The notes under the pieces were generated by a model that had not been told where the DNA came from, made no database searches, and saw only the letters and a program-made list of their open reading frames with translations. Shown here piece after piece: positions 1-64,000 of a stretch of DNA of 64,000 bases. The position numbers were made by a program, and so were the translations under genes. This DNA is from an uncultured bacterium (GTDB taxonomy: Bacteria > Hydrothermota > Tepidihabitantia > B3-TA06 > CAYQJV01), in assembly GCA_964417925.1 (NCBI GenBank), contig CAYQJV010000003.1, positions 13,941 to 77,940 on the forward strand. Reading direction: 5' to 3'. Numbering within the stretch: position 1 is the first letter of the stretch; each line of letters starts with the position of its first letter.

Positions 1-262
1 TGTTTTAAGATACTTTGATTTCCTTTTATTTTCAGATGAATTGGGGTATCGTAAACCCCACATAAAGGTATTTGAGGCACTGGTAGAGCTTTCACACACA
101 GAACCATCCTCCATACTTCACATAGGAGATAGATGTGACCTTGATGTTGTAGGAGCAAAAAATGCTGGATTTAAGACAGTATGGTATTCTAACAGTGATG
201 GAGAGTGTAAACTTTATGACTTTAGGGTAGATAAACTTAAAAAAATTTTGGAGGTATTATGA
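1..262 (+). CDS. HAD-superfamily hydrolase, 3' part (5' end lies outside the window)
   Basis: The frame is open from the window edge. HAD motif III/IV-like segments are present (SDELGYRKPHIKVFE; GDRCDLDVVGAKNAGFKTVWY). The ORF track starts only at TTG 41, but no in-frame stop precedes it. Confidence 0.5.
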   Translation, partial: VLRYFDFLLFSDELGYRKPHIKVFEALVELSHTEPSSILHIGDRCDLDVVGAKNAGFKTVWYSNSDGECKLYDFRVDKLKKILEVL

Positions 263-1311
263 AGATAGGTTTAATGACCATATGGAATGCTGCCTGTGGT
301 ATGTCAGTTCATGCTGAGCTTGTAGGAAGGGAATGGGTCAAAAAGGGGCATGAACTAAGAGTATTTGCTCCGATAGAACATCCTGATGCAAGGCCTGTGG
401 ACCAGCCCGATGAGGAGTATGTGGTAAGGCACTACATAGTAAAAAAGGTAAAACCATATACAAGGGAGGAGTTTTTTGATCCTACTCCTGTGCTTGATTA
501 CGATATGGATGTTTTTATGGTTGAAAATCTTGAAAGAATGCCTCTACTTGGATTAAAAGAGATTTTTCCAAGAATTAAAAAAAGGGCAAAGACGGTTCAG
601 ATGGTGCATGAAGGAGATCCATCCAAGGATCCCATGTTTTACTCTTTTGATTTTGATGCAATTGTATGCATGGATGAAAGATACAAGAGGTGGTTGTCTA
701 AATACTTTCCACAAGAAAAGATTCATATAATACCCCATCCCGCTCATCCATGGAAGGAAGGTGATAAAAAAGAAAAAAGAGAAAAACTCGGGTTACCTAC
801 AGATAAAAGAATAATAATTACCTATGGATGGAGACATGAATACATAGAACCCGTAATTATGCCTCTAAAAGAATTGAGTAAAGAATATTCTCTTATATTT
901 TTAATTCTTGCATCTGCGGTAAAAGATTTTACTCCATTGATGAAACTGAAGTATGAGTTTGAGTTTGTAGAGATAAGGATTGAATCTCCAGGAATTGAAA
1001 GGTTGTATGATTATCTCCATGCAGCGGATGTACTCCTGTTTTATAGGAAAAACCTTCCCTATTCATCTGTGATATCAAGTTCTGTTTATCTTACTCTTGG
1101 TTCTGGATGTCCTGTTCTTTTTAGTGATATAAACATGGTTGAAAAAAACAAAGAGGAGGTAATAAAGTACAAAACTCCTGAAGAGATGATAGAAAAAATA
1201 AAAAGCATTTTTGACAAAGGATATAACCCGTCTTATGCTAAAAAATTCGTTGAACAACATAGGGCAGATGTAATTGCAGAAAAATTTATCCAAGTTTTTG
1301 AAAATATGTAA
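259..1311 (+). CDS. Putative GT4-like glycosyltransferase (divergent)
   Basis: The N-terminus MKIGLMT...GMSVHAELVGREWVKKGHELRVF resembles a GT-B/GT4 N-terminal motif. The C-terminal region has a degenerate sugar-donor-binding-like segment. The start overlaps the preceding HAD stop. Confidence 0.35.
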   Translation: MKIGLMTIWNAACGMSVHAELVGREWVKKGHELRVFAPIEHPDARPVDQPDEEYVVRHYIVKKVKPYTREEFFDPTPVLDYDMDVFMVENLERMPLLGLKEIFPRIKKRAKTVQMVHEGDPSKDPMFYSFDFDAIVCMDERYKRWLSKYFPQEKIHIIPHPAHPWKEGDKKEKREKLGLPTDKRIIITYGWRHEYIEPVIMPLKELSKEYSLIFLILASAVKDFTPLMKLKYEFEFVEIRIESPGIERLYDYLHAADVLLFYRKNLPYSSVISSSVYLTLGSGCPVLFSDINMVEKNKEEVIKYKTPEEMIEKIKSIFDKGYNPSYAKKFVEQHRADVIAEKFIQVFENM

Positions 1312-1669
1312 GTGAGAGTGTTCGAAAAATCCTTATCGCTGGTATTTTCTATCGTGAAAAAATCACCCATGACCTTTATGTTTCTTATCACCATGCCTCT
1401 GAAAAACTTATTGAATAATATGTCATTATACCCTATATTCCTGGGCCATCCACTATCCAAACCCTTAAATTAAAAGATAACTTTCTGCAATAGTTTCTTA
1501 GAAAGTCTTTTAATTCGGGAAATGATATGTTGAGAGGAATGGGAGAGATGAAAATACCCATGAGGCTTTTCTAAAACTTCCCGATAGGCAATCCCCTTAA
1601 GACTTTAAAAAATATGCAAAAATTCCCCCAATGCAACTCTTATTTTTCGAACAGCCTTTTATTAGAAGG

Positions 1670-1697
1670 TTGACTTTTGTTTTAAAAAAGGTATACT
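1670..1697 (+). promoter_or_regulatory. Sigma70-like promoter TTGACT-16-TATACT, -10 ends 7 nt before ATG 1705 (leaderless-type)
   Basis: TTGACT at 1670-1675, 16-nt spacer, TATACT at 1692-1697. The ATG is at 1705 and there is no room for an SD. Confidence 0.4.
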
Positions 1698-1704
1698 AAA
1701 ATCT

Positions 1705-3579
1705 ATGAAAAAAATTTTGTTTTTCCTGCTGTTTATTTCTTTTTACCTTTTTCCGTATGAAAAAAGGATTTATGAGGTAAAGATGAGGGACGGGGTAAAA
1801 CTCCATACCAATGTTTATCTCCCTACAGACAAGAGTGATTTTCCTTTACCTGCAATTCTTGTTAGAACCCCTTATGGAGCAGATTTTTGGGATTTTCATT
1901 CCTCAGAGGTCTTCTGTATCACAGATACCCACAGATACATTCTGGTGGTACAGGATACACGAGGAAGATTTTTATCAGAAGGCATTGACTCTGTTTTCCT
2001 TGATGATGGATGGAGGGATGGGAAATGGGATGGATACGATGCAGTGGAATGGATTGCAGAACAGGAATGGTGCAATGGTAAAGTAGGAATGTGGGGAGGA
2101 TCGGCTTTAGGGATCACTCAGTACCTTGCTGCAGGGGCATGTCCTCCTCATCTTGTGTGCTGTTTCCCCATAGTTGCTTCTTGGAACATGTATGTAGACT
2201 GTACCTTTCCAGGAGGAGTGTTTAGAAAGTATGATGTAGAAGGATGGTTGGAGAAGCAGGGGAGTTATTACATGAAATATTACTTTGCAGAACATTCCCG
2301 TTATGATGAAGAGTGGCAGTACCTTGATGTTGGAACAAGAAAAGAACAGGTATCGGTGCCTATGTTCCATATTGGTGGATGGCATGATTTCTTTTTAACA
2401 GGTCCTCCCAAAGCATTTTCAGACCTTCAGTATTATGGGAAGGGAAAGGCGAGAGGGAATCAAAAACTTTTAATAGGTCCTTGGGTTCATTCTGTGGGAA
2501 CGAACAAGGCAGGAGAACTTACATATCCTTTAAATGCGAGGGTTGATTTTGATAGTCTTTTCTGGAGATGGTTTGATTACTGGTTAAAGGATTCTTTAAA
2601 CAATGGAATGGATGAATTTCCTACGGTTAGTTATTATTTGATGGGACCTGTAGATGAAGAAGGGAATTGGAACTATTGGAAAACTGCTGATACCTTTCCT
2701 CCTCAAGCTTTTGGGATGAAGTTCTATCTACATGGTGGAGGTAGACTGGATACATTGATGCCTGTAACAGAAGAAGAGCCCGATACCTTTGTTTATGACC
2801 CCAAAGATCCGGTCCCAACCCTTGGAGAAAACAACTTGATCTTAGAAAGGGGTCCGTATGACCAGACATCTCTGCTTTCCAGACCCGATGTTTTGGTCTT
2901 TTCAACCGATGTAATAGAAGAACCCATTGAAGTAACAGGCTATGTAAAGCTTTATCTTTTTGCATCTTCAAATAGACTGGATACAGATTTTACGTTAAAG
3001 TTGATGGATGAGTACCCTGATGGGAGAAACATGCTTATTCTTGATGGGATCTTAAGGGCAAGATACAGAAATGGATTTGACCATGAAGAGCTATTGACAC
3101 CAGGTGAGGTGTACGAATTTGTAATAGAACCAGGACCAACTGCCTATGTATTTGCACCAGGGCATAAAATAAAAATAGCAATAAGCTCTTCAAACTATCC
3201 AAAGTATGATATAAATCCAAATACTGGAGAGCCTTTTGGAAAAGAGACCGATACCCTTTCTGCAATAAATGTGGTATATCACGATGTAAATTACCCTTCC
3301 TATTTACTGCTTCCTGTAACCAATAGAGAGTTAGAAGGTGTTGAAGAGGTTGTGCTTTCCTCAACACAGGTTTTTTCAAAAAAAGGATTTATTTATAATC
3401 CTTTTTTAAAGAATGTGGATACAAAAATATACTCAGTTGGAGGAAGAAGAATAATGGAGAAGAGGCTTAAACCAGGGGATAAAATGAGTTTAAAAAACCT
3501 ACCTGTTGGAATCTACATTGCCCTGTTTGTAAGCGAAGGAAAAGTTTTAAAGAAAGAAAAAATAATAAAGGTGGAATGA
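1705..3579 (+). CDS. Secreted CocE/NonD-family (peptidase S15, X-Pro dipeptidyl-peptidase-like) hydrolase with T9SS-type C-terminal sorting domain
   Basis: N-terminal signal peptide MKKILFFLLFISF. The CocE/NonD hallmark LPAILVRTPYG and the GGSALG nucleophile elbow are present. The last ~80 aa (IYSVGGRRIMEKRLKPGDKMSLKNLPVGIYIALFVSEGKVLKKEKIIKV) match the Por secretion tail (T9SS CTD) pattern. Confidence 0.7.
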   Translation: MKKILFFLLFISFYLFPYEKRIYEVKMRDGVKLHTNVYLPTDKSDFPLPAILVRTPYGADFWDFHSSEVFCITDTHRYILVVQDTRGRFLSEGIDSVFLDDGWRDGKWDGYDAVEWIAEQEWCNGKVGMWGGSALGITQYLAAGACPPHLVCCFPIVASWNMYVDCTFPGGVFRKYDVEGWLEKQGSYYMKYYFAEHSRYDEEWQYLDVGTRKEQVSVPMFHIGGWHDFFLTGPPKAFSDLQYYGKGKARGNQKLLIGPWVHSVGTNKAGELTYPLNARVDFDSLFWRWFDYWLKDSLNNGMDEFPTVSYYLMGPVDEEGNWNYWKTADTFPPQAFGMKFYLHGGGRLDTLMPVTEEEPDTFVYDPKDPVPTLGENNLILERGPYDQTSLLSRPDVLVFSTDVIEEPIEVTGYVKLYLFASSNRLDTDFTLKLMDEYPDGRNMLILDGILRARYRNGFDHEELLTPGEVYEFVIEPGPTAYVFAPGHKIKIAISSSNYPKYDINPNTGEPFGKETDTLSAINVVYHDVNYPSYLLLPVTNRELEGVEEVVLSSTQVFSKKGFIYNPFLKNVDTKIYSVGGRRIMEKRLKPGDKMSLKNLPVGIYIALFVSEGKVLKKEKIIKVE

Positions 3580-4856
3580 TAAAGAGATACACAACTCCTG
3601 AAATGGAGAAAATATTTTCTGAGGAAAATAAATACATGAAATGGCTTCTGGTTGAAAAGGAAGTGGCAAGGGCACAGGAACAGGAAAAGATAATTCCTGA
3701 AGGGCTCTACAAATGTTTGGAAAAGGTAAAATCTGTTTCAGTGGATAGGGTAAAATTTTACGAAGAAAGAACAAACCATGAGATGACAGCATTTCTTGAA
3801 GCAGTATGGGAAAAAGTTCCTTGTGCAAAAAAATACCTACATTTTGGATTAACATCACAGGATGTAATGGATACTGCAAATGTCCTTATTGTAAGAGAAG
3901 CGGGAAAGGTGATTAAAAAAGTACTGAATAAACTTCTTGAAAAACTAAAAATGCTTTCTCTCCAATATAGAAATGTGGTATGCATTGGGAGAACTCATGG
4001 AAGGGCAGCAGAGCCTTACTCTCTTGGAGTCAGATTTCTATCATGGTTTTTGGAAGGTGAAAGAGTACAGAAAAGAATAGACAAGGCTTTAAAGAATTTT
4101 TCCTATGCAAAAATTAGAGGAGTTGTGGGTACTTATTCATTGATTCCTCCATCGGTTGAGGAAAAAGTATTAAAAAAACTTGGATTAAAAAGAGAGCCTG
4201 TTTCTACTCAGGTGATTCCAAGAGACAGATATATAGATCTGCTTCACTCAGTGGCAATGGCAGGAGTATGGCTTGAAAGAATTGCAGTGAACATAAGATT
4301 ATCCCAAATTGAGGAGGTTGATGAACTTCATGAGCCTTTTAAAGAAGGTCAAACTGGTTCTTCTGCAATGCCCCATAAAAAGAACCCTGTAATATGCGAG
4401 AGAATATCTGGTCTTGCAAGGGTATTGAGAGGATATCTTTTAGCATGTTATGAAAACAATGCCCTATGGTTTGAAAGGGATATATCCCATTCATCAGTTG
4501 AAAGAATAGTGATAAAAGATTCCTTTACCCTTCTTCACTACATGCTAAGGAAAATGGAGAAGATAATAGAGGGATTGAAGGTGAATAAAGATAAGATAGA
4601 TGAAAATCTTAAAAAAGCAGGGGATAAGATATTTTCTCAACTTCTTTTGTCAAAGCTGATACAGAAAGGGATGGATAGGGAAACAGCCTACAGGATTGTT
4701 CAGCAGAACTCTTTCTATCCTGATTTTAAAATAAGAGTCCAGAAAGATAGGGAAATAAGAAAATACCTTAAAAAAGATGAGATAAAAGAGATCTTTTCTT
4801 TAGAGAGGTTTTTGAAACATATTGATTATATCTACAAAAAAGCGGGGGTAGTATGA
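3576..4856 (+). CDS. purB: Adenylosuccinate lyase
   Basis: N-terminus MIKRYTTPEMEKIFSEENKY and the fumarate-lyase family signature ...SSAMPHKKNP... The start overlaps the upstream stop (ATGA). Confidence 0.9.
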   Translation: MIKRYTTPEMEKIFSEENKYMKWLLVEKEVARAQEQEKIIPEGLYKCLEKVKSVSVDRVKFYEERTNHEMTAFLEAVWEKVPCAKKYLHFGLTSQDVMDTANVLIVREAGKVIKKVLNKLLEKLKMLSLQYRNVVCIGRTHGRAAEPYSLGVRFLSWFLEGERVQKRIDKALKNFSYAKIRGVVGTYSLIPPSVEEKVLKKLGLKREPVSTQVIPRDRYIDLLHSVAMAGVWLERIAVNIRLSQIEEVDELHEPFKEGQTGSSAMPHKKNPVICERISGLARVLRGYLLACYENNALWFERDISHSSVERIVIKDSFTLLHYMLRKMEKIIEGLKVNKDKIDENLKKAGDKIFSQLLLSKLIQKGMDRETAYRIVQQNSFYPDFKIRVQKDREIRKYLKKDEIKEIFSLERFLKHIDYIYKKAGVV

Positions 4857-5551
4857 AAAAACAGCTTCTCTACGAAGGAAAAGCAAAGAGGATTTACAGT
4901 ACAGAGGAAGATGACCTTATCATCCAAGAGTTTAAAAACTCACTGACTGCCTTTAATGGGAAGAAAAAGGCAGAGATAGAAGAAAAAGGAGCGATAAACT
5001 GTGAGATATCTTCAAGACTTTTTTCTTATCTTGAAAAAAAAGGAATAAAAACTCACTTTGTAAAAAAACTCTCTCCAACTGAAATGCTTGTAAAAAAACT
5101 ACGTATGATTCCCTTAGAGGTTGTGGTGAGAAACCTTGTTACAGGTTCTTTGAAAAAAAGAACGGGTATGAAGGAGGGAGAGGAGCTTTCCAAACCTGTA
5201 ATTGAGTTTTATCTAAAAAACGATGAACTTGGTGATCCGATGTTGAACAAATACCATATACTTACAATGAACATCCTTGGTGAAGAAAGGATAGAGGAAA
5301 TCGTTACAAGAAGTTTTATAATAAATGAATATTTGAAAGAGTTTCTTTTTAAAAGAAATATACTGCTTGTTGATTTTAAACTTGAATATGGGTTTTATAA
5401 TGATGAACTCATGGTTGGGGATGAAATATCCCCTGATACCTGTAGATTTTGGGACAAGGATACAAAAGAAAGTTTGGATAAAGATGTTTTTAGATTTGAT
5501 AAAGGAGATGTGCTAACTGCCTATAGGAAGGTTTTGGAAAGAATAACTTAA
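4853..5551 (+). CDS. purC: Phosphoribosylaminoimidazole-succinocarboxamide synthase (SAICAR synthetase)
   Basis: MKKQLLYEGKAKRIY... is a typical PurC N-terminus. The gene is coupled to purB. Confidence 0.9.
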   Translation: MKKQLLYEGKAKRIYSTEEDDLIIQEFKNSLTAFNGKKKAEIEEKGAINCEISSRLFSYLEKKGIKTHFVKKLSPTEMLVKKLRMIPLEVVVRNLVTGSLKKRTGMKEGEELSKPVIEFYLKNDELGDPMLNKYHILTMNILGEERIEEIVTRSFIINEYLKEFLFKRNILLVDFKLEYGFYNDELMVGDEISPDTCRFWDKDTKESLDKDVFRFDKGDVLTAYRKVLERIT

Positions 5552-6580
5552 ATGGTAGAAATAGATGGTTCTTATGGAGAAGGAGGAGGACAGATCCTAC
5601 GCACTTCCCTTGCTCTTTCTGCAATTACTGGTAAGGGTTTCAGAATATACAATATAAGAAAAAAAAGGAAAATCCCAGGACTGCTTCCCCAACATCTTAC
5701 AGCAGTAAATGCAGCAAAAAAGATGACAGATGCAGAAACAAAAGGAGCAGAACTTTACTCTTCCGAACTCATGTTTGCCCCCAAGGGAATCAAAGGAGGT
5801 GTTTTTGAATTTGATGTAGCAGAAGAACGAAGAAGTGCAGGTTCTGTGACCCTGGTGTATCAAACGGTTTTCCCAATAGCATTGTTTGCAGATAAAAGAT
5901 GTAGAATAGTGGTGAAAGGTGGAACCCATGTTCCAATGAGTCCATTGTATGAATATTTTGATGAAGTTTTCCTTGAACTCCTTAAAAGGCTTTTTTCGGT
6001 AAATGTAAAGAGAAGGCTCATAAGGCATGGTTTTTATCCAAAAGGAGGGGGGAAGGTTGAAATTGAAGTAGAGCCTATTAAAAAGTTTAAACTCATAGAT
6101 GAAGATTTTACAAAGAGAAGGTCCCTAAAGAGCAAAAGAATAAAGATATGCATATCCTCTTTACCAGATCATGTGAAGGAGAGAGAAAAAAGAGTTTTAA
6201 AGAGTTGTATTCCAGAGCCAATAGAAATTGAAGAAATAAAACTTAATCTTGATCCTGGTAATTATATTTTTTTAAAACTTGAATTTGAAAATACTATAGC
6301 AGGATTTTCTTCGCTGGGGATGAAGGGAAAACCGGCAGAGAAGGTTGCAGAGGAGGTATGTAAGGCTTATAAAAGTTATATAAGTAAAGATGTCTTGTTT
6401 GATTCTCATCTTGCAGATCAGATTCTACTGTTTTTTTCTCTTTCTCAAAAAGATACAGTTTTTACAATTCAAGAACCTACCAAACACCTTTTAACAAATG
6501 CCTGGGTAATAGAGAAGTTTCTTAATGTTAAGATAAAAATAGAAAAGGATAGAGTATCTATTTATCATGGAAAAGAATAG
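5552..6580 (+). CDS. rtcA: RNA 3'-terminal phosphate cyclase
   Basis: [36 protein letters not shown] is the RtcA N-terminal signature. Confidence 0.85.
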
Positions 6581-7238
6581 AAACTACGAAATGCTTAAAA
6601 AAATTGCATTGGAAGGTGGGGCATGTTGTTTTAGGGTGGCAGATATAAGAAGAATAAAGTACAACTACCTCCTACCAAAGGAAGCTGTAGAACAGCTTGA
6701 CTATGGTATATCAATAGCTGTAAGGCTGTCCAGTTCTGTGCTTTCTACCATTGTAAATCATCCTACAAAGATATACTTCCATCACTACAGGACTGTGAAC
6801 TATGCCTTGGACCAGATTGCATTAAAGATAACCGACAAAATACAGAGATTGGGATATAAAGCTCTTCCAGTACCTGCTTCTCAAACCATAGACTGGGAGA
6901 ACCAGAAAGCAGATTTTTCCCATAAAAAGGTAGCGGTTCTTGCAGGGATAGGATGGCTTGGGAGAAACAACCTTGTGGTACATCCAAAGTATGGAGCTCA
7001 AATAAGACTTGTGACAGTGCTTACTGATATGCCTTTAAAGGTAGATTCACCTTTAAACATGAACTGCAGAAACTGTAGAAAATGTATTCAGGTATGTCCT
7101 GTTGGAGCAATTCATGAAACTCCCCAACAGTTTGAGCATCAAACTTGTTATGAGGCTCTCAAAAATTTTGTAAAAAAAGGTTATACTGGGCAATACATAT
7201 GTGGAATATGTGTGAGGGTATGTGACGGAAAGATTTAA
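6567..7238 (+). CDS. QueG-like (epoxyqueuosine reductase family) 4Fe-4S protein, short form
   Basis: AGIGWLGRNNLVVHPKYG is a QueG-like motif. It is followed by the ferredoxin-type motif CRNCRKCIQVCPVGAI and a second Cys cluster. At 223 aa it lacks the C-terminal part of canonical QueG. Confidence 0.5.
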   Translation: MEKNRNYEMLKKIALEGGACCFRVADIRRIKYNYLLPKEAVEQLDYGISIAVRLSSSVLSTIVNHPTKIYFHHYRTVNYALDQIALKITDKIQRLGYKALPVPASQTIDWENQKADFSHKKVAVLAGIGWLGRNNLVVHPKYGAQIRLVTVLTDMPLKVDSPLNMNCRNCRKCIQVCPVGAIHETPQQFEHQTCYEALKNFVKKGYTGQYICGICVRVCDGKI

Positions 7239-7240
7239 GC

Positions 7241-7951
7241 TTATTTCTTTACATACTTTCCACCATTTTCCTGAGCAAGGGTGGAAAGGAGATATTCATC
7301 TTGATCAGGCCCAAGTCCAATTGTATGTAAAACAACCTTTTTATCCTTGTTCCATTCTCTAACAGCCTCTATTATCCCTTGAGCATCTGTTACTGCTCCT
7401 TTATTTGCACCACCATCAGAGAGAAAGATGATAGCCTCTGGTTGATAGTTAAATGCTTCCTTTAGCGCATCGTATATGTTTGTTCCTTCCCATATTGCCT
7501 TAATTCCATTCACATATAGAACTGCCTGATTTCTATTTGAAGAATTTGCCTCAATCAAACTTCCTTTCCATTTCTTGACATCTCCACTAAATGTAAGGAT
7601 GTCAAACTTAACTCCGTCTTTCAAACCTTTAATTGCAGGTATTAACTGCCTTTTTGCCTCACCCAGTTTGGTTGCCTCTTGAGCAACCCTTTCTGAAAGT
7701 GTTTCTGCAATCTTTCCTGCTATACCTCCTCCTACTTTCTTTTCTATCAATTCTGCTGTTTTTTCTATTGCCTTTCCCTTGAGTTGTTCAGGAATGCTTC
7801 CTTCATCTTTGCCTTCCATACTTCCTGAGATATCAAGGACAAAAACCACACTTTTGTAAGGGGAGAGGTCTATTGAATAAAACTCCTCTGAGGTTTTTAA
7901 AAAATAGCAGGATACCAATGTAATAAATGCTGTTATTATTATTTTTCTCAC
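7241..7951 (-). CDS. von Willebrand factor A (VWA) domain lipoprotein
   Basis: Signal/lipobox ...ITLVSC. The MIDAS motif VVFVLDISGSMEG and downstream VWA segments (TNIYDALKEA; IIFLSDGGAN) are present. The start is GTG preceded by GGAGG. Confidence 0.7.
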   Translation of the reverse strand: MRKIIITAFITLVSCYFLKTSEEFYSIDLSPYKSVVFVLDISGSMEGKDEGSIPEQLKGKAIEKTAELIEKKVGGGIAGKIAETLSERVAQEATKLGEAKRQLIPAIKGLKDGVKFDILTFSGDVKKWKGSLIEANSSNRNQAVLYVNGIKAIWEGTNIYDALKEAFNYQPEAIIFLSDGGANKGAVTDAQGIIEAVREWNKDKKVVLHTIGLGPDQDEYLLSTLAQENGGKYVKK

Positions 7952-8068
7952 GTTACCTCCTTTCTTTTTTAATTTTATTTAACAAAAATAAAAAGTCAAA
8001 GTTAAGAAGAAGGTATGAAATTTTCTTGACAAATTAAAGTTTTTGATTAAATTTTATAAATGCAAAAC

Positions 8069-8144
<76 letters not shown>

Positions 8145-8172
8145 TTTTGTTTTATTTTTTTAATTCACCCCC

Positions 8173-8889
8173 ATGGAGACGCAATTGCATAATATTAAAG
8201 AACTTTTAAGAAATTTACAGGATGTTGATGAGGAAATAGTACGAATAGAAAATGATTTAATAGAGATTCCTGAGAAAATAAAAAAGTTAGAAGAAAAAAT
8301 AAAAGATGAAAATCAAAATCTTCAACAGGCAGAGGAGGGAATTAAAGATCTTAAAAAGAACGAGAAATTGAAAGAACTTTCTTTGCAAGAAACAGAGGAA
8401 AAAATTGCAAAACTATCTACTCAGCTTTATTCTGCAAAGACCAATGAAGAGTACAAGGCATTTTTACGAGAGATAGAATTTGCAAAACAGGAAAAGAGGA
8501 AAATAGAGGATGAGATACTGGAATTAATGGAGGAGATAGAAGAAAAAGAAAAGAAACTTCCGGAAGTAAAGAAAAAAATTGAGGAAAATATTAAAAAATT
8601 GAAAGATGAGAAGGAAAAAGAAAACAAAAGAATAAAGGAGTTAGAAGGAAAGATAAAAGAACTTACTGAAACACGTGGAAGAATTTTAAAAGAAATTCCA
8701 GAACAATATGTAAAAATATATGAGAAGATAAGAAAAAATAAAGAGGGTATAGCAGTTGCAAGGGTAACAGAGGATAACAGGTGTTCAGTATGTCTTAATC
8801 CTGTGCCCTTGCAAAAGGTAATAGAGATAAAGAATCAACAGAACAAACTTTTCTTCTGTGAATACTGCGGAAGAATCCTTATTGACTGA
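8173..8889 (+). CDS. COG1579-type coiled-coil protein with C-terminal C4 zinc ribbon
   Basis: Long K/E-rich coiled coil, then CSVCLNPVPLQ...FFCEYCGRILI. Proteins of this type are typically found next to RNase H, as here. Confidence 0.7.
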   Translation: METQLHNIKELLRNLQDVDEEIVRIENDLIEIPEKIKKLEEKIKDENQNLQQAEEGIKDLKKNEKLKELSLQETEEKIAKLSTQLYSAKTNEEYKAFLREIEFAKQEKRKIEDEILELMEEIEEKEKKLPEVKKKIEENIKKLKDEKEKENKRIKELEGKIKELTETRGRILKEIPEQYVKIYEKIRKNKEGIAVARVTEDNRCSVCLNPVPLQKVIEIKNQQNKLFFCEYCGRILID

Positions 8890-9274
8890 TACCTACGCAA
8901 TGATAGATGGTGCGAGTGCAGGTAATCCTGGGAAAGCGGGAATAGGAGGTTTTATAATGCAGAAATGCGTGGTGATTGATCTATGGAGTATTAAAATAGG
9001 TATTGCAACCAACAATGTTGCAGAATACAGGGCTCTGTATGAATGTCTTTTAAGGGCAAGAAAGCATGGGATAAAATCTCTTAAGATATTCACAGATAGT
9101 GAGCTTTTGGTAAAACAGGTAACTGGAGAATACCGAATAAAAGATGAAAAACTTAAAAAAATATATAAAAAGATTGAAGTTCTTAAAAGAGAGATTAATT
9201 TTACAATTATCTCTATAAAAAGGGAGGAAAATAGAATAGCAGATAAATTAGCAAGGCTTGCCATAAAAGAATAA
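8858..9274 (+). CDS. rnhA: Ribonuclease HI (RNase H family)
   Basis: MIDGASAGNPGKAGIGGF...NNVAEYRAL...TDSELLVKQVTGEY. The true start is probably the ATG at 8900 rather than 8858. Confidence 0.8.
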   Translation: MNTAEESLLTDTYAMIDGASAGNPGKAGIGGFIMQKCVVIDLWSIKIGIATNNVAEYRALYECLLRARKHGIKSLKIFTDSELLVKQVTGEYRIKDEKLKKIYKKIEVLKREINFTIISIKREENRIADKLARLAIKE

Positions 9275-10110
9275 TGTATAAATTTATTCCCCTTTTTGCT
9301 CTTTTATCAAGAATTTTAAGAAGAAAAGTAGGAGATTTTATTGTAAAGGCAATAGGAGTTATAGCTTGGCTTTTTTGTCCGAGAATGCGCAATGTAGTGA
9401 TAAAAAATCTATCCTATATAACAGATAAAGAGGTCAAAAAGAAGTCCTTTAAAGTTATCATAAACTATTTTACTGTGTTAAAAGATTTTTTTGATGTATG
9501 GTGGAGAAAACCAGAGGATATAATAAAGGATGTAGAAACACATGGAGAGGAAAACCTGTGGAGAGCTGTTAAAGAGAACAATGGAGCAGTAATAGTTACC
9601 TATCATATGGGGAATTACGAACTTTCTGCAATATACCTTACTTTGAGAGGTTTTCCTATAACCTCAGTTGTGGAGAAAGTTTCTTCTCCTGTTCATTATA
9701 CGATGTACAATAAACTAAGAACAAAGTTTGGTACAGAGCTTATAAGTACCGCTGAAACTGCAAGGATAGTGAATGCTGTGAAAAGGAAAAGAGTTCTTGC
9801 CCTAATCGCAGATAGAGATATAACAGGAACAGGGATTGTGGTAAACTTTTTTAAGGGAAAGAGAAAATTTCCTATCGGACCTGCATATCTTTCATTAAGA
9901 TTCAACATTCCTGTAATCACAGGATACTTTGTATTGGGAGGTAAAAAAAGATACATAGGATTCATAGACAAAAAAATTGAGTTTAAGCCCTCTGGAAATT
10001 TTAAAAAGGATGTAAAAAGATTGACTTTACTCATTGAGAAAAAAATGAACGGTTATCTTGAAAAGTTCCCTGAGCAGTGGTTTGTTTTTCAGGATGAATG
10101 GATGAACTGA
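9274..10110 (+). CDS. Lipid A biosynthesis acyltransferase, LpxL/HtrB family
   Basis: HX4-acidic acyltransferase motif YHMGNYE, and the overall LpxL-like length and architecture. This implies an LPS-containing outer membrane. Confidence 0.65.
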   Translation: MYKFIPLFALLSRILRRKVGDFIVKAIGVIAWLFCPRMRNVVIKNLSYITDKEVKKKSFKVIINYFTVLKDFFDVWWRKPEDIIKDVETHGEENLWRAVKENNGAVIVTYHMGNYELSAIYLTLRGFPITSVVEKVSSPVHYTMYNKLRTKFGTELISTAETARIVNAVKRKRVLALIADRDITGTGIVVNFFKGKRKFPIGPAYLSLRFNIPVITGYFVLGGKKRYIGFIDKKIEFKPSGNFKKDVKRLTLLIEKKMNGYLEKFPEQWFVFQDEWMN

Positions 10111-12953
10111 ATAAAAAAGGGATATTTTCTCTCTTCTACTTATGTGTTAAAGATAAACTTAAAAAAATTACTCCCTTTAAAAACACAATAAAAGTAAGGG
10201 ACTGTCCCAATAGTTCCTTTTCCTTTTTTCTCTTAGCGGTTGAAAAATATCTTTCCTCTCCTGTGGTGTATTGTGGTAAGGAGGATGAGATAATCCTTAT
10301 AGGAGAAGACCTAAGAGATATAGCCAGGGAAGTTTTTGTAGTGGGGGAGAGGGGTAAACTTTCGATGGTCTCCTGGTTCATTACCAGAAATAAAGGTATA
10401 CTTCTCTTAAACGAGGAACTGCTTGATGAGGGGATAAAGGTTGAAAAGCAAGGAGAGATATACTTGGAACCAGGAGTTAAAATGGAATTTGATTTTTTAA
10501 TTCAATGGCTTTCAGAACATGGATACGAAAATGAAGATATTGTAACAGAGGAAAGAGAGTTTGCAGTAAGAGGTGGAATAGTAGATGTTTATCCTCCTTT
10601 ATATAAAGCTCCTCTGAGGATTGAATTTGAAGGGGATGTTGTATCTTCCATAAGAAGTTTTGACCCTGTTACTCAGAGGTCTTGTAAAAAAGAAAATTTT
10701 GCAGAAATTCCTGTTGTATGTGTAGAGAAGGGAGATAGAACTGTGAAGGAATATCTTGAAGATTTTATAAAAATAAAAAAAGCAGATGAGGGGGTTTCGC
10801 TTGAACTTTACAATCCAGGTGTATTTATGGGAGATTTTGAAGCTATTGGGAAGTTTGCAGAAAAGAATAACCTATCCCTTTACTTTGTGGTTTCAGCAGA
10901 GGGGGCATCAACATACATAAAGAAAAAAATACCATCAGCAAAGGTAGTTGAGGAATTTTTATCCGGTGGTTTTGTGGATTATATCCATAAATATGCGGTG
11001 ATAACGGAAAAAGAACTCTTTGGGAGAACCAAGAAAAAAATACCAAAGGAGTTTAAAGGTTTAACTAAGGATGCACTTTACATGTTAAGGGAGGGGGATT
11101 ATGTGGTGCATATAGACTATGGGATAGGGATTTTCAAAGGAATAAAAAGAATAGATGGGAAAAAAGACTTCATTGAAATTCACTATGCTGAGGAGGATAA
11201 ACTGTTCGTTCCTGTTGAGCATATAGGGTTTATAGATAAATACATAGGGGCTACAGATAAACCTCCCAAACTTACAAGACTTGGTACCACATCCTGGATA
11301 AACACAAAACAAAGGATAAGGAAAAAGATATGGGAGTATGCTGAGAATCTTTTAAAATTATATGCAAAAAGAAAAATTGTAAAAGGACATGCTTTTGGGG
11401 AGCACAAAGAAGAGGCTGAATTTCTTTCCCTTTCCTTCCCTTATGAAGAGACGGCAGATCAACTTAAGGCAATAAAGGATGTAGAAAAAGATATGGAAAA
11501 GGAAAACCCAATGGAAAGAATAGTATGTGGGGACGTAGGGTATGGAAAAACAGAGGTGGCGGTGAGGGCATCTGCAAAAGCAGTGCTTGATGGAAAGCAG
11601 GTATGCATACTGGTTCCCACAACGATTCTTGCATTGCAACATTACCGAACATTTTTATCAAGACTTGCACCATTTCCATTTCGGATAGAGATGCTTTCAA
11701 GAATGGTGCCATCTAAGAAGAGGAGGGAAGTAATTTCAGGAATTGAGAGTGGAAAAGTAGATATTGTGATAGGGACCCATGTCCTTCTTTCTGATAAAAT
11801 AAAATTTAAAGATCTTGGGCTTTTAATAATAGATGAAGAGCATAGATTTGGAGTGAGACAGAAAGAAAGGATTAAGGAGTTAAAAGAAGATATAGATGTA
11901 CTTTATCTCACAGCAACCCCAATTCCAAGAACCCTCTACATGGCTCTCTCAGGGTTGAGAGATATTTCAATCATAACAACCCCTCCCCCTGGAAGAAAAG
12001 ATGTATACACCGAGATTACTTCATGGAATGAAGAGATAATAAAAGAATGGGTTTACAGAGAAAAGGCAAGAGGAGGGCTTGTGTTGTTTATACACAACCG
12101 AATAGAAACATTGCCTCGGGTTAAAAAAAGGCTTGAACAGATCCTTCCAGGAATAAAAATAAGAACTGCCCATGGTAGAATGCCTGAAAACGAACTTGCA
12201 GCAGTTTATGATGACTTCTGCAAAAAGAAGTTTGATATGCTTCTCTCTACTGCAATTGTGGAAGCAGGGATTGATATTCCTGATCTCAATACAATAATTG
12301 TTGATAGGGCTGATACTTTTGGTATCGCGGATCTACATCAGTTAAGAGGGAGAGTTGGAAGAGGTAACAAAAAAGCCTATGCCCTGTTTATAGTTCCCAA
12401 AAGATTAACCGAAGAGGCAAGGAAAAGGATAGCGACAATAAAGATATACTCCTATCTTGGTTCGGGTTTTCAGATTGCTTTAAGAGATATGGAGATAAGA
12501 GGAGCAGGAAACATTCTTGGAACAGAGCAGCACGGACATATTCAACAGATAGGTCTTTCTCTCTATATGAAATTGCTGGAAGAAGCAGTAAAAATACTCA
12601 AGGGAGAAGAGATAAAGAAAGAACCACGACTTGATATAGGGATAAAGGCATTTATTCCTGAATCCTATGTCAAAAGTTCAGAAGATAGAATATCTCTTTA
12701 CAAAAGGATGCTTTCTCTTGAGACACACAACGAAGTAGATGAAATAGAGGAAGAACTCAAGGATAGGTTTGGTCCAATACCTGAAGAGGTGAAGAATATC
12801 TTAAAAATAGCAAGGTTAAAGATAGAGGCTAAGAAAAAAGGGATAGAAAAAATTTATTTTAAGAATAACAGAATAAAAATCTTTACCCCCAAAAAAGTGA
12901 TAGAAAAGGAAGGAAGTTTTGAATCTCTATTATCTCTTGTAAAGAACTTATAG
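10098..12953 (+). CDS. mfd: Transcription-repair coupling factor
   Basis: Superfamily-2 helicase motifs GDVGYGKTEVA, IIDEEHRFGV, LSTAIVEAGIDIP, QLRGRVGR, and the C-terminal Mfd TRG/D7 region. It is a short form (951 aa), as also seen in other thermophile-like taxa. Confidence 0.85.
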   Translation: MDELNKKGIFSLFYLCVKDKLKKITPFKNTIKVRDCPNSSFSFFLLAVEKYLSSPVVYCGKEDEIILIGEDLRDIAREVFVVGERGKLSMVSWFITRNKGILLLNEELLDEGIKVEKQGEIYLEPGVKMEFDFLIQWLSEHGYENEDIVTEEREFAVRGGIVDVYPPLYKAPLRIEFEGDVVSSIRSFDPVTQRSCKKENFAEIPVVCVEKGDRTVKEYLEDFIKIKKADEGVSLELYNPGVFMGDFEAIGKFAEKNNLSLYFVVSAEGASTYIKKKIPSAKVVEEFLSGGFVDYIHKYAVITEKELFGRTKKKIPKEFKGLTKDALYMLREGDYVVHIDYGIGIFKGIKRIDGKKDFIEIHYAEEDKLFVPVEHIGFIDKYIGATDKPPKLTRLGTTSWINTKQRIRKKIWEYAENLLKLYAKRKIVKGHAFGEHKEEAEFLSLSFPYEETADQLKAIKDVEKDMEKENPMERIVCGDVGYGKTEVAVRASAKAVLDGKQVCILVPTTILALQHYRTFLSRLAPFPFRIEMLSRMVPSKKRREVISGIESGKVDIVIGTHVLLSDKIKFKDLGLLIIDEEHRFGVRQKERIKELKEDIDVLYLTATPIPRTLYMALSGLRDISIITTPPPGRKDVYTEITSWNEEIIKEWVYREKARGGLVLFIHNRIETLPRVKKRLEQILPGIKIRTAHGRMPENELAAVYDDFCKKKFDMLLSTAIVEAGIDIPDLNTIIVDRADTFGIADLHQLRGRVGRGNKKAYALFIVPKRLTEEARKRIATIKIYSYLGSGFQIALRDMEIRGAGNILGTEQHGHIQQIGLSLYMKLLEEAVKILKGEEIKKEPRLDIGIKAFIPESYVKSSEDRISLYKRMLSLETHNEVDEIEEELKDRFGPIPEEVKNILKIARLKIEAKKKGIEKIYFKNNRIKIFTPKKVIEKEGSFESLLSLVKNL

Positions 12954-12960
12954 GGTGCTT

Positions 12961-14223
12961 TTAAAAAATATATTTTCTGGGGTCTGTTATCCTTCCTTCA
13001 ATGCATGATGCTGCAACTGTTGCAGGAGAGGCAAGGAATATCTCTGCTTCCTTTGCTCCCATTCTTCCTTTGAAATTTCTATTGGATGTGGAAATCACAA
13101 CCTCTTCCTCTGCGAGAACCCCTTGATGGGCTCCAAGACATGGACCACAACCAGGATTTAAGATAATAGCTCCTGCATCAACCAAGGTTTTTAAAATTCC
13201 TTGCTCCATCGCATCTTTGTACACCTCCCAAGATGCAGGTAGGATCAAAAGTCTAACATCAGAGTGAACCTTCTTGCCCTTAAGAATCTCTGCAGCAACC
13301 TTCAGGTCCTCAAGTCTTCCATTTGTGCATGTGCCTATAAGGCCTTGATTTATCTTTTTCCCTTCCCATTCCTTTACTGGATACACATTATCCACAGTAT
13401 GGGGTACAGCAATTTGAGGTTCTAAGGATGATATATCAAACTCATATATATTTTCATACCTTGCATCAGGATCCGGGAGGATTATTTCATAATCCTTTTG
13501 TGCTCTGTGTTTTATCCATTCAATGGTCTTTTCATCCGGTGCAATAAATGCATTCTTTGCTCCCATTTCTGCTGCCATGTTGGAAAGGACCATTCTGGAA
13601 GAGATAGAAAACTCCTTCACTACATTTCCTGAAAACTCCACTGACTTATATGTTGCTCCATCTGATTTTAACCTCCCTATGATATGGAGTATAACATCCT
13701 TTGCATAAACTCCAGAAGGTAATTTACCCTTTATCTCTATCTTTATACTTTCAGGAACTCTGAGCCATATCTCATCAATTGCCCAGAGTGCTGCAACTTC
13801 ACTCCTTCCTATCCCTGCTGAAAATGCACCAAATGCTCCATAGGTGGTTGTATGAGAATCTGCTCCAAGGATCACAAGTCCAGGGAGTGCAAATCCTTTT
13901 TCAGATAGTACCTGATGGCATATTCCTCCTTGGCTATTTATGTCATAAAAGTTTTTTATACCGTTTTTCTTAACAAATTCTCTTATAATCTTGTGATTTC
14001 TTGCATAATCAATGGATGCAGGAGGAACTACATGGTCAAGCACAATAACAACCTTTGAAGGATCTTTAACCTTTTCTCCCCCCATCTTTGAAAATGTTAG
14101 AGAAATTGATGCAGTGTTGTCATGTGACATCACAAAATCAGGTGATATGTAAACAATATCACCTGATTTTACATCCTTTCCTGCCTTTTTTGAAAGTATC
14201 TTTTCTGCAAAAGTTTTGCCCAT
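12961..14223 (-). CDS. Aconitase-family dehydratase large subunit, LeuC/HACN (archaeal short) type
   Basis: MGKTFAEKIL N-terminus. Motifs GICHQV, GADSHTTT, GTCTNGR, GCGPCLG, SNRNFKGR. There is no LeuD-like small-subunit gene adjacent. Confidence 0.75.
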   Translation of the reverse strand: MGKTFAEKILSKKAGKDVKSGDIVYISPDFVMSHDNTASISLTFSKMGGEKVKDPSKVVIVLDHVVPPASIDYARNHKIIREFVKKNGIKNFYDINSQGGICHQVLSEKGFALPGLVILGADSHTTTYGAFGAFSAGIGRSEVAALWAIDEIWLRVPESIKIEIKGKLPSGVYAKDVILHIIGRLKSDGATYKSVEFSGNVVKEFSISSRMVLSNMAAEMGAKNAFIAPDEKTIEWIKHRAQKDYEIILPDPDARYENIYEFDISSLEPQIAVPHTVDNVYPVKEWEGKKINQGLIGTCTNGRLEDLKVAAEILKGKKVHSDVRLLILPASWEVYKDAMEQGILKTLVDAGAIILNPGCGPCLGAHQGVLAEEEVVISTSNRNFKGRMGAKEAEIFLASPATVAASCIEGRITDPRKYIF

Positions 14224-14225
14224 TT

Positions 14226-14804
14226 TTACCCCCTGAAAGGTTCAAAGTTGACAAAATCAGCATGATGAACTATTATTGCTTCAATTGTTCTTTTAACAAA
14301 CTCTCCTTCTTTTGAATGAGAAGATATAATGTGAATAACCTGAGCAGGAAGCCCTACCTTATAGGCTATTCCAGCTCCTGAGATGGGATGTCTTATCATC
14401 TCCCCGTTTTTGCTTTTTTTATAACTGTGTTCGTTCTTTTCGTATTCAAGTAATTTCCCTACATCATGTAATAAAGCTCCTGCGATAAGGTAGTCTCTGT
14501 TGATTTTTACTTTATCTTTATACATTTCTTCCAATACCTCTGCTATCTTTAATGCAGTCTTGGTAACAGCCTTTGTATGTTCTATCAAGCTGAAAGGAGC
14601 AGGTTTTATAAGAAGGGTAAATGGAATCTTTTCAAGCTCATCAGGGGTAAAACATGATTCCTCTATTGCGATCTTCCAGCATTCTATTACTTTTTCTTTT
14701 AACTCATTATCCTTTATTTCTTCTATCTCTGGGAAAAGAGATTTTATTCTTTCCTTTAATTTATTCATCATGTAGTTCTCCTGTGTATTTACAAGTTGTT
14801 GCAT
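14226..14804 (-). CDS. HD-domain phosphohydrolase
   Basis: HD motif AGALLHDVGK and a downstream HHADF. The annotated start overlaps the upstream gene, so the real start is probably an internal Met. Confidence 0.65.
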   Translation of the reverse strand: MQQLVNTQENYMMNKLKERIKSLFPEIEEIKDNELKEKVIECWKIAIEESCFTPDELEKIPFTLLIKPAPFSLIEHTKAVTKTALKIAEVLEEMYKDKVKINRDYLIAGALLHDVGKLLEYEKNEHSYKKSKNGEMIRHPISGAGIAYKVGLPAQVIHIISSHSKEGEFVKRTIEAIIVHHADFVNFEPFRG

Positions 14805-15534
14805 CTATCTTTCTCATGGGTTTTTGAGTTGTCTGTTCTTCATAAATATGAGCAACGAGTCCTGGAGTTCTTGCCATGATAAAAAATGCGTTACCTATTT
14901 CAGGTGGAAATCCAAGCTCACACAAAAGTGCTGCAATTGCTCCATCAACATTTACAGGAAGTTCCTTTCCTTTTAATTTTTTTATTGCATTCTTTATCAA
15001 CAGAGCTATTTTCACATAATCTCCGTAAAATCCCTGTTCTTCTGCAATTTTAAATAGTTTTTGGGTTCTGGGATCGTTGGTATGGTATCTATGTCCAAAA
15101 CCAAAAAGTTTTTCTTTTTTTTCAAGTTTTTCTTTTACGTACTCTTCTGTGGACTGCTCAAGAGATTTCTGTTCCTGTTGGCTCTTTCTTTTTATATCAA
15201 GATAATGTTTCATTGCACCTTCAATTGCTCCTCCATGATAGTTGTAGATTGCAAGTATTCCAGCAGCAAGCGAGGAATGCAGAGGGTTGCCTGTAGATGC
15301 AACGGTCCTTGCTGTAATGGTTGATGGAGGAGTAACTCCATGGTCAATTGAGGATAAGAGGATTGCATCAAGAATTTTCCGAATTCTTTCATCAGGAAGC
15401 TTACCAGTAAGGACAAGATATATTCCATCAACAAAACCGATTTCTCCCATTAATTTATCTATTCGGTATCCTCTAACATATATTTTATTCGGTTCAACTT
15501 TTGTGATTTTCGTTTCCCAGTAATGTTCGTTCAT
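14761..15534 (-). CDS. Short citrate-synthase-like protein (citryl-CoA lyase-like, catalytic domain only)
   Basis: Citrate synthase C-terminal domain signatures: SSIDHGVTPPSTITARTVASTGNPLHSSLAAGI, GFGHRYHTNDPR, FFIMARTPGLVAHIYEE. At 257 aa it has the length of CCL-type proteins. Confidence 0.7.
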   Translation of the reverse strand: MNEHYWETKITKVEPNKIYVRGYRIDKLMGEIGFVDGIYLVLTGKLPDERIRKILDAILLSSIDHGVTPPSTITARTVASTGNPLHSSLAAGILAIYNYHGGAIEGAMKHYLDIKRKSQQEQKSLEQSTEEYVKEKLEKKEKLFGFGHRYHTNDPRTQKLFKIAEEQGFYGDYVKIALLIKNAIKKLKGKELPVNVDGAIAALLCELGFPPEIGNAFFIMARTPGLVAHIYEEQTTQKPMRKIDATTCKYTGELHDE

Positions 15535-15543
15535 TTTCCCCCC

Positions 15544-16158
15544 TCATTTTTCAAGGACTTTTCTTATTTCAGAGAGAAGATGACTTGGACTTTTTATTGG
15601 GGATTCAATATTTTCCAAGATCTCCTCTGCAGATTTTGTCTTTATTGTTAATCCCTTTAATCTTTCATAAAGTGTATTTTTATCCACGGGAAAGTCAACT
15701 CCTTTTATTCTCCTCAGCACTTCAACACTCCAAGTAATTCCGAGACTTTCAGAAGCCTGTTGAAATGCGTGTATGAATACGGTTAAATTATCCCTTCCTT
15801 CTTTTATTTCTTTATAAGCAAGTTTTGCAAGCCCTCCTGCTGTGTGGGCTTTAATTGTTTTTTCCTGTAATTCTCCTTCTATTTTCTTCATTACAAGTTC
15901 TGGATCTGCTCTTAAGATATTCCTAACAGTCTGTCTTGTTAAACCAAGGAATTCTGCTATTTCATCTTCTGTTTTGTAGGACTCCTCAGAAAGGACAATT
16001 GCATAGGATGCCTCCATTAAACTTGTTATCCAGGTAAGATTTCGTAGTTCAATCAACTTTCTTGGTCCTCCCAGTAATTCAAGGGCTTTTAAAAAAACTC
16101 TTATTGCAGTTGCATCTACATCAAACTCCCTTATTTCTTCAGGTTTGATTACCGGCAT
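15544..16158 (-). CDS. Putative HTH-domain transcriptional regulator
   Basis: Probable helix-turn-helix DEIAEFLGLTRQTVRNILR. It is the first gene of the minus-strand CCL-like/HD/aconitase-like operon. The start is most likely the ATG at 16158 preceded by GGAGG. The ORF track extends to a GTG at 16164. Confidence 0.4.
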   Translation of the reverse strand: MPVIKPEEIREFDVDATAIRVFLKALELLGGPRKLIELRNLTWITSLMEASYAIVLSEESYKTEDEIAEFLGLTRQTVRNILRADPELVMKKIEGELQEKTIKAHTAGGLAKLAYKEIKEGRDNLTVFIHAFQQASESLGITWSVEVLRRIKGVDFPVDKNTLYERLKGLTIKTKSAEEILENIESPIKSPSHLLSEIRKVLEK

Positions 16159-16216
16159 CTTCACCTCCGTTTTTAAGTTATTATACTTTGCTGTATTCCT
16201 ATGTCAATATTCTTAT

Positions 16217-16244
16217 TTGACATAATACCTATGAGGGGTATAAT
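16217..16244 (+). promoter_or_regulatory. Consensus sigma70 promoter TTGACA-16-TATAAT for small ORF 16264
   Basis: TTGACA at 16217-16222, 16-nt spacer, TATAAT at 16239-16244. AGGAGGAGG SD at 16255-16263. The 7-bp inverted repeat ATGTCAA (16201-16207) / TTGACAT (16217-16223) overlaps the -35. Confidence 0.45.
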
Positions 16245-16263
16245 CTTAAAAATAGGAGGAGGT

Positions 16264-16485
16264 ATGGAAAAACTCAAGAGATACGGATGGGTGTTTGTGG
16301 TAGTTATGTTGGGAGTTGCAGGTGGTTATGCAATAGCCAGAGCAGAATGGGATTCTTCGGGTTCCTCTTCCTCTGACAGTTATACCCTTAAAAGAATAGA
16401 GAATCATCTTGAAAATATATCTGAAGAATTGAAAGAACTTAACCGTATTCTCAGAGATATAAAAGATGAGATTAACAATAGATAA
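16264..16485 (+). CDS. Small single-pass membrane protein with C-terminal coiled coil (FtsB/DivIC-like architecture)
   Basis: MEKLKRYGWVFVVVMLGVAGGYAIA (TM), a Ser-rich linker, then the heptad-like RIENHLENISEELKELNRILRDIKDEINNR. It has a strong SD and a perfect promoter. The ORF track starts at an upstream in-frame codon, 16201. Confidence 0.45.
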   Translation: MEKLKRYGWVFVVVMLGVAGGYAIARAEWDSSGSSSSDSYTLKRIENHLENISEELKELNRILRDIKDEINNR

Positions 16486-16504
16486 GTTTTCAAATATAGA
16501 AAAA

Positions 16505-16532
16505 TTGACTTAACAATATAAAGGCATATAAT
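16505..16532 (+). promoter_or_regulatory. Sigma70-like promoter TTGACT-16-TATAAT upstream of nrdJ (with SD AGGAGG at 16545-16550)
   Basis: TTGACT at 16505-16510, TATAAT at 16527-16532. The ATG is at 16562. Confidence 0.45.
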
Positions 16533-16561
16533 ATTTTATTCAGAAAGGAGGAATAAAAGGA

Positions 16562-18697
16562 ATGAAACACCCTGCAAAAATTAGAAAAAGAGATGGAAGG
16601 ATAGTGGATTTTGACCAAGAAAAAATAACAAATGCGATATTTAAGGCTGCAAAGGCTGTAGGTGGTTCAAATTATGAACTTGCAAGGGAACTTTCTCGTA
16701 AAGTTGTTGAAATATTGAATGAAAAATATGGTGAAGATGGTATCCCCTCTGTTGAAGAGGTTCAAGATATCGTTGAAAAGGTTTTGATTGAAGAGGGTCA
16801 TGCGAAGACTGCAAAGGCATATATTTTATACCGTAAGAAGAGGACAGAACTTAGAGAGGCAAAGCAGTTCTTTATAGGAGTTCCTGATGAACTTAAACTC
16901 TCTTTAAATGCTCTAAAGGTTCTTGAAAGGAGGTATTTGTTAAAGAATGAGAAGGGAGAAGTTATAGAGACTCCTGCTCAACTATTCAGAAGGGTTGCAA
17001 GGCACATTGCTTCTGCTGATTTGAACTACGACCCAAATGCAGATGTTAAAAAACTGGAGGATGAGTTCTATGAGATGATGGTTAACTTTGAATTTCTCCC
17101 CAACTCTCCAACTCTAATGAATGCTGGAACAGAGCTTGGTCAACTTGCTGCATGCTTTGTTATTCCTGTGGAGGACTCTCTTGAGGCTATTTTTGAAGCA
17201 GTTAAGTATGCTGCTCTTATTCATAAAACAGGAGGAGGGACAGGATTTTCCTTTTCAAGATTAAGACCAAAAAATGATGTGGTTAAAACCACAGGGGGAA
17301 TTGCTTCAGGTCCTGTATCCTTTATGAGGGTTTTTGATGTTGCAACCGATGTGATAAAACAAGGAGGGAGAAGAAGGGGAGCAAATATGGGGGTTCTGCG
17401 GGTTGACCATCCTGATATTTTAGAGTTTATAACTGCAAAGGAAAAGGAAGGGATGCTTACAAACTTCAATATATCGGTTGCTGTTACCGATGAATTTATG
17501 CATGCAGTTGAAAAGGATGAGAACTATCCTTTGAGAAATCCAAGAACAGGGGAGGTGGTGCAGAAGATAAGAGCAAGAGATGTTTTTAATCTTATTGTGA
17601 CAATGGCATGGAAAAATGGAGATCCGGGAATGATATTTATAGATAGAATAAATAGAGATAACCCTACCCCTGCTCTTGGAGAGATAGAGGCAACAAATCC
17701 ATGTGGAGAACAACCTTTACTTCCCTATGAAGCATGTAATCTTGGTTCCATAAACCTGTCAAAATTCGTAAATGGAGGAAAAATAGATTTTGAAAGGCTT
17801 GCAAAGGTTGTGCACAAGGCAGTGCACTTTCTTGATAATGTAATTGATAAAAGTAAGTATCCATTAAAAAAGATTGAAGAAATGGTAAAAGGGAACAGGA
17901 AGATAGGTCTTGGAGTAATGGGATTTGCAGATATGCTTTTAAAACTTGGGATTCCTTATGATTCTGAACAGGCACTTGAGACAGCTGAAAAGGTTATGCG
18001 TTTTATTAAAGAACAGGCAGAAAAGGCGACGATTGAACTTGCAAAAAAGAGAGGTCCTTTTCCAAACTTTGATAAAAGCGTTTACAAACAAAGAGGAGAA
18101 CCTGAGAGGAGAAATGCCACTTTAACTACCATTGCTCCGACAGGCTCTATAAGCATAATTGCCAATACCTCTTCAGGAATAGAGCCTTTGTTTGCGGTTG
18201 TGTTTATAAGAAATGTAATGGAAGGTACAGAACTATTGGAGGTAAATCCAGTTTTTGAACAGATTGCAAGAGAAAGGGGATTTTATTCTGAAAGGTTGAT
18301 GAGGGAAATAGCAAGGACAGGTTCGGTTCAGAAGATTAAAGGAGTTCCAGGTGATGTAAAAAGGATATTTGTGACGGCCCATGAGATTGCTCCTAAATGG
18401 CATGTTCTGATGCAGGCAGCGTTTCAACGCTATGTGGATAATGCAGTTTCAAAAACCGTTAATCTTCCATATCATGCTACTCCAATGGATGTAGCTGATG
18501 TGTTCTGGCTTGCTTACAGAACAGGATGTAAAGGAATAACTGTTTATAGGGATAGGAGTAAACCTACCCAGGTTCTTTATCGTGGAGAAGTGAAAAAGAA
18601 AGGTTCAGTGTATGATTCTTTTGCAGAATCCCTATCCGAGAAATATTTTTCGGTTGATTCAGAGTATGCAGGTGGATGTCCTACCTGCAGTCTTTAA
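16562..18697 (+). CDS. nrdJ: Class II (adenosylcobalamin-dependent) ribonucleotide reductase with N-terminal ATP-cone
   Basis: ATP-cone KIRKRDGRIVDFDQEKITNAI. Active-site region NPCGEQPL...EACNLGSINL. C-terminal tail ...GGCPTCSL typical of NrdJ. Confidence 0.9.
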   Translation: MKHPAKIRKRDGRIVDFDQEKITNAIFKAAKAVGGSNYELARELSRKVVEILNEKYGEDGIPSVEEVQDIVEKVLIEEGHAKTAKAYILYRKKRTELREAKQFFIGVPDELKLSLNALKVLERRYLLKNEKGEVIETPAQLFRRVARHIASADLNYDPNADVKKLEDEFYEMMVNFEFLPNSPTLMNAGTELGQLAACFVIPVEDSLEAIFEAVKYAALIHKTGGGTGFSFSRLRPKNDVVKTTGGIASGPVSFMRVFDVATDVIKQGGRRRGANMGVLRVDHPDILEFITAKEKEGMLTNFNISVAVTDEFMHAVEKDENYPLRNPRTGEVVQKIRARDVFNLIVTMAWKNGDPGMIFIDRINRDNPTPALGEIEATNPCGEQPLLPYEACNLGSINLSKFVNGGKIDFERLAKVVHKAVHFLDNVIDKSKYPLKKIEEMVKGNRKIGLGVMGFADMLLKLGIPYDSEQALETAEKVMRFIKEQAEKATIELAKKRGPFPNFDKSVYKQRGEPERRNATLTTIAPTGSISIIANTSSGIEPLFAVVFIRNVMEGTELLEVNPVFEQIARERGFYSERLMREIARTGSVQKIKGVPGDVKRIFVTAHEIAPKWHVLMQAAFQRYVDNAVSKTVNLPYHATPMDVADVFWLAYRTGCKGITVYRDRSKPTQVLYRGEVKKKGSVYDSFAESLSEKYFSVDSEYAGGCPTCSL

Positions 18698-18702
18698 AAA
18701 TA

Positions 18703-19997
18703 ATGGGTAAAAAAAAACAGTTGCCATCGTTGGAAGGCCAAATGTAGGAAAATCCACATTATTTAATAGAATTACAAGGAAAAAGATAGCAATTACTCTA
18801 AGAGAGCCGGGAATTACCAGAGATGTAATTGAAGAAGAGTGTGAGTGGCAAAACAAGAAGTTTTTACTTTTAGATACCGGAGGCTATATACCACAGCCAT
18901 CGGATTCCATTTCTGAAAAGGTAAAAAAACAGGTTTTTTATGCTTTACAAAGAGCAGACTTAGTGCTTTTTGTAGTAGATGCAAAGGAAGGAATTCATCC
19001 TCTGGATTTTGAAGTGGCAGAGATTTTGAGAAGGTCAAACAAAGAAGTTATCCTTGTAATAAACAAGATGGATGTGAAGACTGCTTCCTTCAATGTGTGG
19101 GAGTTTACAAGACTCGGTTTTGAAAAAGTTTATAAGGTTTCTGCTGAGCATGGAAAAGGAATAGGAGAGCTTTTGGATGAGATAACCAAAGATATAAAAG
19201 AAGAAAAAGAATTAAATGGAGATAGAATAAATGTGATAATTGTTGGAAGACCAAATGTAGGAAAGTCCACGCTCCTTAATGCATTGGTAAAAGAGGAAAG
19301 AGTTATTGTGGATAATACTCCAGGGACTACAAGGGACCCAGTTAAAGTAGAGAAGGATAAAGAAGGAGTTAAGTTTTCGCTCATAGACACTCCAGGGGTT
19401 AAAAAGAAAAGCAAGATAAAAGATATAGTAGAGTTTCTTTCTTCTAAGAGACTTGAAAAAAGGGTGATGGAAGCAGATGTAGCAGTGGTGGTAATAGATG
19501 CTCAAGAGGGACTCACACATCTTGAAAAGACCATTACCGGATGGTTGCTTGAAGAAGGGAAAGGAGTGATTGTAGTGGTAAATAAGTGTGATCTGTTAAA
19601 GAAAAGGGAAGTTCCTGAAATTGTTCAATATGTAAAAGCCTCTTTGCATTTTGCAAGAAACATTCCCGTAGTCCCAATTTCTGCATTAAAAGAAGAGGGA
19701 TTAGAGAAAATAGAAAATGAAGTTGTAGATGTAGCAAGAGAGAGGAAGAAAAAAATATCTGCTAAAACATTGGAAGAGGTATTTGAGAACATAATTTCTT
19801 CTCATCCTCCGCCAAGAGGAGCGATAATTAAAAGAATAGTGCAGGTTGGTATAGCACCACCGAGTTTTATTATGTTGTCTCCAAAACCTGAGAGAATAGA
19901 GCATTCTTATTTGAGGTACATAAAGAACAGATTATATGATTATTTTGGGTTTAAAGGGGTTGACATAAGAATAACAGTAAAAAGGAAAATAAAATAG
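18703..19997 (+). CDS. der: Ribosome-biogenesis GTPase Der/EngA (tandem GTPase + KH-like), reading frame interrupted in an A9 homopolymer near the start
   Basis: ATG 18703 (MGKKK) runs into a stop at 18745-18747. The -1 frame from 18711 encodes KKTVAIVGRPNVGKSTLFNR (G1) ...DTGG... plus a second GTPase domain (VIIVGRPNVGKSTLLN...DTPG...NKCD) and a KH-like C-terminus. One extra A, or a -1 slip in A9 (18709-18717), gives the canonical MGKKKTVAIVGRPNVGKS. Confidence 0.8.
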
Positions 19998-20005
19998 GGA
20001 GTTAT

Positions 20006-20033
20006 TTGACATTCATAATATTCTACATACAAT
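20006..20033 (+). promoter_or_regulatory. Sigma70-like promoter TTGACA-16-TACAAT, -10 ends 6 nt before folD ATG (leaderless-type)
   Basis: TTGACA at 20006-20011, TACAAT at 20028-20033, ATG at 20040. Confidence 0.4.
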
Positions 20034-20039
20034 TTTGGG

Positions 20040-20900
20040 ATGGAAACTTTAATCCTTGATGGAAGAAAGGCTTCTGAGGAAATAAGGATGGAACTTGTGA
20101 GGGAGGTGAAGGAGTTAAATAAAAAGGGAAAAACTCCGAAACTCGTGTTTATTACAGTAGGGGATAATCCAGCATCAAAAAGTTATGTAAGGGCAAAAGA
20201 AAGGGCTTGTGTAAAAGTTGGTATTGTTACAGAAAATAAAGAGTTTAAAGAAGATGTTGAGACAAAAGAGGTGGTAGACAAAATTAAAGAGTTGAATGAA
20301 AATGATGAGGTGGATGGGATAGTGGTACAGCTTCCTCTTCCTAAGAAGATCGATAAGGAACAGGTTTTAAATGCAATAAGTATAAATAAAGATGTTGATT
20401 GCTTAAATCCTCTAAATCTTGGCTATCTTATGATTAAAGAACCCATTTTTTATCCTAATACCCCAATGGCAATAATTGAACTTTTAAAATTTTATGGAAT
20501 AAAAATTGAAGGAAGTTACGTGGTGATCCTTGGTAGAGGTAAGACTGTAGGAGTTCCGCTTGTAAATATCTTACTAAAGAAAGGTCCTTATGGAAATGCT
20601 ACTGTTACGGTATGCCATACAAAAACCAGGAATTTAAAGGATATTACATCAAGTGCAGATATTCTTGTTTCTGCAATTGGTGTACCTGGTTTTGTAAAAG
20701 GTGATCTTATAAAGGAAAATGCAGTAATCGTAGATGTAGGGATAAATGTGATTGAAGGGAAGATTGTTGGAGATGTAGATGCTAACTCTGTAATAGGTAA
20801 AGCAAAAGCTCTTTCTCCAGTTCCGGGTGGAGTAGGGCCAATGACGGTGACGATGTTGTTAAAAAATGTGATAAAGGCTGCAAAGAGGAATGTTGCTTGA
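20040..20900 (+). CDS. folD: Bifunctional methylene-THF dehydrogenase / methenyl-THF cyclohydrolase
   Basis: ILDGRKASEEIR...LVFITVGDNPASKSYVRAK...GRGKTVGVP...PVPGGVGPMTV. Confidence 0.9.
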   Translation: METLILDGRKASEEIRMELVREVKELNKKGKTPKLVFITVGDNPASKSYVRAKERACVKVGIVTENKEFKEDVETKEVVDKIKELNENDEVDGIVVQLPLPKKIDKEQVLNAISINKDVDCLNPLNLGYLMIKEPIFYPNTPMAIIELLKFYGIKIEGSYVVILGRGKTVGVPLVNILLKKGPYGNATVTVCHTKTRNLKDITSSADILVSAIGVPGFVKGDLIKENAVIVDVGINVIEGKIVGDVDANSVIGKAKALSPVPGGVGPMTVTMLLKNVIKAAKRNVA

Positions 20901-21750
20901 AGAAATACTCAAAGAAAGGAAGAAAACAATAGATAAAAAAATAGATGAGTTTTTAAAAGAAAACGGAGGTAAACTTGTTGAGGCAATGAAGTATAGCGTA
21001 TTTGCTGGAGGAAAAAGATTAAGGCCATTGCTTGCTTGGTTATCCTATGAGGCATGCGGTGGAGGAAGCGAGGAGGATATTCTTCCCTTTGCCTGTGCAG
21101 TTGAACTCGCTCATACTGCGACCCTTATTCATGATGACCTTCCTAGTATGGATGATGATGATTTAAGAAGAGGAAAACCTGCAAGTCATAAAGTATTTGG
21201 TGAGGCAATGGCGATTCTTGCAGGAGATGCATTGATAATAGCTTCATTTGAACTTGCTCTTCTTTCAAAGGCACCGAAGGATAGGGTAGTGCGGTCAGCA
21301 AGATTGCTTTCCCAGGCTATAGGATTTAAGGGGGTTACAAAAGGACAGGAACTTGATCTTTTTACAGAGGATCTTAATCCAAGAGTTTTAAGAAAGGTGC
21401 ATTTGTATAAAACTGCTGTATTTATATCTGCATGTATGGAGGGGGGAGCTCTACTTGCAGGAGCAGAGGAGAAAAAAATTCTAATGATAAGAAAAGCAGG
21501 AACATTTATGGGTATGGCATTTCAAATACAGGATGATATACTTGATGCAGTTGGAAGTGAAGAAAAATTGGGAAAAAGAGTTAAAAAAGACCAAGGAAAG
21601 CCTACATATACTGCAATTTATGGAGTGGAAGGGGCAAAAAGGATAAGAGATGGTTACTGTAGAAGAGCTAAAAAACTGTTTGATGTCTTGGGTAGGGAAT
21701 GGGAAATATTTAAAGATATAACCGACTTTGTAGCAAGGAGGGAGTATTGA
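20890..21750 (+). CDS. Polyprenyl synthetase (FPP/GGPP synthase, IspA family)
   Basis: First Asp-rich motif LIHDDLPSMDDDDLRRGKP and second Asp-rich motif FQIQDDILD. Chain-length specificity (C15 vs C20) cannot be read from the sequence by eye. Confidence 0.85.
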   Translation: MLLEEILKERKKTIDKKIDEFLKENGGKLVEAMKYSVFAGGKRLRPLLAWLSYEACGGGSEEDILPFACAVELAHTATLIHDDLPSMDDDDLRRGKPASHKVFGEAMAILAGDALIIASFELALLSKAPKDRVVRSARLLSQAIGFKGVTKGQELDLFTEDLNPRVLRKVHLYKTAVFISACMEGGALLAGAEEKKILMIRKAGTFMGMAFQIQDDILDAVGSEEKLGKRVKKDQGKPTYTAIYGVEGAKRIRDGYCRRAKKLFDVLGREWEIFKDITDFVARREY

Positions 21751-23615
21751 GTATTCTTGAGAGGATAAATTCTCCTGCAGATTTAAAAAAATTGAAACTT
21801 GAAGAGCTTGAAAAACTTACCGGAGAGATAAGGAAAAGAATAATAGAGGTAACCGCAAAAAATGGAGGGCATGTAGCACCGAATCTTGGGGTGGTTGAAC
21901 TTACAATTGCATTACACTATGTGTTTAATGCGCCGCAAGACAAAATAATATGGGATGTAGGGCATCAGTGTTATACCCATAAACTTTTGACTGGCCGAAG
22001 GAAGGCTTTTGAAACTATAAGAAGAAAGGGAGGAATTTCAGGATTTCCCAAAAGAGAGGAGAGTGAATACGATGTTTTTGGAACAGGACATGCAGGAACA
22101 TCATTATCTGCTGCTTATGGAGTTGCAGTGGCACGGGATTTACTTAATGAGAACTACCGGGTAATTGCAGTAATAGGAGATGGTTCTTTGATTTCAGGAA
22201 TGGCACTTGAAGCATTAAACCATATAGGAGCTTCAGGAAAGGATATAATGATAATTCTTAATGACAATGGAATGTCCATTGCAAAAAACCCTGGAGCTAT
22301 TGCTCTTTACCTAAACAGAATAATAACCATGCCTTTTTATAAGAGATTAAGAGCTAAGGTATGGAATTTACTTGGTAAACTTCCTGCAGAAAAAAGGGAT
22401 AGAGCAAGGAGAGTCGCAAGAAAGATAGAGAAGAGAATGAAAGGATTACTTATTCCTGGGGTATGGTTTGAGGAGCTTGGTTTTCATTATTTTGGTCCTC
22501 TTGATGGACATGATTTAAAAGGACTTATATCCTTCTTTAAGAGAATTGAGGACATTCATGGTCCTTTATTGATACATGTGTTGACAAAGAAGGGATATGG
22601 ATTTGAAATTGCCCAGGAGAATCCTGAACTCTTCCATGGAGTTGGTCCTTTTGATTTGAAGTCTTTTGAAATAATAAAGAAGGGTAGTAAAAAGAGTTAT
22701 TCTTCTTTCTTTGGAGAGACTCTTGTTGAATTTGCAGAAAAAGATAAAAGGATAGTTACAATTACTGCTGGAATGTGTCTTGGCACAGGGCTTACGAAGT
22801 TTAGAGAAAGATTTCCCCAAAGGTTCTTTGATATGGGGATAACTGAGGAACACTGTGCTACCTTTGCAGCAGGACTTACCTTGAGGGGTTTGAAGCCGGT
22901 TTTTGCTATTTATTCTACATTTTTACAGAGAGCTTTTGACCAGGTGATACATGATATTGCATTGCAGAAACTTCCGGTTATTTTCTGTATAGATAGAGCA
23001 GGCATTGTAGGAGAGGATGGTCCAACTCATCATGGAACATTTGATATTTCATACTTAAGACTCATACCCAACATAGTGGTTTCTGCTCCAAAAGATGAAG
23101 ATGAATTAAAAGACCTTTTATATACTGCTTTAAACTATGATAAAGGACCTTTTGCATTGAGATATCCAAGAAGTTCTGTAGTCGGAGTTAAAGTAAAAAA
23201 GAGCCCCCAAAAAATTGAGATAGGCAAATGGGAAGTTCTGAAAAAAGGAAGAGATGTGTGTATTCTTGCTGTTGGATCAATGGTATATCCATCTCTTGAA
23301 GCAGCAGAGATTTTGAAAAGATGTGGCATCTCTGCTCAGGTGGTGAATGCAAGATTTATAAAGCCTCTGGATGAGGGAATGCTTGAGGTGATGGCGAGAA
23401 GATTTAAAAAATTGGTAACGGTTGAAGAAAATACCTTAGAAGGTGGTTTTGGAAGCGCAGTATTGGAATTTCTTGAGAAAAAGAAAATAAAGAAGGAGGT
23501 CTTAAGGATAGGTATACCCGATAAATTTATAGAGCATGGTTCAAGGAGTGAGTTACTTTCAGAAATTGGTTTAACAAAGGAGGGTATATCGGAAAAGATT
23601 AGAATGTTTTTATGA
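21747..23615 (+). CDS. dxs: 1-deoxy-D-xylulose-5-phosphate synthase
   Basis: TPP-binding region GHAGTSLSAA...IGDGSLISGMALEALNH, and the transketolase-like middle and C-terminal domains. 622 aa. Confidence 0.9.
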   Translation: MSILERINSPADLKKLKLEELEKLTGEIRKRIIEVTAKNGGHVAPNLGVVELTIALHYVFNAPQDKIIWDVGHQCYTHKLLTGRRKAFETIRRKGGISGFPKREESEYDVFGTGHAGTSLSAAYGVAVARDLLNENYRVIAVIGDGSLISGMALEALNHIGASGKDIMIILNDNGMSIAKNPGAIALYLNRIITMPFYKRLRAKVWNLLGKLPAEKRDRARRVARKIEKRMKGLLIPGVWFEELGFHYFGPLDGHDLKGLISFFKRIEDIHGPLLIHVLTKKGYGFEIAQENPELFHGVGPFDLKSFEIIKKGSKKSYSSFFGETLVEFAEKDKRIVTITAGMCLGTGLTKFRERFPQRFFDMGITEEHCATFAAGLTLRGLKPVFAIYSTFLQRAFDQVIHDIALQKLPVIFCIDRAGIVGEDGPTHHGTFDISYLRLIPNIVVSAPKDEDELKDLLYTALNYDKGPFALRYPRSSVVGVKVKKSPQKIEIGKWEVLKKGRDVCILAVGSMVYPSLEAAEILKRCGISAQVVNARFIKPLDEGMLEVMARRFKKLVTVEENTLEGGFGSAVLEFLEKKKIKKEVLRIGIPDKFIEHGSRSELLSEIGLTKEGISEKIRMFL

Positions 23616-26600
23616 TAAATCTATTCCTTTTATTTTTTATTACGCCGAATTTTTACTCTTACTTGTCTAAGGAGGTAAATATCAGCTATGACTATGGTAT
23701 CGTATTTGAAGAAAAGTGGATTGACTCGGTCTTTCTTGGTATAGAAAGTGTAAAGACCCTGTCTTCCTATCTTGCCCAAAAAACAAGAGAATCCATGGTA
23801 AAGAAGTTTCTATCCCAAACAAAGGAGAGGTTAAAAAAGGAGTCCCTTGGATCCTTGGTTATGGAAGGACTTATCCCTAAGATAGAGATACCGGGTTTTG
23901 AAGAAGAAACTTCTATAGATATCTCCGGATCCGATCAGATCACTGTGGGTATGGGAAGTACTAAATATGCAGAAGGGCAATCTGTATCAATTGAACCGGA
24001 AATGAAGCAGGATATAAAAGTAAAGGTACTTGGAACAATAGCAAGAAAGACCCAGGTAGAGATGGACTACAGTTCTCAGAGGGAGGTGCAGGCGGAAAAT
24101 ACAATAAGAATAACATATCAGGGGGATGAAGATGAGGTGACTGAATATATAAAGGCGGGAGATATATCTTTAACAATGCCAACCACTGTTATGACCGGAG
24201 GACTCCCCACCCATAAAGGACTTTTTGGATTCAGTGGTAAATGGAGGTTTGGCCCTTTAACTCTTTATGCAGTGGCTTCTAAGGAGGAGGCTACCTCTAC
24301 GACTCAAGAGTTTACTCAAGGAATAAATGTAGAGGAAAAAAAGGATTCAATATACGATTATCAATACGAAAAGGAAAGGTTTTTTACCATTCTCAATGAT
24401 TCTATAAAAAAATATCTGGGTGATGATACAATTATTACCGGAGTAGGTGTTTATGTATTTGATTACACAACCCCTGATAGGATTACAAAACCTGCTGTTG
24501 CAACTCCTTATGGAAATCTCTATCCTGAATATAAACCTTACGATTCCAGAGAAGAAATAACAAAAGGTAACTTCTATCCTCTTGTACGAAACGAAGAGTT
24601 TTACTTTCATGAGGGGACAGGAATAATTGAACTTACAAAATCCTTTTATGGAAACTACATTCTCGCGGTTGCATGTACTACCTCTACTGGAAGAAAACTT
24701 TTCAGCTATAATGGAGATACTTTAATCCTTCTTCTTGTATGGCCAGAGAATCCAGATTCATCTCTTATTACGTGGAAAAACGAACTAAGAAATGTTTATT
24801 CTGTTGGAGATGTTAACATTAAAAACTTAAAGATAACCATAGTGAGAATATCTCCAGGAGATGCTACAGAACTTGAGACCGAAGGTCCTGCTAAAGGAAA
24901 ATCTTTTGCAGAAATTCTTGGAATAGATGCTGACGGAGATGGAATGGTGGATGCAAAGTATATGGACCCCTCCAGGGGTCTTGTATGGTTTCCATATAGA
25001 GAACCGTTTAACCATTCTGACCTCTCGGTAAGAGATTCTTCTATTTATCTTACTCGGTATGTTTCGGATCCAAAATATAAAATAATTTTTTCCTATACAC
25101 GACCTCTACAGTATCAACTTCCGGTAGGAATAAAGGAAGGAACAGTAAGAATTTGGGTAAATGGTGAAGAACTTTCTGAGGATGAATTCAGTGTAAATTA
25201 TGCTACAGGAGTGGTTACCATAAAAAGACCTGTGCCAGCAGGTGCTGAGATAAAGATAACTGCTGAGCAGACTCCTTTCTTTATAAACCCCAGAGAAGGA
25301 TCAATAGCAGGAATAAGAGCAGAGACAAAACTTACAGAAGATGCTACGATTGGATGGACCTTTTTATATAGAAATGAGAAGGAAAGGGGAGTAATAAGAC
25401 CGACCATAGGATCAGAACCGTATAGTAGAGCAATAACTGCTCTTGATCTTAAAATAGATAAAGAACTCGGGGGAATTACAGAGTTTCTTGATAGACTCCC
25501 TCTTATAAGTACTGATGAACCATCTACGATAAATTTTGAGACCGATGTAGGTATTTCAATGCCAAATCCCAACACTATGGGGACAGCCTACATTGAAGAT
25601 TTTGAAGGAATTGAGGAGAGCGATGAGCTGGTAATAACTAAGAGATGGTATCCTCCAAGTATTCCTGTTTCCAAGGACTCTGCTATAGAGACATATTCAA
25701 GGAGAAGACCACAGATAGATGTGGTGACCATAAATAAAAGGGATGTGTTTGGTGAGGTTACAGGTGATGTGTTCCAGAATCTTCAGGATGTCTTAAGAAT
25801 TGTATATACTCCAGAAGATAGTACACGGTGGAGTGGAATAATGACTGCTCTTGTCGGAGGAGAGGTTTTCGATATCACAGATAAAGATAACTTGGAGTTT
25901 ATATTTAAAACAGATGCAAAAAAAGGTAGAATCTATATAGATTTTGGTTCAGATATAGATGAAGATATGCTTCGGCTGGATAAAGATGGAAATATAAGAG
26001 GATTGGATACCTTGGATACAGAGGATAAAAATGGAAATATGATGTTAAATTTAGGGGAAGATACAGGACTGGATGGTATTGCTGGAAAGGATGGTGAGGA
26101 GGTTGCAGGAGATGATGGAAATGATGATTATGATGAGAAAACAAATCTCATGGGTACTGAGGGGAATGGAATGCTTGATACCGAAGATATTGACCAGGAC
26201 TGGGGTTGGAATGGTGGGAGTTTTACAAGAAACGATTATTATGAGGTAATGATAGATCTGGAAAAAGAAAGTGAGTATATTGAGGAACTTGAAAATGGAT
26301 GGAAGCTTCTCAGGATACCTCTTTCTGATTCATCTGCTTATAAAAAATTCGGGAGTCCCCAGGCTAAACTTATTAATGAATTCAGAGTGTGGTTTGAAGG
26401 AATGGAGGGAGTTGACACGCTTTATATTTACTCTTTAAAGTTCCAAGGCACGGTGTGGAAAGGCCTATCGGTGTATAAAGAAGACACCACCTCTGAAGAG
26501 CCGGATACCACAGAGAAGGTCTCTATTGCCCCAGTGAATAGAGAAATTGACCCTGAGTATACTTCTCCTTTTAAGCTAAGAAAAGACATAAGTGGACAGT

Positions 26601-29053
26601 ATGAAATAGAAAATGCACTTGAACTTAAGTATGAAAATATAAAACCTGGACATGGAGTCAAAATATATCGCTACAGTACAGATCCTTTGGATCTTAGAGG
26701 CTATAAAAAGATTTCTATCTACATACATGGGGATGAAGAAAGCGCTCTTTTTTTCCTTAAAATAGGTACAGATTCGTTAAACTATTATGAATATAGAAAC
26801 AAAATCAACGCAGGCAAAAAAGTTGAATATGGAGAAGGGTGGAGAGAATTTGAAATTGATCTTGCCGGGTTTGCCTCAATAAAGAAAGATTCTATACAAT
26901 CCGATACTCTCAAATTCTATGGGGATCCAACTCTGGCTAATATTAGGTACCTATCCCTTGGAATTATAAATGGAGGAGAAGGAGAAATATCGGGTAAGGT
27001 ATGGTTTAACGATATTAGGGTGAAGGATCCGTGGAGGGAAAAAGGAGTATCTTTCACAGGAAGGTTGAAATTTAAACTCGCAGATGTGGGATTTACCACT
27101 GTTAACTTTTCAAGAAGTGATCCTAACTTTGTTTCCTTTTCAGATCCAACAGGAGTTAAGGCAGGTGGACTTACAAACAATCTTTCCGTGTTTACTCAAG
27201 CAAATATTGATAAACTTTTTCCAAAAAAGGCAGGTTTTAAAATACCATTGGGGATTACTTATACACGAAGGACCTCCACTCCCAAATTTTCACCTTATGT
27301 AAGTGACTATCGAATAGGTAAAAAAGAGGCAGAAGAATTTACTGAAACGAGTGATAATAAAGGATTTAAAATTTCTTTTTCAAAAAACAAAAAGTCTAAA
27401 AATAAATTTTTAAACTACACTATAGATGCATTAAACTTAAGTACAGAGGCTTCATTAAATCATAACTTAAGGAATGCTACTAAGAATCTTGATTCTACAA
27501 GAAGTTTTAATACTAAAGCATCCTACCGAATATCTCCTCAGTTGTTCATGAAGGTTAAAGGTCGGAAGATATACTTTATACCGAATAGTATATCCCTTAC
27601 TCTATCCCAAAACTATTCCTACTCCAGGAGTTGGTCAAGAGTTTCTCCTGATGAGTCTTTTGGTAAGCCAATTTATGCAGATGAAAGAAAGACCTTTGTT
27701 ATTTCTTCTTCGGCAACTCACTCCTTTATAGAAAGATTTCTTTCTTTTAGTGCTGTATTTTCAAATACAAGAGATTTAAAGGAACCAAATTATGTAAGAG
27801 GAATCAATATAGGAAGGGATGCAGGCAAAAATTTGAGACTTACGTACAGTATTTCAGGAGTGAACTTAAAAGATTTTGGGAGGCCTGGTGTTAGTGTTCA
27901 AACAGACTATCAAGAGAATCATTCTATAGATATACAGATAGACACTTTTGATACGCGAAATCTCAATAACTCCTTTAATCTAAATGCCTCCTGGCCTGGT
28001 ATAAATACAGGCGGAATTATTGAAAAAATTAAGTTTATTTTTCCTCAAAAGGATACAGTAGAAAAGAAAGGATCTCCTCGATGGTTGATTCATACCTTTG
28101 CTTCAATTTTGAAAAAAGTTAGACCTTTGGAGGTTTCCTATGGGTACTCTAAAAGTTCTTCCTATCAGTACTACCTTGGGGTTCCATCTACAAGATACAT
28201 ACTTGGGTTTGAAGATAGTATTCCTCTGTATGGAGAAGACAGCACAGTTCAGTATTTAGGTACGGGTTCAAGAAGAAGAGAGCATCGGCTATCTCTGGAG
28301 ACAGGGGCTACTGTAGGAGATATTAATCTAAATTTGAGAGCGAATAAAAATGCTTCCTTCACATTGAACTTTGGGCAGACGAACTTTTCTTATTCATATA
28401 TTCTTCCTTCTGTATCTCTGAATATTTACAACCTTTCAAAGCACATCAAGAAATTTCTTCCAACACTGCAGAATGCATCTTTAAACTCTTCTTTTGAAAG
28501 GAAAAAGACCTATAATGGAACCATAGAGTATCAAGATAATGGAGGGATGATCGCGGATACAAATGCAGTAACTGAAGAGATGAATTTCTCACCCCTTGTG
28601 TCTCTCTCAACCTATTGGAAGAGGAAGGTTACCCTCACTGCCCAGGTTACCCATCAAGATACAAGAACCATAAGGATTTTTGGAGAGCTTGGAACTACTG
28701 TTACACGTTACAAAAAAACCGATTATGAATTCTCTGCTGGATACTTATTTAGTGCTCCTTCAGGGCTTAAAATACCTTGGCTGAGAAATGTGAGGTTTAA
28801 AAATGACCTTAATCTCAATGCAACCTTTATGGTTTCAGAAATTAAAAATTCAAAGTATGATGAGTCCACAGGTGAAGAAGATGTGTTGATAGATGATATA
28901 GAAAAACAGCTTACTGTATCTGCATCTTACAACTTTTCAAATACCTTTACAGGAGGACTTAATTTTATTTACAAATCAAAACATTCTCGGGTGAATCCGA
29001 GGTATGATTATTCTCAGTATCGTCTTGATGTGGTAATTACTATAAAATTCTGA
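23612..29053 (+). CDS. Giant (1813 aa) secreted outer-membrane beta-barrel protein, SprA/Sov-like (candidate T9SS translocon)
   Basis: N-terminal signal sequence. Extreme length. The C-terminal third is rich in alternating S/T/N/Y/F beta-strand-like segments and ends in ...VITIKF with a terminal Phe (OMP signature). An internal Asp/Gly-rich segment is present. The context has a T9SS CTD cargo and a PorX-like regulator. The family assignment (SprA) is tentative. Confidence 0.4.
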   Translation: MINLFLLFFITPNFYSYLSKEVNISYDYGIVFEEKWIDSVFLGIESVKTLSSYLAQKTRESMVKKFLSQTKERLKKESLGSLVMEGLIPKIEIPGFEEETSIDISGSDQITVGMGSTKYAEGQSVSIEPEMKQDIKVKVLGTIARKTQVEMDYSSQREVQAENTIRITYQGDEDEVTEYIKAGDISLTMPTTVMTGGLPTHKGLFGFSGKWRFGPLTLYAVASKEEATSTTQEFTQGINVEEKKDSIYDYQYEKERFFTILNDSIKKYLGDDTIITGVGVYVFDYTTPDRITKPAVATPYGNLYPEYKPYDSREEITKGNFYPLVRNEEFYFHEGTGIIELTKSFYGNYILAVACTTSTGRKLFSYNGDTLILLLVWPENPDSSLITWKNELRNVYSVGDVNIKNLKITIVRISPGDATELETEGPAKGKSFAEILGIDADGDGMVDAKYMDPSRGLVWFPYREPFNHSDLSVRDSSIYLTRYVSDPKYKIIFSYTRPLQYQLPVGIKEGTVRIWVNGEELSEDEFSVNYATGVVTIKRPVPAGAEIKITAEQTPFFINPREGSIAGIRAETKLTEDATIGWTFLYRNEKERGVIRPTIGSEPYSRAITALDLKIDKELGGITEFLDRLPLISTDEPSTINFETDVGISMPNPNTMGTAYIEDFEGIEESDELVITKRWYPPSIPVSKDSAIETYSRRRPQIDVVTINKRDVFGEVTGDVFQNLQDVLRIVYTPEDSTRWSGIMTALVGGEVFDITDKDNLEFIFKTDAKKGRIYIDFGSDIDEDMLRLDKDGNIRGLDTLDTEDKNGNMMLNLGEDTGLDGIAGKDGEEVAGDDGNDDYDEKTNLMGTEGNGMLDTEDIDQDWGWNGGSFTRNDYYEVMIDLEKESEYIEELENGWKLLRIPLSDSSAYKKFGSPQAKLINEFRVWFEGMEGVDTLYIYSLKFQGTVWKGLSVYKEDTTSEEPDTTEKVSIAPVNREIDPEYTSPFKLRKDISGQYEIENALELKYENIKPGHGVKIYRYSTDPLDLRGYKKISIYIHGDEESALFFLKIGTDSLNYYEYRNKINAGKKVEYGEGWREFEIDLAGFASIKKDSIQSDTLKFYGDPTLANIRYLSLGIINGGEGEISGKVWFNDIRVKDPWREKGVSFTGRLKFKLADVGFTTVNFSRSDPNFVSFSDPTGVKAGGLTNNLSVFTQANIDKLFPKKAGFKIPLGITYTRRTSTPKFSPYVSDYRIGKKEAEEFTETSDNKGFKISFSKNKKSKNKFLNYTIDALNLSTEASLNHNLRNATKNLDSTRSFNTKASYRISPQLFMKVKGRKIYFIPNSISLTLSQNYSYSRSWSRVSPDESFGKPIYADERKTFVISSSATHSFIERFLSFSAVFSNTRDLKEPNYVRGINIGRDAGKNLRLTYSISGVNLKDFGRPGVSVQTDYQENHSIDIQIDTFDTRNLNNSFNLNASWPGINTGGIIEKIKFIFPQKDTVEKKGSPRWLIHTFASILKKVRPLEVSYGYSKSSSYQYYLGVPSTRYILGFEDSIPLYGEDSTVQYLGTGSRRREHRLSLETGATVGDINLNLRANKNASFTLNFGQTNFSYSYILPSVSLNIYNLSKHIKKFLPTLQNASLNSSFERKKTYNGTIEYQDNGGMIADTNAVTEEMNFSPLVSLSTYWKRKVTLTAQVTHQDTRTIRIFGELGTTVTRYKKTDYEFSAGYLFSAPSGLKIPWLRNVRFKNDLNLNATFMVSEIKNSKYDESTGEEDVLIDDIEKQLTVSASYNFSNTFTGGLNFIYKSKHSRVNPRYDYSQYRLDVVITIKF

Positions 29054-29406
29054 TGAATAGAAAGGAGAAAATAGTTCTGTATTTTCTTTGTGTTATTCTT
29101 CTTTTGGGAATTATAGGAGAGTATGTAAAAAAGTTAAAGGAGGAAAAAGAAATAGAAAGAATTAAATTATACATGGAAGAGAAAACCACAGAGGAAGATA
29201 TCTTTCCTGTAGAGATTAATACCGCTTCTTTTGAAGAGTTGGTAAAGATTCCAGGAATAGGTCCAGTAATTGCAAACAGGATAATTGAAGAAAGGAGAAA
29301 AAAACCTTTTGAAAACATAAAGGAACTTTTGAGGGTAAAAGGAATAGGAAAGAAAAAGTTGAATATTATCAAAAATTATGTTATAATAAAAAAATGGGAA
29401 GAATAA
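29053..29406 (+). CDS. comEA: ComEA-type helix-hairpin-helix DNA-binding protein
   Basis: N-terminal TM segment, then VEINTASFEELVKIPGIGPVIANRIIEER...LLRVKGIGKKKL (tandem HhH). Confidence 0.7.
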   Translation: MNRKEKIVLYFLCVILLLGIIGEYVKKLKEEKEIERIKLYMEEKTTEEDIFPVEINTASFEELVKIPGIGPVIANRIIEERRKKPFENIKELLRVKGIGKKKLNIIKNYVIIKKWEE

Positions 29407-29780
29407 TGGCTGTTGATTATGGAGAGAAGAGGATAGGAATAGCAATAACCGATAAAGAGAAGAGAATAGCATTTCCAAAAGAAATTGTGAACAAGGAAAA
29501 AGCAACTGAGAGAATAAAAGAAATAGTTGAAAAAGAGGATGTGGAGGAGATAGTGTTTGGTTATCCTATAAATCTTAAAGGTATGAAGACGCAAATAACG
29601 AAGAACGCAGAAAGGTTTTATGAAGAACTGAAAAAAGTAATTAAAATTCCGATTGTTCTGATGGATGAAAGATTGACCTCTAAAATTGCAGAAAGATTCA
29701 GGAGTAAAAAAAGAGTTCCCTTAGATGATGTTGCAGCTTCTATTTTGCTTTCAGACTATCTGAGGAGGAGATATTCTTAA
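29394..29780 (+). CDS. ruvX: Holliday-junction-resolvase-like RNase YqgF/RuvX
   Basis: MGRIMAVDYGEKRIGIAITD... and the conserved C-terminus ...LMDERLTS...A..ILLSDYL. Confidence 0.85.
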   Translation: MGRIMAVDYGEKRIGIAITDKEKRIAFPKEIVNKEKATERIKEIVEKEDVEEIVFGYPINLKGMKTQITKNAERFYEELKKVIKIPIVLMDERLTSKIAERFRSKKRVPLDDVAASILLSDYLRRRYS

Positions 29781-29790
29781 AGATTTAGTT

Positions 29791-30744
29791 TTGCTTACAG
29801 CTTTGTCTTTGTTTTTTATCTTTTATTTTGATGTATTTGAGAAAGAGGGAGAAGAAGAAATAAAAATAAGGATTGAAAAAAACCTTTCCGCAAAGAAAAT
29901 AGCAAAATATCTTAAGCAAAAAGGAGTGATAAAAAGAGAACTACTATTCCTTGTTTTTGCAAAAATAACAGGAAAAGAAGATGAAATAAAGGCAGGAGTT
30001 TATAGGCTGAAAAAAAATACAGCAGAGTTTAGGGTTTTATCTTGGGTTTCAAAGGGACGTTTTGAGGGAATAAGGGTGACAATACCAGAGGGATTAACAA
30101 GAGCTGAAATTGCTCATATTCTTTTTCAAAAAAACATTACAGATAGCATTGAATTTATTAGGAAAACAGAGGATAGAAAGTTACTTAGGAAATACAGAAT
30201 CCCTTTCTCCTCCTTCGAAGGTTTTTTATTTCCCGATACCTACATATTTTTTGAAGACACTCCAGCAGAAAGAGTTATTTCAAAAATGGTTGAGAGATTT
30301 TTTGAAGTTTATGAGGAGATAGGAGGGAAGATGGAGAATTTAGATACTGTAGTTATTCTTGCATCTATTGTAGAGAAAGAAGCATTCTTTGAAAGTGAGA
30401 AGCCAATAATTGCCTCTGTTTACTGGAATAGGCTTAAAAAACATATGCGTCTTGAAGCAGACGTTACCGTTCAATATGCTCTTGGAAAGCATAAGAAAAG
30501 ACTTACATATGCTGATTTGAGGATAAACTCTCCTTATAATACATATCTTCATCCAGGACTTCCTCCTGGACCAATATGCTCTCCTGGAGAAAAATCTCTT
30601 GAAAGCGTGATAAATCCAGCAAGAACAGATTATCTGTATTTTGTTGCAAAGGGTGATGGAAGTCATATTTTTTCAAAAACCTTAGCAGAACATGAAAGGA
30701 ATAGAAAAAAATTAAGAAAAAAAAGGAGAAGATATGGAATATAA
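29791..30744 (+). CDS. mltG: Endolytic murein transglycosylase MltG (YceG family)
   Basis: N-terminal TM segment. YceG-like motifs PEGLTRAEIAHIL, YNTYLHPGLPPGPICSPGEKSLESVINP. Confidence 0.8.
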   Translation: MLTALSLFFIFYFDVFEKEGEEEIKIRIEKNLSAKKIAKYLKQKGVIKRELLFLVFAKITGKEDEIKAGVYRLKKNTAEFRVLSWVSKGRFEGIRVTIPEGLTRAEIAHILFQKNITDSIEFIRKTEDRKLLRKYRIPFSSFEGFLFPDTYIFFEDTPAERVISKMVERFFEVYEEIGGKMENLDTVVILASIVEKEAFFESEKPIIASVYWNRLKKHMRLEADVTVQYALGKHKKRLTYADLRINSPYNTYLHPGLPPGPICSPGEKSLESVINPARTDYLYFVAKGDGSHIFSKTLAEHERNRKKLRKKRRRYGI

Positions 30745-31807
30745 AATTCTTGTAATAAATCCTGGAGGGGGATCAACAAAAATAGCCTATTATGAAGATG
30801 AAAATGAGATAAGAAAGGAAACCATAAGGCATTCCCCAGAGGAACTTTCAAAGTTCCCCAATACTCTTTCTCAGCTCCCATACAGGAAAAGGATGATAGA
30901 GGTAAAACTTGCTGAATGGGGGATAGAAATATCTTCCCTCTCTGCTGTGGTTGGAAGAGGTGCTCCTTTAAAACCCCTTGAAAGCGGAACATACATTGTT
31001 AATGATAAGATGGTTCAGGATATAAAAGAGGGAAGAGTTCAAGCAGATCACCCTTCAAATTTAGGGGCTTTACTTGCAAAGGAGTTTGCTGATCCATATG
31101 GCATTCCTGCATTTATTGTAGACCCTGTTTCTGTTGATGAGTTTATTCCTGAGTCAAGAATTTCAGGGTTACCTGAGATAGAAAGGAAGAGTCTTTCGCA
31201 TGCGTTAAATATAAAGATGGTTGCAAGAAAGGCAGCAGAAGAAATGGGCAAAAAATATGAAGAACTCAATATGGTAGTTGTTCACCTTGGGACTGGAATA
31301 TCAGTGGGAGCACACAGGAAAGGTAAACAAATAGATGTAAACAATGCAAATGATGGAGGTCCTTTTTCTCCCCAAAGAACAGGTTCCCTTCCTGTTACTC
31401 AGCTTGTAAAGTTATGCTATTCGGGTAGATACACTGAAAAGCAGATGATAGAAAAGCTTACAAAGAAAGGAGGACTTTTAGCGTATCTTGGAACAGATGA
31501 TATTTCCGAAGTTGAGAAAAGAATAGACAGTGGAGATGAGTATGCAAAGCTTATTTATTCGGCAATGATAATACAGATTGCAAAGGAGATAGGCGCAATG
31601 TCTGCGGTTCTTGAGGGTGATGTTGATTGTATTGTAATTACAGGTGGTATGGCTCATTCTGAAAGGGTAGTTAATGAGATAAAAAAGAAAATAAAATTTA
31701 TAACAAAAAAAATCTTTGTATACCCAGGGGAAAACGAACTTGAAGCACTTGCCCTTGGGGCTTTGAGAGTTCTAAGAAAAGAAGAGGAGGCAAAGAATTA
31801 TGAGTGA
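30734..31807 (+). CDS. buk: Butyrate/branched-chain acyl kinase (acetate/butyrate kinase family)
   Basis: MEYKILVINPGGGSTKIAYYEDENE...HLGTGISVGAH...ITGGMAHSE. Confidence 0.8.
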   Translation: MEYKILVINPGGGSTKIAYYEDENEIRKETIRHSPEELSKFPNTLSQLPYRKRMIEVKLAEWGIEISSLSAVVGRGAPLKPLESGTYIVNDKMVQDIKEGRVQADHPSNLGALLAKEFADPYGIPAFIVDPVSVDEFIPESRISGLPEIERKSLSHALNIKMVARKAAEEMGKKYEELNMVVVHLGTGISVGAHRKGKQIDVNNANDGGPFSPQRTGSLPVTQLVKLCYSGRYTEKQMIEKLTKKGGLLAYLGTDDISEVEKRIDSGDEYAKLIYSAMIIQIAKEIGAMSAVLEGDVDCIVITGGMAHSERVVNEIKKKIKFITKKIFVYPGENELEALALGALRVLRKEEEAKNYE

Positions 31808-33563
31808 AAATAAAAAAGCATTTCTTTCAGGTGATGAGGCAGTAGCAAGGGGAGCTTATGAAGCAGGAGTTAAAGTTGCTGCTGCCTATCCTGGAACACC
31901 AAGTACAGAGATTCTTGAAGCGATATCACAGTATAAAGATGTGATATACTGTGAATGGTCTACAAATGAGAAGGTAGCTCTTGAGGTGTGTATTGGAGCT
32001 TCAATGGCAGGCGCAAGAGCTTTGTATGCTTCAAAGCATGTGGGAGTTAATGTTGCAGCAGATCCCATGTTTTCTGCCGCCTATATAGGAGCCAGAGGTG
32101 GGCTTGTAATTGTTACAGCAGATGATCCAGGTCTCCATTCATCTCAGAATGAACAGGATAACAGATTTTATGGGCTTTGTGCAAAAATACCTGTGCTTTC
32201 TCCTTCAGATTCTCAAGAGTGCAAAGATTTTACAAAACTTGCCTTTGAAATATCAGAACAGTTTGATATTCCAGTTATTGTAAGATTGACAACCAGAACT
32301 GCCCATGCAAAGGGAATAGTTACCCTTGAAGAAAGAAAGGAAGTAAGGACAAAAGGTTATAAAAAAGATATAAAGAAAAACTTGATACTTCCTGCTTTTG
32401 CTAAACTAAGGCATTACTCTCTTGAAGAAAGGCTTGAAAGATTGAGGAAATTCAGTAATGAAATCTCTATAAACAGAATAGAAGAAGGTGAAGAAGATTT
32501 TGGAATAATTGCAGATGGGGTGGCATATTACTATGCCAAAGAGGTATTCCCTTCTGCATGGTTTTTGAAACTTGGAATGGTGTATCCTCTTCCGGATGAG
32601 CTTGTTAAGGAGTTCGCAAAGAAAGTGAAAAAAATATATGTGGTTGAAGAGGTTGACCCATTTATAGAGCTACAGGTTAAAGCACTTGGGATAGAAGTGA
32701 TTGGTAAAGAGGTTATCCCAAGGGTTGATGAGCTTTCTCCTGAAAAGGTGTATTTCGCCATTAAAGGTGAGGAACCAGAGAATGTTGAAATACCTGATAT
32801 TCCAAAAAGACCTCCTGCTCTATGTCCAGGATGTGGGCACAGAACGGTTTTTCACATTCTTTCAAAGATGAAGGTGGTGATTACTGGAGATATTGGGTGT
32901 TACACTCTCGGAGCATTACCTCCACTTTCTGCTATGGATACATGTGTTGATATGGGAGCAGCAATTACAGTTGGCCACGGTATTGAAAAGGTAATAAAGG
33001 ATGTAGATGGTGAAAGGAAAGTAGTGGCAGTAATAGGAGATTCAACTTTTTTCCATTCGGGAATAACAGGGCTTATTGATGTTGTGTACAACAAAGGAAC
33101 ATCTACCGTCATTATTCTTGATAACCGAATAACCGCAATGACAGGACATCAGGATCATCCAGGTACAGGTAAAACTTTGATGGGCGAGAAGACAAAAGAG
33201 ATAAAACTTGAAGATATATGTAAAGCCTGCGGGGTTGAGCATGTTTTTGTCGTTGATCCTTATGACTATAATGCGACAAAGAAGGCAATTCAAGAAGCAG
33301 TGGCACTTGATGAACCTTCATGCGTTATTGTGAGAAGGCCATGTACTCTTTATGCAAGGCTCTTTTATCCTCCCTATGAGGTTGATAAAGATAAATGTAT
33401 TGGTTGTAAAATATGTGTAACTCTTGGCTGTCCTGCAATATCTTTTGATTCAAAAGAAAAGAAGGCAGAGATAAATAAAATTCTATGCTCCGGATGTTCA
33501 ATATGTGCTCAGCTCTGTCCTACAGATGCAATTTATCAGACAAAAGGAGGAAAAGATGCATAA
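31800..33563 (+). CDS. iorA: Indolepyruvate:ferredoxin oxidoreductase alpha subunit
   Basis: FLSGDEAVARGAYEAGVKVAAAYPGTPSTEILE. TPP region GDIGCYTLGA...IGDSTFFHSG. C-terminal 2x[4Fe-4S] CIGCKICV...CSGCSICAQLCP. Confidence 0.85.
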   Translation: MSENKKAFLSGDEAVARGAYEAGVKVAAAYPGTPSTEILEAISQYKDVIYCEWSTNEKVALEVCIGASMAGARALYASKHVGVNVAADPMFSAAYIGARGGLVIVTADDPGLHSSQNEQDNRFYGLCAKIPVLSPSDSQECKDFTKLAFEISEQFDIPVIVRLTTRTAHAKGIVTLEERKEVRTKGYKKDIKKNLILPAFAKLRHYSLEERLERLRKFSNEISINRIEEGEEDFGIIADGVAYYYAKEVFPSAWFLKLGMVYPLPDELVKEFAKKVKKIYVVEEVDPFIELQVKALGIEVIGKEVIPRVDELSPEKVYFAIKGEEPENVEIPDIPKRPPALCPGCGHRTVFHILSKMKVVITGDIGCYTLGALPPLSAMDTCVDMGAAITVGHGIEKVIKDVDGERKVVAVIGDSTFFHSGITGLIDVVYNKGTSTVIILDNRITAMTGHQDHPGTGKTLMGEKTKEIKLEDICKACGVEHVFVVDPYDYNATKKAIQEAVALDEPSCVIVRRPCTLYARLFYPPYEVDKDKCIGCKICVTLGCPAISFDSKEKKAEINKILCSGCSICAQLCPTDAIYQTKGGKDA

Positions 33564-34140
33564 AAATACAAGTATTTTAATTGTAGGTGTAGGAGGGCAA
33601 GGTATTTTAAGACTCTCCGATATTCTGTGTGAGGTAGCAATGGGGAAAGGTTATGATGTTAAGAAGAGCGAAGTTCATGGTATGGCACAACGTGGGGGAA
33701 GTGTAAGTTCTCATGTGAGATTTGGAGAAAGAGTATACTCTCCTTTAATCCCAAAAGGAAAGGCGAACTTTTTGGTTGCTTTGGAACAACTTGAAGCTTT
33801 GAGATTTATTGAGTATCTTGACAGAGAAAATGGCTATCTTTTCTATGATCCCCTTGCAATTCCCCCTCCAGAGGTGTATACTGGGGAAAGAGACTATCCT
33901 TTAGTTGAAAAAAAGTTATTTGAGTTTGCCAAAAATGTGGTGAAAGTTCCATGTTTTGAAAAGGCCCTTGAACTTGGGAATGTAAGGGTTCAGAATGTTG
34001 TGATGCTTGGGGTGCTTTCAAAATACTTGAAGATTGAAGATGAATACTATATACACGCAATAAAAAAGGTATTTAAGGAGAAGTTTTGGGAGCTTAACAT
34101 AAAGGCGTTTGAGGAGGGAAAGAAACTTGCGGATAGATGA
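33556..34140 (+). CDS. iorB: Indolepyruvate:ferredoxin oxidoreductase beta subunit
   Basis: ILIVGVGGQGIL...HGMAQRGGSV. Start taken at ATG 33556 (GGAGG at 33546-33550), which overlaps the iorA stop. The ORF track begins at 33505. Confidence 0.8.
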   Translation: MHKNTSILIVGVGGQGILRLSDILCEVAMGKGYDVKKSEVHGMAQRGGSVSSHVRFGERVYSPLIPKGKANFLVALEQLEALRFIEYLDRENGYLFYDPLAIPPPEVYTGERDYPLVEKKLFEFAKNVVKVPCFEKALELGNVRVQNVVMLGVLSKYLKIEDEYYIHAIKKVFKEKFWELNIKAFEEGKKLADR

Positions 34141-35846
34141 AAAGAAGATGGGTATGTAAAGAGATAGATAAAAAGGAAATAGAGGATATTCAGAAAGAGT
34201 TAGGAATTCCTTATCTTCCTGCTTTAATTTTGTATTCAAGAGGTTTAAAGGATAAAGAAAAGATAGATATCTTTCTGCAAAAAAACTACTCCGTTCTGCT
34301 TGAACATCTACATTCTCCTTGGAAATTTTCAGATATGAAAAAAGCTGTGGCAAGACTTATTATTGCACGAGAAAAAAGAGAAAAAATACTTATTTACGGA
34401 GACTATGATGTAGATGGAATAACTGGAACTGCTTTACTTGTAAAGGTTTTAAGAAAACTTGGATTTTATGTTGATTTCTATATTCCCCATAGATTAAAGG
34501 AAGGTTATGGATTGTCAATAGATGGAGTAAAGTTTGCAAAAGAAAACGGGTTTTCTCTTATCGTTACAAATGATTGTGGAATTACAGCAGTAAAGGAGGT
34601 GGAGTTTGCTAATGAGAATAAAATAGATGTAATAATTCTTGATCACCATGAACCAAAAGATACTTTACCTCCTGCATATGCAATTCTCAATCCAAAACTC
34701 GATAAAAACTATCCTTTTAGGGAACTTGCAGGAGTAGGTGTTGCTTTAAAACTTTTATATGCCTTGATCGAAACAACAGGTTATAATCCAAAGAGTGTTT
34801 ATAATCATCTTGATATGGTTGCCCTTGGAACTATTGCAGATGTTGTTCCTCTTATTGATGAAAACAGAATAATTGCAAAGGTTGGTCTTGCTCTTTTAAG
34901 GAAGGGGAGAAATGAAAATTTGAGAATTCTTTCTATGGTGGCAGGGATAAAGCCAAGCAACATAACTCCTTATCATATTTCTTTTATTTTAGGACCAAGA
35001 TTGAATGCCTCCGGAAGAATTTCAGATGCTGTCAAAGGAGTTGAACTATTAATAAGCAAATCAAAAGATGAAATAATAAGACTTGCCCAAGAACTTGAAA
35101 AACTCAACCGAAGAAGAAAAAATATTGAGGATGAGGTTTTAAGAGATGCAAGAATAAAGGTGGAAAGAAAGTTGAAAGAATCTGCAAGATATGTAATAGT
35201 ACTTGGGAATGAAGGATGGCATGAAGGGGTTATTGGGATTGTTGCATCAAAAATTTCTGAAGAGTTTTACAGACCCGCAATTATACTTTCATTTAAGGAG
35301 GATGTAGCAAAAGGGTCTGCAAGAAGCATTCCAGATTTTTCAATATACGAAGCACTTAAATTCTGTGAGGAAGTTCTTCTATCTTTTGGAGGTCATGAAG
35401 GTGCAGCAGGAGTTTTACTTGAAAGAAATCTTGTAGATGAATTGGAAAGATTGCTTAACATCTATGCGTCAAAACTTCCCAAAGAAATTTTTGTGCCAAA
35501 ACTCAGGATAGATGCTTATGTTTCTTTAAAAGATGTAACAAAGGAAGCTTTTGACATTTTAAAAGATTTTTCTCCTTTTGGAGTTGGAAATCCAGAGCCG
35601 GTTTTTGCAATAAGGGGAGCAGAGGTGGTAGGCTATCCTAGGGTTATTAAAGAAAGACATCTAAAATTTACTGTAAGACAAGGAGACCACCATGTTCCTG
35701 CAATTCTTCCTGAGGGAGCAGAGCTTATAACAGAGATTGAAACAGGGAAAAAAGACCACCTTGACATAGCCTTTAAAGTAACCGAAGATAATTTTTGGGG
35801 GAAAAACACCCTTATCCTGCAGGTTGAAGACATACGTTTAAGATAA
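34137..35846 (+). CDS. recJ: Single-stranded-DNA-specific 5'-3' exonuclease RecJ
   Basis: DHH motifs LIYGDYDVDGITG, ILDHHEP. GGHEGAAG DHHA1 region. OB-fold C-terminus. Confidence 0.85.
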   Translation: MKRRWVCKEIDKKEIEDIQKELGIPYLPALILYSRGLKDKEKIDIFLQKNYSVLLEHLHSPWKFSDMKKAVARLIIAREKREKILIYGDYDVDGITGTALLVKVLRKLGFYVDFYIPHRLKEGYGLSIDGVKFAKENGFSLIVTNDCGITAVKEVEFANENKIDVIILDHHEPKDTLPPAYAILNPKLDKNYPFRELAGVGVALKLLYALIETTGYNPKSVYNHLDMVALGTIADVVPLIDENRIIAKVGLALLRKGRNENLRILSMVAGIKPSNITPYHISFILGPRLNASGRISDAVKGVELLISKSKDEIIRLAQELEKLNRRRKNIEDEVLRDARIKVERKLKESARYVIVLGNEGWHEGVIGIVASKISEEFYRPAIILSFKEDVAKGSARSIPDFSIYEALKFCEEVLLSFGGHEGAAGVLLERNLVDELERLLNIYASKLPKEIFVPKLRIDAYVSLKDVTKEAFDILKDFSPFGVGNPEPVFAIRGAEVVGYPRVIKERHLKFTVRQGDHHVPAILPEGAELITEIETGKKDHLDIAFKVTEDNFWGKNTLILQVEDIRLR

Positions 35847-35908
35847 GCTATAAAAATATAGAAATAAGATTTTACGGTAAAAAAGATGATGTTAAGTTAT
35901 GTAAAGAT

Positions 35909-36454
35909 GTGTGTGAAAAAGTTGCAGAGATGAATCAGAAACATACCGCAATGGTTATAGATGTAAAGAGTGAAGGTATATATGAGGCAGATGGTTTAAT
36001 AACAGATGAAAAGAATCTTGCTCTATGTGTAAGAGTTGCAGATTGCTATCCTGTTTTCCTTTTTTCCGAGGATGAGAAAATAAAAGGAGTCTTGCATGCT
36101 GGGTGGAGAGGGGTATACAGAGGAATTATTGAGAATGGAGTGAAACTTTTTAAAAAATTTACACAAAAAAGGATTTTTTATGCTGTAGGTCCTGGGATAT
36201 GTGGTAAATGTTATGAAGTGGGGAAAGAATTCCTTGATTATTTTAAAGATTATCCATATGTTTTTGAAAAAAAGAAAAACAAGTTATTTTTGCACCTTTT
36301 AAAGTTGATAGAGGAGAAGATGAAAAGGCTTGGGGTTGTTAGGTACAAGGTTTTAAAACTGTGTACTTTTGAAAATAAAGATTTTTATTCTTCCAGAAGA
36401 GGCGATAGAGAAAAAAGAAATATCTGCGTGATACTTCACAAGAAGAGTGAGTAA
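35909..36454 (+). CDS. pgeF: PgeF/YfiH-family (DUF152) purine nucleoside phosphorylase / peptidoglycan editing factor
   Basis: ADCYPVFLF and HAGWRG motifs, plus the C-terminal Cys-His region GPGICGKCYEVG. Confidence 0.7.
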   Translation: MCEKVAEMNQKHTAMVIDVKSEGIYEADGLITDEKNLALCVRVADCYPVFLFSEDEKIKGVLHAGWRGVYRGIIENGVKLFKKFTQKRIFYAVGPGICGKCYEVGKEFLDYFKDYPYVFEKKKNKLFLHLLKLIEEKMKRLGVVRYKVLKLCTFENKDFYSSRRGDREKRNICVILHKKSE

Positions 36455-36546
36455 AGGTAAAGAATGACGTTCAAATAATAAAGGTTATCAGTGATACATA
36501 AGGAAAATGGTGGTTCTGCAAATGTACTGTGATGTTCTGTGCTTCC

Positions 36547-36574
36547 TTGACAGTAACCAATAATAAGGTATAAT
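36547..36574 (+). promoter_or_regulatory. Sigma70-like promoter TTGACA-16-TATAAT upstream of NYN gene (40-nt leader with GGAGG)
   Basis: TTGACA at 36547-36552, TATAAT at 36569-36574, ATG at 36615. Confidence 0.4.
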
Positions 36575-36614
36575 TTTTTAACAAAAGTATTTAAATAGAT
36601 GATGGAGGTAAAGA

Positions 36615-37268
36615 ATGCAGAGAAAACAACGTACATGTATAATTCCTGTTTTTCAAAGAATAGCAATTTTTATTGATGGATGGAACTTTAAATATGCCAC
36701 ATACGATGCTTTTGGAATTCAAGTTGATTATAAAAAATTACTTGATTTTTTCTCAAAAGATGCTATTCTTATTCGTGCTTATTATTATACAGGTGAATGG
36801 GACGATACATCCATAGAGCATTATCTGAAGCTTACATCTCCTTCTGATCCTGAAGCCAAGAGGGCAGAACTTCTGCACCACAGAGAGGAACAGCAGAAGT
36901 TCTGGAGATTTTTAAGTAGAAATGGATACAGAGTGGTTAAGAAACCAATAAAAATAGTTAAAAATGTACAGGGTGATGTACAACTCAAGGCAGATCTTGA
37001 CCTTGAGATTGCAATTGATATGTTAAGTCTTGCTGATAAATGTGATAAAGAGATTCTCGTCTCAGGGGATGGGGATTTTACTCCTCTGGTATATGCAGTA
37101 GGAGAAAAAGGAGTTAGAGTTGCAGTAGTGAGTACTCAACATCCGGATGCGTACAAAAAGGCAAATTATAGGGCTTCGGATGATTTACTTGATGCTGCGG
37201 ATGAATTTATCCCTATTGAAAATATAAAAGATTTTATAAAAAGAGAAGATAAAAAAGAAATAATTTGA
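36615..37268 (+). CDS. NYN-domain (LabA-like, COG1432) protein
   Basis: IAIFIDGWNFKYA...ILIRAYYYTG...ILVSGDGDFTPLV is a typical NYN/PIN-like core. Confidence 0.7.
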   Translation: MQRKQRTCIIPVFQRIAIFIDGWNFKYATYDAFGIQVDYKKLLDFFSKDAILIRAYYYTGEWDDTSIEHYLKLTSPSDPEAKRAELLHHREEQQKFWRFLSRNGYRVVKKPIKIVKNVQGDVQLKADLDLEIAIDMLSLADKCDKEILVSGDGDFTPLVYAVGEKGVRVAVVSTQHPDAYKKANYRASDDLLDAADEFIPIENIKDFIKREDKKEII

Positions 37269-37293
37269 AAAATTATAACAAAAAGGAGGTATT

Positions 37294-38478
37294 ATGATCA
37301 TTTTTTGTGGCGTAATTGTTTTTATCTATCCACTGGCAAGTAACATAAGTCTTAGAGATTACAAAGTGCCTGTGAGTAGTGCGCGAAGTTCATTTGTTTC
37401 GGGAATGCTTTATCTACAGGATAGAGAGGATAGTATTCCCATTGGTGGTGTGGGGACCTTTGCCTTTGATTTTAATAAATTTTATTCTTCTTTGCCTTTT
37501 GCCTATGATATTACATTTCATTTGAGAACAGATGCTCAGTATCCTGAGCGTTTTGAAATAAATGATACAACAATGAGAGAGGATACCTTTAGCACCCATA
37601 GTGTATACACAGTGCAGTTAAGTGGGCAGATGAACAAATATCTCTTTAAAGGGAAGGATTTTTTTGGATTTACAAAACTGGATTATACTCAACAAACAGT
37701 GTATTACCAACCGGATATTGAAATCATAGGAGGTTTTGGAATAGGAAGATTTATAAATGCTACCCCTCTTGCAAGAGCAATAAGAATAGAAGAAGAGTTG
37801 AAAAAAGAGGGGGTGCTGGTTGGGGATATACCTTATGGGGTGCTATTAAAATTTGCAAAGCATCTTGCTCCTGAAGTTCAGAAGAAATACCAAGAGGAGT
37901 TTTATTACTGGGAAAGGGAATATTATGCAACACTTGAGGAGATCCTGAAATCATCGGGTGTATTGAAAAACCAGGAACTGGGAAGTACTGGTACCTTAGT
38001 TATAAATGATATAATGAATGAGTTTATAGCAGAAAGATATTACGGAACTGAGTTTGCCTTAGGGATAGGATACGAAATTTCAAATCCTGCTCAGTATGAT
38101 ACCATTCATGACGTGTTTATTGAGTTTGCAGAAAAATTCGCTACACCACTTGATATAAAATCTCAGTTTATTCAGTCCTTTTCCCTTCAGTTTCCATTTA
38201 CAGGAGGCAAACTTGGCAATGAACTTTCTTCAAGTTTTATGATTAAATTTTCTTATGAAGTGAGTAATAAAATAGATTTCGTAGGTGCTTACTATCTGAA
38301 TGCCACTATACAGAGGGAAGGAGGAAGAATTTACCATGAGCATGAAGGAGATATCACATTCATCTATACCATAATTAACAGACTTGACCTTACCAATACA
38401 ATCTCTGTGAGAAGGCCTTCTGGTATAGAGAGGTTCGATTGGGAGTTCAGGACCGAGTTAAAATACCGCATATTATAA
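37294..38478 (+). CDS. Hypothetical secreted/outer-membrane protein
   Basis: N-terminal hydrophobic signal-like segment. The C-terminal half is rich in amphipathic beta-like segments. No recognised motif. Confidence 0.3.
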   Translation: MIIFCGVIVFIYPLASNISLRDYKVPVSSARSSFVSGMLYLQDREDSIPIGGVGTFAFDFNKFYSSLPFAYDITFHLRTDAQYPERFEINDTTMREDTFSTHSVYTVQLSGQMNKYLFKGKDFFGFTKLDYTQQTVYYQPDIEIIGGFGIGRFINATPLARAIRIEEELKKEGVLVGDIPYGVLLKFAKHLAPEVQKKYQEEFYYWEREYYATLEEILKSSGVLKNQELGSTGTLVINDIMNEFIAERYYGTEFALGIGYEISNPAQYDTIHDVFIEFAEKFATPLDIKSQFIQSFSLQFPFTGGKLGNELSSSFMIKFSYEVSNKIDFVGAYYLNATIQREGGRIYHEHEGDITFIYTIINRLDLTNTISVRRPSGIERFDWEFRTELKYRIL

Positions 38479-39158
38479 GACATTTAGATTATTATCTTGA
38501 CTTTTTAAAAAAATTATGGAAGGAATATAGAGAACAGTTAATCGTTACTTTAACCATATGTGTGGTAATTCTTTTTACAAAGTATCACCCGATATACAGA
38601 GTTTTCCCACCCGATGTACCACGAATATTGATAAGAATGGTATATCAACCTTTACTTTTTTTGATAGGTCCTATTTTTACATTTATACTTATAGGAAAAG
38701 GATTTAGAGAGTTTGGGTTTATACCTAAGAAAATAAAATTCTGGTGGAGGGATTTTCTGCTGTTCTACTTTGTAATGCTGGTCCTTGTAATTTTAGTATG
38801 CAGAACCAGAACTTTTCAATATACCTATCCGCTTTTTAAACATGCTGAAAAAAGTTTTAAGCCTTTTATTATGTGGGAGATGGTGCATCTTTTTTACATG
38901 TTTGGCTGGGAATTTCTCTGGAGAGGTTATTTATTATTTTCCATTAGGAGAAAGGCAGGAGATGTAATTGCTGTTCTTATTCAGACGATTCCTTTTGCCC
39001 TGCTTCATGTAGGAAAGCCAGAATTGGAAGCATATGGCTCCATAATTGCAGGAATATTCCTCGGAGTTCTTGCAATAAAAAGCAATAGTTTTATTCCAGG
39101 GGCAATTCTTCATTTTTTAGTGGCTTTAACAATGGATGTGCTGGCTGTGATGTTTTAA
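38439..39158 (+). CDS. CPBP-family (CAAX protease-like) intramembrane metalloprotease
   Basis: Multi-TM protein with motif 1 GWEFLWRGYLL (EExxxR-like), motif 2 PFALLHV (FxxxH) and motif 3 HFLVAL. The start is uncertain because it overlaps the upstream ORF. Confidence 0.6.
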   Translation: MGVQDRVKIPHIIRHLDYYLDFLKKLWKEYREQLIVTLTICVVILFTKYHPIYRVFPPDVPRILIRMVYQPLLFLIGPIFTFILIGKGFREFGFIPKKIKFWWRDFLLFYFVMLVLVILVCRTRTFQYTYPLFKHAEKSFKPFIMWEMVHLFYMFGWEFLWRGYLLFSIRRKAGDVIAVLIQTIPFALLHVGKPELEAYGSIIAGIFLGVLAIKSNSFIPGAILHFLVALTMDVLAVMF

Positions 39159-39884
39159 ATGAGACTTAATAGATATCTGGCTATTTGTGGATTGGGAGCA
39201 AGGAGGAAGGTTGAGCAGTTTATAAAGGAAGGTAGAGTAAAGGTAAATGGAGTAGTTATAAGAGAACCATGGTACAGAGTAGGAGAAGATGAGAAAGTAG
39301 AGGTGGATGGAAAGGTGGTAACGCCCAAGGCTCCGGTTTATGTAATTTTAAATAAGCCTTCGGGCATTATTACTACAAAAAGTGATGAAAGAAATAGAAA
39401 AACGGTAATTTCTCTTTTACCTAAGAGATTCAAGTATCTTTTTCCAGTAGGTAGACTGGATAAGGACGTTACAGGTCTTGTCTTTTTAACAAATGATGGG
39501 GAAATTGCCCATAGATTAATGCATCCTCGGTTTGAAGTAGAAAAAGAATATATTGTAACTTTAAAAAGAAGAATTAATGACTATGCAGTGGAAAAAGCTA
39601 TAAAAGGTATAAAGATCAATGGAGATTTTTACAAAATAAAGAAACTGAAGATTATGAAAAGGACAAAGAAGCGGTCTATAGTGGATATTGTACTTACAGA
39701 AGGGAAAAAGAGGGAAATAAAGATTATTTTTAGAAATCTGGGTTATCCAGTCCTTTCTATAAAAAGAGTAAGAATAGGTTGTATTGCGATAGGAAGGATA
39801 AAGGAAGGGGAGTGGAGATATTTAACTTCCAAAGAGATAAAAAGATTAAAACAACTTGTTTATGGATATAAAAAAGGTAATTGA
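39159..39884 (+). CDS. RsuA/RluB-family pseudouridine synthase (S4 domain)
   Basis: S4 segment MRLNRYLAICGLGARRKVEQFIKEGRVKVNG and the catalytic motif VGRLDKDVTGLVFLTNDGE. Confidence 0.8.
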   Translation: MRLNRYLAICGLGARRKVEQFIKEGRVKVNGVVIREPWYRVGEDEKVEVDGKVVTPKAPVYVILNKPSGIITTKSDERNRKTVISLLPKRFKYLFPVGRLDKDVTGLVFLTNDGEIAHRLMHPRFEVEKEYIVTLKRRINDYAVEKAIKGIKINGDFYKIKKLKIMKRTKKRSIVDIVLTEGKKREIKIIFRNLGYPVLSIKRVRIGCIAIGRIKEGEWRYLTSKEIKRLKQLVYGYKKGN

Positions 39885-41268
39885 AAAAGCACGTATAGTT
39901 CAAAAAATATGGAGCGAGAAGCCAATAAAAGAAAGAACCTCATTCCTAAGAAGAATGCGAAAAGTAATGGAAAAGTGCTGTTCAGAAATAATCACAGCTA
40001 TACAGAAGGATACAGGTAAAGAAAAAACAGAGATTATTATTACAGAAATAATGTCTACCGATATGTTTATAGGGTGGAATATAAATAAAGCCGATAAAAT
40101 ACTTAGACCCAAAAAAGTGAAAACTCCATTTTGGTGTTTCTGGAAAAAATCATACATTTACTTTGAACCTATTGGAGTGATTGGGGTTATATCTCCATGG
40201 AACTTTCCATTTCATGCTTCCATCGTACCTTCTCTTGCTCCTCTTATTTGTGGAAACACAGTGATATTAAAGCCTTCAGAGTATACCCCAGAAACCACAA
40301 AAGTAATTAAAAAGATAATTGAAGAGGTAGGATTTCCTGAAGGGGTATTTAATGTAGTTGAAGGTGCTGAGAAGGAAGGAATAGAGATAGTAAGTAATGT
40401 GGATGGAGTAATGTTTACTGGAAGTACGGAAACAGGAAAGAAAGTAGCAGAAATTGCAGGAAAAAGGTTAATCCCATGTGTTCTTGAACTTGGGGGCAAG
40501 GATGCAATGTTGGTGTTGGAAGATGCTTTTCTTGAAAGAGCAGTAAATGCAGCAGTGTGGGGTGGGTTTTTAAATTCAGGCCAACTCTGTATATCCATTG
40601 AGATGGTGCTTTTACATGAAAAAATATACCAAAAATTCATGAGTATGTTATTAGAAAAGATTAAAAACATGGATGTAAAAATTAGAATCTTTGATAAGCA
40701 AAAAGATACTGTGTATTTTCATATCAGAGATGCATTAAGAAGGAAGGCTTCATTCCTTAAACCCTTAAAAGGGGACTTCCCTGCTATTATAGAAAATATC
40801 AACAAAAATATGATGATATTTAAAGAAGAAACTTTTGGTCCTGTTATTGCAGTAAGGAAGATAAAGACTGTAGAGGAAGGAATAGAATTTATAAACAGTT
40901 CAAGATATGGGCTTACTGCATCAATATGGACAAGGGATATAAAGAAGGCAGAAAATATTGCAAAAAAAGTAAAGGTAGGAAATGTAATGATAAATGATGT
41001 GATTACCATAATAAACAATCCATACCTTCCTTTTGGAGGGGTTAAAGAAAGCGGTATTGGAAGATATCATGCGGAGAATGGTTTTTACAGTTTCTGTAAT
41101 GTAAAATCGGTGATGGTGGATAAAGGATTCATGAAACGAGATTTCTATTGGTATCCTTATACAAGGAAGTTCAAATTATTTCTTGATTTATATTCTGGAT
41201 TTGTAGATAAAAATATTTTTAAAATGATAAAAAGCGTGTTGAAACTTCTGGTTAATAAATCATCTTAA
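39856..41268 (+). CDS. NAD(P)-dependent aldehyde dehydrogenase
   Basis: ALDH signatures ELGGKDAMLV (catalytic Glu) and FLNSGQLCISIE (catalytic Cys). GSTETG cofactor motif. Confidence 0.8.
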   Translation: MFMDIKKVIEKARIVQKIWSEKPIKERTSFLRRMRKVMEKCCSEIITAIQKDTGKEKTEIIITEIMSTDMFIGWNINKADKILRPKKVKTPFWCFWKKSYIYFEPIGVIGVISPWNFPFHASIVPSLAPLICGNTVILKPSEYTPETTKVIKKIIEEVGFPEGVFNVVEGAEKEGIEIVSNVDGVMFTGSTETGKKVAEIAGKRLIPCVLELGGKDAMLVLEDAFLERAVNAAVWGGFLNSGQLCISIEMVLLHEKIYQKFMSMLLEKIKNMDVKIRIFDKQKDTVYFHIRDALRRKASFLKPLKGDFPAIIENINKNMMIFKEETFGPVIAVRKIKTVEEGIEFINSSRYGLTASIWTRDIKKAENIAKKVKVGNVMINDVITIINNPYLPFGGVKESGIGRYHAENGFYSFCNVKSVMVDKGFMKRDFYWYPYTRKFKLFLDLYSGFVDKNIFKMIKSVLKLLVNKSS

Positions 41269-41636
41269 TGAGGTAATGCCTCCCACAATTTTGTAGAATA
41301 AACCTTTGATATGTACCTAATTGCTCCAAGATTTGTTCCACGTTTAGCAGCAATAAGTAGAAAAACCGATCCATCACCAATTAGTTTGGTAAGAAAGTGT
41401 CCTTGTTCTGTAGATAATAAATTGTCCACCATTTTCCCAAGTCTTGCATCTTCCACAGTAGCTATAATTCTTTTCATTACTGTGCTTAAATTGGCTGCTG
41501 CAAGTTCTGAATCCATATTCTCAGGATTTGGTGTATACTCAGATATTATAAGTCCATCTGAACTTACCAGTGAGACCGTTAAAATTCCATCAACCTGTTT
41601 CCCCATTTCTTCAAGAATATTTTTTATTTCCATCAT
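41265..41636 (-). CDS. Roadblock/LC7 (MglB-like) domain protein
   Basis: A ~120 aa protein with the GILTVSLVSSDGLIIS...GHFLTKLIGDGSVFLLIA pattern typical of the Roadblock/LC7 family. Confidence 0.65.
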   Translation of the reverse strand: MMEIKNILEEMGKQVDGILTVSLVSSDGLIISEYTPNPENMDSELAAANLSTVMKRIIATVEDARLGKMVDNLLSTEQGHFLTKLIGDGSVFLLIAAKRGTNLGAIRYISKVYSTKLWEALPH

Positions 41637-42676
41637 TTGCCCTCCTTATTTTTAAATTGAGAAAGCAACTTAAAGGCCTTTTGGGCATATAAGTTAAGTG
41701 GATCTATTTCAATACATTTTTTGAGGTATTCAAGAGCTTTCTTGGGATCCTTTTTAAAAAACTCTACTCCTTTTTTATACAGGAGTTCACATAATACAGA
41801 GTTTATAAGTCCATCGCTTTTTTTTAAGTTATGTGCCTTTTGCAGATCTGCAATTGCTTCGTCAATTTTGCCAAGTTTTTTATACAGAATTCCTCTATTG
41901 AGATAAAATTTGTAGTTATTGGGAGAAAGTTGTATAGCTTTTGTGTAATCGCTCAGGGCATCCTTGTATTTTTCAATTTTTTCATATGCCTTACCACGGT
42001 TGCTGTAAAATAAAGGATTTTCGGGATCAAATTTTATTGCATTGGTATAATCATCTATTGCTCTATCGTATTTCTTAATCTCAGAAAATAGCCTTCCTCT
42101 GTTGTTATAAGCAAGAGCATAAGTGGAATCCAAAGATAAGGCTTTGGTGTAATAAAATAAGGCTTTTTGCTTTTCTTGATTATATTCGTAACCCATTGCA
42201 AGGTTATGGGTTATTAAAGGATTAAGGGAGTCTATTTCATAAGCTTTCTTGAAGTAAATTAATGCACTATCATATTGTTCGGTCTTAAAATACACAATTC
42301 CAAGGTTATTGTAATACTCGGCATTTTCAGGAGAAAGTTCTATTGCGGTTTTAAAATCCAGTATTGCTGCAGCATAATTTTTAAGATTTAGATAGGCAGT
42401 TCCTCGGTTATAGTAATATATTGCCTTTTCAGGGGAAATAGCTATTGCTTTATTAAAATAATCTACCGCAGTGTTATAATCCCTTAAAGAGAAATAACAT
42501 AGTCCTAACCCATTATATGCTTCTGCGTTGTAAGGATTTTCTTTTAATACTTTATTAAATTCTTTTATCGCCTTTTCATAATTACCTGTAGTATAGTAGT
42601 TTTTTGCTTTTGAAAGGTAATACGATGCACATCCTAATAAAAGCAAGAAAATGGTGAAAAATTTTCTGTTATTCAT
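41633..42676 (-). CDS. Tetratricopeptide-repeat lipoprotein
   Basis: Signal peptide with lipobox LLGC. It contains 8 or more canonical 34-aa TPR units (AEAYNGLGLCYF..., AIYYYNRGTAY..., etc.). Confidence 0.7.
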   Translation of the reverse strand: MNNRKFFTIFLLLLGCASYYLSKAKNYYTTGNYEKAIKEFNKVLKENPYNAEAYNGLGLCYFSLRDYNTAVDYFNKAIAISPEKAIYYYNRGTAYLNLKNYAAAILDFKTAIELSPENAEYYNNLGIVYFKTEQYDSALIYFKKAYEIDSLNPLITHNLAMGYEYNQEKQKALFYYTKALSLDSTYALAYNNRGRLFSEIKKYDRAIDDYTNAIKFDPENPLFYSNRGKAYEKIEKYKDALSDYTKAIQLSPNNYKFYLNRGILYKKLGKIDEAIADLQKAHNLKKSDGLINSVLCELLYKKGVEFFKKDPKKALEYLKKCIEIDPLNLYAQKAFKLLSQFKNKEGK

Positions 42677-42683
42677 TATATTT

Positions 42684-42712
42684 AATTATCCTCTTAAAAA
42701 GTAAACTGTCAA
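42684..42712 (-). promoter_or_regulatory. Sigma70-like promoter (TTGACA-17-ATAATT on minus strand), -10 ends 7 nt before TPR start codon
   Basis: Plus strand: TGTCAA at 42707-42712 and AATTAT at 42684-42689. Start codon CAT at 42674-42676. Confidence 0.35.
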
Positions 42713-42844
42713 GTTTATTGATTTGATTCTGTTGGATGTATAATTAAAAATCATGGAGCTTTATGGAGGTAGCCCATTTTTAAAAAAGTATTAAAAGATT
42801 ATTTTCTTTTAGGTTCCATTTTAACATTTATTTTATTATCTTTT

Positions 42845-43292
42845 TTGTTCCCCTGTAAAATAAGAAAATATCCTGAATTTGTTGATTGGACAACAATGGT
42901 TATTTTAACTTCGCTCATTATAATTACTACAGGTTTAAAGGAAAGTGGATTCTTCCAGCATATTTCCGAGAATTTGGTTTTTGGATTTAAAAACGAAAGA
43001 AAGCTCGCTTTGGTGATGATAATAATTTCTGTGTTTTTTTCTATGTTTTTGACAAACGATATTACACTTTTTATTTTGATTCCCATTACCCTTGAAATGC
43101 AAAAAAGACTCAAAAATGATTTAAGAAAGTTAATAATTTTTGAAAACTATCGCAGTAAATGTTGGCTCTCTTTTAACTCCTGGAGGGAATCCACAAAATG
43201 TATTTATATGGCACAGATGGGATGTTCCTTTTGTTAAATTCATATGGAGAATGCTTCCAGCAGAATTGGTTTGTTTTGGGTACTCTTTATAA
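42845..43292 (+). pseudogene. Remnant of an ArsB/NhaD-superfamily (YbiR-like) anion permease; frameshifted and 3'-truncated
   Basis: The frame from 42845 gives a permease N-terminal TM hairpin (...FLTNDITLFILIPITLEM) and then diverges. The 43137-43292 frame gives IAVNVGSLLTPGGNPQNVFIW, the family hallmark. Only ~150 of the expected >400 aa are present, and 43293-43502 is non-coding. Confidence 0.55.
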
Positions 43293-43467
43293 TTGCTTTA
43301 TTTGAATTCAAAGATAATGCTTTATATTTACATGTTAAATTTTATAATCACAAAGTTAACAAACTATACCTCTTAAATTTTTTCTGCATTCAGTAAAAGA
43401 AAATCTACTTGAATTTTATATAACAGGCATTGTGCTTTCACAACTTATAAGTAATATCTCTTTTAAA

Positions 43468-43495
43468 TTGACTTTTTGAAATATTCTAAGATAAT
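43468..43495 (+). promoter_or_regulatory. Sigma70-like promoter TTGACT-16-GATAAT, -10 ends 7 nt before ATG 43503 (leaderless-type)
   Basis: TTGACT at 43468-43473, GATAAT at 43490-43495. Confidence 0.35.
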
Positions 43496-43502
43496 TTAAA
43501 TA

Positions 43503-43979
43503 ATGAAAAAAATAGTTTTTTCTGGATTTGTGGCGTTTATTTTCTGTTGTGGATATTCCACTCGGGCTTTACTGCCTCCTTATTTAAAATCCATCTATAT
43601 TTCTCAGCCTGTAAATAATACTACAAAACCTATGTTGGAGGAAGTACTCAAACGAAATCTTGAGATGAGTTTTATTAAAGATGGAAATCTAAAGGTAGTG
43701 GGATCTATTGATGAAGCTTCTCTCATATGTGAGACCACAATAAAAAATTATTCAAAGTCTCCTGTGGAGTATACTGTAGATCAATTTGTACGACACTGGA
43801 GAATTACCATTACAGTACATGTGAAATGTACTGACCAAATAAAAAACAGAATTTTTTGGGAAGGAGATGTTTCTTTTTGGGAAGATATTCAACGAATAGA
43901 GGATGAGGAAAAAGCTATAGATACTCTTTTTAAAAGGATTTCACAGGAGATTGTAGTAAAAACAGTTACCAATTGGTAG
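43503..43979 (+). CDS. Small lipoprotein (LptE-like size and architecture?)
   Basis: Signal peptide with ...FIFCCGYS lipobox-like Cys, followed by a ~130 aa beta-rich domain. The LptE assignment is speculative. Confidence 0.4.
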   Translation: MKKIVFSGFVAFIFCCGYSTRALLPPYLKSIYISQPVNNTTKPMLEEVLKRNLEMSFIKDGNLKVVGSIDEASLICETTIKNYSKSPVEYTVDQFVRHWRITITVHVKCTDQIKNRIFWEGDVSFWEDIQRIEDEEKAIDTLFKRISQEIVVKTVTNW

Positions 43980-43980
43980 A

Positions 43981-45282
43981 TTGATAGTTTCGGTTGAGAA
44001 GATTGTATACGGAGGCTATGCTCTTGCAAGACACAAGGGGAAAGTAATTTTCATAAAGAACGTACTTCCAGAGGAAAAGGTAAAAATAAAAATAGTCAAA
44101 GAAAAAAAGGACCATGCTTTTGCCGAGGTGGTGGATATAATAGAATCCTCCGTACATAGACAAGATCCAGAATGTCAACATTTTGGATTGTGTGGTGGAT
44201 GTGATTTTCAGTATGTATCGTATGAATATGAGATGTTTTTAAAAAAAGAGATGCTTGAGGAACTTTTAAAAAGGGAAAAGATAGATGTTGAGATTAAGGA
44301 AGTTGTGGTTTCAAAATCTCATAAAGGATATAGAAATAAAAGTGAACTTCCTGTAAAGGGAGGTAAAAGAGTAAGAATAGGTTTTTTTGAAAGTAAAAGT
44401 CATAGAGTTGTAAATATTAAAGAGTGTACAGTGCATCCAAGATTTTTTAACGAGATTATAGAGGTGTTGAGAGGGAAAATAGAAAGGACAAAGGTATCCA
44501 TATACGATGAGAATACAGGAAGAGGAGATTTAAGGTACATCATACTGCGAACAAACCCTGCAAAAGATGTACTTATTGGATTTGTTTCTAAGTCCGGTAG
44601 TCTTTCCCATGAGGCCTGGAAAGGAGTAGAAAAGAGATTTAAAAATATCAAAGGAATTCTGGTAAATTACAATCCATTTTCTGGTTCAAAAATAACCGGC
44701 GATAGGATAAAAAATGTTTATGGTAGAGATTTCTTGAAATACCGGATCAATGGGAAGACATTTATAGTAAGTTTTCTTTCGTTCTTTCAGACAAATTCCT
44801 ATCAATTGGAGAATATGGTGGGGCTAATAAAAGATCTTCTATCCCCTGAAAAAAACGATAGAATAGGTGATTTATATTCAGGGGTTGGATTGTTTGGAAT
44901 ATCCTTGGCAGAGGATGTGAAGCATGTGGTTTTGATAGAGCAAGCATCAAGCTCAGTAGAGGATGCAAGAAAAAATATTGAAATTAATCAGTTGGTAAAT
45001 ATAGAGGTAGTAAAAGGAGATGCATCCTGGATAAGAGAGTTTGAAGGTATAAATAAACTGATAGTGGACCCCCCAAGGAAAGGGATGTCTGATGAGGTGA
45101 TAAAAGCAATACTGCATTTAAGCCCTGAGAGGATAGCTTATGTATCGTGTAATCCAGCCACTTTTGCAAGAGATATTAAAAAACTGGAAGAAAAATACAG
45201 GCTTCAATATGTTGTTCTTATAGATATGTTTCCCAGAACATACCATATGGAGGTTGTTGGTTTACTTTTAAAAAATGATTAA
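43981..45282 (+). CDS. rlmD: 23S rRNA (uracil-C5)-methyltransferase RlmD/RumA family (TRAM + 4Fe-4S + MTase)
   Basis: TRAM segment IVYGGYALARHKGKVIFIKNVLPEEKVKIKI. Cys cluster CQHFGLCGGCDFQ. SAM motif DLYSGVGLFG. Catalytic DPPRKG and C-terminal Cys (VSCNP). Confidence 0.8.
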   Translation: MIVSVEKIVYGGYALARHKGKVIFIKNVLPEEKVKIKIVKEKKDHAFAEVVDIIESSVHRQDPECQHFGLCGGCDFQYVSYEYEMFLKKEMLEELLKREKIDVEIKEVVVSKSHKGYRNKSELPVKGGKRVRIGFFESKSHRVVNIKECTVHPRFFNEIIEVLRGKIERTKVSIYDENTGRGDLRYIILRTNPAKDVLIGFVSKSGSLSHEAWKGVEKRFKNIKGILVNYNPFSGSKITGDRIKNVYGRDFLKYRINGKTFIVSFLSFFQTNSYQLENMVGLIKDLLSPEKNDRIGDLYSGVGLFGISLAEDVKHVVLIEQASSSVEDARKNIEINQLVNIEVVKGDASWIREFEGINKLIVDPPRKGMSDEVIKAILHLSPERIAYVSCNPATFARDIKKLEEKYRLQYVVLIDMFPRTYHMEVVGLLLKND

Positions 45283-46684
45283 GATAAAAAATTCAAAGAT
45301 ATGGGGTGAAAAAGGCTATGAACATACAAGTATTATTATTGAACACGAAAGGATAATATCTGTAGATGTAGATATAAAAGAAGCAGATTTTGAAAATGTA
45401 TACGTACTGCCCGGTTTTATAGATTCACATATTCATCTTGTGGAATACGGAGAGACTTTTGTATTCCCATCTCTTGACGAGGTAGAATCAAAAGAGCATG
45501 CGATGGAACTTCTTTTTGAGGGCCTTGGGATCGCAAGATATACAGGCTTTTTATACGCCTTTGGAATAGATCCAGAGAAAGCAAAGATAACTTCTGAAGA
45601 TTTGGATAAAGTATCAAAAAAGGTTCCTGTAATTGTTCGAAGGATAGATGGACATTCTGCATATCTCAACCATAAGGCAATGGAATTTTTAAAAGTAGTG
45701 CCTCAGCCTGTATATAAAGGAGAGGAAAACAAGTATATAGTAGAGAAAGTAGAAAGAGCTGTACCTTGGGAAGTAAAAGAAGAAGGGATACTTAAAGCAC
45801 AGAATAAATTGTTAAAATACGGTATAACCCATGTGGTTTCAATGACCCAAGAATATGATTGCGAAGGTCTTTTGAAATTAAAGGATAAACTCATAATTGA
45901 CGTGACGGTGTTTTGTCAAACTGAAGATGTGAAGATGGTAAAACGGCTTGGACTACCAAGAATAGGAGGATGTTTACTCATAGACGGATCTTTTGGTTCC
46001 CATACTGCAGCAATTTCATTTCCCTATAACGATAAAAAACAAACAAAAGGAGTGCTCTACTACACTGAGGAAGAGTTAAAGAGACTCGTTAAAAAATTCG
46101 CTCAAAACAATTTACAGATGACATTCCATGCTATAGGAGATAAAGCAATCTCTATGTTACTATGTGCCTATGAAGAGGTAATAGAGAGAGAAAATACACA
46201 GAGGCATAGAATAGAGCATGCTGAGCTCTTGAACAATCATATGATAGAAAAAATCAAAGAACTTGATATAATTATATCAGCTCAGCCAGGATTTGAGTAT
46301 TATTGGGGAGGTAAAGGTAATCTCTACGAAAAAAGATTAGGGATGAGGTATATTTTAACAAATCCTTTCAAGGAGATTTTGGAAAAAAATATCAAATTGT
46401 GCTTTGGGTCGGATGCTCCTATTACTGATCCAGCTCCTTTCTATGTATTTCAAGGAAGTATACGTCATCCAAATTCAATTCACAGGATAAGATTTGAACA
46501 AGCAATAAGATGCTACACAATTAACGGAGCATATGCAGTGTTTGAAGAAAAGAATAAAGGAAGTATAGAAAAAGGAAAAATTGCAGATATAATTCTCTTT
46601 GATAAGGATCCATCCAAGAATTACAACCTTAACCCCTGTGCAGTGATCAAAGAAGGTAGAATAGTTGCTCAATATTGTGATTAG
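45275..46684 (+). CDS. Metal-dependent amidohydrolase (amidohydrolase-3 / COG1574-like)
   Basis: N-terminal metal-binding DSHIHL, plus internal HAIGD and C-terminal GSDAP motifs typical of the amidohydrolase superfamily. Confidence 0.65.
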   Translation: MIKIKNSKIWGEKGYEHTSIIIEHERIISVDVDIKEADFENVYVLPGFIDSHIHLVEYGETFVFPSLDEVESKEHAMELLFEGLGIARYTGFLYAFGIDPEKAKITSEDLDKVSKKVPVIVRRIDGHSAYLNHKAMEFLKVVPQPVYKGEENKYIVEKVERAVPWEVKEEGILKAQNKLLKYGITHVVSMTQEYDCEGLLKLKDKLIIDVTVFCQTEDVKMVKRLGLPRIGGCLLIDGSFGSHTAAISFPYNDKKQTKGVLYYTEEELKRLVKKFAQNNLQMTFHAIGDKAISMLLCAYEEVIERENTQRHRIEHAELLNNHMIEKIKELDIIISAQPGFEYYWGGKGNLYEKRLGMRYILTNPFKEILEKNIKLCFGSDAPITDPAPFYVFQGSIRHPNSIHRIRFEQAIRCYTINGAYAVFEEKNKGSIEKGKIADIILFDKDPSKNYNLNPCAVIKEGRIVAQYCD

Positions 46685-46744
46685 ATATTTCCATAAATCA
46701 AATTTTGGAATATGATTTTCTACAAATTTTAAAGAGGTATAGAA

Positions 46745-46772
46745 TTGACAAAACTTGAAAATTGGGTAATAT
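46745..46772 (+). promoter_or_regulatory. Sigma70-like promoter TTGACA-16-TAATAT, -10 ends 6 nt before ATG 46779 (leaderless-type)
   Basis: TTGACA at 46745-46750, TAATAT at 46767-46772. Confidence 0.4.
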
Positions 46773-46778
46773 TTTTAG

Positions 46779-47963
46779 ATGGAGTTGTTTAAAAAGTGTG
46801 AAGATTTTTATCCTGTTGTGGAGAGGGCTTACAGGGAGAATTATTATCCTTATTTTATTCCAATAGATTCCCAGCCGGACCACAATGTTGTGATTTCTGG
46901 TAAGAGGATGATAATGCTTGGTTCAAATAACTATCTTGGCCTTACTTCTGATCCCAGAGTAAAAAAAGCAGCGATAGAGGCTGTAGAGAAGTACGGTACA
47001 GGTTGTACAGGCTCCAGATTTCTGAATGGTACGCTTGATATCCATGTGAAGTTGGAAAGGGAGCTTGCTGAGTTTTTTGAAAAGGATGATTGTATTGTTT
47101 TTTCCACTGGATATCAGGCAAATCTTGGAGTAATTTCTGCTCTTGTTCAGAAAGGCGATTATGTAATTACTGACAAATTGGATCATGCCTCAATAATTGA
47201 TGGATGTAGGTTATCTTTTGGAGAAATGGTGAGGTTTGTCCATAATGATATGGAGAGTCTTGAGAATGTATTGAAGAAGCTTCCTAAGGAAGCAGGAAAG
47301 TTGATAGTGGTAGATGGGATATTTTCAATGGATGGTGATATTGCAAAACTTCCTGAAATAGTTTCTCTTGCAAAAAAATATGGAGCAAGGGTGATGGTGG
47401 ATGATGCCCATGCTGTTGGAGTTCTGGGTGAGAGAGGGGCAGGCACAGCAGAGTATTTCGGTATGCTTTCTCAGGTAGATTTAATAATGGGAACATTCAG
47501 TAAATCATTTGCATCTCTTGGGGGGTTTGTGGTGGGGGAGAAAAAGGTAATAACCTATATAAGGCATCATGCAAGATCCCTTATATTTTCTGCGAGTATG
47601 CCTCCTTCTGCAGTAGCAACTGCGAGAAAGGCACTTGAGATAATAAAAAATGAGCCTGAAAGGAGGAAAAAGTTGTGGAAAAATACAGAGAAGATGCTCA
47701 AGGGATTTAAAAGCATTGGTTTTGATACAGGAACTGCAGAAACACCGGTTATCCCTATAATAATAGGGGATGATATGCTTACCATAAGGTTTTGGAAAGA
47801 ACTTTTTGAAAATGGAGTTTTTGTAAATCCAGTTCTTCCTCCTGCAGTACCGCCTAAGAAATCTCTTTTAAGAACCAGTTATATGGCAACCCATGAGGAG
47901 GAGGAACTGGATGAGGCACTTTCAATTTTTGAGAAAATTGGTAAAAAACTGGGGATAGTATGA
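46779..47963 (+). CDS. PLP-dependent alpha-oxoamine synthase (serine palmitoyltransferase / Kbl / BioF family)
   Basis: LGSNNYLGL. The PLP-lysine segment [14 protein letters not shown] and [15 protein letters not shown] are present. No bioA/bioD or tdh gene nearby. It is translationally coupled (ATGA) to a GNAT-like acyltransferase. Confidence 0.8.
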
Positions 47964-49069
47964 TAGAGATAGAAGAGGTTAAAGAAAAAGATATAACTAA
48001 GTTTATAAAGTTTGCGTGGAAGATTTATAAAAATGATAAAAATTGGGTACCTCCGTTGATTTCAGAGCAAAAAGAAATCTTATCTTTGAAGAAGAATCCG
48101 TTTTTTGAACATGCAGAGGGGATTTACTTTATGGCTTATAAAAATGGAGAACCTGTAGGTAGAATTGCAGGTTTTGTAGACAGAAATCATATTGAATTTC
48201 ATCAAGAAAATGCAGGATTCTTTGGATTTTTTGAATGTATCAATGATTTTGAAGTTGCCCGCGTATTGTTTGATTCGGTGAAGAATTGGCTTAAGGGAAA
48301 GGGAATGGAAATAATGAGAGGTCCTATGAATCCTTCTACAAACGATGAGTGTGCTTTCTTACTTGAGGGATATGATTCTCCACCTGTTATAATGATGACC
48401 TATAATCCTCCGTATTATCATGATCTTGTAAAACGTTATGGGATGAGAAAGGCAAAGGATCTGTATGCATATTACCACTGGACACACAGACCGTTACCTG
48501 AGAAGTTAATGAGAATAGTGGAGAAGTTGAAGAATAAAAAGGAAATTCAGGTAAGGCCTATCACACCTGAAACACTGGAAGAAGATATAAAAAAGATCAA
48601 AATCATATATAACTCAGCTTGGGCAAAGAACTGGGGATTTGTTCCTATGACAGAGCATGAGTTTGATGTAATGGTGGAGAAATTGAAACAGATATATATT
48701 CCAGAACTTGCATTACTTGCAGAAATAGATGGAGAACCTGCAGGTGTTAGTGTTACCATTCCTGATTATAATCAGGTGCTTATACATTTGAATGGAAGAT
48801 TAACTCCTTGGGCTATTATTAAGTTCTTTTATTATAAGAGAAAGGTAGATCAATTAAGACTTTTAATATTAGGGGTAAGGCCTGAATTTCAAAAAACAGG
48901 GGTGGATGCATTGTTATATTATCATACCTTTGAAAATGCAAAAAAGTTGGGTTACAAAGGAGGAGAAATTTCATGGATTCTTGAAGATAACTATATGATC
49001 ATAAGACCTATTGAGATGTTTGGGGCAAAGTTATATAAGAAGTATAGAATATATGAGATTGATATCTAA
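47960..49069 (+). CDS. Tandem-GNAT-fold N-acyltransferase (candidate ceramide/aminolipid N-acyltransferase)
   Basis: The C-terminal half has GNAT motif [18 protein letters not shown]. The N-terminal half has a GNAT-like beta-alpha pattern. The start overlaps the stop of the AOS gene. Confidence 0.45.
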
Positions 49070-50803
49070 TCAACAAAAACAGGATTTTTGAATTAAAAAC
49101 CATATATAAGATATTAAAAAAGAAAGTACGAGGTTCCCATCAATTAAAGTTTCAAATAAAACATCTCTATAGAATATAGAGAATTTTTCTTTTATTGTAA
49201 ATACAAGAATGTAAAGAAAAAGATTAAAGGAAAGGAAGATAGAAAGGGAGGGAGTAAAATTTTTAAAATAAGCTAAAGTCATTATCCCTAAGGATAGAGA
49301 TAAAACTACTACTCCAAGAATTTTTGTTTTAGTTTCTCCGATAAGTACAGGGATACTTTCAATTCCGGTTACTAAATCTCCTTGTAAGTCTCTTAAACTG
49401 TATATAAGAGATCTGCAAAAAGCCATTGTAAATGCAAATAAAAATACTACTAATGTATTTGGGGAGATACTTTTTCCAGTAGAAAACATGTTTAAAAAAA
49501 CAAGCATCAATGCCCATGCAGTAGCAAGAAATATGTCTTTGGAGCCTGGAATATCTGCGAAACTTTTGTATTTAAAAGGAAGGAATTTGAATCTATACAA
49601 TATTCCAAGAAGGGAAAGCAAAAGCACTGCTCCAAAGGTCTTCCAAGAAAGAAACCATGAGACTGCAAGGGAAGATGAGACACCAAGAATACCAAGGATG
49701 ATGAGCAATTTTCTGTGTTTTCTATAAAAATCACTTCTTGCTGGGTAGTTTATATCAAGTGTCTTTGGATCTGTGAGATGATTTAAAAGATGCATTGCAA
49801 ATATGTAGGAAGCTGCTATCCATTCAAAAGCAAGAGATGGCTCTATTCCTAAGAGTCTTGAGCATGCATAGCATAGAGAGGCAGCACTAAAAGCTACGTA
49901 TAAGTGACTTCTTATAAAAAATCTCCATAACCATAGGATAAATTTTTTAATGCTTTTTCCCTGAACTTGGAGCTCTTCAAGTTTATAAACTACTCTTTGT
50001 ATAAGCCAATCCGGAGTTGATGCTCCAGCAGTTACTCCAATTTTTTTAAATTTTTTTATATCTGTTGGGAGTTCTTTTTCTCTTTCAATGTGGAAGGCGA
50101 TTTTCCCTTCTTCTCTTATTATTTCTGCAAGTCTTCTTGTATTTGCACTATTTTTCCCTCCTACCACAATTACTGCATCACATATTTTTGCAAGTTTTCT
50201 TGCTTCCTCCTGTCTTTCATCGGTTTCTTCACAGATTGTGTCATAAAGTTCAACATTTTTTCTACTTTTTACAAGTTTCTTTATTTTTTCAAATCTTCTA
50301 CGATTTTGCGTAGTTTGAACTACTATACATAATTTTTTTTCTTTTTTCTTTTTTATAATTTTTTCAAATTCTTTTTCATTCTCCGCAATCTCTGCTCTAT
50401 TTTTAGCATATCCCATCAATCCCTTTACTTCTGAATGAGTCTTATCCCCTATTATTATTACTTCTTTTCCTTCTTTGATACATTTTTTTACAATCATCTG
50501 AACTCTATACACTTTTGGACAGGTAGCATCAATTATTTTTACCTTTTTTCTTTGAAGTTTTTTTCTTTCTTCAGGAGAAATGCCATGAGCTCTTATTATT
50601 ACTCTTGATAAAGGAGGGATTTCTTCTATATTTTTTATTGTTTTTACGCCCCTCTGTTTTAAGAATTCTACCATTTGGGGATTATGTATGAGGTCTCCAT
50701 AAGAGACTATTTTTTCGTTCTTTATTAATTCTTTAAAAACAATCTGAATCGCTCTTCTTACACCGAAACAAAACCCTTTCTTTTTTGCTATTATTATCTG
50801 CAA
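49070..50803 (-). CDS. ispH: Fusion protein: 4-hydroxy-3-methylbut-2-enyl diphosphate reductase (IspH/LytB) + UbiA-superfamily membrane prenyltransferase
   Basis: The N-terminal ~285 aa is a complete IspH with the three cluster Cys (GFCFGV, DATCPKV, DTICEETDERQ), VVQTTQ and GVTAGASTP. The C-terminal ~290 aa is polytopic, with the first Asp-rich motif variant NHLTDPKTLD and a canonical second motif YSLRDLQGDLVTGIESIPVLIG. It is a single uninterrupted ORF. Confidence 0.7.
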   Translation of the reverse strand: MQIIIAKKKGFCFGVRRAIQIVFKELIKNEKIVSYGDLIHNPQMVEFLKQRGVKTIKNIEEIPPLSRVIIRAHGISPEERKKLQRKKVKIIDATCPKVYRVQMIVKKCIKEGKEVIIIGDKTHSEVKGLMGYAKNRAEIAENEKEFEKIIKKKKEKKLCIVVQTTQNRRRFEKIKKLVKSRKNVELYDTICEETDERQEEARKLAKICDAVIVVGGKNSANTRRLAEIIREEGKIAFHIEREKELPTDIKKFKKIGVTAGASTPDWLIQRVVYKLEELQVQGKSIKKFILWLWRFFIRSHLYVAFSAASLCYACSRLLGIEPSLAFEWIAASYIFAMHLLNHLTDPKTLDINYPARSDFYRKHRKLLIILGILGVSSSLAVSWFLSWKTFGAVLLLSLLGILYRFKFLPFKYKSFADIPGSKDIFLATAWALMLVFLNMFSTGKSISPNTLVVFLFAFTMAFCRSLIYSLRDLQGDLVTGIESIPVLIGETKTKILGVVVLSLSLGIMTLAYFKNFTPSLSIFLSFNLFLYILVFTIKEKFSIFYRDVLFETLIDGNLVLSFLISYIWFLIQKSCFC

Positions 50804-50807
50804 ATGT

Positions 50808-52238
50808 TTAGTTTTCCCTGGATTTTTTTCTGTCTTGCTCTATGGATAGAAGTTCCTCTTCGGTTACATAAGTGGGATAATTTCCAGAAAAACAAGCGGT
50901 GCAGAATGTTATATCTTTATCACCCCTAACTCCTTCCACCATTTTCTCAAAGTCTTGATAGATTAATGCGTCTGCCCCTATCTTTTCCTTTATTTCATTT
51001 TCAGAGTACTGCTTTGCTATGAATTCTTCTCTTGTTGCCATATCTATGCCGTATACGCATGGATATCTCAAAGGTGCAGAATAGACCCCGTAGTATACTT
51101 CCTTAGCTCCTGCATTTCTTACCATCTTGATTATTTCCTTGGATGTATTTCCTCTTACAATAGAATCATCTATAAGAAGGACTCTTTTATTTTTTATCTC
51201 TGTTATTACAGGATTTAATTTTTGTTTTACCGAAACCCTTCTTATTTTTTGATTCGGCATTATGAAGGTTCTTGCAATATAACGATTTCTTATCAATCCT
51301 TCAGAGAGTTCTACTCCAAGTTCCTTTGCAAGAGCTATAGCCGCAGGTCTTGCTGTGTCTGGTACAGCAATTACAACATCTGGTTTTATCTTCATTTTTT
51401 TACATTTTTCTGCAAGCAGTTTGCCGAGTCTCTTTCTCGCTTCAAGTACTCCTATTCCCTCAAGTATAGAATCCGGCCTTGCAAAATATACCCATTCAAA
51501 TATACAGTGTGTTGGAGGAGTAGATACCAATCTTTCTGAAATTACTTCTAAATCTTCATTTACCCATACAACTTCACCTGGTTTTACATCTCTTACTGTT
51601 TCAAACCCCAAAAAATCAAAAACTACGGTTTCTGAGGCAAAGGCAATGGACGAGTTTTTTTTACCCATTACAAGAGGTCTTATCCCCAATGGGTCCCTCC
51701 ACGCTACGAGTCCTTTTCCTGCTATGAGTGAAATCACAGAATATGCTCCTTTTACCCTTTTTATTACCTCCATTACTCCTTTTTTGATAGTGTCAAAACT
51801 GAACTCTCTATCTTCCATTCCTTCGGCAAATACATTTAGAATCACTTCTACGTCGCTTGTTGAATTGATATATCTTTGGTTTTTTTCAAAAAGTTCTTTC
51901 TTTAATGAATAAAAGTTAATCACATTTCCGTTGTGTACCATTGCAATTCCAAATGGGTGATTTATGTAGAAAGGTTGAGCATCTTCCGGAGATCCTCTTC
52001 CTATGGTAGGATATCTAACCTGTCCAATACCTATATTCCCCTTTAATCGTGAAAGATTTTTTTCGTTAAACACATTAAGAACTAAACCTATTCCCTTTTT
52101 CAAATGGAACATTTCATCATAAGTTACTATTCCTGCTGCATCTTGACCTCTGTGTTGTAGCATTAAAAGTCCTTGAAAGAGGTCGTATCCCACATTCTCG
52201 GTTTTTTCTTTATTAATTATTCCTAAAATTCCACACAT
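50808..52238 (-). CDS. purF: Amidophosphoribosyltransferase
   Basis: MCGILGI N-terminal nucleophile Cys. Gln-amidotransferase type II domain. PRTase motif VLLIDDSIVRGNTS. C-terminal Cys cluster. Confidence 0.9.
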   Translation of the reverse strand: MCGILGIINKEKTENVGYDLFQGLLMLQHRGQDAAGIVTYDEMFHLKKGIGLVLNVFNEKNLSRLKGNIGIGQVRYPTIGRGSPEDAQPFYINHPFGIAMVHNGNVINFYSLKKELFEKNQRYINSTSDVEVILNVFAEGMEDREFSFDTIKKGVMEVIKRVKGAYSVISLIAGKGLVAWRDPLGIRPLVMGKKNSSIAFASETVVFDFLGFETVRDVKPGEVVWVNEDLEVISERLVSTPPTHCIFEWVYFARPDSILEGIGVLEARKRLGKLLAEKCKKMKIKPDVVIAVPDTARPAAIALAKELGVELSEGLIRNRYIARTFIMPNQKIRRVSVKQKLNPVITEIKNKRVLLIDDSIVRGNTSKEIIKMVRNAGAKEVYYGVYSAPLRYPCVYGIDMATREEFIAKQYSENEIKEKIGADALIYQDFEKMVEGVRGDKDITFCTACFSGNYPTYVTEEELLSIEQDRKKSREN

Positions 52239-52961
52239 TTAATCACCCATTTCAAAAAACTTGGTGTAAAGAGTTCTTAAATTTAAAGCATTTTTCTCCT
52301 CTTCAAGAGCTTTTTTAAACAACTGAAGTTTGTGAATAATATCTTCTTTAAAGATGTGTTCCTTATTATTTAATTCATTGATAGCAAAAGATACCCCTGA
52401 AATCCACTGTTTCTTTACCTCTTCATTCTTTAACAGTACTTCAAAAGTACTGTCACTTAACATCCAGTTTTTGTTTATCTTTTCTAATACATAAAAATGA
52501 GGTAAGAAAGGAGATGCTATACCATAACACCCAAGGTTATCATGTCTCCAAGTGAGAATAATGTATCTGTTTTTATATATTCCTGAGTATCCATCAACAT
52601 TGAAATCCATGTATTCTCCATCCAAATATATTACAAGTCTTCCATAGGAATGGATTCCTGTTCCACTGCATACAGTTTTTACTATCACTATATTTTTAAG
52701 TCTCCCATTTACAAGAAGTTTATCTGTTAACATTTGAGGAAATAGATTTTCCATGATCTCTCCGTATCCATCAGTAAAAATGGTTATTTTTTCTCCTTCA
52801 TCTTCAATTATCAGGGAATATTCAAATGTTTTAAAGAACTCATCTTCTTCCATATGAAGGATCTCCATCTTTACAGTTTCAGGGATTCCATCTTCATCAA
52901 TATCAGTTGATACCTGCCATCCAGCAATAGATATGAAAACGTATATTATCATAGTTATCAT
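52239..52961 (-). CDS. Hypothetical protein with N-terminal signal anchor
   Basis: MITMIIYVFISIAGW hydrophobic start. No recognised motif. It sits directly upstream of purF and the ispH-ubiA fusion in the same operon. Confidence 0.3.
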   Translation of the reverse strand: MITMIIYVFISIAGWQVSTDIDEDGIPETVKMEILHMEEDEFFKTFEYSLIIEDEGEKITIFTDGYGEIMENLFPQMLTDKLLVNGRLKNIVIVKTVCSGTGIHSYGRLVIYLDGEYMDFNVDGYSGIYKNRYIILTWRHDNLGCYGIASPFLPHFYVLEKINKNWMLSDSTFEVLLKNEEVKKQWISGVSFAINELNNKEHIFKEDIIHKLQLFKKALEEEKNALNLRTLYTKFFEMGD

Positions 52962-52966
52962 AAATA

Positions 52967-52995
52967 ATATTACGCAGGTTATAATTTAAGTCAAT
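52967..52995 (-). promoter_or_regulatory. Sigma70-like promoter (TTGACT-17-TAATAT on minus strand), -10 ends 5 nt before start codon 52961
   Basis: Plus strand: AGTCAA at 52990-52995 and ATATTA at 52967-52972. Confidence 0.35.
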
Positions 52996-52999
52996 TCTT

Positions 53000-53046
53000 A
53001 AAAATAAAAAACCCTGGGCGAAGGAGGGGAGAACCTTCGCCCAGGG
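53000..53046 (-). terminator. Rho-independent terminator (13-bp GC-rich perfect stem + T-tract) ending the long minus-strand gene array
   Basis: CCCTGGGCGAAGG (53012-53024), loop AGGGGAGAA, CCTTCGCCCAGGG (53034-53046). On the minus strand it is followed by TTTTTTATTTTT (53000-53011). It lies 119 nt downstream of the PorX-like gene stop. Confidence 0.6.
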
Positions 53047-53164
53047 AGGGAGGGGTGTTGTCTATAGAGCGCGATGGTAAATTATAAACAAAAAAATTTT
53101 CTTGTCAATATTTTTGGTAAGATACATAGAAAATTGACATACGAGTTCAGTAAATCTCTGAAAA

Positions 53165-54691
53165 TCATTTGGGTGTAAATTTTCCAAAAGGAAGGATCAT
53201 TTCATCAGGAGATATTCCACCATGTTGATAAGTAAACTTATATTCTATTTCGTACTCTTTTGGTTTTGTTGGATATATAAAGTAATAGTTTTCCTTTGCT
53301 ATTGCAAACCTCATTCCTCGTTGAGGAACTGGCAGGAAAAATTCAGATGGGTTGTGTAAAATAATGCATCCTTTTTTATTTGCTTTCAAAGAATTTCCAT
53401 ATTTGTATCTTAGATTACGCGAGATTATTCTGCCTCCATGGATTATTAAGGGTTTTTTGACTTTTATAAAACCGTGATCTGTGGTTAGAAAAACAATATG
53501 TTCTGTTTTTTTCAATTTTTCTATAAAGGGCGGAAATATTGAATTGATAAACCATGTTCTGGTTATATCAAGTAAAGCATATTCATTTCTAAAAACTTCT
53601 TCTGCAATATGTTTCTTTGTAACAGAGTGGATCAATACATCAAGGAAATTTACAACCATTATTTTTATTCTGTTTGGAGAATTCACATACTCCTCGAATA
53701 TCTTTTCATGAACATCTGTTCTTGTTATCTTCTTAAAAAGAAAGTCTTCTTTCAATCCTTCTTTTTCAAGGTAAAATTTAAATAGCAAATCTTCGTATCT
53801 GTTTTGTCCTTCTTCGTTCCATATCCAGTACTCGGGATAATTTTTTACAATGTCGGAGGGCATCATACCTGAAAATATCGCATTTCTTGCATATGGTGTT
53901 GCAGAGGGTAAAATTGAAATATAGTAGTTTGTCTTGGTTTCAAAATTTTCTTTCCAAAATGGAAGAATAGTAAAGTATTGGTCAAGTCTCATTGAATCAA
54001 ATAATAAGAAGACTATCTTTTGTTTTTTTTCTTTTAATAATGGGAATATAAATTTTTTGAAAAGATGAGTAGATGTTGGAATGGTACTATTGAGAATTAG
54101 TTTTCTGTACTCCTTTTCTACAAACTTCCCAAAGCCCGTCATTGCTTCCTCAGAAAACTCTTCCTCTATCTCTTTCAGAGATCTTTCTCCAAATCTTTTG
54201 AATCTCAATCTCCATCTTGTGATTATTTTATGATATTCTATCCAATTATCCCATGTATCTGGTAAGGGCAAGTTTCTTATTTCTTCTGCAAAACTTTTTG
54301 CTATGTTTCTTTTTACAAGTTCCTTTCTTTCAAGTAAGCGTTTTATAGATGCTAAAAATTGTGAAGGTGTAAAGGGTTTTATAACGAAGTCATCTGCAAG
54401 TTTTCCATAAGCTTCATCTATAAGTTCTTCATCCTCAAGCTTTGTAACGATGGCTACCATTATATCTTCGTTACTCTTTTTTAGATTTTCTAAGGTCTCT
54501 ATCCCATCTATTCCTGGCATCATTTCATCCACCAGTACAAGATCATAGTCCTTCCTTCTTGCCATTTCAATTCCATCAGGTCCGTTTGTAGCAGTATCAA
54601 CTTCGTATCCTTTTTCACAAAGTATATAAATATAAGGTTTTAAGTGTTCTATTTCATCATCTATCCATAGAATTCTCATCTTTCTATCCAT
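53165..54691 (-). CDS. Response regulator with CheY-like receiver + C-terminal PglZ (alkaline-phosphatase-like) domain; PorX-like
   Basis: Receiver ILWIDDEIEHL...DLVLVDEMMPGIDG. C-terminal PglZ-type signatures including ...FLTTDHGF... Confidence 0.6.
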   Translation of the reverse strand: MDRKMRILWIDDEIEHLKPYIYILCEKGYEVDTATNGPDGIEMARRKDYDLVLVDEMMPGIDGIETLENLKKSNEDIMVAIVTKLEDEELIDEAYGKLADDFVIKPFTPSQFLASIKRLLERKELVKRNIAKSFAEEIRNLPLPDTWDNWIEYHKIITRWRLRFKRFGERSLKEIEEEFSEEAMTGFGKFVEKEYRKLILNSTIPTSTHLFKKFIFPLLKEKKQKIVFLLFDSMRLDQYFTILPFWKENFETKTNYYISILPSATPYARNAIFSGMMPSDIVKNYPEYWIWNEEGQNRYEDLLFKFYLEKEGLKEDFLFKKITRTDVHEKIFEEYVNSPNRIKIMVVNFLDVLIHSVTKKHIAEEVFRNEYALLDITRTWFINSIFPPFIEKLKKTEHIVFLTTDHGFIKVKKPLIIHGGRIISRNLRYKYGNSLKANKKGCIILHNPSEFFLPVPQRGMRFAIAKENYYFIYPTKPKEYEIEYKFTYQHGGISPDEMILPFGKFTPK

Positions 54692-55743
54692 ACAGGCATC
54701 CCTGGAATTATGTAGTTGATGAGTTCAAGTAAATCTTGGTTCTTTAATCTTATACATCCCTCTGTTGCTCTTTTACCTATAGAAGATGGGTCATGGGTTC
54801 CATGAATTCCTATTCCTTTCCACGTTTTACCAGAATACGTAGCATCCGCTCCAGTATAAAGTCTGATAAAATATGGGCCATAGGCTCCTTTTATTGGGCC
54901 CAATGTGTCATCGGGAAAGTCATGGACCCAGTTTTTTGAATTTTCTATTTTTATTACATAAAAACATCCTTCAGGAGTTCTGTAATCTCCAATCCTTTTT
55001 TTATCCCCTGGATTTTTACCAATAGCTACTGAATAAACCTTTACGGTATCATACCCTTTTAAAAGATAAAGTTTGAATTCGCTTTTTTTAATGAGAATTC
55101 CATACTTTGTATTTTTTTTGGCAAGCATATCTTTCCCCACAATTATTATGATGTCCTTCAACCCATTTATTTGTTTTAATATGCCCTTTTTTAAAAATCT
55201 TTTTATACTTTCTGCAAGATTTTTCTCTTTCTTCCCATGATATATCACAGTAAAGAAAAATGTATCCTTGGAAGCTTTCTCTGGGGTAAGGCATGAAAGC
55301 CCTAAGTAGTTTGTCAATCTATATGTAACTCTTCTTGCCAATCCTGGCTTAGGAGCGCCATTTAAGACAAAGACTTTTCTTACCAAAGAATCTGCGTTAT
55401 AGTTAATGCTTTGAATTCCTATTTTTATAAAGATTGTGTCATTTTTTATCTTGGTCCATTTGAATCCGCCAAGAATTTCTTTAAGACTATCTTTTTTGTA
55501 TAATCTATGTGCAAAAATTTCTGTTTCTATTCTTATCTTTTCCTTGGAAGGTTGCTCAACTACCAGAAATCCAGTTTTTTTTAATCTTTCTTTAATTTTT
55601 TTAAAAGCACTTTCAAGCCCTCTTTTTTTAATATATTTCTCACATGAATTTTCTACTACGATTACTATGGGCTCTTTTGGTTTACACAGAACTATACTAA
55701 ATATCCACAGTATTTTGAGGTATTTTGCCATTATATACTTCAA
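54676..55743 (-). CDS. Secreted L,D-transpeptidase (YkuD domain)
   Basis: Signal sequence, and the C-terminal catalytic motif IGIHGTHDPSSIGKRATEGCIRL. Confidence 0.65.
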   Translation of the reverse strand: MKYIMAKYLKILWIFSIVLCKPKEPIVIVVENSCEKYIKKRGLESAFKKIKERLKKTGFLVVEQPSKEKIRIETEIFAHRLYKKDSLKEILGGFKWTKIKNDTIFIKIGIQSINYNADSLVRKVFVLNGAPKPGLARRVTYRLTNYLGLSCLTPEKASKDTFFFTVIYHGKKEKNLAESIKRFLKKGILKQINGLKDIIIIVGKDMLAKKNTKYGILIKKSEFKLYLLKGYDTVKVYSVAIGKNPGDKKRIGDYRTPEGCFYVIKIENSKNWVHDFPDDTLGPIKGAYGPYFIRLYTGADATYSGKTWKGIGIHGTHDPSSIGKRATEGCIRLKNQDLLELINYIIPGMPVWIER

Positions 55744-56653
55744 CTATGCTTTTTGCAGCCATTTCTGCCATTTTTTCTCTTGTTTGGTAGGTAGCACTAC
55801 CTATGTGTGGTAAAAGCACAACTTGGGGGAGTTTTATTAATTCAGGATGGATTTTCGGTTCATTTTCATATACATCAAGTCCTGCTCCAAAAAGTTTTTT
55901 CTGTTTTAATGCCTTTACCAGTTCTTCTTCATCAATTACAGCTCCTCTTGAGGTATTTACAAGTATTGCATCTTCTTTCATTAAAGAAAATTCCTCTTTG
56001 CCGATGAGATGGTAGGTTTCTTTTGTAAGTGGTACATGCAAAGATATAAAATCAGCTTCTCTTAACAAATCACGAAGAGATTTCTTCTTTGCATGTAATC
56101 TGTCCTCCAGGACTTGATTATTTTTCCTTGAGAAGTAAAGTACTTTCATTTCAAATCCCTTTGATTTTAATCCAAATGCTGTTCCTATCCTTCCTGCTCC
56201 AATTATCCCAAGTGTTTTTCCGTATATTTCCTTTCCTAAAAAAAGCATGGGATCCCATCCTTTAAATCTTCCTTCTCTAACAAATTTGTCTGCTTCAATT
56301 ATTCTCCTTGCTACTGCGAATAACAATGCCCAAGCAAGTTCAGCAGTAGCATGGGTTAAGACATCAGGAGTATTGGTGACGATGATTCCCTTTTTAATTG
56401 CATACTCTACATCAATATTATCTATCCCTACTGCATAGTTTGCAATAACTTTCAAATTCTTTGCGCTATCAATTACTTCTCTGTCAATTCTATCCGTTAA
56501 AAGGCATAGAATACCAAATACGTCCTTTATATTTTTGATTATTTCTTCTTTGCCGATAGGTTCATCCTTTTCCCATATTTTTACTTCAAAATGCTTTTTT
56601 AAAATTTCGATTGCATTTTCTGGTATTTTTCTTGTTATGAATACTTTTTTCAT
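55697..56653 (-). CDS. D-isomer-specific 2-hydroxyacid dehydrogenase (glyoxylate/hydroxypyruvate reductase type)
   Basis: NAD motif GIIGAGRIGTA. Catalytic region ...NTSRGAVID...LAGAGLDV...PHIGSAT. Confidence 0.75.
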   Translation of the reverse strand: MKKVFITRKIPENAIEILKKHFEVKIWEKDEPIGKEEIIKNIKDVFGILCLLTDRIDREVIDSAKNLKVIANYAVGIDNIDVEYAIKKGIIVTNTPDVLTHATAELAWALLFAVARRIIEADKFVREGRFKGWDPMLFLGKEIYGKTLGIIGAGRIGTAFGLKSKGFEMKVLYFSRKNNQVLEDRLHAKKKSLRDLLREADFISLHVPLTKETYHLIGKEEFSLMKEDAILVNTSRGAVIDEEELVKALKQKKLFGAGLDVYENEPKIHPELIKLPQVVLLPHIGSATYQTREKMAEMAAKSIVEVYNGKIPQNTVDI

Positions 56654-57666
56654 AGAATTCTTTTTGGTAAAAGATTTATTGCCTCAAGTCCTTTCTCAGT
56701 TATTATTCTTCCTCTGGCAGTTCTTTTTAGGAAGCCCATCTTCACGAGATAAGGTTCATACACCTCTTCTATTGTTTTTGGGTCTTCCTCCATTGCAGCT
56801 GCAATAGTTTTTATTCCCACAGGTCCCCCTTTGAACTTTTCAGCAATCAGTTTTAGAAGTTCTTCATCCCTTTTATCTAAGCCATATTCATTTATTCCCA
56901 GTTTCTCAAGTGCATAAAGTACAGTATCAAGTTCTATTTCGTCTTTACCATCTACTTCTGCGAAATCTCTTATTCTTCTTAAAAGTCTATTTGCAATTCT
57001 TGGTGTTCCTCTCGCACGTTTTGCAATTTCCTTTGACGCCTTATCAGTGATCTTAATCCCAAGAATTTTGGCAGACCTTTTAACTACGAGTTCTAACTCC
57101 TCAGGAGAATAATAGTCTATGTGAAGTATTATTCCAAATCTTGCTCTTAGAGGCGGTGTGAGCATCCCAAACCTTGTTGTTGCTCCAATAAGTGTGAATT
57201 TTGCTATGTTTATTTTTTCTGTTCTGGCTCCTGGCCCCTTATCAATTAAAATATCTATACAGAAATCTTCAAGAGCAGAGTAAAGATATTCTTCCACTGT
57301 CCTACTGGTTCTATGTATTTCATCTACAAAAAGTACGTCTCCTTCTTTCAAATTGGTAAGTATTCCTACAAGATCAACAGGTCTTTCAAGAACAGGTCCA
57401 GAGGTGGTTTTTATATCTACCCCAAGTTCATTAGCAATTATATGGGCAAGTGTAGTTTTTCCAAGCCCCTGGGGTCCGTAGAAAAGAATGTGATCCAAAG
57501 ATTCTTTCCTTTTTTTTGCTGCGTCAATAAATACTCTTAAATTTTCTTTTAGATTTTTCTGCCCAATAAACTCTTCAAGAGTTTTTGGCCTCAATGTAAG
57601 ATCAAGTTTTTCGTCTTCTGAAGTTCTTATTCTTTCATAAATACTTGTATCAATTCTAAGACCCAT
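56650..57666 (-). CDS. ruvB: Holliday junction branch-migration ATPase RuvB
   Basis: Walker A GPQGLGKTTLA and DEIHR. Confidence 0.9.
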   Translation of the reverse strand: MGLRIDTSIYERIRTSEDEKLDLTLRPKTLEEFIGQKNLKENLRVFIDAAKKRKESLDHILFYGPQGLGKTTLAHIIANELGVDIKTTSGPVLERPVDLVGILTNLKEGDVLFVDEIHRTSRTVEEYLYSALEDFCIDILIDKGPGARTEKINIAKFTLIGATTRFGMLTPPLRARFGIILHIDYYSPEELELVVKRSAKILGIKITDKASKEIAKRARGTPRIANRLLRRIRDFAEVDGKDEIELDTVLYALEKLGINEYGLDKRDEELLKLIAEKFKGGPVGIKTIAAAMEEDPKTIEEVYEPYLVKMGFLKRTARGRIITEKGLEAINLLPKRIL

Positions 57667-58204
57667 TTTTTAATGCCTCTTTTATTATCTCTGCAAGACT
57701 TTTTTGGTCTATGTTGCTTATTTTTTCTACTCTTCTTCTTGCTTCGTTTGATGAAACTCCTAAGGAAACAAGAGCTTTTATGGCGTCTTCTTTTTTTGTG
57801 TTTCTTACCTTAGGATGAAGAGTTTCTTTAAGTTCAAAGATTATTTTCATTGCCTTTTTTTTGCCAATTCCAGGAGTTGATTTTAAAAGGTCTATTCTTT
57901 CTTCTTTTATACTTTTTTCAATCTCCTCCGGAGTATATCTGGAGAGAAGATTTAAAGCAGCGGTTTCTCCTACTTTAGGTACTGAGACTATTTTTTTAAA
58001 AATTTCTCTTTCTTTATTGCTTAAAAATCCATAAAGTTTTACCTCTTTTTCTTTAAAGATGGTATGTATGAAAAGCTCTGCCTCACCTTCAATCTGTTGG
58101 CTTACAGAAAGAGGTACGTTTATTTCAAAACCGATACCCCCTGTAAGTAACACTATCTTTGTTGGACTTTTTTCTACTATCTTTCCTTTAATTCTATCTA
58201 TCAT
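57656..58204 (-). CDS. ruvA: Holliday junction DNA helicase RuvA
   Basis: MIDRIKGKIVEK...GIGFEINVP. HhH region VPKVGETAALNLL / TPGIGKKKAMKI. Confidence 0.85.
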   Translation of the reverse strand: MIDRIKGKIVEKSPTKIVLLTGGIGFEINVPLSVSQQIEGEAELFIHTIFKEKEVKLYGFLSNKEREIFKKIVSVPKVGETAALNLLSRYTPEEIEKSIKEERIDLLKSTPGIGKKKAMKIIFELKETLHPKVRNTKKEDAIKALVSLGVSSNEARRRVEKISNIDQKSLAEIIKEALKNGS

Positions 58205-58208
58205 TATT

Positions 58209-58667
58209 TTATAATTCTTTATAAGCAGTATATGCAGCTGCTATGGCATCTGCTTCATCATCATGGAGTTTACTATTCTCTATTTTTAAAAGTTTTTTTA
58301 CCATGTATCTTATCTGTTTTTTTGAAGCTCTTCCATTTCCTGTAACCGCAAGTTTTATTTTGGCAGGAGTATATTCTTTAACCTCTATATTCTTCTTTGA
58401 AAGTAGATACAAAATCGCCCCCCTTAACTGGGCAGATAGAATAATACTTCGTGCAGAAACTTTTCTAAAAAACAGGGATTCAATGGCACATATCTGTGGT
58501 TTCTCTCTTCGGATTATTTTTGCCAGTTTTTCTGTTATATCTTTTATTCTTTTTTCTATCTTTTCAGAAGAGTTTCCTTTAATAAAACCATGAACTTTTA
58601 ATTTTCCTTTTTCTATTATTCCGTAACCTGTTCTTACAAGACCAGGGTCTATACCCAGTATCTTCAC
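58209..58667 (-). CDS. ruvC: Crossover junction endodeoxyribonuclease RuvC
   Basis: [18 protein letters not shown]. The conserved acidic residues and the C-terminal ...[11 protein letters not shown] are present. Confidence 0.85.
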
Positions 58668-59419
58668 ACGGCTTCAGATACAGTTTTCATTACTTCTTCG
58701 GGAATATCAAAGTTTGCATAAACATTTTGAACTTCATCAAGTTCATCCAGAGCCTCAAGGAGTTTAAGTAATTTTTCGGCTTCTTTTCCTGTTACCGTAA
58801 CAGTGGATTGAGGAATCATTGTAAGTTCTGCATGTTCTACTTCTATTCCTTTTTCCTCAAACGCTTTTTTCACACGTATAAAATCTTCTGGAAGAGTTCT
58901 AATCTCGTAGGAATTACCTTCTTTTTTCACATCCTCGGCTCCTGCTTCCAGAGCTATTGAAAGAATAGTATCTTCGTCGTATTTTTCGGCAGAAATCATT
59001 ATAACTCCTTTAGGTTTGAACTGCCAAGCTACGCATCCAGAAGACCCTAAGTTTCCTCCATACTTTGAGAAAATGTGCCTTATTTCTCCTGTAGTTCTAT
59101 TTTTGTTATCTGTAAGCGTTTTTACAAAAATTGCTACCCCTCCTGGACCATATCCTTCGTATTCAACCTCTTCATAGGTAACTCCTGGAAGTTCTCCTGT
59201 TCCTTTTTTTATTGCCCTTTCAATGTTTTCTGCTGGCATATTAACAGATTTTGCCTTTTCAATGGCTGCTCTTAAACGAATGTTCTTTTCAGGGTCACCA
59301 CCACCGAGCCTTGCAGCAGTAATGATTTCTCTTGCTATCTTTGAGAAAATTCTTCCGCGTATTTGATCCATCTTTGCCTTTTTATGCTTTATCTGAGCCC
59401 ATTTGGAATGACCTGCCAT
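58664..59419 (-). CDS. yebC: YebC/PmpR-family transcriptional regulator
   Basis: [15 protein letters not shown]...[12 protein letters not shown] signature. It is the first gene of the yebC-ruvCAB unit. Confidence 0.85.
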
Positions 59420-59441
59420 ATTACCTCCCTTTGTCTAACTT

Positions 59442-59921
59442 TTATCTTTTCTTTCCGTAAACAATGGTGATCATTGTACTTTTCTTTTCTCTGGTTATAG
59501 TAACCATGAAGCCTTCTTTTTCTTTCTTTAAGGTAAGCATTATTCCCTTATCTTTTTCTCCTGCTCCTTCAACTTCCATTATTTTCTTCCATCCTTTATT
59601 GGTTAGATTTTCGTAATACCTTTTCACCGCATAAAAACTGGCATTTGTTTCCATTATCACCGTATGTCCTTTACCCATTATTGAAAACTTACCTTTTACC
59701 TTTGCGCCTGGATATATGAGTTCTCTTGGGAAATCAGCAGGTAGATTCACGCTTTCACCAATGTCAATATCTGCCTTTTCTCCAGTTTCTTTTTCTATCT
59801 GTTTTTCAATTGTTTTTTCAACTATTCTTTTACCAATTGGTGCACATGGTGCACAAGGTGCGCATTTTAAAAAAACCCCCAGTGTTGCAAGAATTATTAT
59901 AAAAGTTAATATTTTTTTCAT
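59442..59921 (-). CDS. Small secreted/lipoprotein with CAPCAPCAP tripeptide repeat after the signal sequence
   Basis: MKKILTFIIILATLGVFLKCAPCAPCAPIGK... The repeat is encoded by 3 tandem 9-bp units at 59839-59865. Confidence 0.4.
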   Translation of the reverse strand: MKKILTFIIILATLGVFLKCAPCAPCAPIGKRIVEKTIEKQIEKETGEKADIDIGESVNLPADFPRELIYPGAKVKGKFSIMGKGHTVIMETNASFYAVKRYYENLTNKGWKKIMEVEGAGEKDKGIMLTLKKEKEGFMVTITREKKSTMITIVYGKKR

Positions 59922-60475
59922 AACACCTCCTTGTATTGTTTTGGTCCTTCAACAAACAAATTACCTCCGTAACAGTCAATTGCTACAATGGCAGGGAGGT
60001 CCTCAACAACAAGTTTTCTTATTGCCTCCGGACCAAGGTCTTCATAAGCTACTATCTCTACTTTCTTAACTGCTTTTGCTACCAGAGCTGCTGCTCCTCC
60101 TACCACCACAAAATATACTGCTTTATGTTTAACCATGGATTCTATCACTTCCTTTCCTCTTGGACCCTTGCCTATCATTCCTTTAAGCCCTGCAGAAAGC
60201 AATGCAGGGGTATATGGATCCATCCTTATGCTTGTGGTGGGACCAGCAGGTCCTATAGGATATCCTGGTTTTGCAGGGGCAGGGCCAACATAATATATTA
60301 CTTTACCTCTTATATCAAAAGGAAGAGATTCTCCCTTTTTTAAAATTTCCACAAGCCTTTTATGAGCTGCATCTCTTGCTGTATATACTTCACCAGAAAT
60401 TAAAACTCGTTCACCTGCTTTTAGAGAAAGCACAGTATCTTCTGTAAGTGGGGTTGTTATTTTTTTTCTTTCCAT
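59918..60475 (-). CDS. Fe-S hydro-lyase beta subunit (class I fumarate hydratase / L(+)-tartrate dehydratase beta type)
   Basis: 185 aa with the ...GEVYTARDAAHKRL...GKVIYYVGPAP...VVVGGAAALVA... pattern of FumB/TtdB-type beta subunits. No alpha-subunit gene adjacent. Confidence 0.7.
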   Translation of the reverse strand: MERKKITTPLTEDTVLSLKAGERVLISGEVYTARDAAHKRLVEILKKGESLPFDIRGKVIYYVGPAPAKPGYPIGPAGPTTSIRMDPYTPALLSAGLKGMIGKGPRGKEVIESMVKHKAVYFVVVGGAAALVAKAVKKVEIVAYEDLGPEAIRKLVVEDLPAIVAIDCYGGNLFVEGPKQYKEVL

Positions 60476-60530
60476 TGCACCTCCTTCATTTTAAGGATAA
60501 TCTTAATCTTCATCAAGTCAACAATACAAC

Positions 60531-61253
60531 TTAAAACCTTTCAAAAATTCTGTCAATATCTTGAATTATCTTTTCATTTTTTTCAAATGCATTTCCTATT
60601 ACTAAGAAATCTGTCCCTGCTTTTATCAGTTTTCCGATTTCCATTATGTCTTTTATTCCTCCACCTACCATTACTTTTACATTAAGTTTTTTCTTTATCC
60701 TTTCTATCATTCTCTCTGGGACCGGTTTTTTAGCACCACTTCCTGCATCAAGATAAACAAGCTTTAAACCTATATAGTATCCTGCAAGAACATGGGCAAA
60801 AAGGATATCTGGTTTATCTCTGGGAATAGGTCGTGTATTACTCATAAACTCTACACTGGTCTGTTTTCCAGATTCAATTAGAAGATAACCTGTAGGAATT
60901 GCTTCAATGCCATAATGATAAATAAGAGGAGCTGCTTTTACCTGTTCTCCTATTAAAAATTCAGGGTTTCTTCCACTTAAAAGAATCATGAATAAAATTG
61001 CATCTGCATATCTGGATACTTGGTGGGACCCTCCTGGGAAGATTATTACAGGTTTATCTGTATTTTCCTTTATCGTTTTTACAAATTCGTCAAATTCAGG
61101 ATTAAGCAGGAGACTTGTGCCTACCAGAATACCAAGTGCTTTGGATTTAGTTATTGTTTTTACCATGTTCTTCAATCTTTTTCTTTCTATTCTATCAGGA
61201 TCAAGCAATACAAAGAAACCAGGTGCCTTTTTTTCTATCTTTTCCCAAACCAT
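60531..61253 (-). CDS. GGGPS/PcrB-family prenyl-glyceryl-phosphate synthase ((hepta/geranylgeranyl)glyceryl phosphate synthase)
   Basis: FVLLDPDR, ILVGTS, YLDAGSG and VMVGGGIKD...FLVIGNAFE align with PcrB/GGGPS hallmarks (FKLDPNK, IIGGS, YLEYSG, YGGGIKD...IVVGNA). Confidence 0.75.
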   Translation of the reverse strand: MVWEKIEKKAPGFFVLLDPDRIERKRLKNMVKTITKSKALGILVGTSLLLNPEFDEFVKTIKENTDKPVIIFPGGSHQVSRYADAILFMILLSGRNPEFLIGEQVKAAPLIYHYGIEAIPTGYLLIESGKQTSVEFMSNTRPIPRDKPDILFAHVLAGYYIGLKLVYLDAGSGAKKPVPERMIERIKKKLNVKVMVGGGIKDIMEIGKLIKAGTDFLVIGNAFEKNEKIIQDIDRIFERF

Positions 61254-62521
61254 GGTGGTTTACTTTTTTTTATCATTTTTGACATTTTATTTATCATGTT
61301 AAGCTCCTGTAAGAGTACATTCACATCATGGGGGGTAGTTCCACTTCCCCTTGCTATCCTTGCTCTTCTTGAGCCGTCTATTATTCCTGGGTTTCTTCTT
61401 TCCTCTGGAGTCATTGAAAGTATGATAGCCTCTTTTTTCTTCAATTCATCTTCATCTATTTCATGTTGTTTTAATCCAGGGATCATCCCTGCGATTTTTG
61501 AAAATCCTCCCATTTTTTTAAATGTTCTTATCTGTACTAAAAGGTCTTCAAAATCAATTTTTCCTTCAAGAAATTTTTTTTGTGTTTTTTTCCTTAATTC
61601 TTCAGTAGTTATTTTCTCTACTTCTTCTGCTATGCTTAATACGTCTGGTTCACCCATTACTCTCACTGCAATCCTTGTAGGATCGAAATGCTCAAGCATA
61701 TCTATTCTTTCGCCTGTCCCTATAAAAAATACGGGTTTTTCAGTAACACTTTTAAAAGAAAGTATCACTCCTCCTCTTGGATCTCCATCCATTTTTGTGA
61801 CTACCCCTCCATCTATTCCAATCCTTTTGCTAAATTCTTCTGCCTGTCTTAGTGCATCTTGACCTGTCAAACCATCTATCACAAGTAGTGTATATTCTGG
61901 TTTTGTCTTATCTTTTATCAATTTGAGTTCTTCCATCATCTCCTCATCTATGTGCAATCTTCCTGCAGAGTCTATTATTACTACTCCATTGCCCTTTGTT
62001 TTAGCCTGTTTTATTGCTTCAAGGCATGTATTTAAATTATTTTCTTTCTGTGCAAAAAAATCTGCTCCTGCTCTTCTTGCTAAGAGTTGTAACTGTTTTG
62101 CAGCAGCAGGCCTTTTTGTATCTGCAGGCACAAGTAAAGGTTTCCTATTCCTCCATAGAAAGGCAAGTTTTGCAGCTGTAGTTGTTTTTCCTGTGCCTTG
62201 AAGTCCAACGAGAAGTATCACAGAAGGCATGTTTTTGAATTCAATCTTTACTGGTTTTTCACCGAGAAACTTTACAAGTTCTTCATAAACTATCTTCATT
62301 ACCTGTTTGCCAGGAGAAAGGGCAGATGTTACTTCTGTGTTTTCTATTTTCTTCTTTATTTTTTCTGTAAGATTTTTCGCAACTTGATAATGAACATCTG
62401 CTTCCAGTAATGTTCTTCTTAGATCCCGTATAAAACTTTCTATTTCCTTATTAGATAGTTTCCCAAACCCTGTTATTTTTCTTTTAAGTTTTTGAAAAGA
62501 ATCTTGAATTAAGTCAAACAT
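61235..62521 (-). CDS. ffh: Signal recognition particle protein Ffh (SRP54)
   Basis: NG domain with GLQGTGKTTTAAKLA, DTAGR-like (IIDSAGRLHIDEEMM), and the C-terminal Met-rich M domain. Confidence 0.85.
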   Translation of the reverse strand: MFDLIQDSFQKLKRKITGFGKLSNKEIESFIRDLRRTLLEADVHYQVAKNLTEKIKKKIENTEVTSALSPGKQVMKIVYEELVKFLGEKPVKIEFKNMPSVILLVGLQGTGKTTTAAKLAFLWRNRKPLLVPADTKRPAAAKQLQLLARRAGADFFAQKENNLNTCLEAIKQAKTKGNGVVIIDSAGRLHIDEEMMEELKLIKDKTKPEYTLLVIDGLTGQDALRQAEEFSKRIGIDGGVVTKMDGDPRGGVILSFKSVTEKPVFFIGTGERIDMLEHFDPTRIAVRVMGEPDVLSIAEEVEKITTEELRKKTQKKFLEGKIDFEDLLVQIRTFKKMGGFSKIAGMIPGLKQHEIDEDELKKKEAIILSMTPEERRNPGIIDGSRRARIARGSGTTPHDVNVLLQELNMINKMSKMIKKSKPPWFGKR

Positions 62522-63149
62522 TTTTTATTTTTTCAACCACTTCTTTATAGTTATTGCTTTTGAATATTGCAGATCCTACTACCACCACATCTACTCCTAC
62601 ATCTTTTAGGTATTTTGCATTTTTAGGATTTATCCCTCCATCTGCAGAGATTACAAAATTTCTTTTACTGTGTTTTTTTGAAAATTCTTCTATTTTTTTT
62701 AATACAGAAGGAATAAGAGATTGTCCTCCAAATCCAGGATAAACGGTCATGAAAAGAACTTCCTCTACATAGGGGAGGAAGTGTTCTACCATTTCTACTG
62801 GAGTATCTGGATTTAATGCTATTCCAGCTGGGATACCTTTACCTTGTAGAGATTTTGCAAGATCTTCTGAATAATGAGTTTCTACATGGTAAATCACAGC
62901 ATCTGCGCCATTTTTTATAAATTCCTCTGCATATTTTGAAGGGTTTTCTATCATTAAATGCACTCTTACAGGAAGTGATGTGACCTTCCTTACTGCAGAG
63001 GTAATTGGTATACCAAAACTTATATTTGGGACGAAGTGGCCATCCATAACATCCAGGTGGAATCCATCAACTCCTGCTTCTTCTGCTTTTTTAATTTCAG
63101 TAGATAAGATTGAAAAATCACAGTTAAGGATAGATGCAAATATTTTCAT
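62514..63149 (-). CDS. rpe: Ribulose-phosphate 3-epimerase
   Basis: MKIFASILNCDFSIL...GVDGFHLDVMDGHFVPNISFG. Confidence 0.9.
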   Translation of the reverse strand: MKIFASILNCDFSILSTEIKKAEEAGVDGFHLDVMDGHFVPNISFGIPITSAVRKVTSLPVRVHLMIENPSKYAEEFIKNGADAVIYHVETHYSEDLAKSLQGKGIPAGIALNPDTPVEMVEHFLPYVEEVLFMTVYPGFGGQSLIPSVLKKIEEFSKKHSKRNFVISADGGINPKNAKYLKDVGVDVVVVGSAIFKSNNYKEVVEKIKNV

Positions 63150-63886
63150 GGTTCTTTTCCTACTATTAGATGTACTGTATCGCCTTTCTTAATTTTAGCT
63201 CCTGCCTTAGGAGTTTGAATTATCACAATTCCTCCTTGTCCTTCTATTTCAATCTCTTTTATACTACCTATTACCAATGAATCTTTTTCAAGAATTTTTT
63301 TGGCTTTCTCTATATCCAGTCCTTCTAAGAGAGGCATTATGATGGTTGCAGTGGTATCAGATACTGATACTGAAAGTATAAGAGGGGTATTGGGAGGTAC
63401 GTATATTTCAGGCTTTGGTTTCATCGCAACAACTCTTCCCTCTTCTATGGTATCTATTTGCACACTGTCAATTCTTGCTATTCTGAATCCTCTTTTTTCT
63501 GCTATCTTTTGTGCTTGTTCAATTCTTAATCCGAGAAGATAGGGAACTCTTATTCTTTCCTTTCCTTTACTTATTGTTAAAAAGATGTTTCTTCCCTTTT
63601 TAACTACTGTTCCAGGTTTAGGTTTCTGGGCAATTACGGTTCCCTTAGGATTTTTAGGATCCGGAAGTTCCTCATACACGATAGGTTTTAAACTTAACTC
63701 TTTTAACCTTTCTTCTGCTTTTCTTATCTGCATTCCAATAACAGATGGTACTTCAACAGTTTCTCCTTGTCTTGTTACTATGGGCATTATGATGTAGTTT
63801 CCTATTATAATACCAAGAAAAAGAAATACAATTATTCCAGTAATACTTGATAAAATATATAGGGTTATTCGTGTTCCTTTGTTCAT
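63146..63886 (-). CDS. Membrane-anchored PASTA-domain protein (three PASTA repeats, no kinase/PBP domain in this ORF)
   Basis: N-terminal TM, then three ~65 aa repeats of the PASTA pattern (VPSVIGMQIRKAEERL...; VPYLLGLRIEQAQKIA...; MPLLEGLDIEKAKKIL...). Confidence 0.7.
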   Translation of the reverse strand: MNKGTRITLYILSSITGIIVFLFLGIIIGNYIIMPIVTRQGETVEVPSVIGMQIRKAEERLKELSLKPIVYEELPDPKNPKGTVIAQKPKPGTVVKKGRNIFLTISKGKERIRVPYLLGLRIEQAQKIAEKRGFRIARIDSVQIDTIEEGRVVAMKPKPEIYVPPNTPLILSVSVSDTTATIIMPLLEGLDIEKAKKILEKDSLVIGSIKEIEIEGQGGIVIIQTPKAGAKIKKGDTVHLIVGKEP

Positions 63887-64000
63887 TCTATCACCGTAGC
63901 TACAATAAGATTTACCTTTGTACCTTTTTTCACTTCAGTTCCAGGTTTAGGAGATTGAGAAATTACTACACCTTTGTAATATTCGGTGCTTATTCTATAT
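63886..64000 (-). CDS. 3' end of an upstream PASTA-domain-containing gene (partial, continues beyond window)
   Basis: The minus-strand frame reads ...YKGVVISQSPKPGTEVKKGTKVNLIVATVIE*, a PASTA-like C-terminus. The upstream gene is probably a PASTA kinase or PBP. Confidence 0.4.

Follow-up and report, generated by a model that had tools for sequence, protein, structure and literature searches.

The open reading frame at 23612..29053 of the window (the whole 64-kb stretch of DNA analysed here) very probably encodes the SprA/Sov outer-membrane translocon of the T9SS, with a probability that we put at about 0.88 on family models, alignments and predicted structures. It would be the compact form of ~1800 residues that is typical of WOR-3 (Caldifarciminota) and neighbouring candidate phyla. 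So identified, the protein is an ordinary member of the known SprA/Sov family; all that sets it apart is the placement of its gene in an operon behind ispA and dxs. The ORF listing gives a single frame with an ATG start and 1813 residues, the translation of which ends in ...RLDVVITIKF*. The first-pass annotation had described this ORF as a giant outer-membrane protein and a candidate SprA/Sov translocon, and both parts of that description held up. The features of the gene and its product are as follows.

23612..29053, + strand: predicted sprA/sov, T9SS outer-membrane translocon, short form (TIGR04189, PF14349, 6h3i_A homology, Foldseek)
23612..23662, + strand: short hydrophobic leader at aa 1-17, possibly a signal peptide of atypical form (sequence, hydropathy, homolog leaders)
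23663..23851, + strand: conserved N-terminal fold, aa 18-80, predicted as three strands and a long helix (profile alignment, model secondary structure)
25940..26221, + strand: acidic loops rich in D/E/G/N, aa 777-870, the part of the protein best conserved across the family (alignments, model)
26600..27313, + strand: region matched by Pfam SprA_N, aa 997-1234 (PF14349)
26942..29050, + strand: strand-rich C-terminal barrel part, aa 1111-1813, ~27 long antiparallel strands predicted (DSSP on the model, Foldseek)
28004..28117, + strand: two-helix loop, aa 1465-1502, at the site of the ~180-aa Bacteroidota insert (insert map, profile, model)
29024..29050, + strand: putative C-terminal beta-signal ...VVITIKF with terminal Phe (sequence, homolog C-termini)

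Family assignment and predicted fold

The search with the SprA family model, which the first-pass annotation had proposed as a check, was positive: TIGR04189 (surface_SprA, NCBIfam) matched the protein in five stretches and scored 396.5 bits (cutoff 200; E 2.5e-118). In addition, PF14349 (Pfam SprA_N) matched at 65.4 bits against a cutoff of 27 (E 6e-18). The protein alone aligned by phmmer to F. johnsoniae SprA (6h3i_A) in three collinear stretches (E 9e-25), although its identity to Bacteroidota SprA is only 21-26%. We then used a clade profile built from 21 sequences, the same set as for the conservation values, and a further SprA alignment of 36 sequences. The clade profile found 6h3i_A in the PDB at E 1.2e-174, with profile positions 30-1794 corresponding to SprA 52-2376, again in three collinear stretches that cover almost the entire SprA.

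The structure was modelled with AlphaFold in two open, overlapping fragments, aa 1-1100 (mean pLDDT 76.2) and aa 614-1813 (mean pLDDT 84.6), the latter being the prediction of the C-terminal ~1200 residues that had also been suggested. Foldseek searches of both fragments against the PDB returned the same four SprA chains (8gl8_A, 8gl6_A, 6h3i_A and 6h3j_A) on top, at E 1.7e-54 to 1.5e-43 and TMq 0.62-0.65 for aa 614-1813, and at E 3.7e-51 to 1.3e-33 for aa 1-1100; the best non-SprA matches were at E 2e-5 and at E 8e-8 (TM 0.07), respectively. Both halves are thus predicted to have the SprA fold. DSSP assigned 27 long strands at aa 1111-1811, in line with the strand-rich C-terminus noted at first pass, together with 4 strands at aa 561-652 and 5-8 at aa 101-235, and the total of ~36-39 in these open-fragment models is compatible with a ~36-strand barrel. 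Twelve of the long strands in the fragment model follow the aa 1465-1502 loop, which would match the strand 24/25 loop of SprA (PMC10994853).

The two termini were also compared with those of the homologs. The terminal Phe (F1813, in ITIKF), pointed out at first pass, is conserved in at least 90% of the 21 clade members, the consensus being V.FKF. The claimed signal sequence stood only in part: a hydrophobic leader, MINLFLLFFITPNFYSY, is present, but it is short and uncharged and lacks the basic n-region of the canonical form, and Kyte-Doolittle hydropathy is high only at aa 1-12. The closest homologs have leaders of a similar atypical form, whereas the more distant ones carry canonical MKK...AQ leaders, and cleavage of the putative leader is plausible.

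A large size, a strand-rich C-terminus and a terminal Phe are generic for outer-membrane proteins, and SlpA, SusC, MtrB and LptD barrels do appear, weakly, in the Foldseek list for aa 614-1813. The ORF might accordingly encode another giant outer-membrane or periplasm-spanning protein (TamB/AsmA-like, LptD-like, SusC/TonB-type or an S-layer-anchor barrel) that resembles SprA by size and strands only. We give this reading almost no chance. At E values up to 1, no TamB, AsmA (DUF490) or LptD (OstA) family matched the protein in NCBIfam or Pfam, while the SprA models scored above their curated cutoffs; in the Foldseek list, LptD (9kn3_A) came at rank 50, with E 2.9e-3 and TMq 0.13; and the alignment to SprA is collinear over the whole length. 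A TamB/AsmA/LptD identity is refuted by the family models, the clade profile and both Foldseek searches, and an artefact of low-complexity strand repeats is excluded because the profile alignment is collinear over 1800 positions.

Conserved segments and missing inserts

Two segments outside the barrel stand out in the alignments. At the N-terminus, residues Y26, E34, W36, D38, S39, G43 and Y53 are invariant among the homologs, and clade profile positions 30-299 align to F. johnsoniae SprA 52-330. The N-terminus of F. johnsoniae SprA is enclosed by SkpA and needed for function (PMC10994853), and by analogy the aa 18-80 fold may be the part that SkpA encloses. The acidic segment at aa 777-870 carries the motifs EDTGLDG, GDDGNDDY, GTEGN and DTEDID.D and the invariant residues E804, G819, D838, N852, D856 and D859, and its motif skeleton also occurs in Bacteroidota SprA. 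The segment is modelled mostly without helix or strand, at a mean pLDDT per 10-residue block of ~77-88 for the greater part of its length and below 50 at aa 865-870, and it may bind a cation. A pattern from this segment, GD[DL]GNDD[YK], taken from an alignment of 7 sequences, was used to scan for related loci.

The first-pass annotation had correctly stated that 1813 residues is shorter than Bacteroidota SprA, but its doubt about the SprA identity on account of the size falls away, because SprA outside Bacteroidota normally has 1750-2100 residues, as seen in the compact forms of WOR-3, Stahlbacteria, TA06, Zixibacteria and Gemmatimonadota. Among the GTDB species representatives, a set that excludes the source genome of the window, we found 447 relatives of 1650-2100 aa labelled with the same five lineage names. 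The best one (MAG binchicken_co349_126) is 59% identical and the others are 25-35% identical. In addition, 1086 cluster representatives match at E<=1e-3, and the best 150 of these 1086 are nearly all 1740-2150 aa long. The closest group is formed by short SprA homologs (1740-2000 aa) from WOR-3, Stahlbacteria and TA06, most of which are filed as 'hypothetical protein'; they show 28-59% full-length identity and share the ispA-dxs-sprA-(M28)-comEA-like gene order and the GDDGNDDY motif. Within this short clade, the window protein is by sequence a deep branch, since it has the single close relative mentioned above and all others are at most 38% identical.

F. johnsoniae SprA (6H3I/6H3J, 8GL6/8GL8; 2403 aa) resembles the window protein in its collinear homology over nearly the whole length and in the predicted fold of both halves, with the N-terminal fold, the SprA_N region, the strand-rich barrel ending in an aromatic beta-signal and the acidic motifs EDxGLDG, DDY, GxEGN and DxEDxxxD in common. 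In contrast, the window protein is ~590 residues shorter, and the identity in local segments is ~23%. Compared with Bacteroidota SprA in general, ~520-590 residues of loop and cap inserts are missing. The largest Bacteroidota-specific insert, of ~180 aa, lies before window residue 1480 (median 182 aa by hmmalign of 29 sequences of at least 2390 aa); its site in F. johnsoniae SprA coincides with the break of the clade profile at SprA 2042-2165, and the window protein has at this place the two-helix loop (H853-863 and H876-888 in fragment-model numbering). Two other inserts of F. johnsoniae SprA that the window protein lacks measure ~55 aa (before aa 270) and ~38 aa (before aa 691); several shorter ones, of 12-20 aa, are missing too, as is some of the N-terminal extension. 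As judged from the alignments and models, the window protein keeps the N-terminal fold, the acidic segment and the barrel despite these missing inserts.

SprA of Marinimicrobia and Latescibacterota (2060-2140 aa, 'cell surface protein SprA') is 22-27% identical over 55-97% of the query and likewise has reduced inserts: the aa 1480 site holds only ~43 aa, and the extra residues total ~160. A Marinimicrobia contig has an M28 peptidase after sprA, as have the 15 relatives described below. These proteins differ from the window protein in being ~250-300 aa longer and in the absence of dxs upstream. The length of SprA therefore rises stepwise, from ~1800 aa in WOR-3 to ~2100 aa in Marinimicrobia and Latescibacterota and ~2450 aa in Bacteroidota, suggesting that a conserved core (N-terminal fold, acidic segment and barrel) is separable from lineage-specific decoration. 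Such a division helps to define a minimal translocon and to pick smaller structural targets, and it leaves the understanding of the T9SS mechanism unchanged.

Probable operon and T9SS genes in the window

We next consider the neighbours of sprA, listed here from the upstream side.

20006..20033, + strand: promoter-like TTGACA-16-TACAAT, candidate promoter for the operon, within the 42 nt that precede folD (11/12 consensus match)
20040..20900, + strand: folD, first after the sole sizeable gap in the array (FolD models ~300 bits, all below curated cutoffs, best E 1.9e-89)
20890..21750, + strand: ispA (farnesyl diphosphate synthase), with a 4-nt overlap with the dxs start (NF045485)
21747..23615, + strand: dxs, its stop overlapping the sprA start, ATGA (TIGR00204 850 bits, junction sequence)
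29053..29406, + strand: ComEA-like small protein of 117 aa with a helix-hairpin-helix domain and a hydrophobic segment at the N-terminus (PF12836 HHH_3 65.7 bits)

For ispA, NF045485 scored 274 bits (E 1.3e-81), 1 bit under its curated cutoff of 275, and for the ComEA-like protein, TIGR01259 and TIGR00426 matched below cutoff. The folD-ispA-dxs operon described in the first-pass annotation was confirmed as three genes that immediately precede sprA on its strand and overlap at their ends, and so was the overlap of the sprA start with the dxs stop, the ATG at 23612 lying within the ATGA junction. The sprA stop and the ComEA-like start share 1 nt (TGATG), and gene ends overlap continuously from folD through iorA. 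The promoter scan of the region, using a consensus that may not be that of this phylum, gave 62 sites versus 56.3 +/- 7.1 in shuffles; the TTGACA-16-TACAAT site is only one weak promoter candidate because the counts were no higher than in shuffles. In the promoter/terminator scan, whose counts likewise did not exceed those of shuffles, no terminator-like site was found at the dxs-sprA or sprA-comEA-like junction. This arrangement makes it very probable that sprA shares a transcript with ispA-dxs upstream and the ComEA-like gene downstream, and that its translation is coupled to theirs. The sole Rfam match was a tRNA-Val.

The coupling to dxs, called unusual at first pass, is real and conserved in the lineage: in 36 of 65 relatives the gene immediately before sprA is dxs, joined to it through ATGA in at least 22 cases, and the order extends to ispA-dxs-sprA in 35 loci and to folD-ispA-dxs-sprA in 18. 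On the downstream side, 32 of 63 relatives, Zixibacteria, Gemmatimonadota and Edwardsbacteria among them, have a ComEA-like gene that is either next to sprA or separated from it by an M28 peptidase gene; this peptidase, which was checked with Pfam, comes after sprA in 15 of the relatives in the GTDB scan, and the majority of these 15 are labelled WOR-3. The conserved block around sprA reaches further, to folD, ruvX, mltG, buk and iorAB, and inspection by eye of 80 related loci (990 clustered ORFs) added phosphoglucomutase-like, leucyl aminopeptidase-like, ABC permease, NadC-like, ProRS-like, LptF/G-like and GspE/PilB-like neighbours.

Elsewhere in the window, genes with T9SS family matches are present.

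1705..3579, + strand: S15 X-Pro dipeptidyl-peptidase, predicted T9SS cargo (PF02129 and PF08530, TIGR04183)
about 3391..3570, + strand: type A T9SS C-terminal sorting domain of the S15 peptidase (TIGR04183)
53165..54691, - strand: porX, T9SS response regulator with receiver and PglZ domains (NF052313, PF00072 and PF08665)

The cargo with a sorting domain and the PorX-like regulator, on which the first-pass annotation had based its candidate, were both recovered: TIGR04183 (Por_Secre_tail) matched the last 99 aa of the S15 peptidase at 26.1 bits against a cutoff of 23, and NF052313 (T9SS_RR_PorX) matched PorX at 493.3 bits against a cutoff of 300. We found no porV, porK/L/M/N, porU/Z, sprE/porW or porP within the 64-kb window or beside sprA in the 80 related loci. 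This absence is uninformative because T9SS genes are scattered in Bacteroidota too, as in Draconibacterium, where sprA lies between ruvA and trp genes and the gene upstream is ruvA instead of dxs. One candidate outer-membrane protein, at 37294..38478 (394 aa, with a signal peptide), might have been a divergent PorV. We rejected this identity: the protein had no NCBIfam or Pfam match and no PDB match by sequence or by a 23-sequence profile, and Campylobacteraceae and Poribacteria have homologs of it as well. The window encodes LptE and a lipid A acyltransferase, indicating a diderm envelope, and it also encodes a GGGP-synthase-family gene and an IspH-UbiA fusion.

The missing core genes bear on whether the protein is a true SprA homolog that works outside a canonical T9SS, either in a reduced system of SprA, PorX and CTD relics or on its own, as a pore for export or uptake that has other partners. 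Such a role would fit the loss of the Bacteroidota-specific inserts, insofar as these contact accessory subunits, as well as the 'hypothetical protein' labels of the WOR-3 homologs, and we found no literature on a T9SS in WOR-3. We nevertheless judge it quite improbable: besides the dispersal of T9SS genes in Bacteroidota, the presence of PorX and of a sorting-domain peptidase, both above cutoff, would make no sense unless the system worked, hundreds of species in these phyla have an intact, full-length SprA with invariant residues throughout, and the N-terminal fold that F. johnsoniae requires (PMC10994853) is retained. A SprA/Sov translocon of a T9SS thus remains the preferred reading.

The conserved operon raises a separate matter, namely whether the ispA-dxs-sprA coupling is adaptive and ties the amount of translocon to isoprenoid supply, for example through an undecaprenyl-phosphate-dependent anchor glycolipid for T9SS cargo or through ether-lipid chemistry. 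The dxs-sprA pairing and its ATGA junction persist even though the SprA proteins are only 27-35% identical and the flanking genes, before ispA and after sprA, differ between loci, and the GGGP-synthase-family gene and the IspH-UbiA fusion could be cited in favour. However, the conserved block reaches clearly unrelated genes, sister lineages have other genes before sprA (lptF/G, a DUF2723-like glycosyltransferase or ruvA), and ispA-dxs is an ancient pair in its own right, found in E. coli in the operon xseB-ispA-dxs. To our knowledge, no experiment or mechanism links Dxs to the T9SS, and we regard an adaptive coupling as unlikely. Since sprA sits amid a long block of unrelated housekeeping genes, the coupling to dxs need not mean a functional link, and since the conserved neighbours include no T9SS gene, we interpret the ispA-dxs-sprA arrangement as a conserved, constitutive housekeeping operon without a mechanistic tie to isoprenoid synthesis. 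A broader proposal would combine two ideas: that the compact ~1800-aa SprA is a minimal and possibly ancestral translocon, lacking the Bacteroidota inserts and perhaps some accessory subunits, and that its coupling to ispA-dxs and the gene of the putatively periplasmic ComEA-like protein (plus M28 in relatives) is more than inherited gene order and forms a functional module, in which the export of cargo is tied to the synthesis of envelope or anchor from isoprenoids. We hold this combination to be unlikely. We know of no experimental study of a T9SS in the WOR-3 phylum, and the sole cultured WOR-3 strain, sy37, is described as non-motile in a paper that leaves secretion unmentioned.

Proposed export pathway and place in the lineage

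For the preferred reading, a SprA/Sov translocon, the mechanism can be outlined from the F. johnsoniae system (PMC10994853), assuming a complete T9SS in the source genome. By analogy with that system, the window SprA would be exported by Sec and then inserted by the BAM complex via its C-terminal ...IKF beta-signal. The inserted protein would form a very large single-chain beta-barrel that is capped on the outside, with one opening towards the periplasm and a lateral one towards the membrane surface. A cargo protein, for example the S15 peptidase, would enter the barrel from the periplasm, and its C-terminal domain would be bound in the SprA cavity together with loops of the carrier protein PorV. 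The carrier-cargo pair would finally be pulled out via the lateral opening, with proton-motive-force energy from the PorLM/GldLM motor (PMC10994853).

The equivalog model that the window protein matches, 'T9SS outer membrane translocon Sov/SprA', also covers Sov (PG0809) of Porphyromonas gingivalis, which is compared here through this model. Sov belongs to the long forms of Bacteroidota, and the cargo of P. gingivalis is attached to A-LPS. The role of Sov with PorV, the PorK/N rings and PorW (PMC8754138, PMC12365241) would be expected to be the same for the window protein.

Taken together, a recognisable T9SS translocon, PorX and a CTD cargo are placed in a WOR-3 (Caldifarciminota) lineage where most homologs carry the label 'hypothetical protein'; the relevant part of a T9SS review lists other FCB phyla and not this lineage (PMC11285876). 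The conserved ispA-dxs-sprA-comEA-like operon can serve as a synteny marker for the lineage.

Family assignment and fold of the 1813-aa protein

The sprA gene proved to be as the first-pass annotation described it: a single uninterrupted ORF of 1813 aa (23612..29053, +), whose ATG start overlaps the dxs stop codon as ATGA and whose translation ends in ...RLDVVITIKF. The G+C content is even over the region (0.36-0.38), and thus there is no sign of a foreign origin for sprA. The protein starts with MINLFLLFFITPNFYSY, a short hydrophobic segment without basic residues, a leader type shared with the nearest relatives, and more distant relatives carry canonical MKK...AQ leaders. Judged from the sequence, Sec export via this putative leader is plausible.

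By sequence and fold, the protein is a member of the SprA/Sov family, and the earlier candidate assignment as a T9SS translocon was thereby borne out. The curated equivalog model TIGR04189 ("T9SS outer membrane translocon Sov/SprA") matched it at 396.5 bits (E 2.5e-118; cutoff 200 bits), and aa 997-1234 matched Pfam SprA_N. Searched against proteins with solved structures, it matched the SprA chains of F. johnsoniae and nothing else (E 9e-25, three collinear stretches). A profile built from the 21-sequence alignment of the protein's own clade detected F. johnsoniae SprA at E 1.2e-174, with profile positions 30-299, 308-1605 and 1605-1794 pairing in order with SprA residues 52-330, 408-2042 and 2165-2376; therefore, the homology covers the whole protein and not a single domain.

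The protein was modelled as two overlapping fragments, aa 614-1813 (mean pLDDT 84.6) and aa 1-1100 (mean pLDDT 76.2), each with a 36-sequence alignment. In Foldseek searches of the PDB, the C-terminal fragment retrieved the F. johnsoniae SprA chains 8gl8_A, 8gl6_A, 6h3i_A and 6h3j_A (E 1.7e-54 to 1.5e-43, TMq 0.62-0.65), the best non-SprA match being the S-layer protein SlpA (2e-5). The N-terminal fragment retrieved the same four chains (E 3.7e-51 to 1.3e-33), with the best non-SprA match at 8e-8 and a TM of 0.07. A prediction as a TamB/AsmA-like or LptD-like protein, which the first-pass annotation had named as the outcome that would speak against SprA, did not occur: LptD appeared at Foldseek rank 50 (E 2.9e-3, aa 614-1813), and the HMM scans gave no match to the TamB, AsmA or LptD families even at E up to 1, so this reading is excluded.

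The models contain about 27 long strands in aa 1111-1811, four in aa 561-652 and five to eight in aa 101-235. The predicted total in the two fragments, ~36-39, can be reconciled with the 36 strands of the F. johnsoniae SprA barrel (PMC10994853). That barrel carries a cap and has two openings, one to the periplasm and a lateral one at the membrane surface; the cargo C-terminal domain binds in its cavity together with loops of the PorV carrier, the motor driven by the proton-motive force supplies the energy that takes the PorV-cargo pair out via the lateral opening, and the idle pore is sealed by a plug protein (PMC10994853). By homology, the 1813-aa protein would form a closed, capped barrel with periplasmic and lateral openings, and would accommodate the cargo C-terminal domain and PorV loops in its cavity. 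The PorV-cargo pair would then leave through the lateral opening, driven by the motor, and a plug would occupy the idle pore.

Length classes and the retained core

The lengths of SprA homologs track taxonomy.

SprA length by lineage
WOR-3, Stahlbacteria, Hydrothermales, TA06: 1740-2000 aa
Zixibacteria, Gemmatimonadota: about 1920-2100 aa
Latescibacterota, Marinimicrobia: 2060-2140 aa
Bacteroidota: 2390-2550 aa

With aa 614-1813 as the query, an exhaustive HMMER search returned 1086 cluster representatives (E<=1e-3). Of the best 150, nearly all are 1740-2150 aa long; the exceptions are a number at 940-1650 aa and three that exceed this range, at up to 2628 aa. When 29 long sequences (>=2390 aa) were aligned to the short-form profile, their extra residues fell into discrete inserts.

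Extra sequence in long SprA, by residue of the 1813-aa protein
before residue 1480: ~182 aa
before residue 270: ~55 aa
before residue 691: ~38 aa
about nine inserts: 12-31 aa each
N-terminus: extra sequence

The ~182-aa insert corresponds to the break of the clade profile alignment at SprA 2042-2165. At its site, the model of the 1813-aa protein has a short loop with two helices (aa 1466-1501) and, after it, exactly 12 long strands, an arrangement that agrees with the strand 24/25 loop of F. johnsoniae SprA, a consistent but circumstantial correspondence. Compared with F. johnsoniae SprA, the protein has ~590 residues fewer; the studied Bacteroidota SprA proteins have a large insert in the strand 24/25 loop that is missing here, and their gene context is different.

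Besides the barrel, the protein keeps two other parts. One is the N-terminal fold at aa 18-80, in which Y26, E34, W36, D38 and S39 are invariant; it aligns from SprA residue 52 and, on sequence grounds, may be the counterpart of the F. johnsoniae SprA N-terminus, which adopts its fold within the SkpA trimer and on which transport depends (PMC10994853). The acidic stretch aa 777-870 is the family's most conserved segment, and its motif skeleton (EDTGLDG, DDY, GTEGN, DTEDID.D) also occurs in Bacteroidota SprA.

Gene neighbourhood of sprA

Genes flanking sprA
folD: starts 20040, +, upstream of ispA
ispA: +, upstream of dxs; NF045485, 274 bits, 1 bit under the cutoff of 275
dxs: +, directly upstream of sprA; TIGR00204, 850 bits
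29053..29406: ComEA-like helix-hairpin-helix protein, 117 aa, PF12836 (HHH_3); 1-nt overlap with the sprA stop

The folD, ispA, dxs and sprA genes lie on the same strand with overlapping ends, and every junction from folD to iorA is an overlap or a ~10-nt gap. The only gap ahead of this array, a 42-nt stretch before folD, contains a TTGACA-16-TACAAT match, of a kind no commoner here than in shuffled sequence, and the promoter/terminator scan found no terminator-like site flanking sprA. From this arrangement, dxs and sprA are likely co-transcribed and translationally coupled.

We surveyed 80 related loci, 65 with enough upstream DNA and 63 scored downstream. The coupling to dxs, singled out earlier as unusual, recurs: in 36 of 65 loci, dxs immediately precedes sprA in the same orientation, with ATGA at the junction in at least 22, and these loci share 27-35% SprA and 52-64% Dxs identity with the window. 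In 35 loci ispA comes before dxs, and in 18 folD comes before ispA; genes further upstream vary. In other branches, lptF/G-like genes or a large glycosyltransferase-like gene lie upstream of sprA. Since the conserved block in several genomes also includes ruvX, mltG, buk and iorAB, which have nothing to do with secretion, we read the coupling as part of a housekeeping operon that is tightly packed and inherited; a mechanistic link between sprA and isoprenoid synthesis is possible, but gained no support from the analysis. The annotation as sprA is correct and useful, the conserved operon around it is of mild interest, and the locus is not a new system.

Downstream, a ComEA-like gene is the next one after sprA in 19 of 63 loci and comes behind an M28 peptidase in 13 (together 32/63), an order that spans several phyla, including Zixibacteria, Gemmatimonadota and Edwardsbacteria (for example, loci L001, L005, L013, L046, L066, L074 and L076). 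We know of no T9SS role for the ComEA-like HHH_3 protein. The secreted M28 peptidase (PF04389, 98 bits) immediately follows sprA in 15 of the 63 relatives, which mostly carry the label WOR-3 (L014 15364..16161, L024 13763..14560 and 13 more loci), and also in a Marinimicrobia contig (L082 12280..13179); it is missing from this position in the window. Because M28-fold glutaminyl cyclases modify the N-termini of T9SS cargo in P. gingivalis, the peptidase may, by analogy, be T9SS-linked.

In every lineage examined, sprA lies among DNA-repair or other housekeeping genes, not T9SS genes: ruvA is directly upstream in Draconibacterium (L081 5306..5887), and in the window lineage ruvX is two genes downstream, with ruvABC elsewhere in the window (56650..58667).

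The der/engA ORF was listed as 18963..19997, and the GTPase Der of the closest relative (429 aa) aligns unbroken to 18711..19985. Within 18703..18720, the only ATG for der (18703) is shifted out of frame by one base across an A9 run (ATGGGTAAAAAAAAACAGTT); A10 in place of A9 would restore MGKKKTVAIVGRPNVGKS. Two readings of the run are considered, an assembly error at the homopolymer or a slippage site within an essential gene.

T9SS context, lineage and other genes of the window

T9SS-related and tested genes
53165..54691 (-): porX; NF052313, 493 bits, cutoff 300
1705..3579: S15 X-Pro dipeptidyl-peptidase, predicted cargo; last 99 residues match the type A sorting domain (TIGR04183, 26.1 bits, cutoff 23)
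37294..38478 (+): 394-aa protein, N-terminus resembling a signal peptide; nothing matched in Pfam, NCBIfam or the PDB

Both the PorX-like regulator and the cargo with a T9SS C-terminal domain, claimed earlier for this genome, are present at scores above their cutoffs. LptE and a lipid A acyltransferase are also encoded in the window, and these point to a diderm envelope with LPS. No PorV, PorK/L/M/N, PorU or SprE was found within the 64 kb. This absence says little, because T9SS genes are scattered in Bacteroidota as well; in one Draconibacterium genome, sprA has ruvA on one side and tryptophan genes on the other. The 394-aa protein was tested as PorV and rejected, given its lack of database matches. 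Its 51 homologs, all "hypothetical", come from Eisenbacteria, Poribacteria, Campylobacteraceae and Bacteroidetes bins, and some contain a dockerin domain.

An identical protein occurs a single time in the public collection, on an 81-kb NCBI contig. The best relative among GTDB species representatives, a MAG, shares 59% SprA and 82% Dxs identity, and the remainder, with labels such as WOR-3 (phylum Caldifarciminota in present NCBI naming), Stahlbacteria and TA06, share 25-35% SprA identity. From this pattern of similarity and the shared gene order, we infer that the window represents a deep branch of the WOR-3/Caldifarciminota lineage. The short SprA form is common in several candidate phyla, mostly recorded as "hypothetical protein". 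We found no literature on WOR-3 together with T9SS, and the WOR-3 phylum is absent from the passages of a recent review that name other FCB phyla as possible T9SS carriers (PMC11285876).

Several other genes were noted. A geranylgeranylglyceryl/heptaprenylglyceryl phosphate synthase family gene (60531..61253, -; NF003198, 282 bits) and a gene for a 577-aa protein in which IspH/LytB is fused to a UbiA-type prenyltransferase (49070..50803, -), together with ispA-dxs, hint at archaeal-type ether-lipid synthesis, which has been discussed for FCB-group bacteria. In a 257-aa ORF (14761..15534, -), the match to citrate synthase is confined to the C-terminal part (profile positions 162-355), and the ORF adjoins a 206-aa ORF (15544..16164, -) with a "near_KaiC" regulatory domain (TIGR03879, 120 bits); in 14761..16164, citrate synthase may be split or unusually arranged. 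Three ORFs had no Pfam or NCBIfam match: 52239..52961 (-, 240 aa), which sits between purF and porX, 59442..59921 (-, 159 aa) and 47960..49069 (+, 369 aa). A Roadblock/LC7 domain protein (41265..41636, -) overlaps a 347-aa TPR protein (41633..42676, -), forming an MglB-like/regulatory pair.

Follow-up and report, generated by a model that had tools for sequence, protein, structure and literature searches.

A predicted two-gene operon for the initial two steps of bacterial ceramide synthesis in an uncultured FCB-group bacterium

Two overlapping genes from an uncultured, diderm member of the FCB group of bacteria probably form an operon encoding the enzymes for steps one and two of bacterial ceramide synthesis, as judged from a 64-kb stretch of its DNA (the whole of which is referred to here as the window). 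The first gene is predicted to encode a serine palmitoyltransferase (Spt), and the second a bacterial ceramide synthase (bCerS). The initial annotation of this DNA had proposed a sphingolipid module of this composition, an Spt together with a GNAT-type ceramide synthase, and the proposal is supported by the position of the first protein in the Spt clade, by the homology of the second to bCerS and by a pairing of the two genes that recurs across phyla, often with a CerR-type reductase gene. The features of the locus are as follows.

46745..46772, + strand: sigma-70-like promoter, with -35 TTGACA at 46745-46750, a 16-nt spacer and -10 TAATAT at 46767-46772
46779..47963, + strand: spt, a 394-aa PLP-dependent alpha-oxoamine synthase (AOS) of Spt type, with PLP lysine Lys242
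47951..47963, + strand: translational coupling site, with SD-like GGGGA at 47951-47955 within the end of spt and an ATGA overlap at 47960-47963
47960..49069, + strand: bcerS, a 369-aa tandem-GNAT N-acyltransferase of the YghO/CC_1154 bacterial ceramide synthase family

Layout and transcription of the gene pair

Both reading frames stand as first described, the AOS at 46779-47963 and the GNAT protein at 47960-49069, each on the + strand, and so does the overlap between them. The AOS stop codon (TGA, 47961-47963) and the GNAT start codon (ATG, 47960-47962) share the letters of a single ATGA as read in the sequence, and an SD-like GGGGA lies 5' of the GNAT ATG. An identical 4-nt overlap of AOS and GNAT genes is present in the closest relatives (loci L002, L003, L097 and L098). 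Translation of bcerS would be coupled to that of spt through the ATGA overlap and the internal GGGGA.

How would the pair be transcribed? The initial annotation assigned it a leaderless promoter of its own, and a promoter-like site is found at the expected place: a TTGACA without mismatch begins at position 46745, the -10 element TAATAT ends 6 nt before the spt ATG at 46779, and no Shine-Dalgarno motif was found upstream of that ATG. The rationale for regarding the spt transcript as putatively leaderless is this close spacing together with the missing Shine-Dalgarno motif, such that transcription from the sigma-70-like promoter would start at or beside the spt ATG. Generic sigma-70 sites are no more frequent than chance in this AT-rich window (35 versus 30.7 ± 5 expected); the combined architecture of promoter and start codon, TTGACW-N16-18-WANWWT-N5-7-ATG, occurs five times versus 0.33 expected, a count reached in none of 100 shuffles. 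Four of these five sites end on operon-leading start codons (20040, 43503, 46779 and 52961, the last on the minus strand). Because the architecture exceeds expectation in this way, leaderless starts are predicted to be a recurring feature of the source genome.

Family assignment of the two proteins

The initial annotation described the AOS as Spt-like, on account in part of a PLP lysine in GTFSKS and an NNYLGL motif, and the translation contains both, as GSNNYLGL and as GTFSKS with Lys242. Spt leads in profile and structure searches alike, with Kbl, BioF and SulA/CapB scoring lower. The two Spt equivalogs are the top-ranked NCBIfam models, with SerpalmtaseCFB (NF047600) scoring 568 bits against a curated equivalog cut-off of 640 and NF047599 scoring 448 bits against 500, such that the AOS lies below the cut-off of both. 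The best PDB match is Sphingobacterium multivorum Spt at 459 bits, and Sphingomonas-type Spt structures follow at 332-342 bits, Kbl at ~285 and BioF at 212. Identity to proteins of Parabacteroides, Prevotella and Bacteroides is 50-56%, and the closest Spt relatives belong to Bacteroidota and WOR-3. The residues of the active site are conserved as well. In the HMMER alignment, K242, H136, D208 and H211 match K244, H138, D210 and H213 of S. multivorum Spt, where the PLP lysine and the PLP-holding His/Asp/His have had their roles described (PMC10196870), and A210 also agrees with that active site. The solved Spt-L-Ser complex shows serine contacts at Asn52, Gly80/Ser81, Ser243, Thr241 and Ser185 (PMC10196870); the AOS residues N50, G78, S79, S183, T239 and S241 are identical to the serine-contacting residues in the same alignment. 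The AOS is most consistent with a serine palmitoyltransferase type, as opposed to Kbl, BioF or SulA.

The second protein had been taken for a two-lobed GNAT-fold acyltransferase of 369 aa, and its fold is indeed a tandem GNAT, with homology to YghO along its full length. By tblastn/BLASTP it is 36% identical to E. coli YghO (E 1e-76, residues 1-369) and 31% identical to an N-acetyltransferase of Sphingomonas parapaucimobilis, the CC_1154 orthologue (E 7e-67, full-length), which is encoded in a cluster of genes for an NAD(P)H-binding protein, ACP, AOS, lptF, lptG, a desaturase and the GNAT itself. Identity to proteobacterial and Bacteroidales members of the family is just 29-36%. The tie to bCerS runs through the orthology of YghO and Swit_3908 stated in earlier work (PMC9386255, PMC11324152): CC_1154, yghO (ECD_02850) and Swit_3908 are orthologous N-acyltransferases needed for dihydroceramide (PMC9386255), and CC_1154 is the bCerS required for that product (PMC11324152). 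Genetic and biochemical support in this literature concerns the Caulobacter enzyme only (PMC9386255, PMC11324152), and YghO is assigned as an orthologue from its sequence and its gene cluster (PMC9386255). A sequence search of the PDB with the GNAT protein returned no significant match, and the tandem-GNAT structures MAB_4324 (7Q3A), MshD (1OZP) and clavulanate ORF14 (2WPW) share 11-12% identity with it; these proteins acetylate small molecules, and there is no lipid N-acyltransferase among them. The GNAT protein is predicted to be a member of the bCerS (YghO/CC_1154/Swit_3908) family. In E. coli K-12, where the spt cluster is deleted, YghO is annotated as a "DNA-binding regulator"; on account of the tandem-GNAT fold, such a role is rejected.

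Conserved pairing and genomic context

Related loci, 84 in number, come from groups that include Zixibacteria, WOR-3, KSB1, Nitrospirota, Ignavibacteria and Bacteroidota as well as from Myxococcota, Acidobacteriota, Gemmatimonadota and Rubrobacter. In 51 of the 84, the GNAT gene directly follows the AOS gene, and a gene for a CerR-type SDR reductase is found within 3.5 kb in 44, one example being positions 2345-3319 of locus L004. This SDR is homologous to the reductases encoded in the Sphingomonas and E. coli clusters, at 31-32% identity. The closest relatives of both Spt and bCerS are encoded in candidate division WOR-3 MAGs, and the closest WOR-3 loci have no CerR-like reductase, ACP or acyl-ACP synthetase gene near the pair. 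The same is true of the window: no match to a CerR-like SDR was obtained within the 64 kb by tblastn or by Pfam on called ORFs of at least about 90 aa, and neither a dedicated ACP nor an acyl-ACP synthetase is encoded there.

An amidohydrolase gene immediately upstream had been suggested to be functionally linked to the pair, a suggestion that is rejected here. The amidohydrolase gene overlaps rlmD and sits in an lptE-like/rlmD operon, the promoter-like site of the pair separates the two, and in none of the 84 related loci does an amidohydrolase gene lie beside the pair. Other genes of the window bear on the identity of the organism and on its lipids in general. A 1813-aa SprA/T9SS protein is encoded, which places the organism in the FCB group; archaeal-type isoprenoid ether-lipid genes are hinted at by a PcrB-family gene and an IspH-UbiA fusion; and no rRNA gene is present in the window, where a tRNA-Val gene alone was found.

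How does this arrangement compare with known systems? The Caulobacter crescentus pathway is encoded by genes for Spt (CC_1162), bCerS (CC_1154/CCNA_01212) and CerR (CC_1164), and equivalent clusters exist in E. coli B/PN43 (spt, acpR, cerR-like, aasR, yghO) and in Sphingomonas. The Caulobacter-type clusters and the window have in common an AOS-type Spt and a GNAT N-acyltransferase of ~370-380 aa, and the reductase that accompanies the pair in many related loci is, as noted above, a homologue of the cluster reductases. However, the window has no genes for AcpR, AasR, CerR or LptF2/G2, and its spt and bcerS genes form one operon in which they overlap, whereas they lie several genes apart in Caulobacter and Sphingomonas. 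The window Spt falls in the Bacteroidota/Myxococcota-type subgroup and not in the Rhodobacteria subgroup that uses acyl-AcpR (PMC9386255). Its best sequence match is the S. multivorum/Bacteroidales Spt (PDB 3A2B, 8GUH; NF047600), all of whose active-site residues are kept, and yet in Bacteroidales spt is not beside the bCerS homologue (PMC11334938), in contrast to the overlapping genes seen here. The source just cited, a metagenome study of the Black Sea (ISME J 2024), predicts Spt-like/bCerS/CerR clusters in many phyla, and treats an Spt-clade AOS co-localized with a bCerS homologue as the sign of a potential sphingolipid producer, which is the reasoning applied to the window. The clustering across phyla that this study describes is reproduced by the 84 loci; WOR-3 and Zixibacteria are not named in the searchable part of it. 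Roughly one in two of the related loci have a CerR gene with the pair, and the window locus has none.

Proposed pathway and its alternatives

From family membership, the following pathway can be proposed. Spt, with PLP at Lys242, would condense L-serine with a long-chain acyl thioester, either acyl-CoA or acyl-ACP, to yield 3-ketodihydrosphingosine and CO2. The bCerS would then move a second acyl group from acyl-CoA to the amine of the long-chain base, giving 3-oxo-dihydroceramide. In a third step, a CerR-type SDR encoded outside the window, or another enzyme in its place, would reduce the 3-keto group to form dihydroceramide. Since no genes for CerR, ACP or acyl-ACP synthetase are seen in the window or near the WOR-3 pairs, the pathway as seen stops at the 3-oxo-ceramide.

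Could the AOS instead be a housekeeping Kbl or BioF, with the overlapping GNAT gene encoding an unrelated acetyltransferase? NCBIfam models of BioF and Kbl still score about 412-422 bits; bioF reaches 418, just under its cut-off of 426, and Kbl models stay under theirs (412 against 460 and 348 against 493). Moreover, Pfam gives only generic GNAT signals for the second protein. However, the GNAT protein is homologous to YghO/bCerS over its full length and has no Pfam model or fold match to FemAB, one of the unrelated families raised at the outset, and the pairing of AOS and GNAT is kept in the 51 loci described above. Neither tdh nor bioA, bioB or bioD occurs anywhere in the 64-kb window, which extends to the whole window the earlier remark that no biotin or threonine-degradation partner adjoins the AOS. 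The initial annotation had also raised the prospect of the AOS grouping with Kbl or BioF, and a neighbor-joining (NJ) tree was built that includes two Kbl (E. coli and Bacillus) and two BioF (E. coli and Alicyclobacillus), all with cognate neighbor genes. These four form an outgroup, split in 189 of 200 bootstraps from all other sequences, which include the window AOS and the cluster Spt of Sphingomonas and E. coli. The window AOS is placed among GNAT-linked AOS, the Spt of the proteobacterial clusters and an Spt-like protein from Parabacteroides. The Kbl/BioF reading is largely refuted and is regarded as very unlikely. A similar judgment applies to the sulfonolipid (capnine-type) or N-acyl amino-acid lipids that had been offered as alternatives, products that would require cysteate acyltransferase activity from the AOS or, from the GNAT protein, that of an OlsB/GlsB-type N-acyl amino-acid synthase. 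Such products would suit an FCB-group organism with a SprA/T9SS protein whose closest Spt relatives are from Bacteroidota and WOR-3. However, Lys281 is essential in SulA and Spt has alanine at the equivalent position (PMC9304779), and the AOS likewise has Ala272, within an FSAS motif, at that position; the cysteate acyltransferase structures (SulA/CapB) score 261-264 bits versus 459 for Spt; and the GNAT protein has no OlsB/GlsB-type Pfam or fold match. These alternatives are largely refuted as well, and we consider them extremely unlikely.

A different question is whether the same enzyme types make another product. The preferred substrate of the AOS may be alanine, glycine or a different amino acid and, with no CerR, the pair would then give 1-deoxy-ceramide-like or 3-oxo N-acyl aminoketone lipids in place of canonical dihydroceramide. 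The lack of a CerR homologue in the window and in the flanks of its WOR-3 relatives is consistent with this reading, as are the AOS scores under the Spt equivalog cut-offs; bacterial Spt can take alanine and glycine at low efficiency (PMC10196870), and 1-deoxyceramides are made from alanine by the same enzymes, as given in the supplement to PMC11334938. Nevertheless, every residue that contacts serine in S. multivorum Spt is kept, Asn50, Gly78/Ser79 and Ser241 among them, and a reductase gene may lie beyond the 64 kb, as in Bacteroidota, where the three genes are unlinked (PMC11334938). A different product is unlikely. We would put forward as an improbable but specific conjecture that the WOR-3-like lineage has pared the module to a leaderless, coupled Spt-bCerS pair with no orthologous CerR in the genome, such that a 3-oxo-ceramide is the end product or a non-homologous reductase acts, maybe alongside the archaeal-type isoprenoid ether-lipid genes.

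The preferred reading remains the ceramide operon. Because the locus appears to encode enzymes one and two of the known bacterial ceramide pathway, it is probably one more ordinary case of a system described recently, as opposed to a system of a new kind. It leaves the understanding of the pathway as it was, and what is mildly unusual is confined to the absence of a CerR gene and the compact, putatively leaderless layout of the operon. The YghO/bCerS family, for which there is no NCBIfam or specific Pfam model, is recognizable by its conserved pairing with Spt, and this pairing would be a useful marker for annotation and for tying environmental ceramides to their producers. By this marker, an uncultured, WOR-3-like bacterium of the FCB group joins the likely producers of sphingolipids.

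Layout of the gene pair and its promoter-like site

The two same-strand open reading frames with overlapping stop and start codons described in the initial annotation are present in the ORF listing, and the features that bear on their expression are as follows.

45275-46684, Amidohydro_3 protein, 469 aa, its gene sharing 8 nt with the end of rlmD (ORF listing and Pfam)
46745-46772, + strand, promoter-like site: TTGACA (46745-46750), 16-nt spacer, TAATAT (46767-46772), then 6 nt to the AOS ATG (sequence read and scan)
46779-47963, + strand, alpha-oxoamine synthase (AOS), 394 aa (ORF listing)
47960-49069, + strand, GNAT-like protein, 369 aa (ORF listing)

The AOS stop codon overlaps the GNAT start codon in ATGA at 47960-47963, and GGGGA lies 5-9 nt 5' of the GNAT ATG, such that the junction has the appearance of a classic translational-coupling layout. 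The 4-nt overlap recurs in the closest relatives (L002, L003, L097 and L098). On its 3' side the pair meets a convergent gene whose stop codon, at 49070, directly adjoins that of the GNAT gene.

The intergenic region 5' of the AOS gene is 94 nt long and holds no Shine-Dalgarno motif ahead of the AOS ATG. How much weight can the promoter-like site bear? A single sigma-70-like match carries little meaning in the ~35% GC DNA of the window, where 35 such sites were found against 30.7 expected. The window contains five copies of the composite TTGACW-N16-18-WANWWT-N5-7-ATG where 0.33 would be expected, a count reached in none of 100 shuffles, and four of the five terminate at the start codon of a gene that heads an operon.

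8026-8062, just before tRNA-Val
20006-20042, ending on the folD start at 20040
43468-43505, ending on the lptE-like gene start at 43503
46745-46781, ending on the AOS start at 46779
52959-52994, - strand, ending on a gene start at 52961

All of these sites lack a Shine-Dalgarno motif, and SD-like motifs are found at about half of the window's genes, mostly internal ones. Because the composite recurs at operon-leading start codons, the leaderless promoter initially proposed for the pair fits a habit seen repeatedly in this genome, and the pattern suggests that leaderless mRNAs may be common at its operon heads. The proposed functional link to the upstream amidohydrolase is not supported. That gene overlaps rlmD and follows the lptE-like gene, for which a separate leaderless-type promoter lies at 43468, and it is therefore part of the upstream operon. 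An amidohydrolase homologue adjoins the pair in none of 84 related loci (80 taken at one genome per species and four chosen by exact protein identity), and the neighbours of the pair vary even among close relatives.

Family membership of the two proteins

The AOS protein belongs to Pfam family Aminotran_1_2, and its top two NCBIfam models are serine palmitoyltransferase (Spt) equivalogs, the Bacteroidota type at 568 bits and the betaproteobacterial type at 448 bits, each below its curated cut-off (640 and 500, respectively). Its best solved-structure match is Sphingobacterium multivorum Spt (459 bits), followed by Sphingomonas-type Spt (332-342 bits) and a thermostable AOS (~308 bits). Every residue implicated in PLP and L-serine binding by the S. 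multivorum crystal structures (PMC10196870) is retained, namely N50, G78, S79, H136, S183, D208, A210, H211, T239, S241 and K242.

A Kbl or BioF assignment is effectively excluded: the corresponding NCBIfam models score 412-422 bits and the structures ~273-285 (Kbl) and ~212 bits (BioF), and no tdh or bio genes occur anywhere in the 64-kb window. In a neighbour-joining tree, AOS groups with WOR-3 proteins inside a large clade holding a Parabacteroides Spt-like protein and all GNAT-linked AOS proteins, to which the Spts of the Sphingomonas and E. coli clusters are sister; Kbl (E. coli, and Bacillus adjoining tdh) and BioF (E. coli, and Alicyclobacillus adjoining bioA/bioD) split from these in 189 of 200 bootstraps. 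The initial reading of an Spt-like enzyme with no adjacent biotin or tdh partner is thus upheld. A sulfonolipid or aminolipid role is likewise effectively excluded. The single position distinguishing SulA (Lys281) from Spt (Ala) (PMC9304779) is Ala272 in AOS, the Spt state, and cysteate acyltransferases score only 261-264 bits.

The GNAT protein gives weak generic GNAT matches in Pfam and no match in NCBIfam. Its family is very large (>8000 matches in the protein search), and conservation is good: identities of 45-58% are seen in Zixibacteria, WOR-3, KSB1, Nitrospirota, Ignavibacteria, Myxococcota, Acidobacteriota and other groups. The decisive family link came from tblastn of annotated plasmid and replicon records, in which E. 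coli YghO is 36% identical end to end (E 1e-76) and a Sphingomonas parapaucimobilis N-acetyltransferase 31% identical (E 7e-67). The Sphingomonas cluster runs NAD(P)H-binding protein, ACP, AOS, lptF, lptG, desaturase and GNAT gene, and yghO of E. coli PN43 neighbours a fatty acyl-AMP ligase, an epimerase-family reductase, ACP, AOS and an lptF/lptG pair. CC_1154, yghO (ECD_02850) and Swit_3908 are listed as orthologous acyl-CoA N-acyltransferases required for dihydroceramide, and E. coli B Spt makes 3-oxo-sphinganine (PMC9386255); CC_1154 is equated with the bacterial ceramide synthase bCerS and reported to be required for dihydroceramide formation (PMC11324152). This homology and orthology place the GNAT protein, by sequence, in the bCerS/YghO family, bearing out the predicted GNAT-type ceramide synthase. 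Neighbour joining puts it in a clade spanning multiple phyla, whose sister is the proteobacterial YghO/bCerS branch, with the Bacteroides homologue more distant.

Conserved context and proposed pathway

Of the 84 related loci, 51 have an Spt-type AOS gene as the immediate upstream, same-strand neighbour of the GNAT gene, and 44 have a gene of the SDR/epimerase family no more than 3.5 kb away. This SDR is homologous (31-37% identity) to the genes at the reductase position in the clusters of Sphingomonas, E. coli and Rubrobacter, which makes it CerR-like. Sphingolipid producers in about 40 phyla have already been predicted from the same Spt/bCerS/CerR clustering (PMC11334938). No CerR-like, ACP or acyl-ACP synthetase gene occurs in the 64-kb window, and the nearest WOR-3 loci likewise carry the pair alone. 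The three genes are unlinked in Bacteroidota, and here the reductase would be either encoded elsewhere, as in Bacteroidota, or missing.

The analysis directly shows how the genes are arranged, that the proteins belong to these families by sequence and fold, and that the pairing is conserved; the pair probably supplies the Spt and bCerS steps of ceramide synthesis, with an unlinked reductase completing dihydroceramide. Spt would condense L-serine with a long-chain acyl thioester to 3-ketodihydrosphingosine, bCerS would N-acylate this to 3-oxo-dihydroceramide, and the reductase would then yield dihydroceramide. The main residual alternative, that the same two enzymes make a non-canonical product, is unlikely; such a product could be a 1-deoxy species from alanine or, because CerR is absent from the window, 3-oxo-ceramide. 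The initial inference of a sphingolipid module from the raw sequence was essentially correct.

Several related loci vary this theme. Two myxobacterial MAGs (L040, Archangiaceae, 6388-9680; L063, Myxococcaceae, 8001-11348) each carry two bCerS-family paralogues, 43-50% identical to the GNAT protein, which are located downstream of spt on either side of the CerR-like SDR. Plasmid 1 of Rubrobacter radiotolerans (L090, 14230-19822) has consecutive genes for an AOS, a bCerS homologue (41% identity), an NAD(P) oxidoreductase and a protein of the LTA-synthase family; this is a complete cluster of the ceramide type, carried on a plasmid by an actinobacterium that is a Gram-positive extremophile. A mobilizable Bacillus-group plasmid of Priestia megaterium (L091, 25090-26304) encodes an AOS that shares 54% identity with the window Spt, nearly as close as Bacteroidales Spt, with an acyltransferase and a methyltransferase nearby and no bCerS neighbour. 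In E. coli K-12 (L096, NC_000913.3 3129043-3131340), yghO is annotated 'putative DNA-binding transcriptional regulator' and is a bCerS-family tandem GNAT, and an IS5 element occupies the place where PN43 (L087) has its genes for the acyl-AMP ligase, reductase, ACP, Spt and lptF/G paralogues; the annotation appears wrong and the gene a sphingolipid-cluster remnant.

Envelope and lipid genes of the host, and place among known ceramide systems

Further genes in the window touch on the envelope of the host.

9274-10110, + strand, lipid A acyltransferase
23612-29053, + strand, SprA-like type IX secretion protein, 1813 aa
43503-43979, + strand, LptE-like protein
49070-50803, - strand, 577-aa fusion of IspH/LytB (residues 1-280, 313 bits) and a UbiA-family membrane prenyltransferase (residues ~300-540)
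60531-61253, - strand, PcrB-family protein (GGGP or heptaprenylglyceryl-phosphate synthase)

Together, the SprA-like, LptE-like and lipid A acyltransferase genes indicate a diderm, LPS-containing FCB-group host; the window holds no rRNA genes, only tRNA-Val (8069-8144). The IspH-UbiA protein, whose UbiA part weakly matches archaeal-type geranylgeranylglycerol-phosphate geranylgeranyltransferase models, is an unusual fusion in which a prenyltransferase is joined to the enzyme that completes the MEP pathway, and with the PcrB-family gene it hints that this carrier of ceramide genes may also synthesize isoprenoid ether lipids.

The pathway and both enzyme families have been published before, as has their broad distribution among phyla, and this locus varies in small ways, by its compact overlapping operon and by having no linked CerR gene. 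The locus is a new addition to known ceramide systems, from an uncultured FCB-group bacterium.

Follow-up and report, generated by a model that had tools for sequence, protein, structure and literature searches.

The window, a 64,000-nucleotide (64-kb) stretch of bacterial DNA analysed here at its full length, carries a gene that probably encodes a functional group IIb geranylgeranylglyceryl phosphate synthase (GGGPS), which would transfer a C20 chain to glycerol-1-phosphate (G1P) in a WOR-3-type diderm bacterium and would be coupled to ffh (Table 1). Judged from its sequence, the gene is an intact, genuine bacterial counterpart of the archaeal enzyme responsible for the first ether bond of membrane lipids. 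Bacterial group II GGGPS bears on the 'lipid divide', that is, on whether some bacteria have archaeal-type or mixed membranes, and what is new here is the addition of a deep WOR-3-related lineage to the carriers of GGGPS. The overall picture is unchanged, because GGGPS has been documented across FCB-type phyla and shown to be active for Bacteroidetes and Cloacimonetes, for which PMC7852524 and PMC7888582 summarise the synthesis of GGGP by group II enzymes in vitro. The useful new lead is a negative one, namely that the UbiA domain near this GGGPS is not to be counted as a DGGGPS.

Table 1. Features of the window that bear on the GGGPS gene
Feature	Positions	Strand	Basis or remark
Group II (bacterial IIb) GGGPS, 240 aa	60531..61253	-	ATG start; Pfam, NCBIfam and 4JEJ match
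ffh (SRP54), upstream operon partner	61235..62521	-	Pfam SRP54, SRP_SPB, SRP54_N
ffh/GGGPS overlap, 19 nt	61235..61253	-	Sequence read
rpe	62514-63149	-	Pfam; conserved upstream part of gene array
PASTA-domain protein	63146-63886	-	Pfam; conserved upstream part of gene array
Class I fumarase/tartrate dehydratase beta-type subunit	59918..60475	-	Pfam Fumerase_C, 207 bits
Short-chain prenyl diphosphate synthase, predicted GGPP synthase	20890..21750	+	Pfam polyprenyl_synt, 181.5 bits
Dxs, first MEP pathway enzyme	21747..23615	+	Pfam DXP_synthase_N, 387.6 bits
IspH domain of fusion (last MEP step)	49964..50803	-	LYTB, 313 bits, residues 3-275
UbiA-superfamily membrane domain of fusion, PT_UbiA_5-type	49070..49921	-	Pfam UbiA, 50.7 bits
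LpxL-type lipid A acyltransferase	9274-10110		Diderm marker
LptE	43503-43979		Diderm marker
SprA-like type IX secretion protein	23612-29053		Diderm marker

The initial annotation had described a protein of 240 aa with the hallmarks of this family, and both points were borne out: the reading frame is present and starts with ATG, and the quoted motifs VLLDPDR (residues 15-21), YLDAGSG (167-173), GGGIKD (197-202) and VIGNA (218-222) were all found. The choice of this ATG is supported by alignment A3, since the homologues begin at the same residue. Pfam PcrB (PF01884) matched residues 9-233 with 131.8 bits (E 3.4e-38; cut-off 23.9 bits), covering profile positions 7-222 of 226. NCBIfam NF003198 gave 282.2 bits (cut-off 247), the TIGR01769 'GGGP' equivalog 191.7 (cut-off 161.55) and TIGR01768 159 (cut-off 113.25). 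In the sequence search against PDB chains, 4JEJ scored 195 bits and 4MM1 165 bits. The AF2 model (pLDDT 88.8) shows a modified (beta-alpha)8 barrel that superposes better on group II than on group I/PcrB structures, and Foldseek aligned it with 4JEJ at a TM of 0.90 and 44% identity, and with 4MM1 at a TM of 0.88 and 35-38% identity. The gene is under purifying selection, with a dN/dS of 0.087 against a relative whose GGGPS is 71% identical; this comparison alone gave a usable value, dS being saturated against the 55% relative.

The residues of GGGPS were mapped from sequence alignments with 4JEJ and 4MM1 to the positions named in PMC9385802. 4JEJ is the Flavobacterium johnsoniae enzyme (Fj), a bacterial group IIb GGGPS according to Peterhoff et al. 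2014 as cited in PMC9385802, and is the best match of the window enzyme in both sequence and structure; 4MM1 is the archaeal group IIa enzyme of Methanothermobacter thermautotrophicus (Mt). A small limiter residue on helix alpha3', I90 in Fj and V86 in Mt, sets the C20 length (PMC9385802). The aligned residue in the window enzyme is Val79, the same amino acid as in Mt, and V, I or L occupies this position in 94 of 97 relatives. A small limiter shared with 4JEJ thus implies C20 specificity for the window enzyme as well.

The phosphate-binding residues are also intact, and the catalytic ones appear to be so. Group II enzymes conserve a Tyr/Tyr/Glu set for G1P positioning and catalysis (PMC9385802), of which the window enzyme keeps Tyr123 and Tyr167. 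The acidic catalytic position is Asp169, where Mt and Fj have Glu, and this exchange is probably tolerated, since Asp is seen in 36 of the 97 bacterial relatives. The standard phosphate loops, GSG behind beta6, GGG behind beta7 and G-x behind beta8, correspond to G171-S172-G173, G197-G199 and G220, none of which varies in A3, and all 43 of the 43 invariant columns of that alignment are kept. Position 221, for which a conserved Thr has been reported in group II, is Thr in Mt and Fj but Asn in the window enzyme (Asn221) and in 73 of 97 relatives. Compared with 4JEJ, the window enzyme has the TIM-barrel fold, a small limiter, both Tyr residues and the phosphate loops in common, but carries Asp169 where 4JEJ has the catalytic Glu, and Asn221 where it has Thr. 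These two exchanges, together with the lack of a Shine-Dalgarno sequence, were counted against a functional GGGPS.

The enzyme is probably a hexamer, as predicted from Phe136 at the 'aromatic anchor' position. This would resemble the Chitinophaga and archaeal enzymes, whereas FjGGGPS, a dimer, has Arg at the anchor. The anchor is aromatic in the Mt enzyme too (W141). The latter acts in a complete archaeal lipid pathway, and the window enzyme branches in a bacterial clade.

The GGGPS gene had been said to overlap the ffh stop, and indeed its ATG lies 19 nt inside the 3' end of ffh. Reading of the sequence found no Shine-Dalgarno before the GGGPS start codon, and translational coupling to ffh is therefore likely. 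GGGPS would be co-transcribed with ffh and probably translationally coupled to it, and so would be expressed constitutively. The overlapping start locks GGGPS into the ffh operon, which argues for constitutive, housekeeping-level expression over an accessory role. The order PASTA-PASTA-rpe-ffh-GGGPS, with the overlap, recurs in the relatives whose GGGPS are 71% and 55% identical; the upstream rpe/PASTA order is shared by loci L001, L084 and L086, the junction overlaps by 22 nt in L084 and 11 nt in L086, and the overlap is kept at 100%, 71% and 55% GGGPS identity. The ffh-GGGPS synteny was not found in 80 GTDB loci and is specific to the sub-lineage of the window.

On the other side of GGGPS, a fumarase-type gene lies 55 nt downstream and has its own strong Shine-Dalgarno, AAGGAGGTG, before its ATG. 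This neighbour is not conserved, as L084 and L086 carry other genes at this place. A scan of the minus strand between the genes found no terminator-like site, which is compatible with an operon without proving it, and the promoter scan of the region gave matches at chance level. Genes are packed tightly throughout the window, so adjacency to ffh alone would be a weak sign of a functional link.

The polyprenyl synthase named in the initial annotation is present and GGPP-synthase-like. It scored 274 against the FPPsyn model (cut-off 275) and 232 against the curated CrtE model (cut-off 460), and its best solved relatives are the cyanobacterial CrtE structures 7my6 and 7mxz. By the established chain-length rule, type II GGPP synthases lack aromatic side chains at positions -4/-5 relative to the first Asp-rich motif, and this motif contains a two-residue insertion. 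The chain-length region of the window synthase, AHTATLIHDDLPSMDDDD, agrees with this type II rule, having Ala at -5, Thr at -4 and no aromatic residue, and its signature matches that of the synthase in the Cloacimonadota GGPPS-DGGGPS-GGGPS operon. Its predicted product is GGPP. The donor would thus arise from the MEP pathway, of which Dxs and IspH are encoded in the window, through this synthase.

Most likely, this TIM-barrel prenyltransferase attaches geranylgeranyl (C20) to the C3 hydroxyl of its predicted acceptor, G1P, forming one ether bond. The likeliest fate of the product would be a minor pool of isoprenoid glycerol-ether lipid, and a second alkylation, if any, would fall to a canonical stand-alone DGGGPS encoded beyond the window, as in other FCB genomes. 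No canonical DGGGPS was found in the 64-kb window, nor a G1P dehydrogenase (EgsA/AraM), CarS or geranylgeranyl reductase (ORFs of at least 150 aa and the gaps between them); acceptor supply and the downstream pathway are therefore unsupported by the window. The system of Ca. Cloacimonetes (Villanueva et al. 2020, PMC7852524) is similar in this respect, for a G1P dehydrogenase was not found there either. Each host is an FCB-type bacterium in which a group II GGGPS accompanies the MEP pathway, and their GGPPS-type prenyl synthases have the same chain-length signature. In Cloacimonadota (L033), however, the genes form a GGPPS-DGGGPS-GGGPS operon, whereas in the window GGGPS sits in the ffh operon, the prenyl synthase lies 39 kb away beside dxs, and there is no canonical DGGGPS.

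As no second-step enzyme is linked to GGGPS in the window or in the loci examined from WOR-3 and Zixibacteria, the enzyme may instead make a mono-ether only, a non-bulk lipid that would be dephosphorylated and modified like the Bacillus PcrB product and whose role would be minor or specialised (lipid anchor, signal or envelope tuning, for instance). Such a role is possible, but we consider it rather unlikely. The ordinary bacterial envelope genes of the window (lipid A acyltransferase, LptE) would fit it, and the role of bacterial group II GGGPS products has been stated as unknown (PMC7888582). However, GGGPS and DGGGPS orthologues were found in all 12 FCB phyla surveyed (Coleman 2019, PMC6431249), and the Cloacimonetes pair yields an archaetidylglycerol-type lipid in E. 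coli (PMC7852524). Moreover, the window is part of a genome, and a DGGGPS may sit elsewhere.

The initial annotation had counted GGGPS, the polyprenyl synthase and an IspH-UbiA fusion as the enzyme set for ether lipids. GGGPS and the GGPP-type synthase stood, but the UbiA domain is no recognisable DGGGPS, its scores being far below the cut-offs. The fusion itself was confirmed (49070-50803, minus strand). Its IspH domain scored 289.5 against TIGR00216 (cut-off 187.85) with the cluster residues Cys12, Cys95 and Cys191 conserved, and the Pfam UbiA match spans residues 310-534. A complete (di)prenyl-glyceryl-phosphate pathway, in which the fused UbiA would act as DGGGPS and attach the second ether-linked chain, appears improbable. 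In a more specific form, which we regard as very doubtful, the UbiA domain (CDD PT_UbiA_5) would in this WOR-3-related lineage be the missing second-ether enzyme and alkylate GGGP with prenyl diphosphate channelled from the IspH domain. If this were true, the orphan IspH-UbiA family would gain a function and, with an SRP-coupled GGGPS, archaeol-like diethers would be constitutive core constituents of the membrane in a diderm bacterium.

Some profile and fold matches spoke for this proposal. The UbiA partner does not group with the quinone clades of MenA/UbiA; the models that it matches best, though weakly, are those of archaeal prenyltransferases and DGGGPS, and such models were also the closest across 51 UbiA domains of the fusion family (PRK13591 in 46/51, PRK12882 in 36/51, MenA in 14/51). 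Nevertheless, all DGGGPS models stayed far under their cut-offs, at 22-35 bits against 212-313 (PRK12882, 29.5 vs 296; PRK12872.1-1, 24 vs 278), and the best NCBIfam prenyltransferase model reached 34.9 bits against 269. A phmmer search of PDB sequences with the domain returned no UbiA-family chain, such chains being found by the fold search alone. In Foldseek of the AF2 model (pLDDT 86), the M. jannaschii DGGGPS structures 7bpu and 6m31 came first by E-value (6e-5), but AfUbiA and ApUbiA had higher TM scores, and DGGGPS could not be told from the remaining UbiA structures by TM. Used as the query, the Cloacimonadota DGGGPS found UbiA domains of the fusion type (28-31% identity, about 170 aa aligned); with the window domain it aligned at 27% identity over only 90 aa.

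The active-site motifs and the gene neighbourhoods of the family spoke against it. The Cloacimonadota DGGGPS carries NDFFDLTID and EDIEGD; in the window domain the second motif is kept (RDLQGD), but the first Asp-rich site is degenerate (NHLTDPKTLD). The loss of NDxxDxxxD is family-wide, the site being replaced by MHxLN(R/H)xTD...N(D/E)P, in which the Asn and the central Asp/Glu alone are retained. In its favour, the fusion is the only UbiA-family gene of the window and lies only 9.7 kb from GGGPS, but about ten unrelated genes separate the two, and true DGGGPS genes adjoin GGGPS in Cloacimonadota and Poribacteria. None of 80 fusion loci (832 kb) had a GGGPS within 10 kb. The family, found also in Nitrospinota, Brocadiia, Edwardsbacteria and Fibrobacterota, ranges more widely than GGGPS is known to. 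On the available sequence comparisons, the UbiA domain is not a demonstrable DGGGPS.

An IspH-UbiA 'Rosetta stone' fusion has been described from sulfate reducers (Rao et al. 2015, PMC4746011). Like the window protein, it joins an IspH at the N-terminus to a UbiA-like domain of about nine transmembrane helices at the C-terminus, and the window protein aligned over its whole length with at least 150 cluster representatives of such fusions, which are about 580 aa long. The earlier fusion was reported from sulfate reducers only, whereas the present one occurs in a WOR-3-like FCB-type bacterium with GGGPS; PMC4746011 describes two DxxxD motifs, whereas the first site is degenerate in the family-wide alignment. 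The family also occurs in lineages not known for GGGPS. The UbiA domain had at one point seemed very rare (10 word-index matches), which was overturned by an exhaustive HMM search and a metagenome scan that revealed a large family. The HMM profile includes IspH columns (509 positions), so that its 12,220 matches at E<=1e-3 are inflated by ordinary IspH proteins, and the family analysis used the best 150 near-full-length matches of the 12,220.

With group IIb GGGPS as the preferred reading, it is extremely unlikely that the enzyme is a heptaprenylglyceryl phosphate synthase of the Bacillus type (PcrB), even though the Pfam family is named PcrB and the generic NCBI product name spans both activities. 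Bacillus subtilis PcrB (group Ib) has the superfamily, fold and G1P acceptor chemistry in common with the window enzyme, but belongs to a different group and is 15-16% identical to it. The NF003197 score was 16.1 bits against a cut-off of 260, placing the enzyme with the archaeal/FCB group II type rather than with PcrB. The phmmer search of the PDB found no PcrB or group I chain at E<=1e-3, HisA and HisF chains outscoring every PcrB chain, and the PcrB identity is effectively refuted. Foldseek agreed, with TM scores of 0.73-0.80 and identities of 14-18% to PcrB and AfGGGPS against 44% to 4JEJ, and the window has no long-chain (C35) synthase.

The host was claimed to be a diderm, which the LpxL-type acyltransferase, LptE and the SprA-like protein support. 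Every named nearest homologue of ffh comes from candidate division WOR-3, and by these matches the host is a diderm within, or adjoining, that division. A neighbour-joining tree placed GGGPS with its ffh-linked relatives, then WOR-3, inside the bacterial FCB group IIb clade; the gene would have been inherited vertically within the FCB/WOR-3 clade. A recent transfer from archaea, or an assembly or binning artefact, has next to no probability although group II GGGPS is mostly archaeal, and is effectively refuted because the ffh overlap is conserved: GGGPS overlaps ffh, bacterial diderm genes fill the contig, the identical junction was assembled independently in two further runs (L001, L002) and recurs in the 71% and 55% relatives, composition is even across the region, and the tree places the gene within the WOR-3/FCB clade. 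One close match labelled Methanothrix had hinted at an archaeal origin; this was rejected, as the sequence nests among Zixibacteria in the tree and is therefore probably mis-binned.

The description of such genes as rare in bacteria proved wrong. A GTDB scan counted at least 595 species loci encoding GGGPS relatives over FCB-type phyla, the best match among those listed being 55% identical, and GGGPS is already known as common in FCB-type bacteria. The closest relative of the lineage comes from hydrothermal sediment.

In its initial annotation, the window was read as holding a rare and complete ether-lipid enzyme set, consisting of a geranylgeranylglyceryl phosphate synthase (GGGPS), a polyprenyl synthase and an IspH-UbiA fusion. 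All three genes were present as claimed, and a group II GGGPS, a likely GGPP supply and a conserved placement in a housekeeping operon were upheld, while completeness and rarity were not.

Coordinates of features in the window and at compared loci
Feature	Position	Strand	Remark
GGGPS ORF	60531-61253	minus	ATG start, 240 aa
ffh	61235-62521	minus	GGGPS start codon inside its 3' end
Class I fumarase/tartrate dehydratase beta-type subunit	59918-60475	minus	directly downstream of GGGPS
Polyprenyl synthase	20890-21750		folD-IDS-dxs cluster
IspH-UbiA fusion	49070-50803	minus	C-terminal UbiA, Pfam 50.7 bits
purF	50808-52238; locus L085 176-1615		beside fusion
purD and purE	locus L088 1646-4254		beside fusion
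Poribacteria DGGGPS homologue	locus L018 7514-8092; locus L035 6675-7505		
SprA-like, type IX secretion translocon-like protein	23612-29053	plus	SprA_N match, 1813 aa
257-aa ORF (citrate synthase C-terminal part only) and overlapping HD-domain ORF	14226-15534	minus	profile positions 162-355 of 357
Fragmentary membrane-protein ORFs only	42677-43502		lowest-GC stretch

Every motif quoted for the GGGPS was found in its product, and Pfam PcrB covered residues 9-233 with 131.8 bits. Four lines of evidence (NCBIfam models, PcrB/group I models, PDB sequences and AlphaFold superposition) placed the enzyme in group II. NF003198 scored 282 (cut-off 247) and the 'GGGP' equivalog TIGR01769 scored 191.7 (cut-off 161.55); the Bacillus heptaprenyl-PcrB model gave 16 against a cut-off of 260, and the Archaeoglobus group I model 30 against 320. 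The best PDB sequence matches were the GGGPS of Flavobacterium johnsoniae (4JEJ, 195 bits) and Methanothermobacter thermautotrophicus (4MM1, 165 bits), with no PcrB or group I chain at E 1e-3 and with HisA and HisF chains outscoring them. The AlphaFold model (pLDDT 88.8) superposed on 4JEJ with a TM of 0.90 and 44% identity, on archaeal group II enzymes with 32-38% identity, and on PcrB and AfGGGPS with only 14-18%. Model scores, sequence search and structure identities together effectively ruled out a Bacillus-type PcrB, so the tight clustering with Bacillus PcrB that would have told most against the initial annotation was not seen.

Functional residues were mapped using PDB sequence alignments and the positions named in a review (PMC9385802). 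Val79 occupies the position of the chain-length limiter (V86 in M. thermautotrophicus, I90 in F. johnsoniae), Tyr123 and Tyr167 are present, and the phosphate loops are intact (GSG 171-173, GGG 197-199, G220). The catalytic Glu is replaced by Asp169 and a Thr by Asn221, and the same residues occur in 36 and 73 of the 97 bacterial relatives, respectively. The dN/dS against the 71% relative was 0.087. Judged from this conservation, the enzyme looks active and C20-specific. Its 'aromatic anchor' is Phe136, where the M. thermautotrophicus enzyme has W141 and the dimeric F. johnsoniae enzyme an Arg, and on this basis a hexamer is predicted (PMC7888582).

The polyprenyl synthase scored 274 with the FPP-synthase model, just short of the cut-off of 275. 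Its chain-length region AHTATLIHDDLPSMDDDD carries Ala at -5 and Thr at -4, whereas position -5 is Tyr in E. coli IspA; the leading prenyl synthase of a Cloacimonadota GGPPS-DGGGPS-GGGPS operon shows the same Ala and Ser/Thr pattern. The closest solved relatives were cyanobacterial CrtE GGPP synthases, and a C20 product is our best guess.

The ffh stop falls 19 nt past the GGGPS start codon. Since GGGPS homologues share the start residue (alignment A3), both the start and the previously claimed overlap are real. PASTA-PASTA-rpe-ffh-GGGPS, again with an overlapping start, was also the gene order in two assemblies obtained independently from this organism, and it recurred in two relatives, the 71% one of Guaymas/hydrothermal metagenomes (22-nt overlap) and a 55% one (11-nt overlap); it was not found in 80 GTDB loci, nor in a WOR-3 locus. 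No Shine-Dalgarno sequence precedes the GGGPS start codon, the following gene has one (AAGGAGGTG), and no terminator-like site was found between ffh and GGGPS on the coding strand. GGGPS is likely co-transcribed and translationally coupled with ffh, in a minus-strand array that is tightly packed throughout from 63886 to ~53000. With this caveat, the likely coupling supports the suggested core rather than accessory role. No alpha-subunit gene for the downstream fumarase/tartrate dehydratase was found anywhere in the 64-kb window.

Genes for an LpxL-type acyltransferase, for LptE and for a SprA-like type IX secretion protein in the window mark the host as a diderm with FCB-type features, and the large SprA_N protein itself fits an FCB-type affiliation. 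Named near neighbours of Ffh all belonged to candidate division WOR-3, at an identity of only ~55% save for one 72% relative, indicating by sequence comparison a deep lineage. In a neighbour-joining tree, the GGGPS grouped with homologues P0002 and P0003, next with P0004, P0005, P0006 and P0014, and then with a WOR-3 clade, all within the bacterial group IIb radiation. At E<=1e-3, 7748 relatives were found among 8000 candidates scored, and a GTDB scan gave at least 595 confirmed species loci; Zixibacteria, WOR-3, Ignavibacteria, Cloacimonadota, Calditrichota, Marinimicrobia, Poribacteria and Bacteroidota, the last including cultured Chitinophaga and Sediminibacterium, were among the matches listed. 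This distribution matches published surveys, in which GGGPS and DGGGPS, the second-ether-bond enzyme, occurred in all 12 FCB phyla surveyed (PMC6431249), and Cloacimonetes enzymes were functional in E. coli (PMC7852524). In this region of the tree, GGGPS thus cannot be called rare. Two GGGPS sequences carry implausible host labels: a 'Methanothrix sp.' MAG sequence (P0057) nests among Zixibacteria, and one from a 'Synechococcus sp. UW140' MAG (L023) is near-identical to L026, which is from Bacteroidota. The contigs of both were probably mis-binned.

The initial annotation loses support at the UbiA domain of the fusion. When 51 family members were compared with curated models, archaeal prenyltransferases and DGGGPS came closest, and not MenA/UbiA, and Foldseek placed MjDGGGPS first by E-value; the domain thus does not belong to a quinone pathway. 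A recognisable DGGGPS was also rejected. The best curated models reached only 22-35 bits, where the cut-offs lie at 212-313; both here and family-wide the first Asp-rich motif is degenerate, with MHxLN(R/H)(F/L)TD...N(D/E)P in its place across the family; and the match of a canonical Cloacimonadota DGGGPS was confined to the surroundings of the second motif (27% identity across 90 aa), with no other match in the window. No GGGPS lay within 10 kb of the UbiA domain at any of 80 metagenomic loci (72 visibly fused to IspH). It is very unlikely that the fused domain supplies DGGGPS-like activity. The fusion is probably the housekeeping IspH, because the 64-kb window holds no second one. G1P dehydrogenase, CarS, geranylgeranyl reductase and a stand-alone UbiA-family gene were likewise absent from the window's ORFs >=150 aa and the gaps between; as only 64 kb were covered and most FCB genomes lack G1PDH (PMC6431249), this is neither for nor against ether-lipid synthesis.

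In Villanueva et al. 2020 (PMC7852524), bacterial co-localisation of GGGPS and DGGGPS was reported for Cloacimonetes alone. Two Poribacteria genomes carry a canonical DGGGPS homologue 2.5-3.3 kb upstream of GGGPS.

The fusion has been published as a 'Rosetta stone' protein of Desulfobacterales, Desulfobacca and Thermodesulfatator, with 47 sequences from sulfate reducers reported in 2015 (PMC4746011); the presumed absence of GGGPS from these fusion-bearing organisms is taken from the literature. Our material (the window gene, P0132-P0279 and L089-L168) shows a family of much greater size and taxonomic range than this, with at least 150 cluster representatives of ~580 aa at 50% identity in an exhaustive search, at least 452 metagenome loci, and named members in Nitrospinota, Edwardsbacteria, Brocadiia and Fibrobacterota. 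Purine-biosynthesis genes adjoin the fusion in three divergent lineages (window, L085, L088). At 12 of the 80 fusion loci (L092-L108, L117), a closely related group of metagenomic contigs, a polyprenyl synthase homologue ~32% identical to the window's lies ~5 kb upstream on the opposite strand.

Elsewhere, the lowest GC of the window (0.297, 42001-44000) coincides with the membrane-protein fragments, possibly a decayed transporter gene. The 257-aa ORF, overlapped by an HD-domain ORF by 44 nt, may represent a citrate synthase that is split, truncated or unusual.
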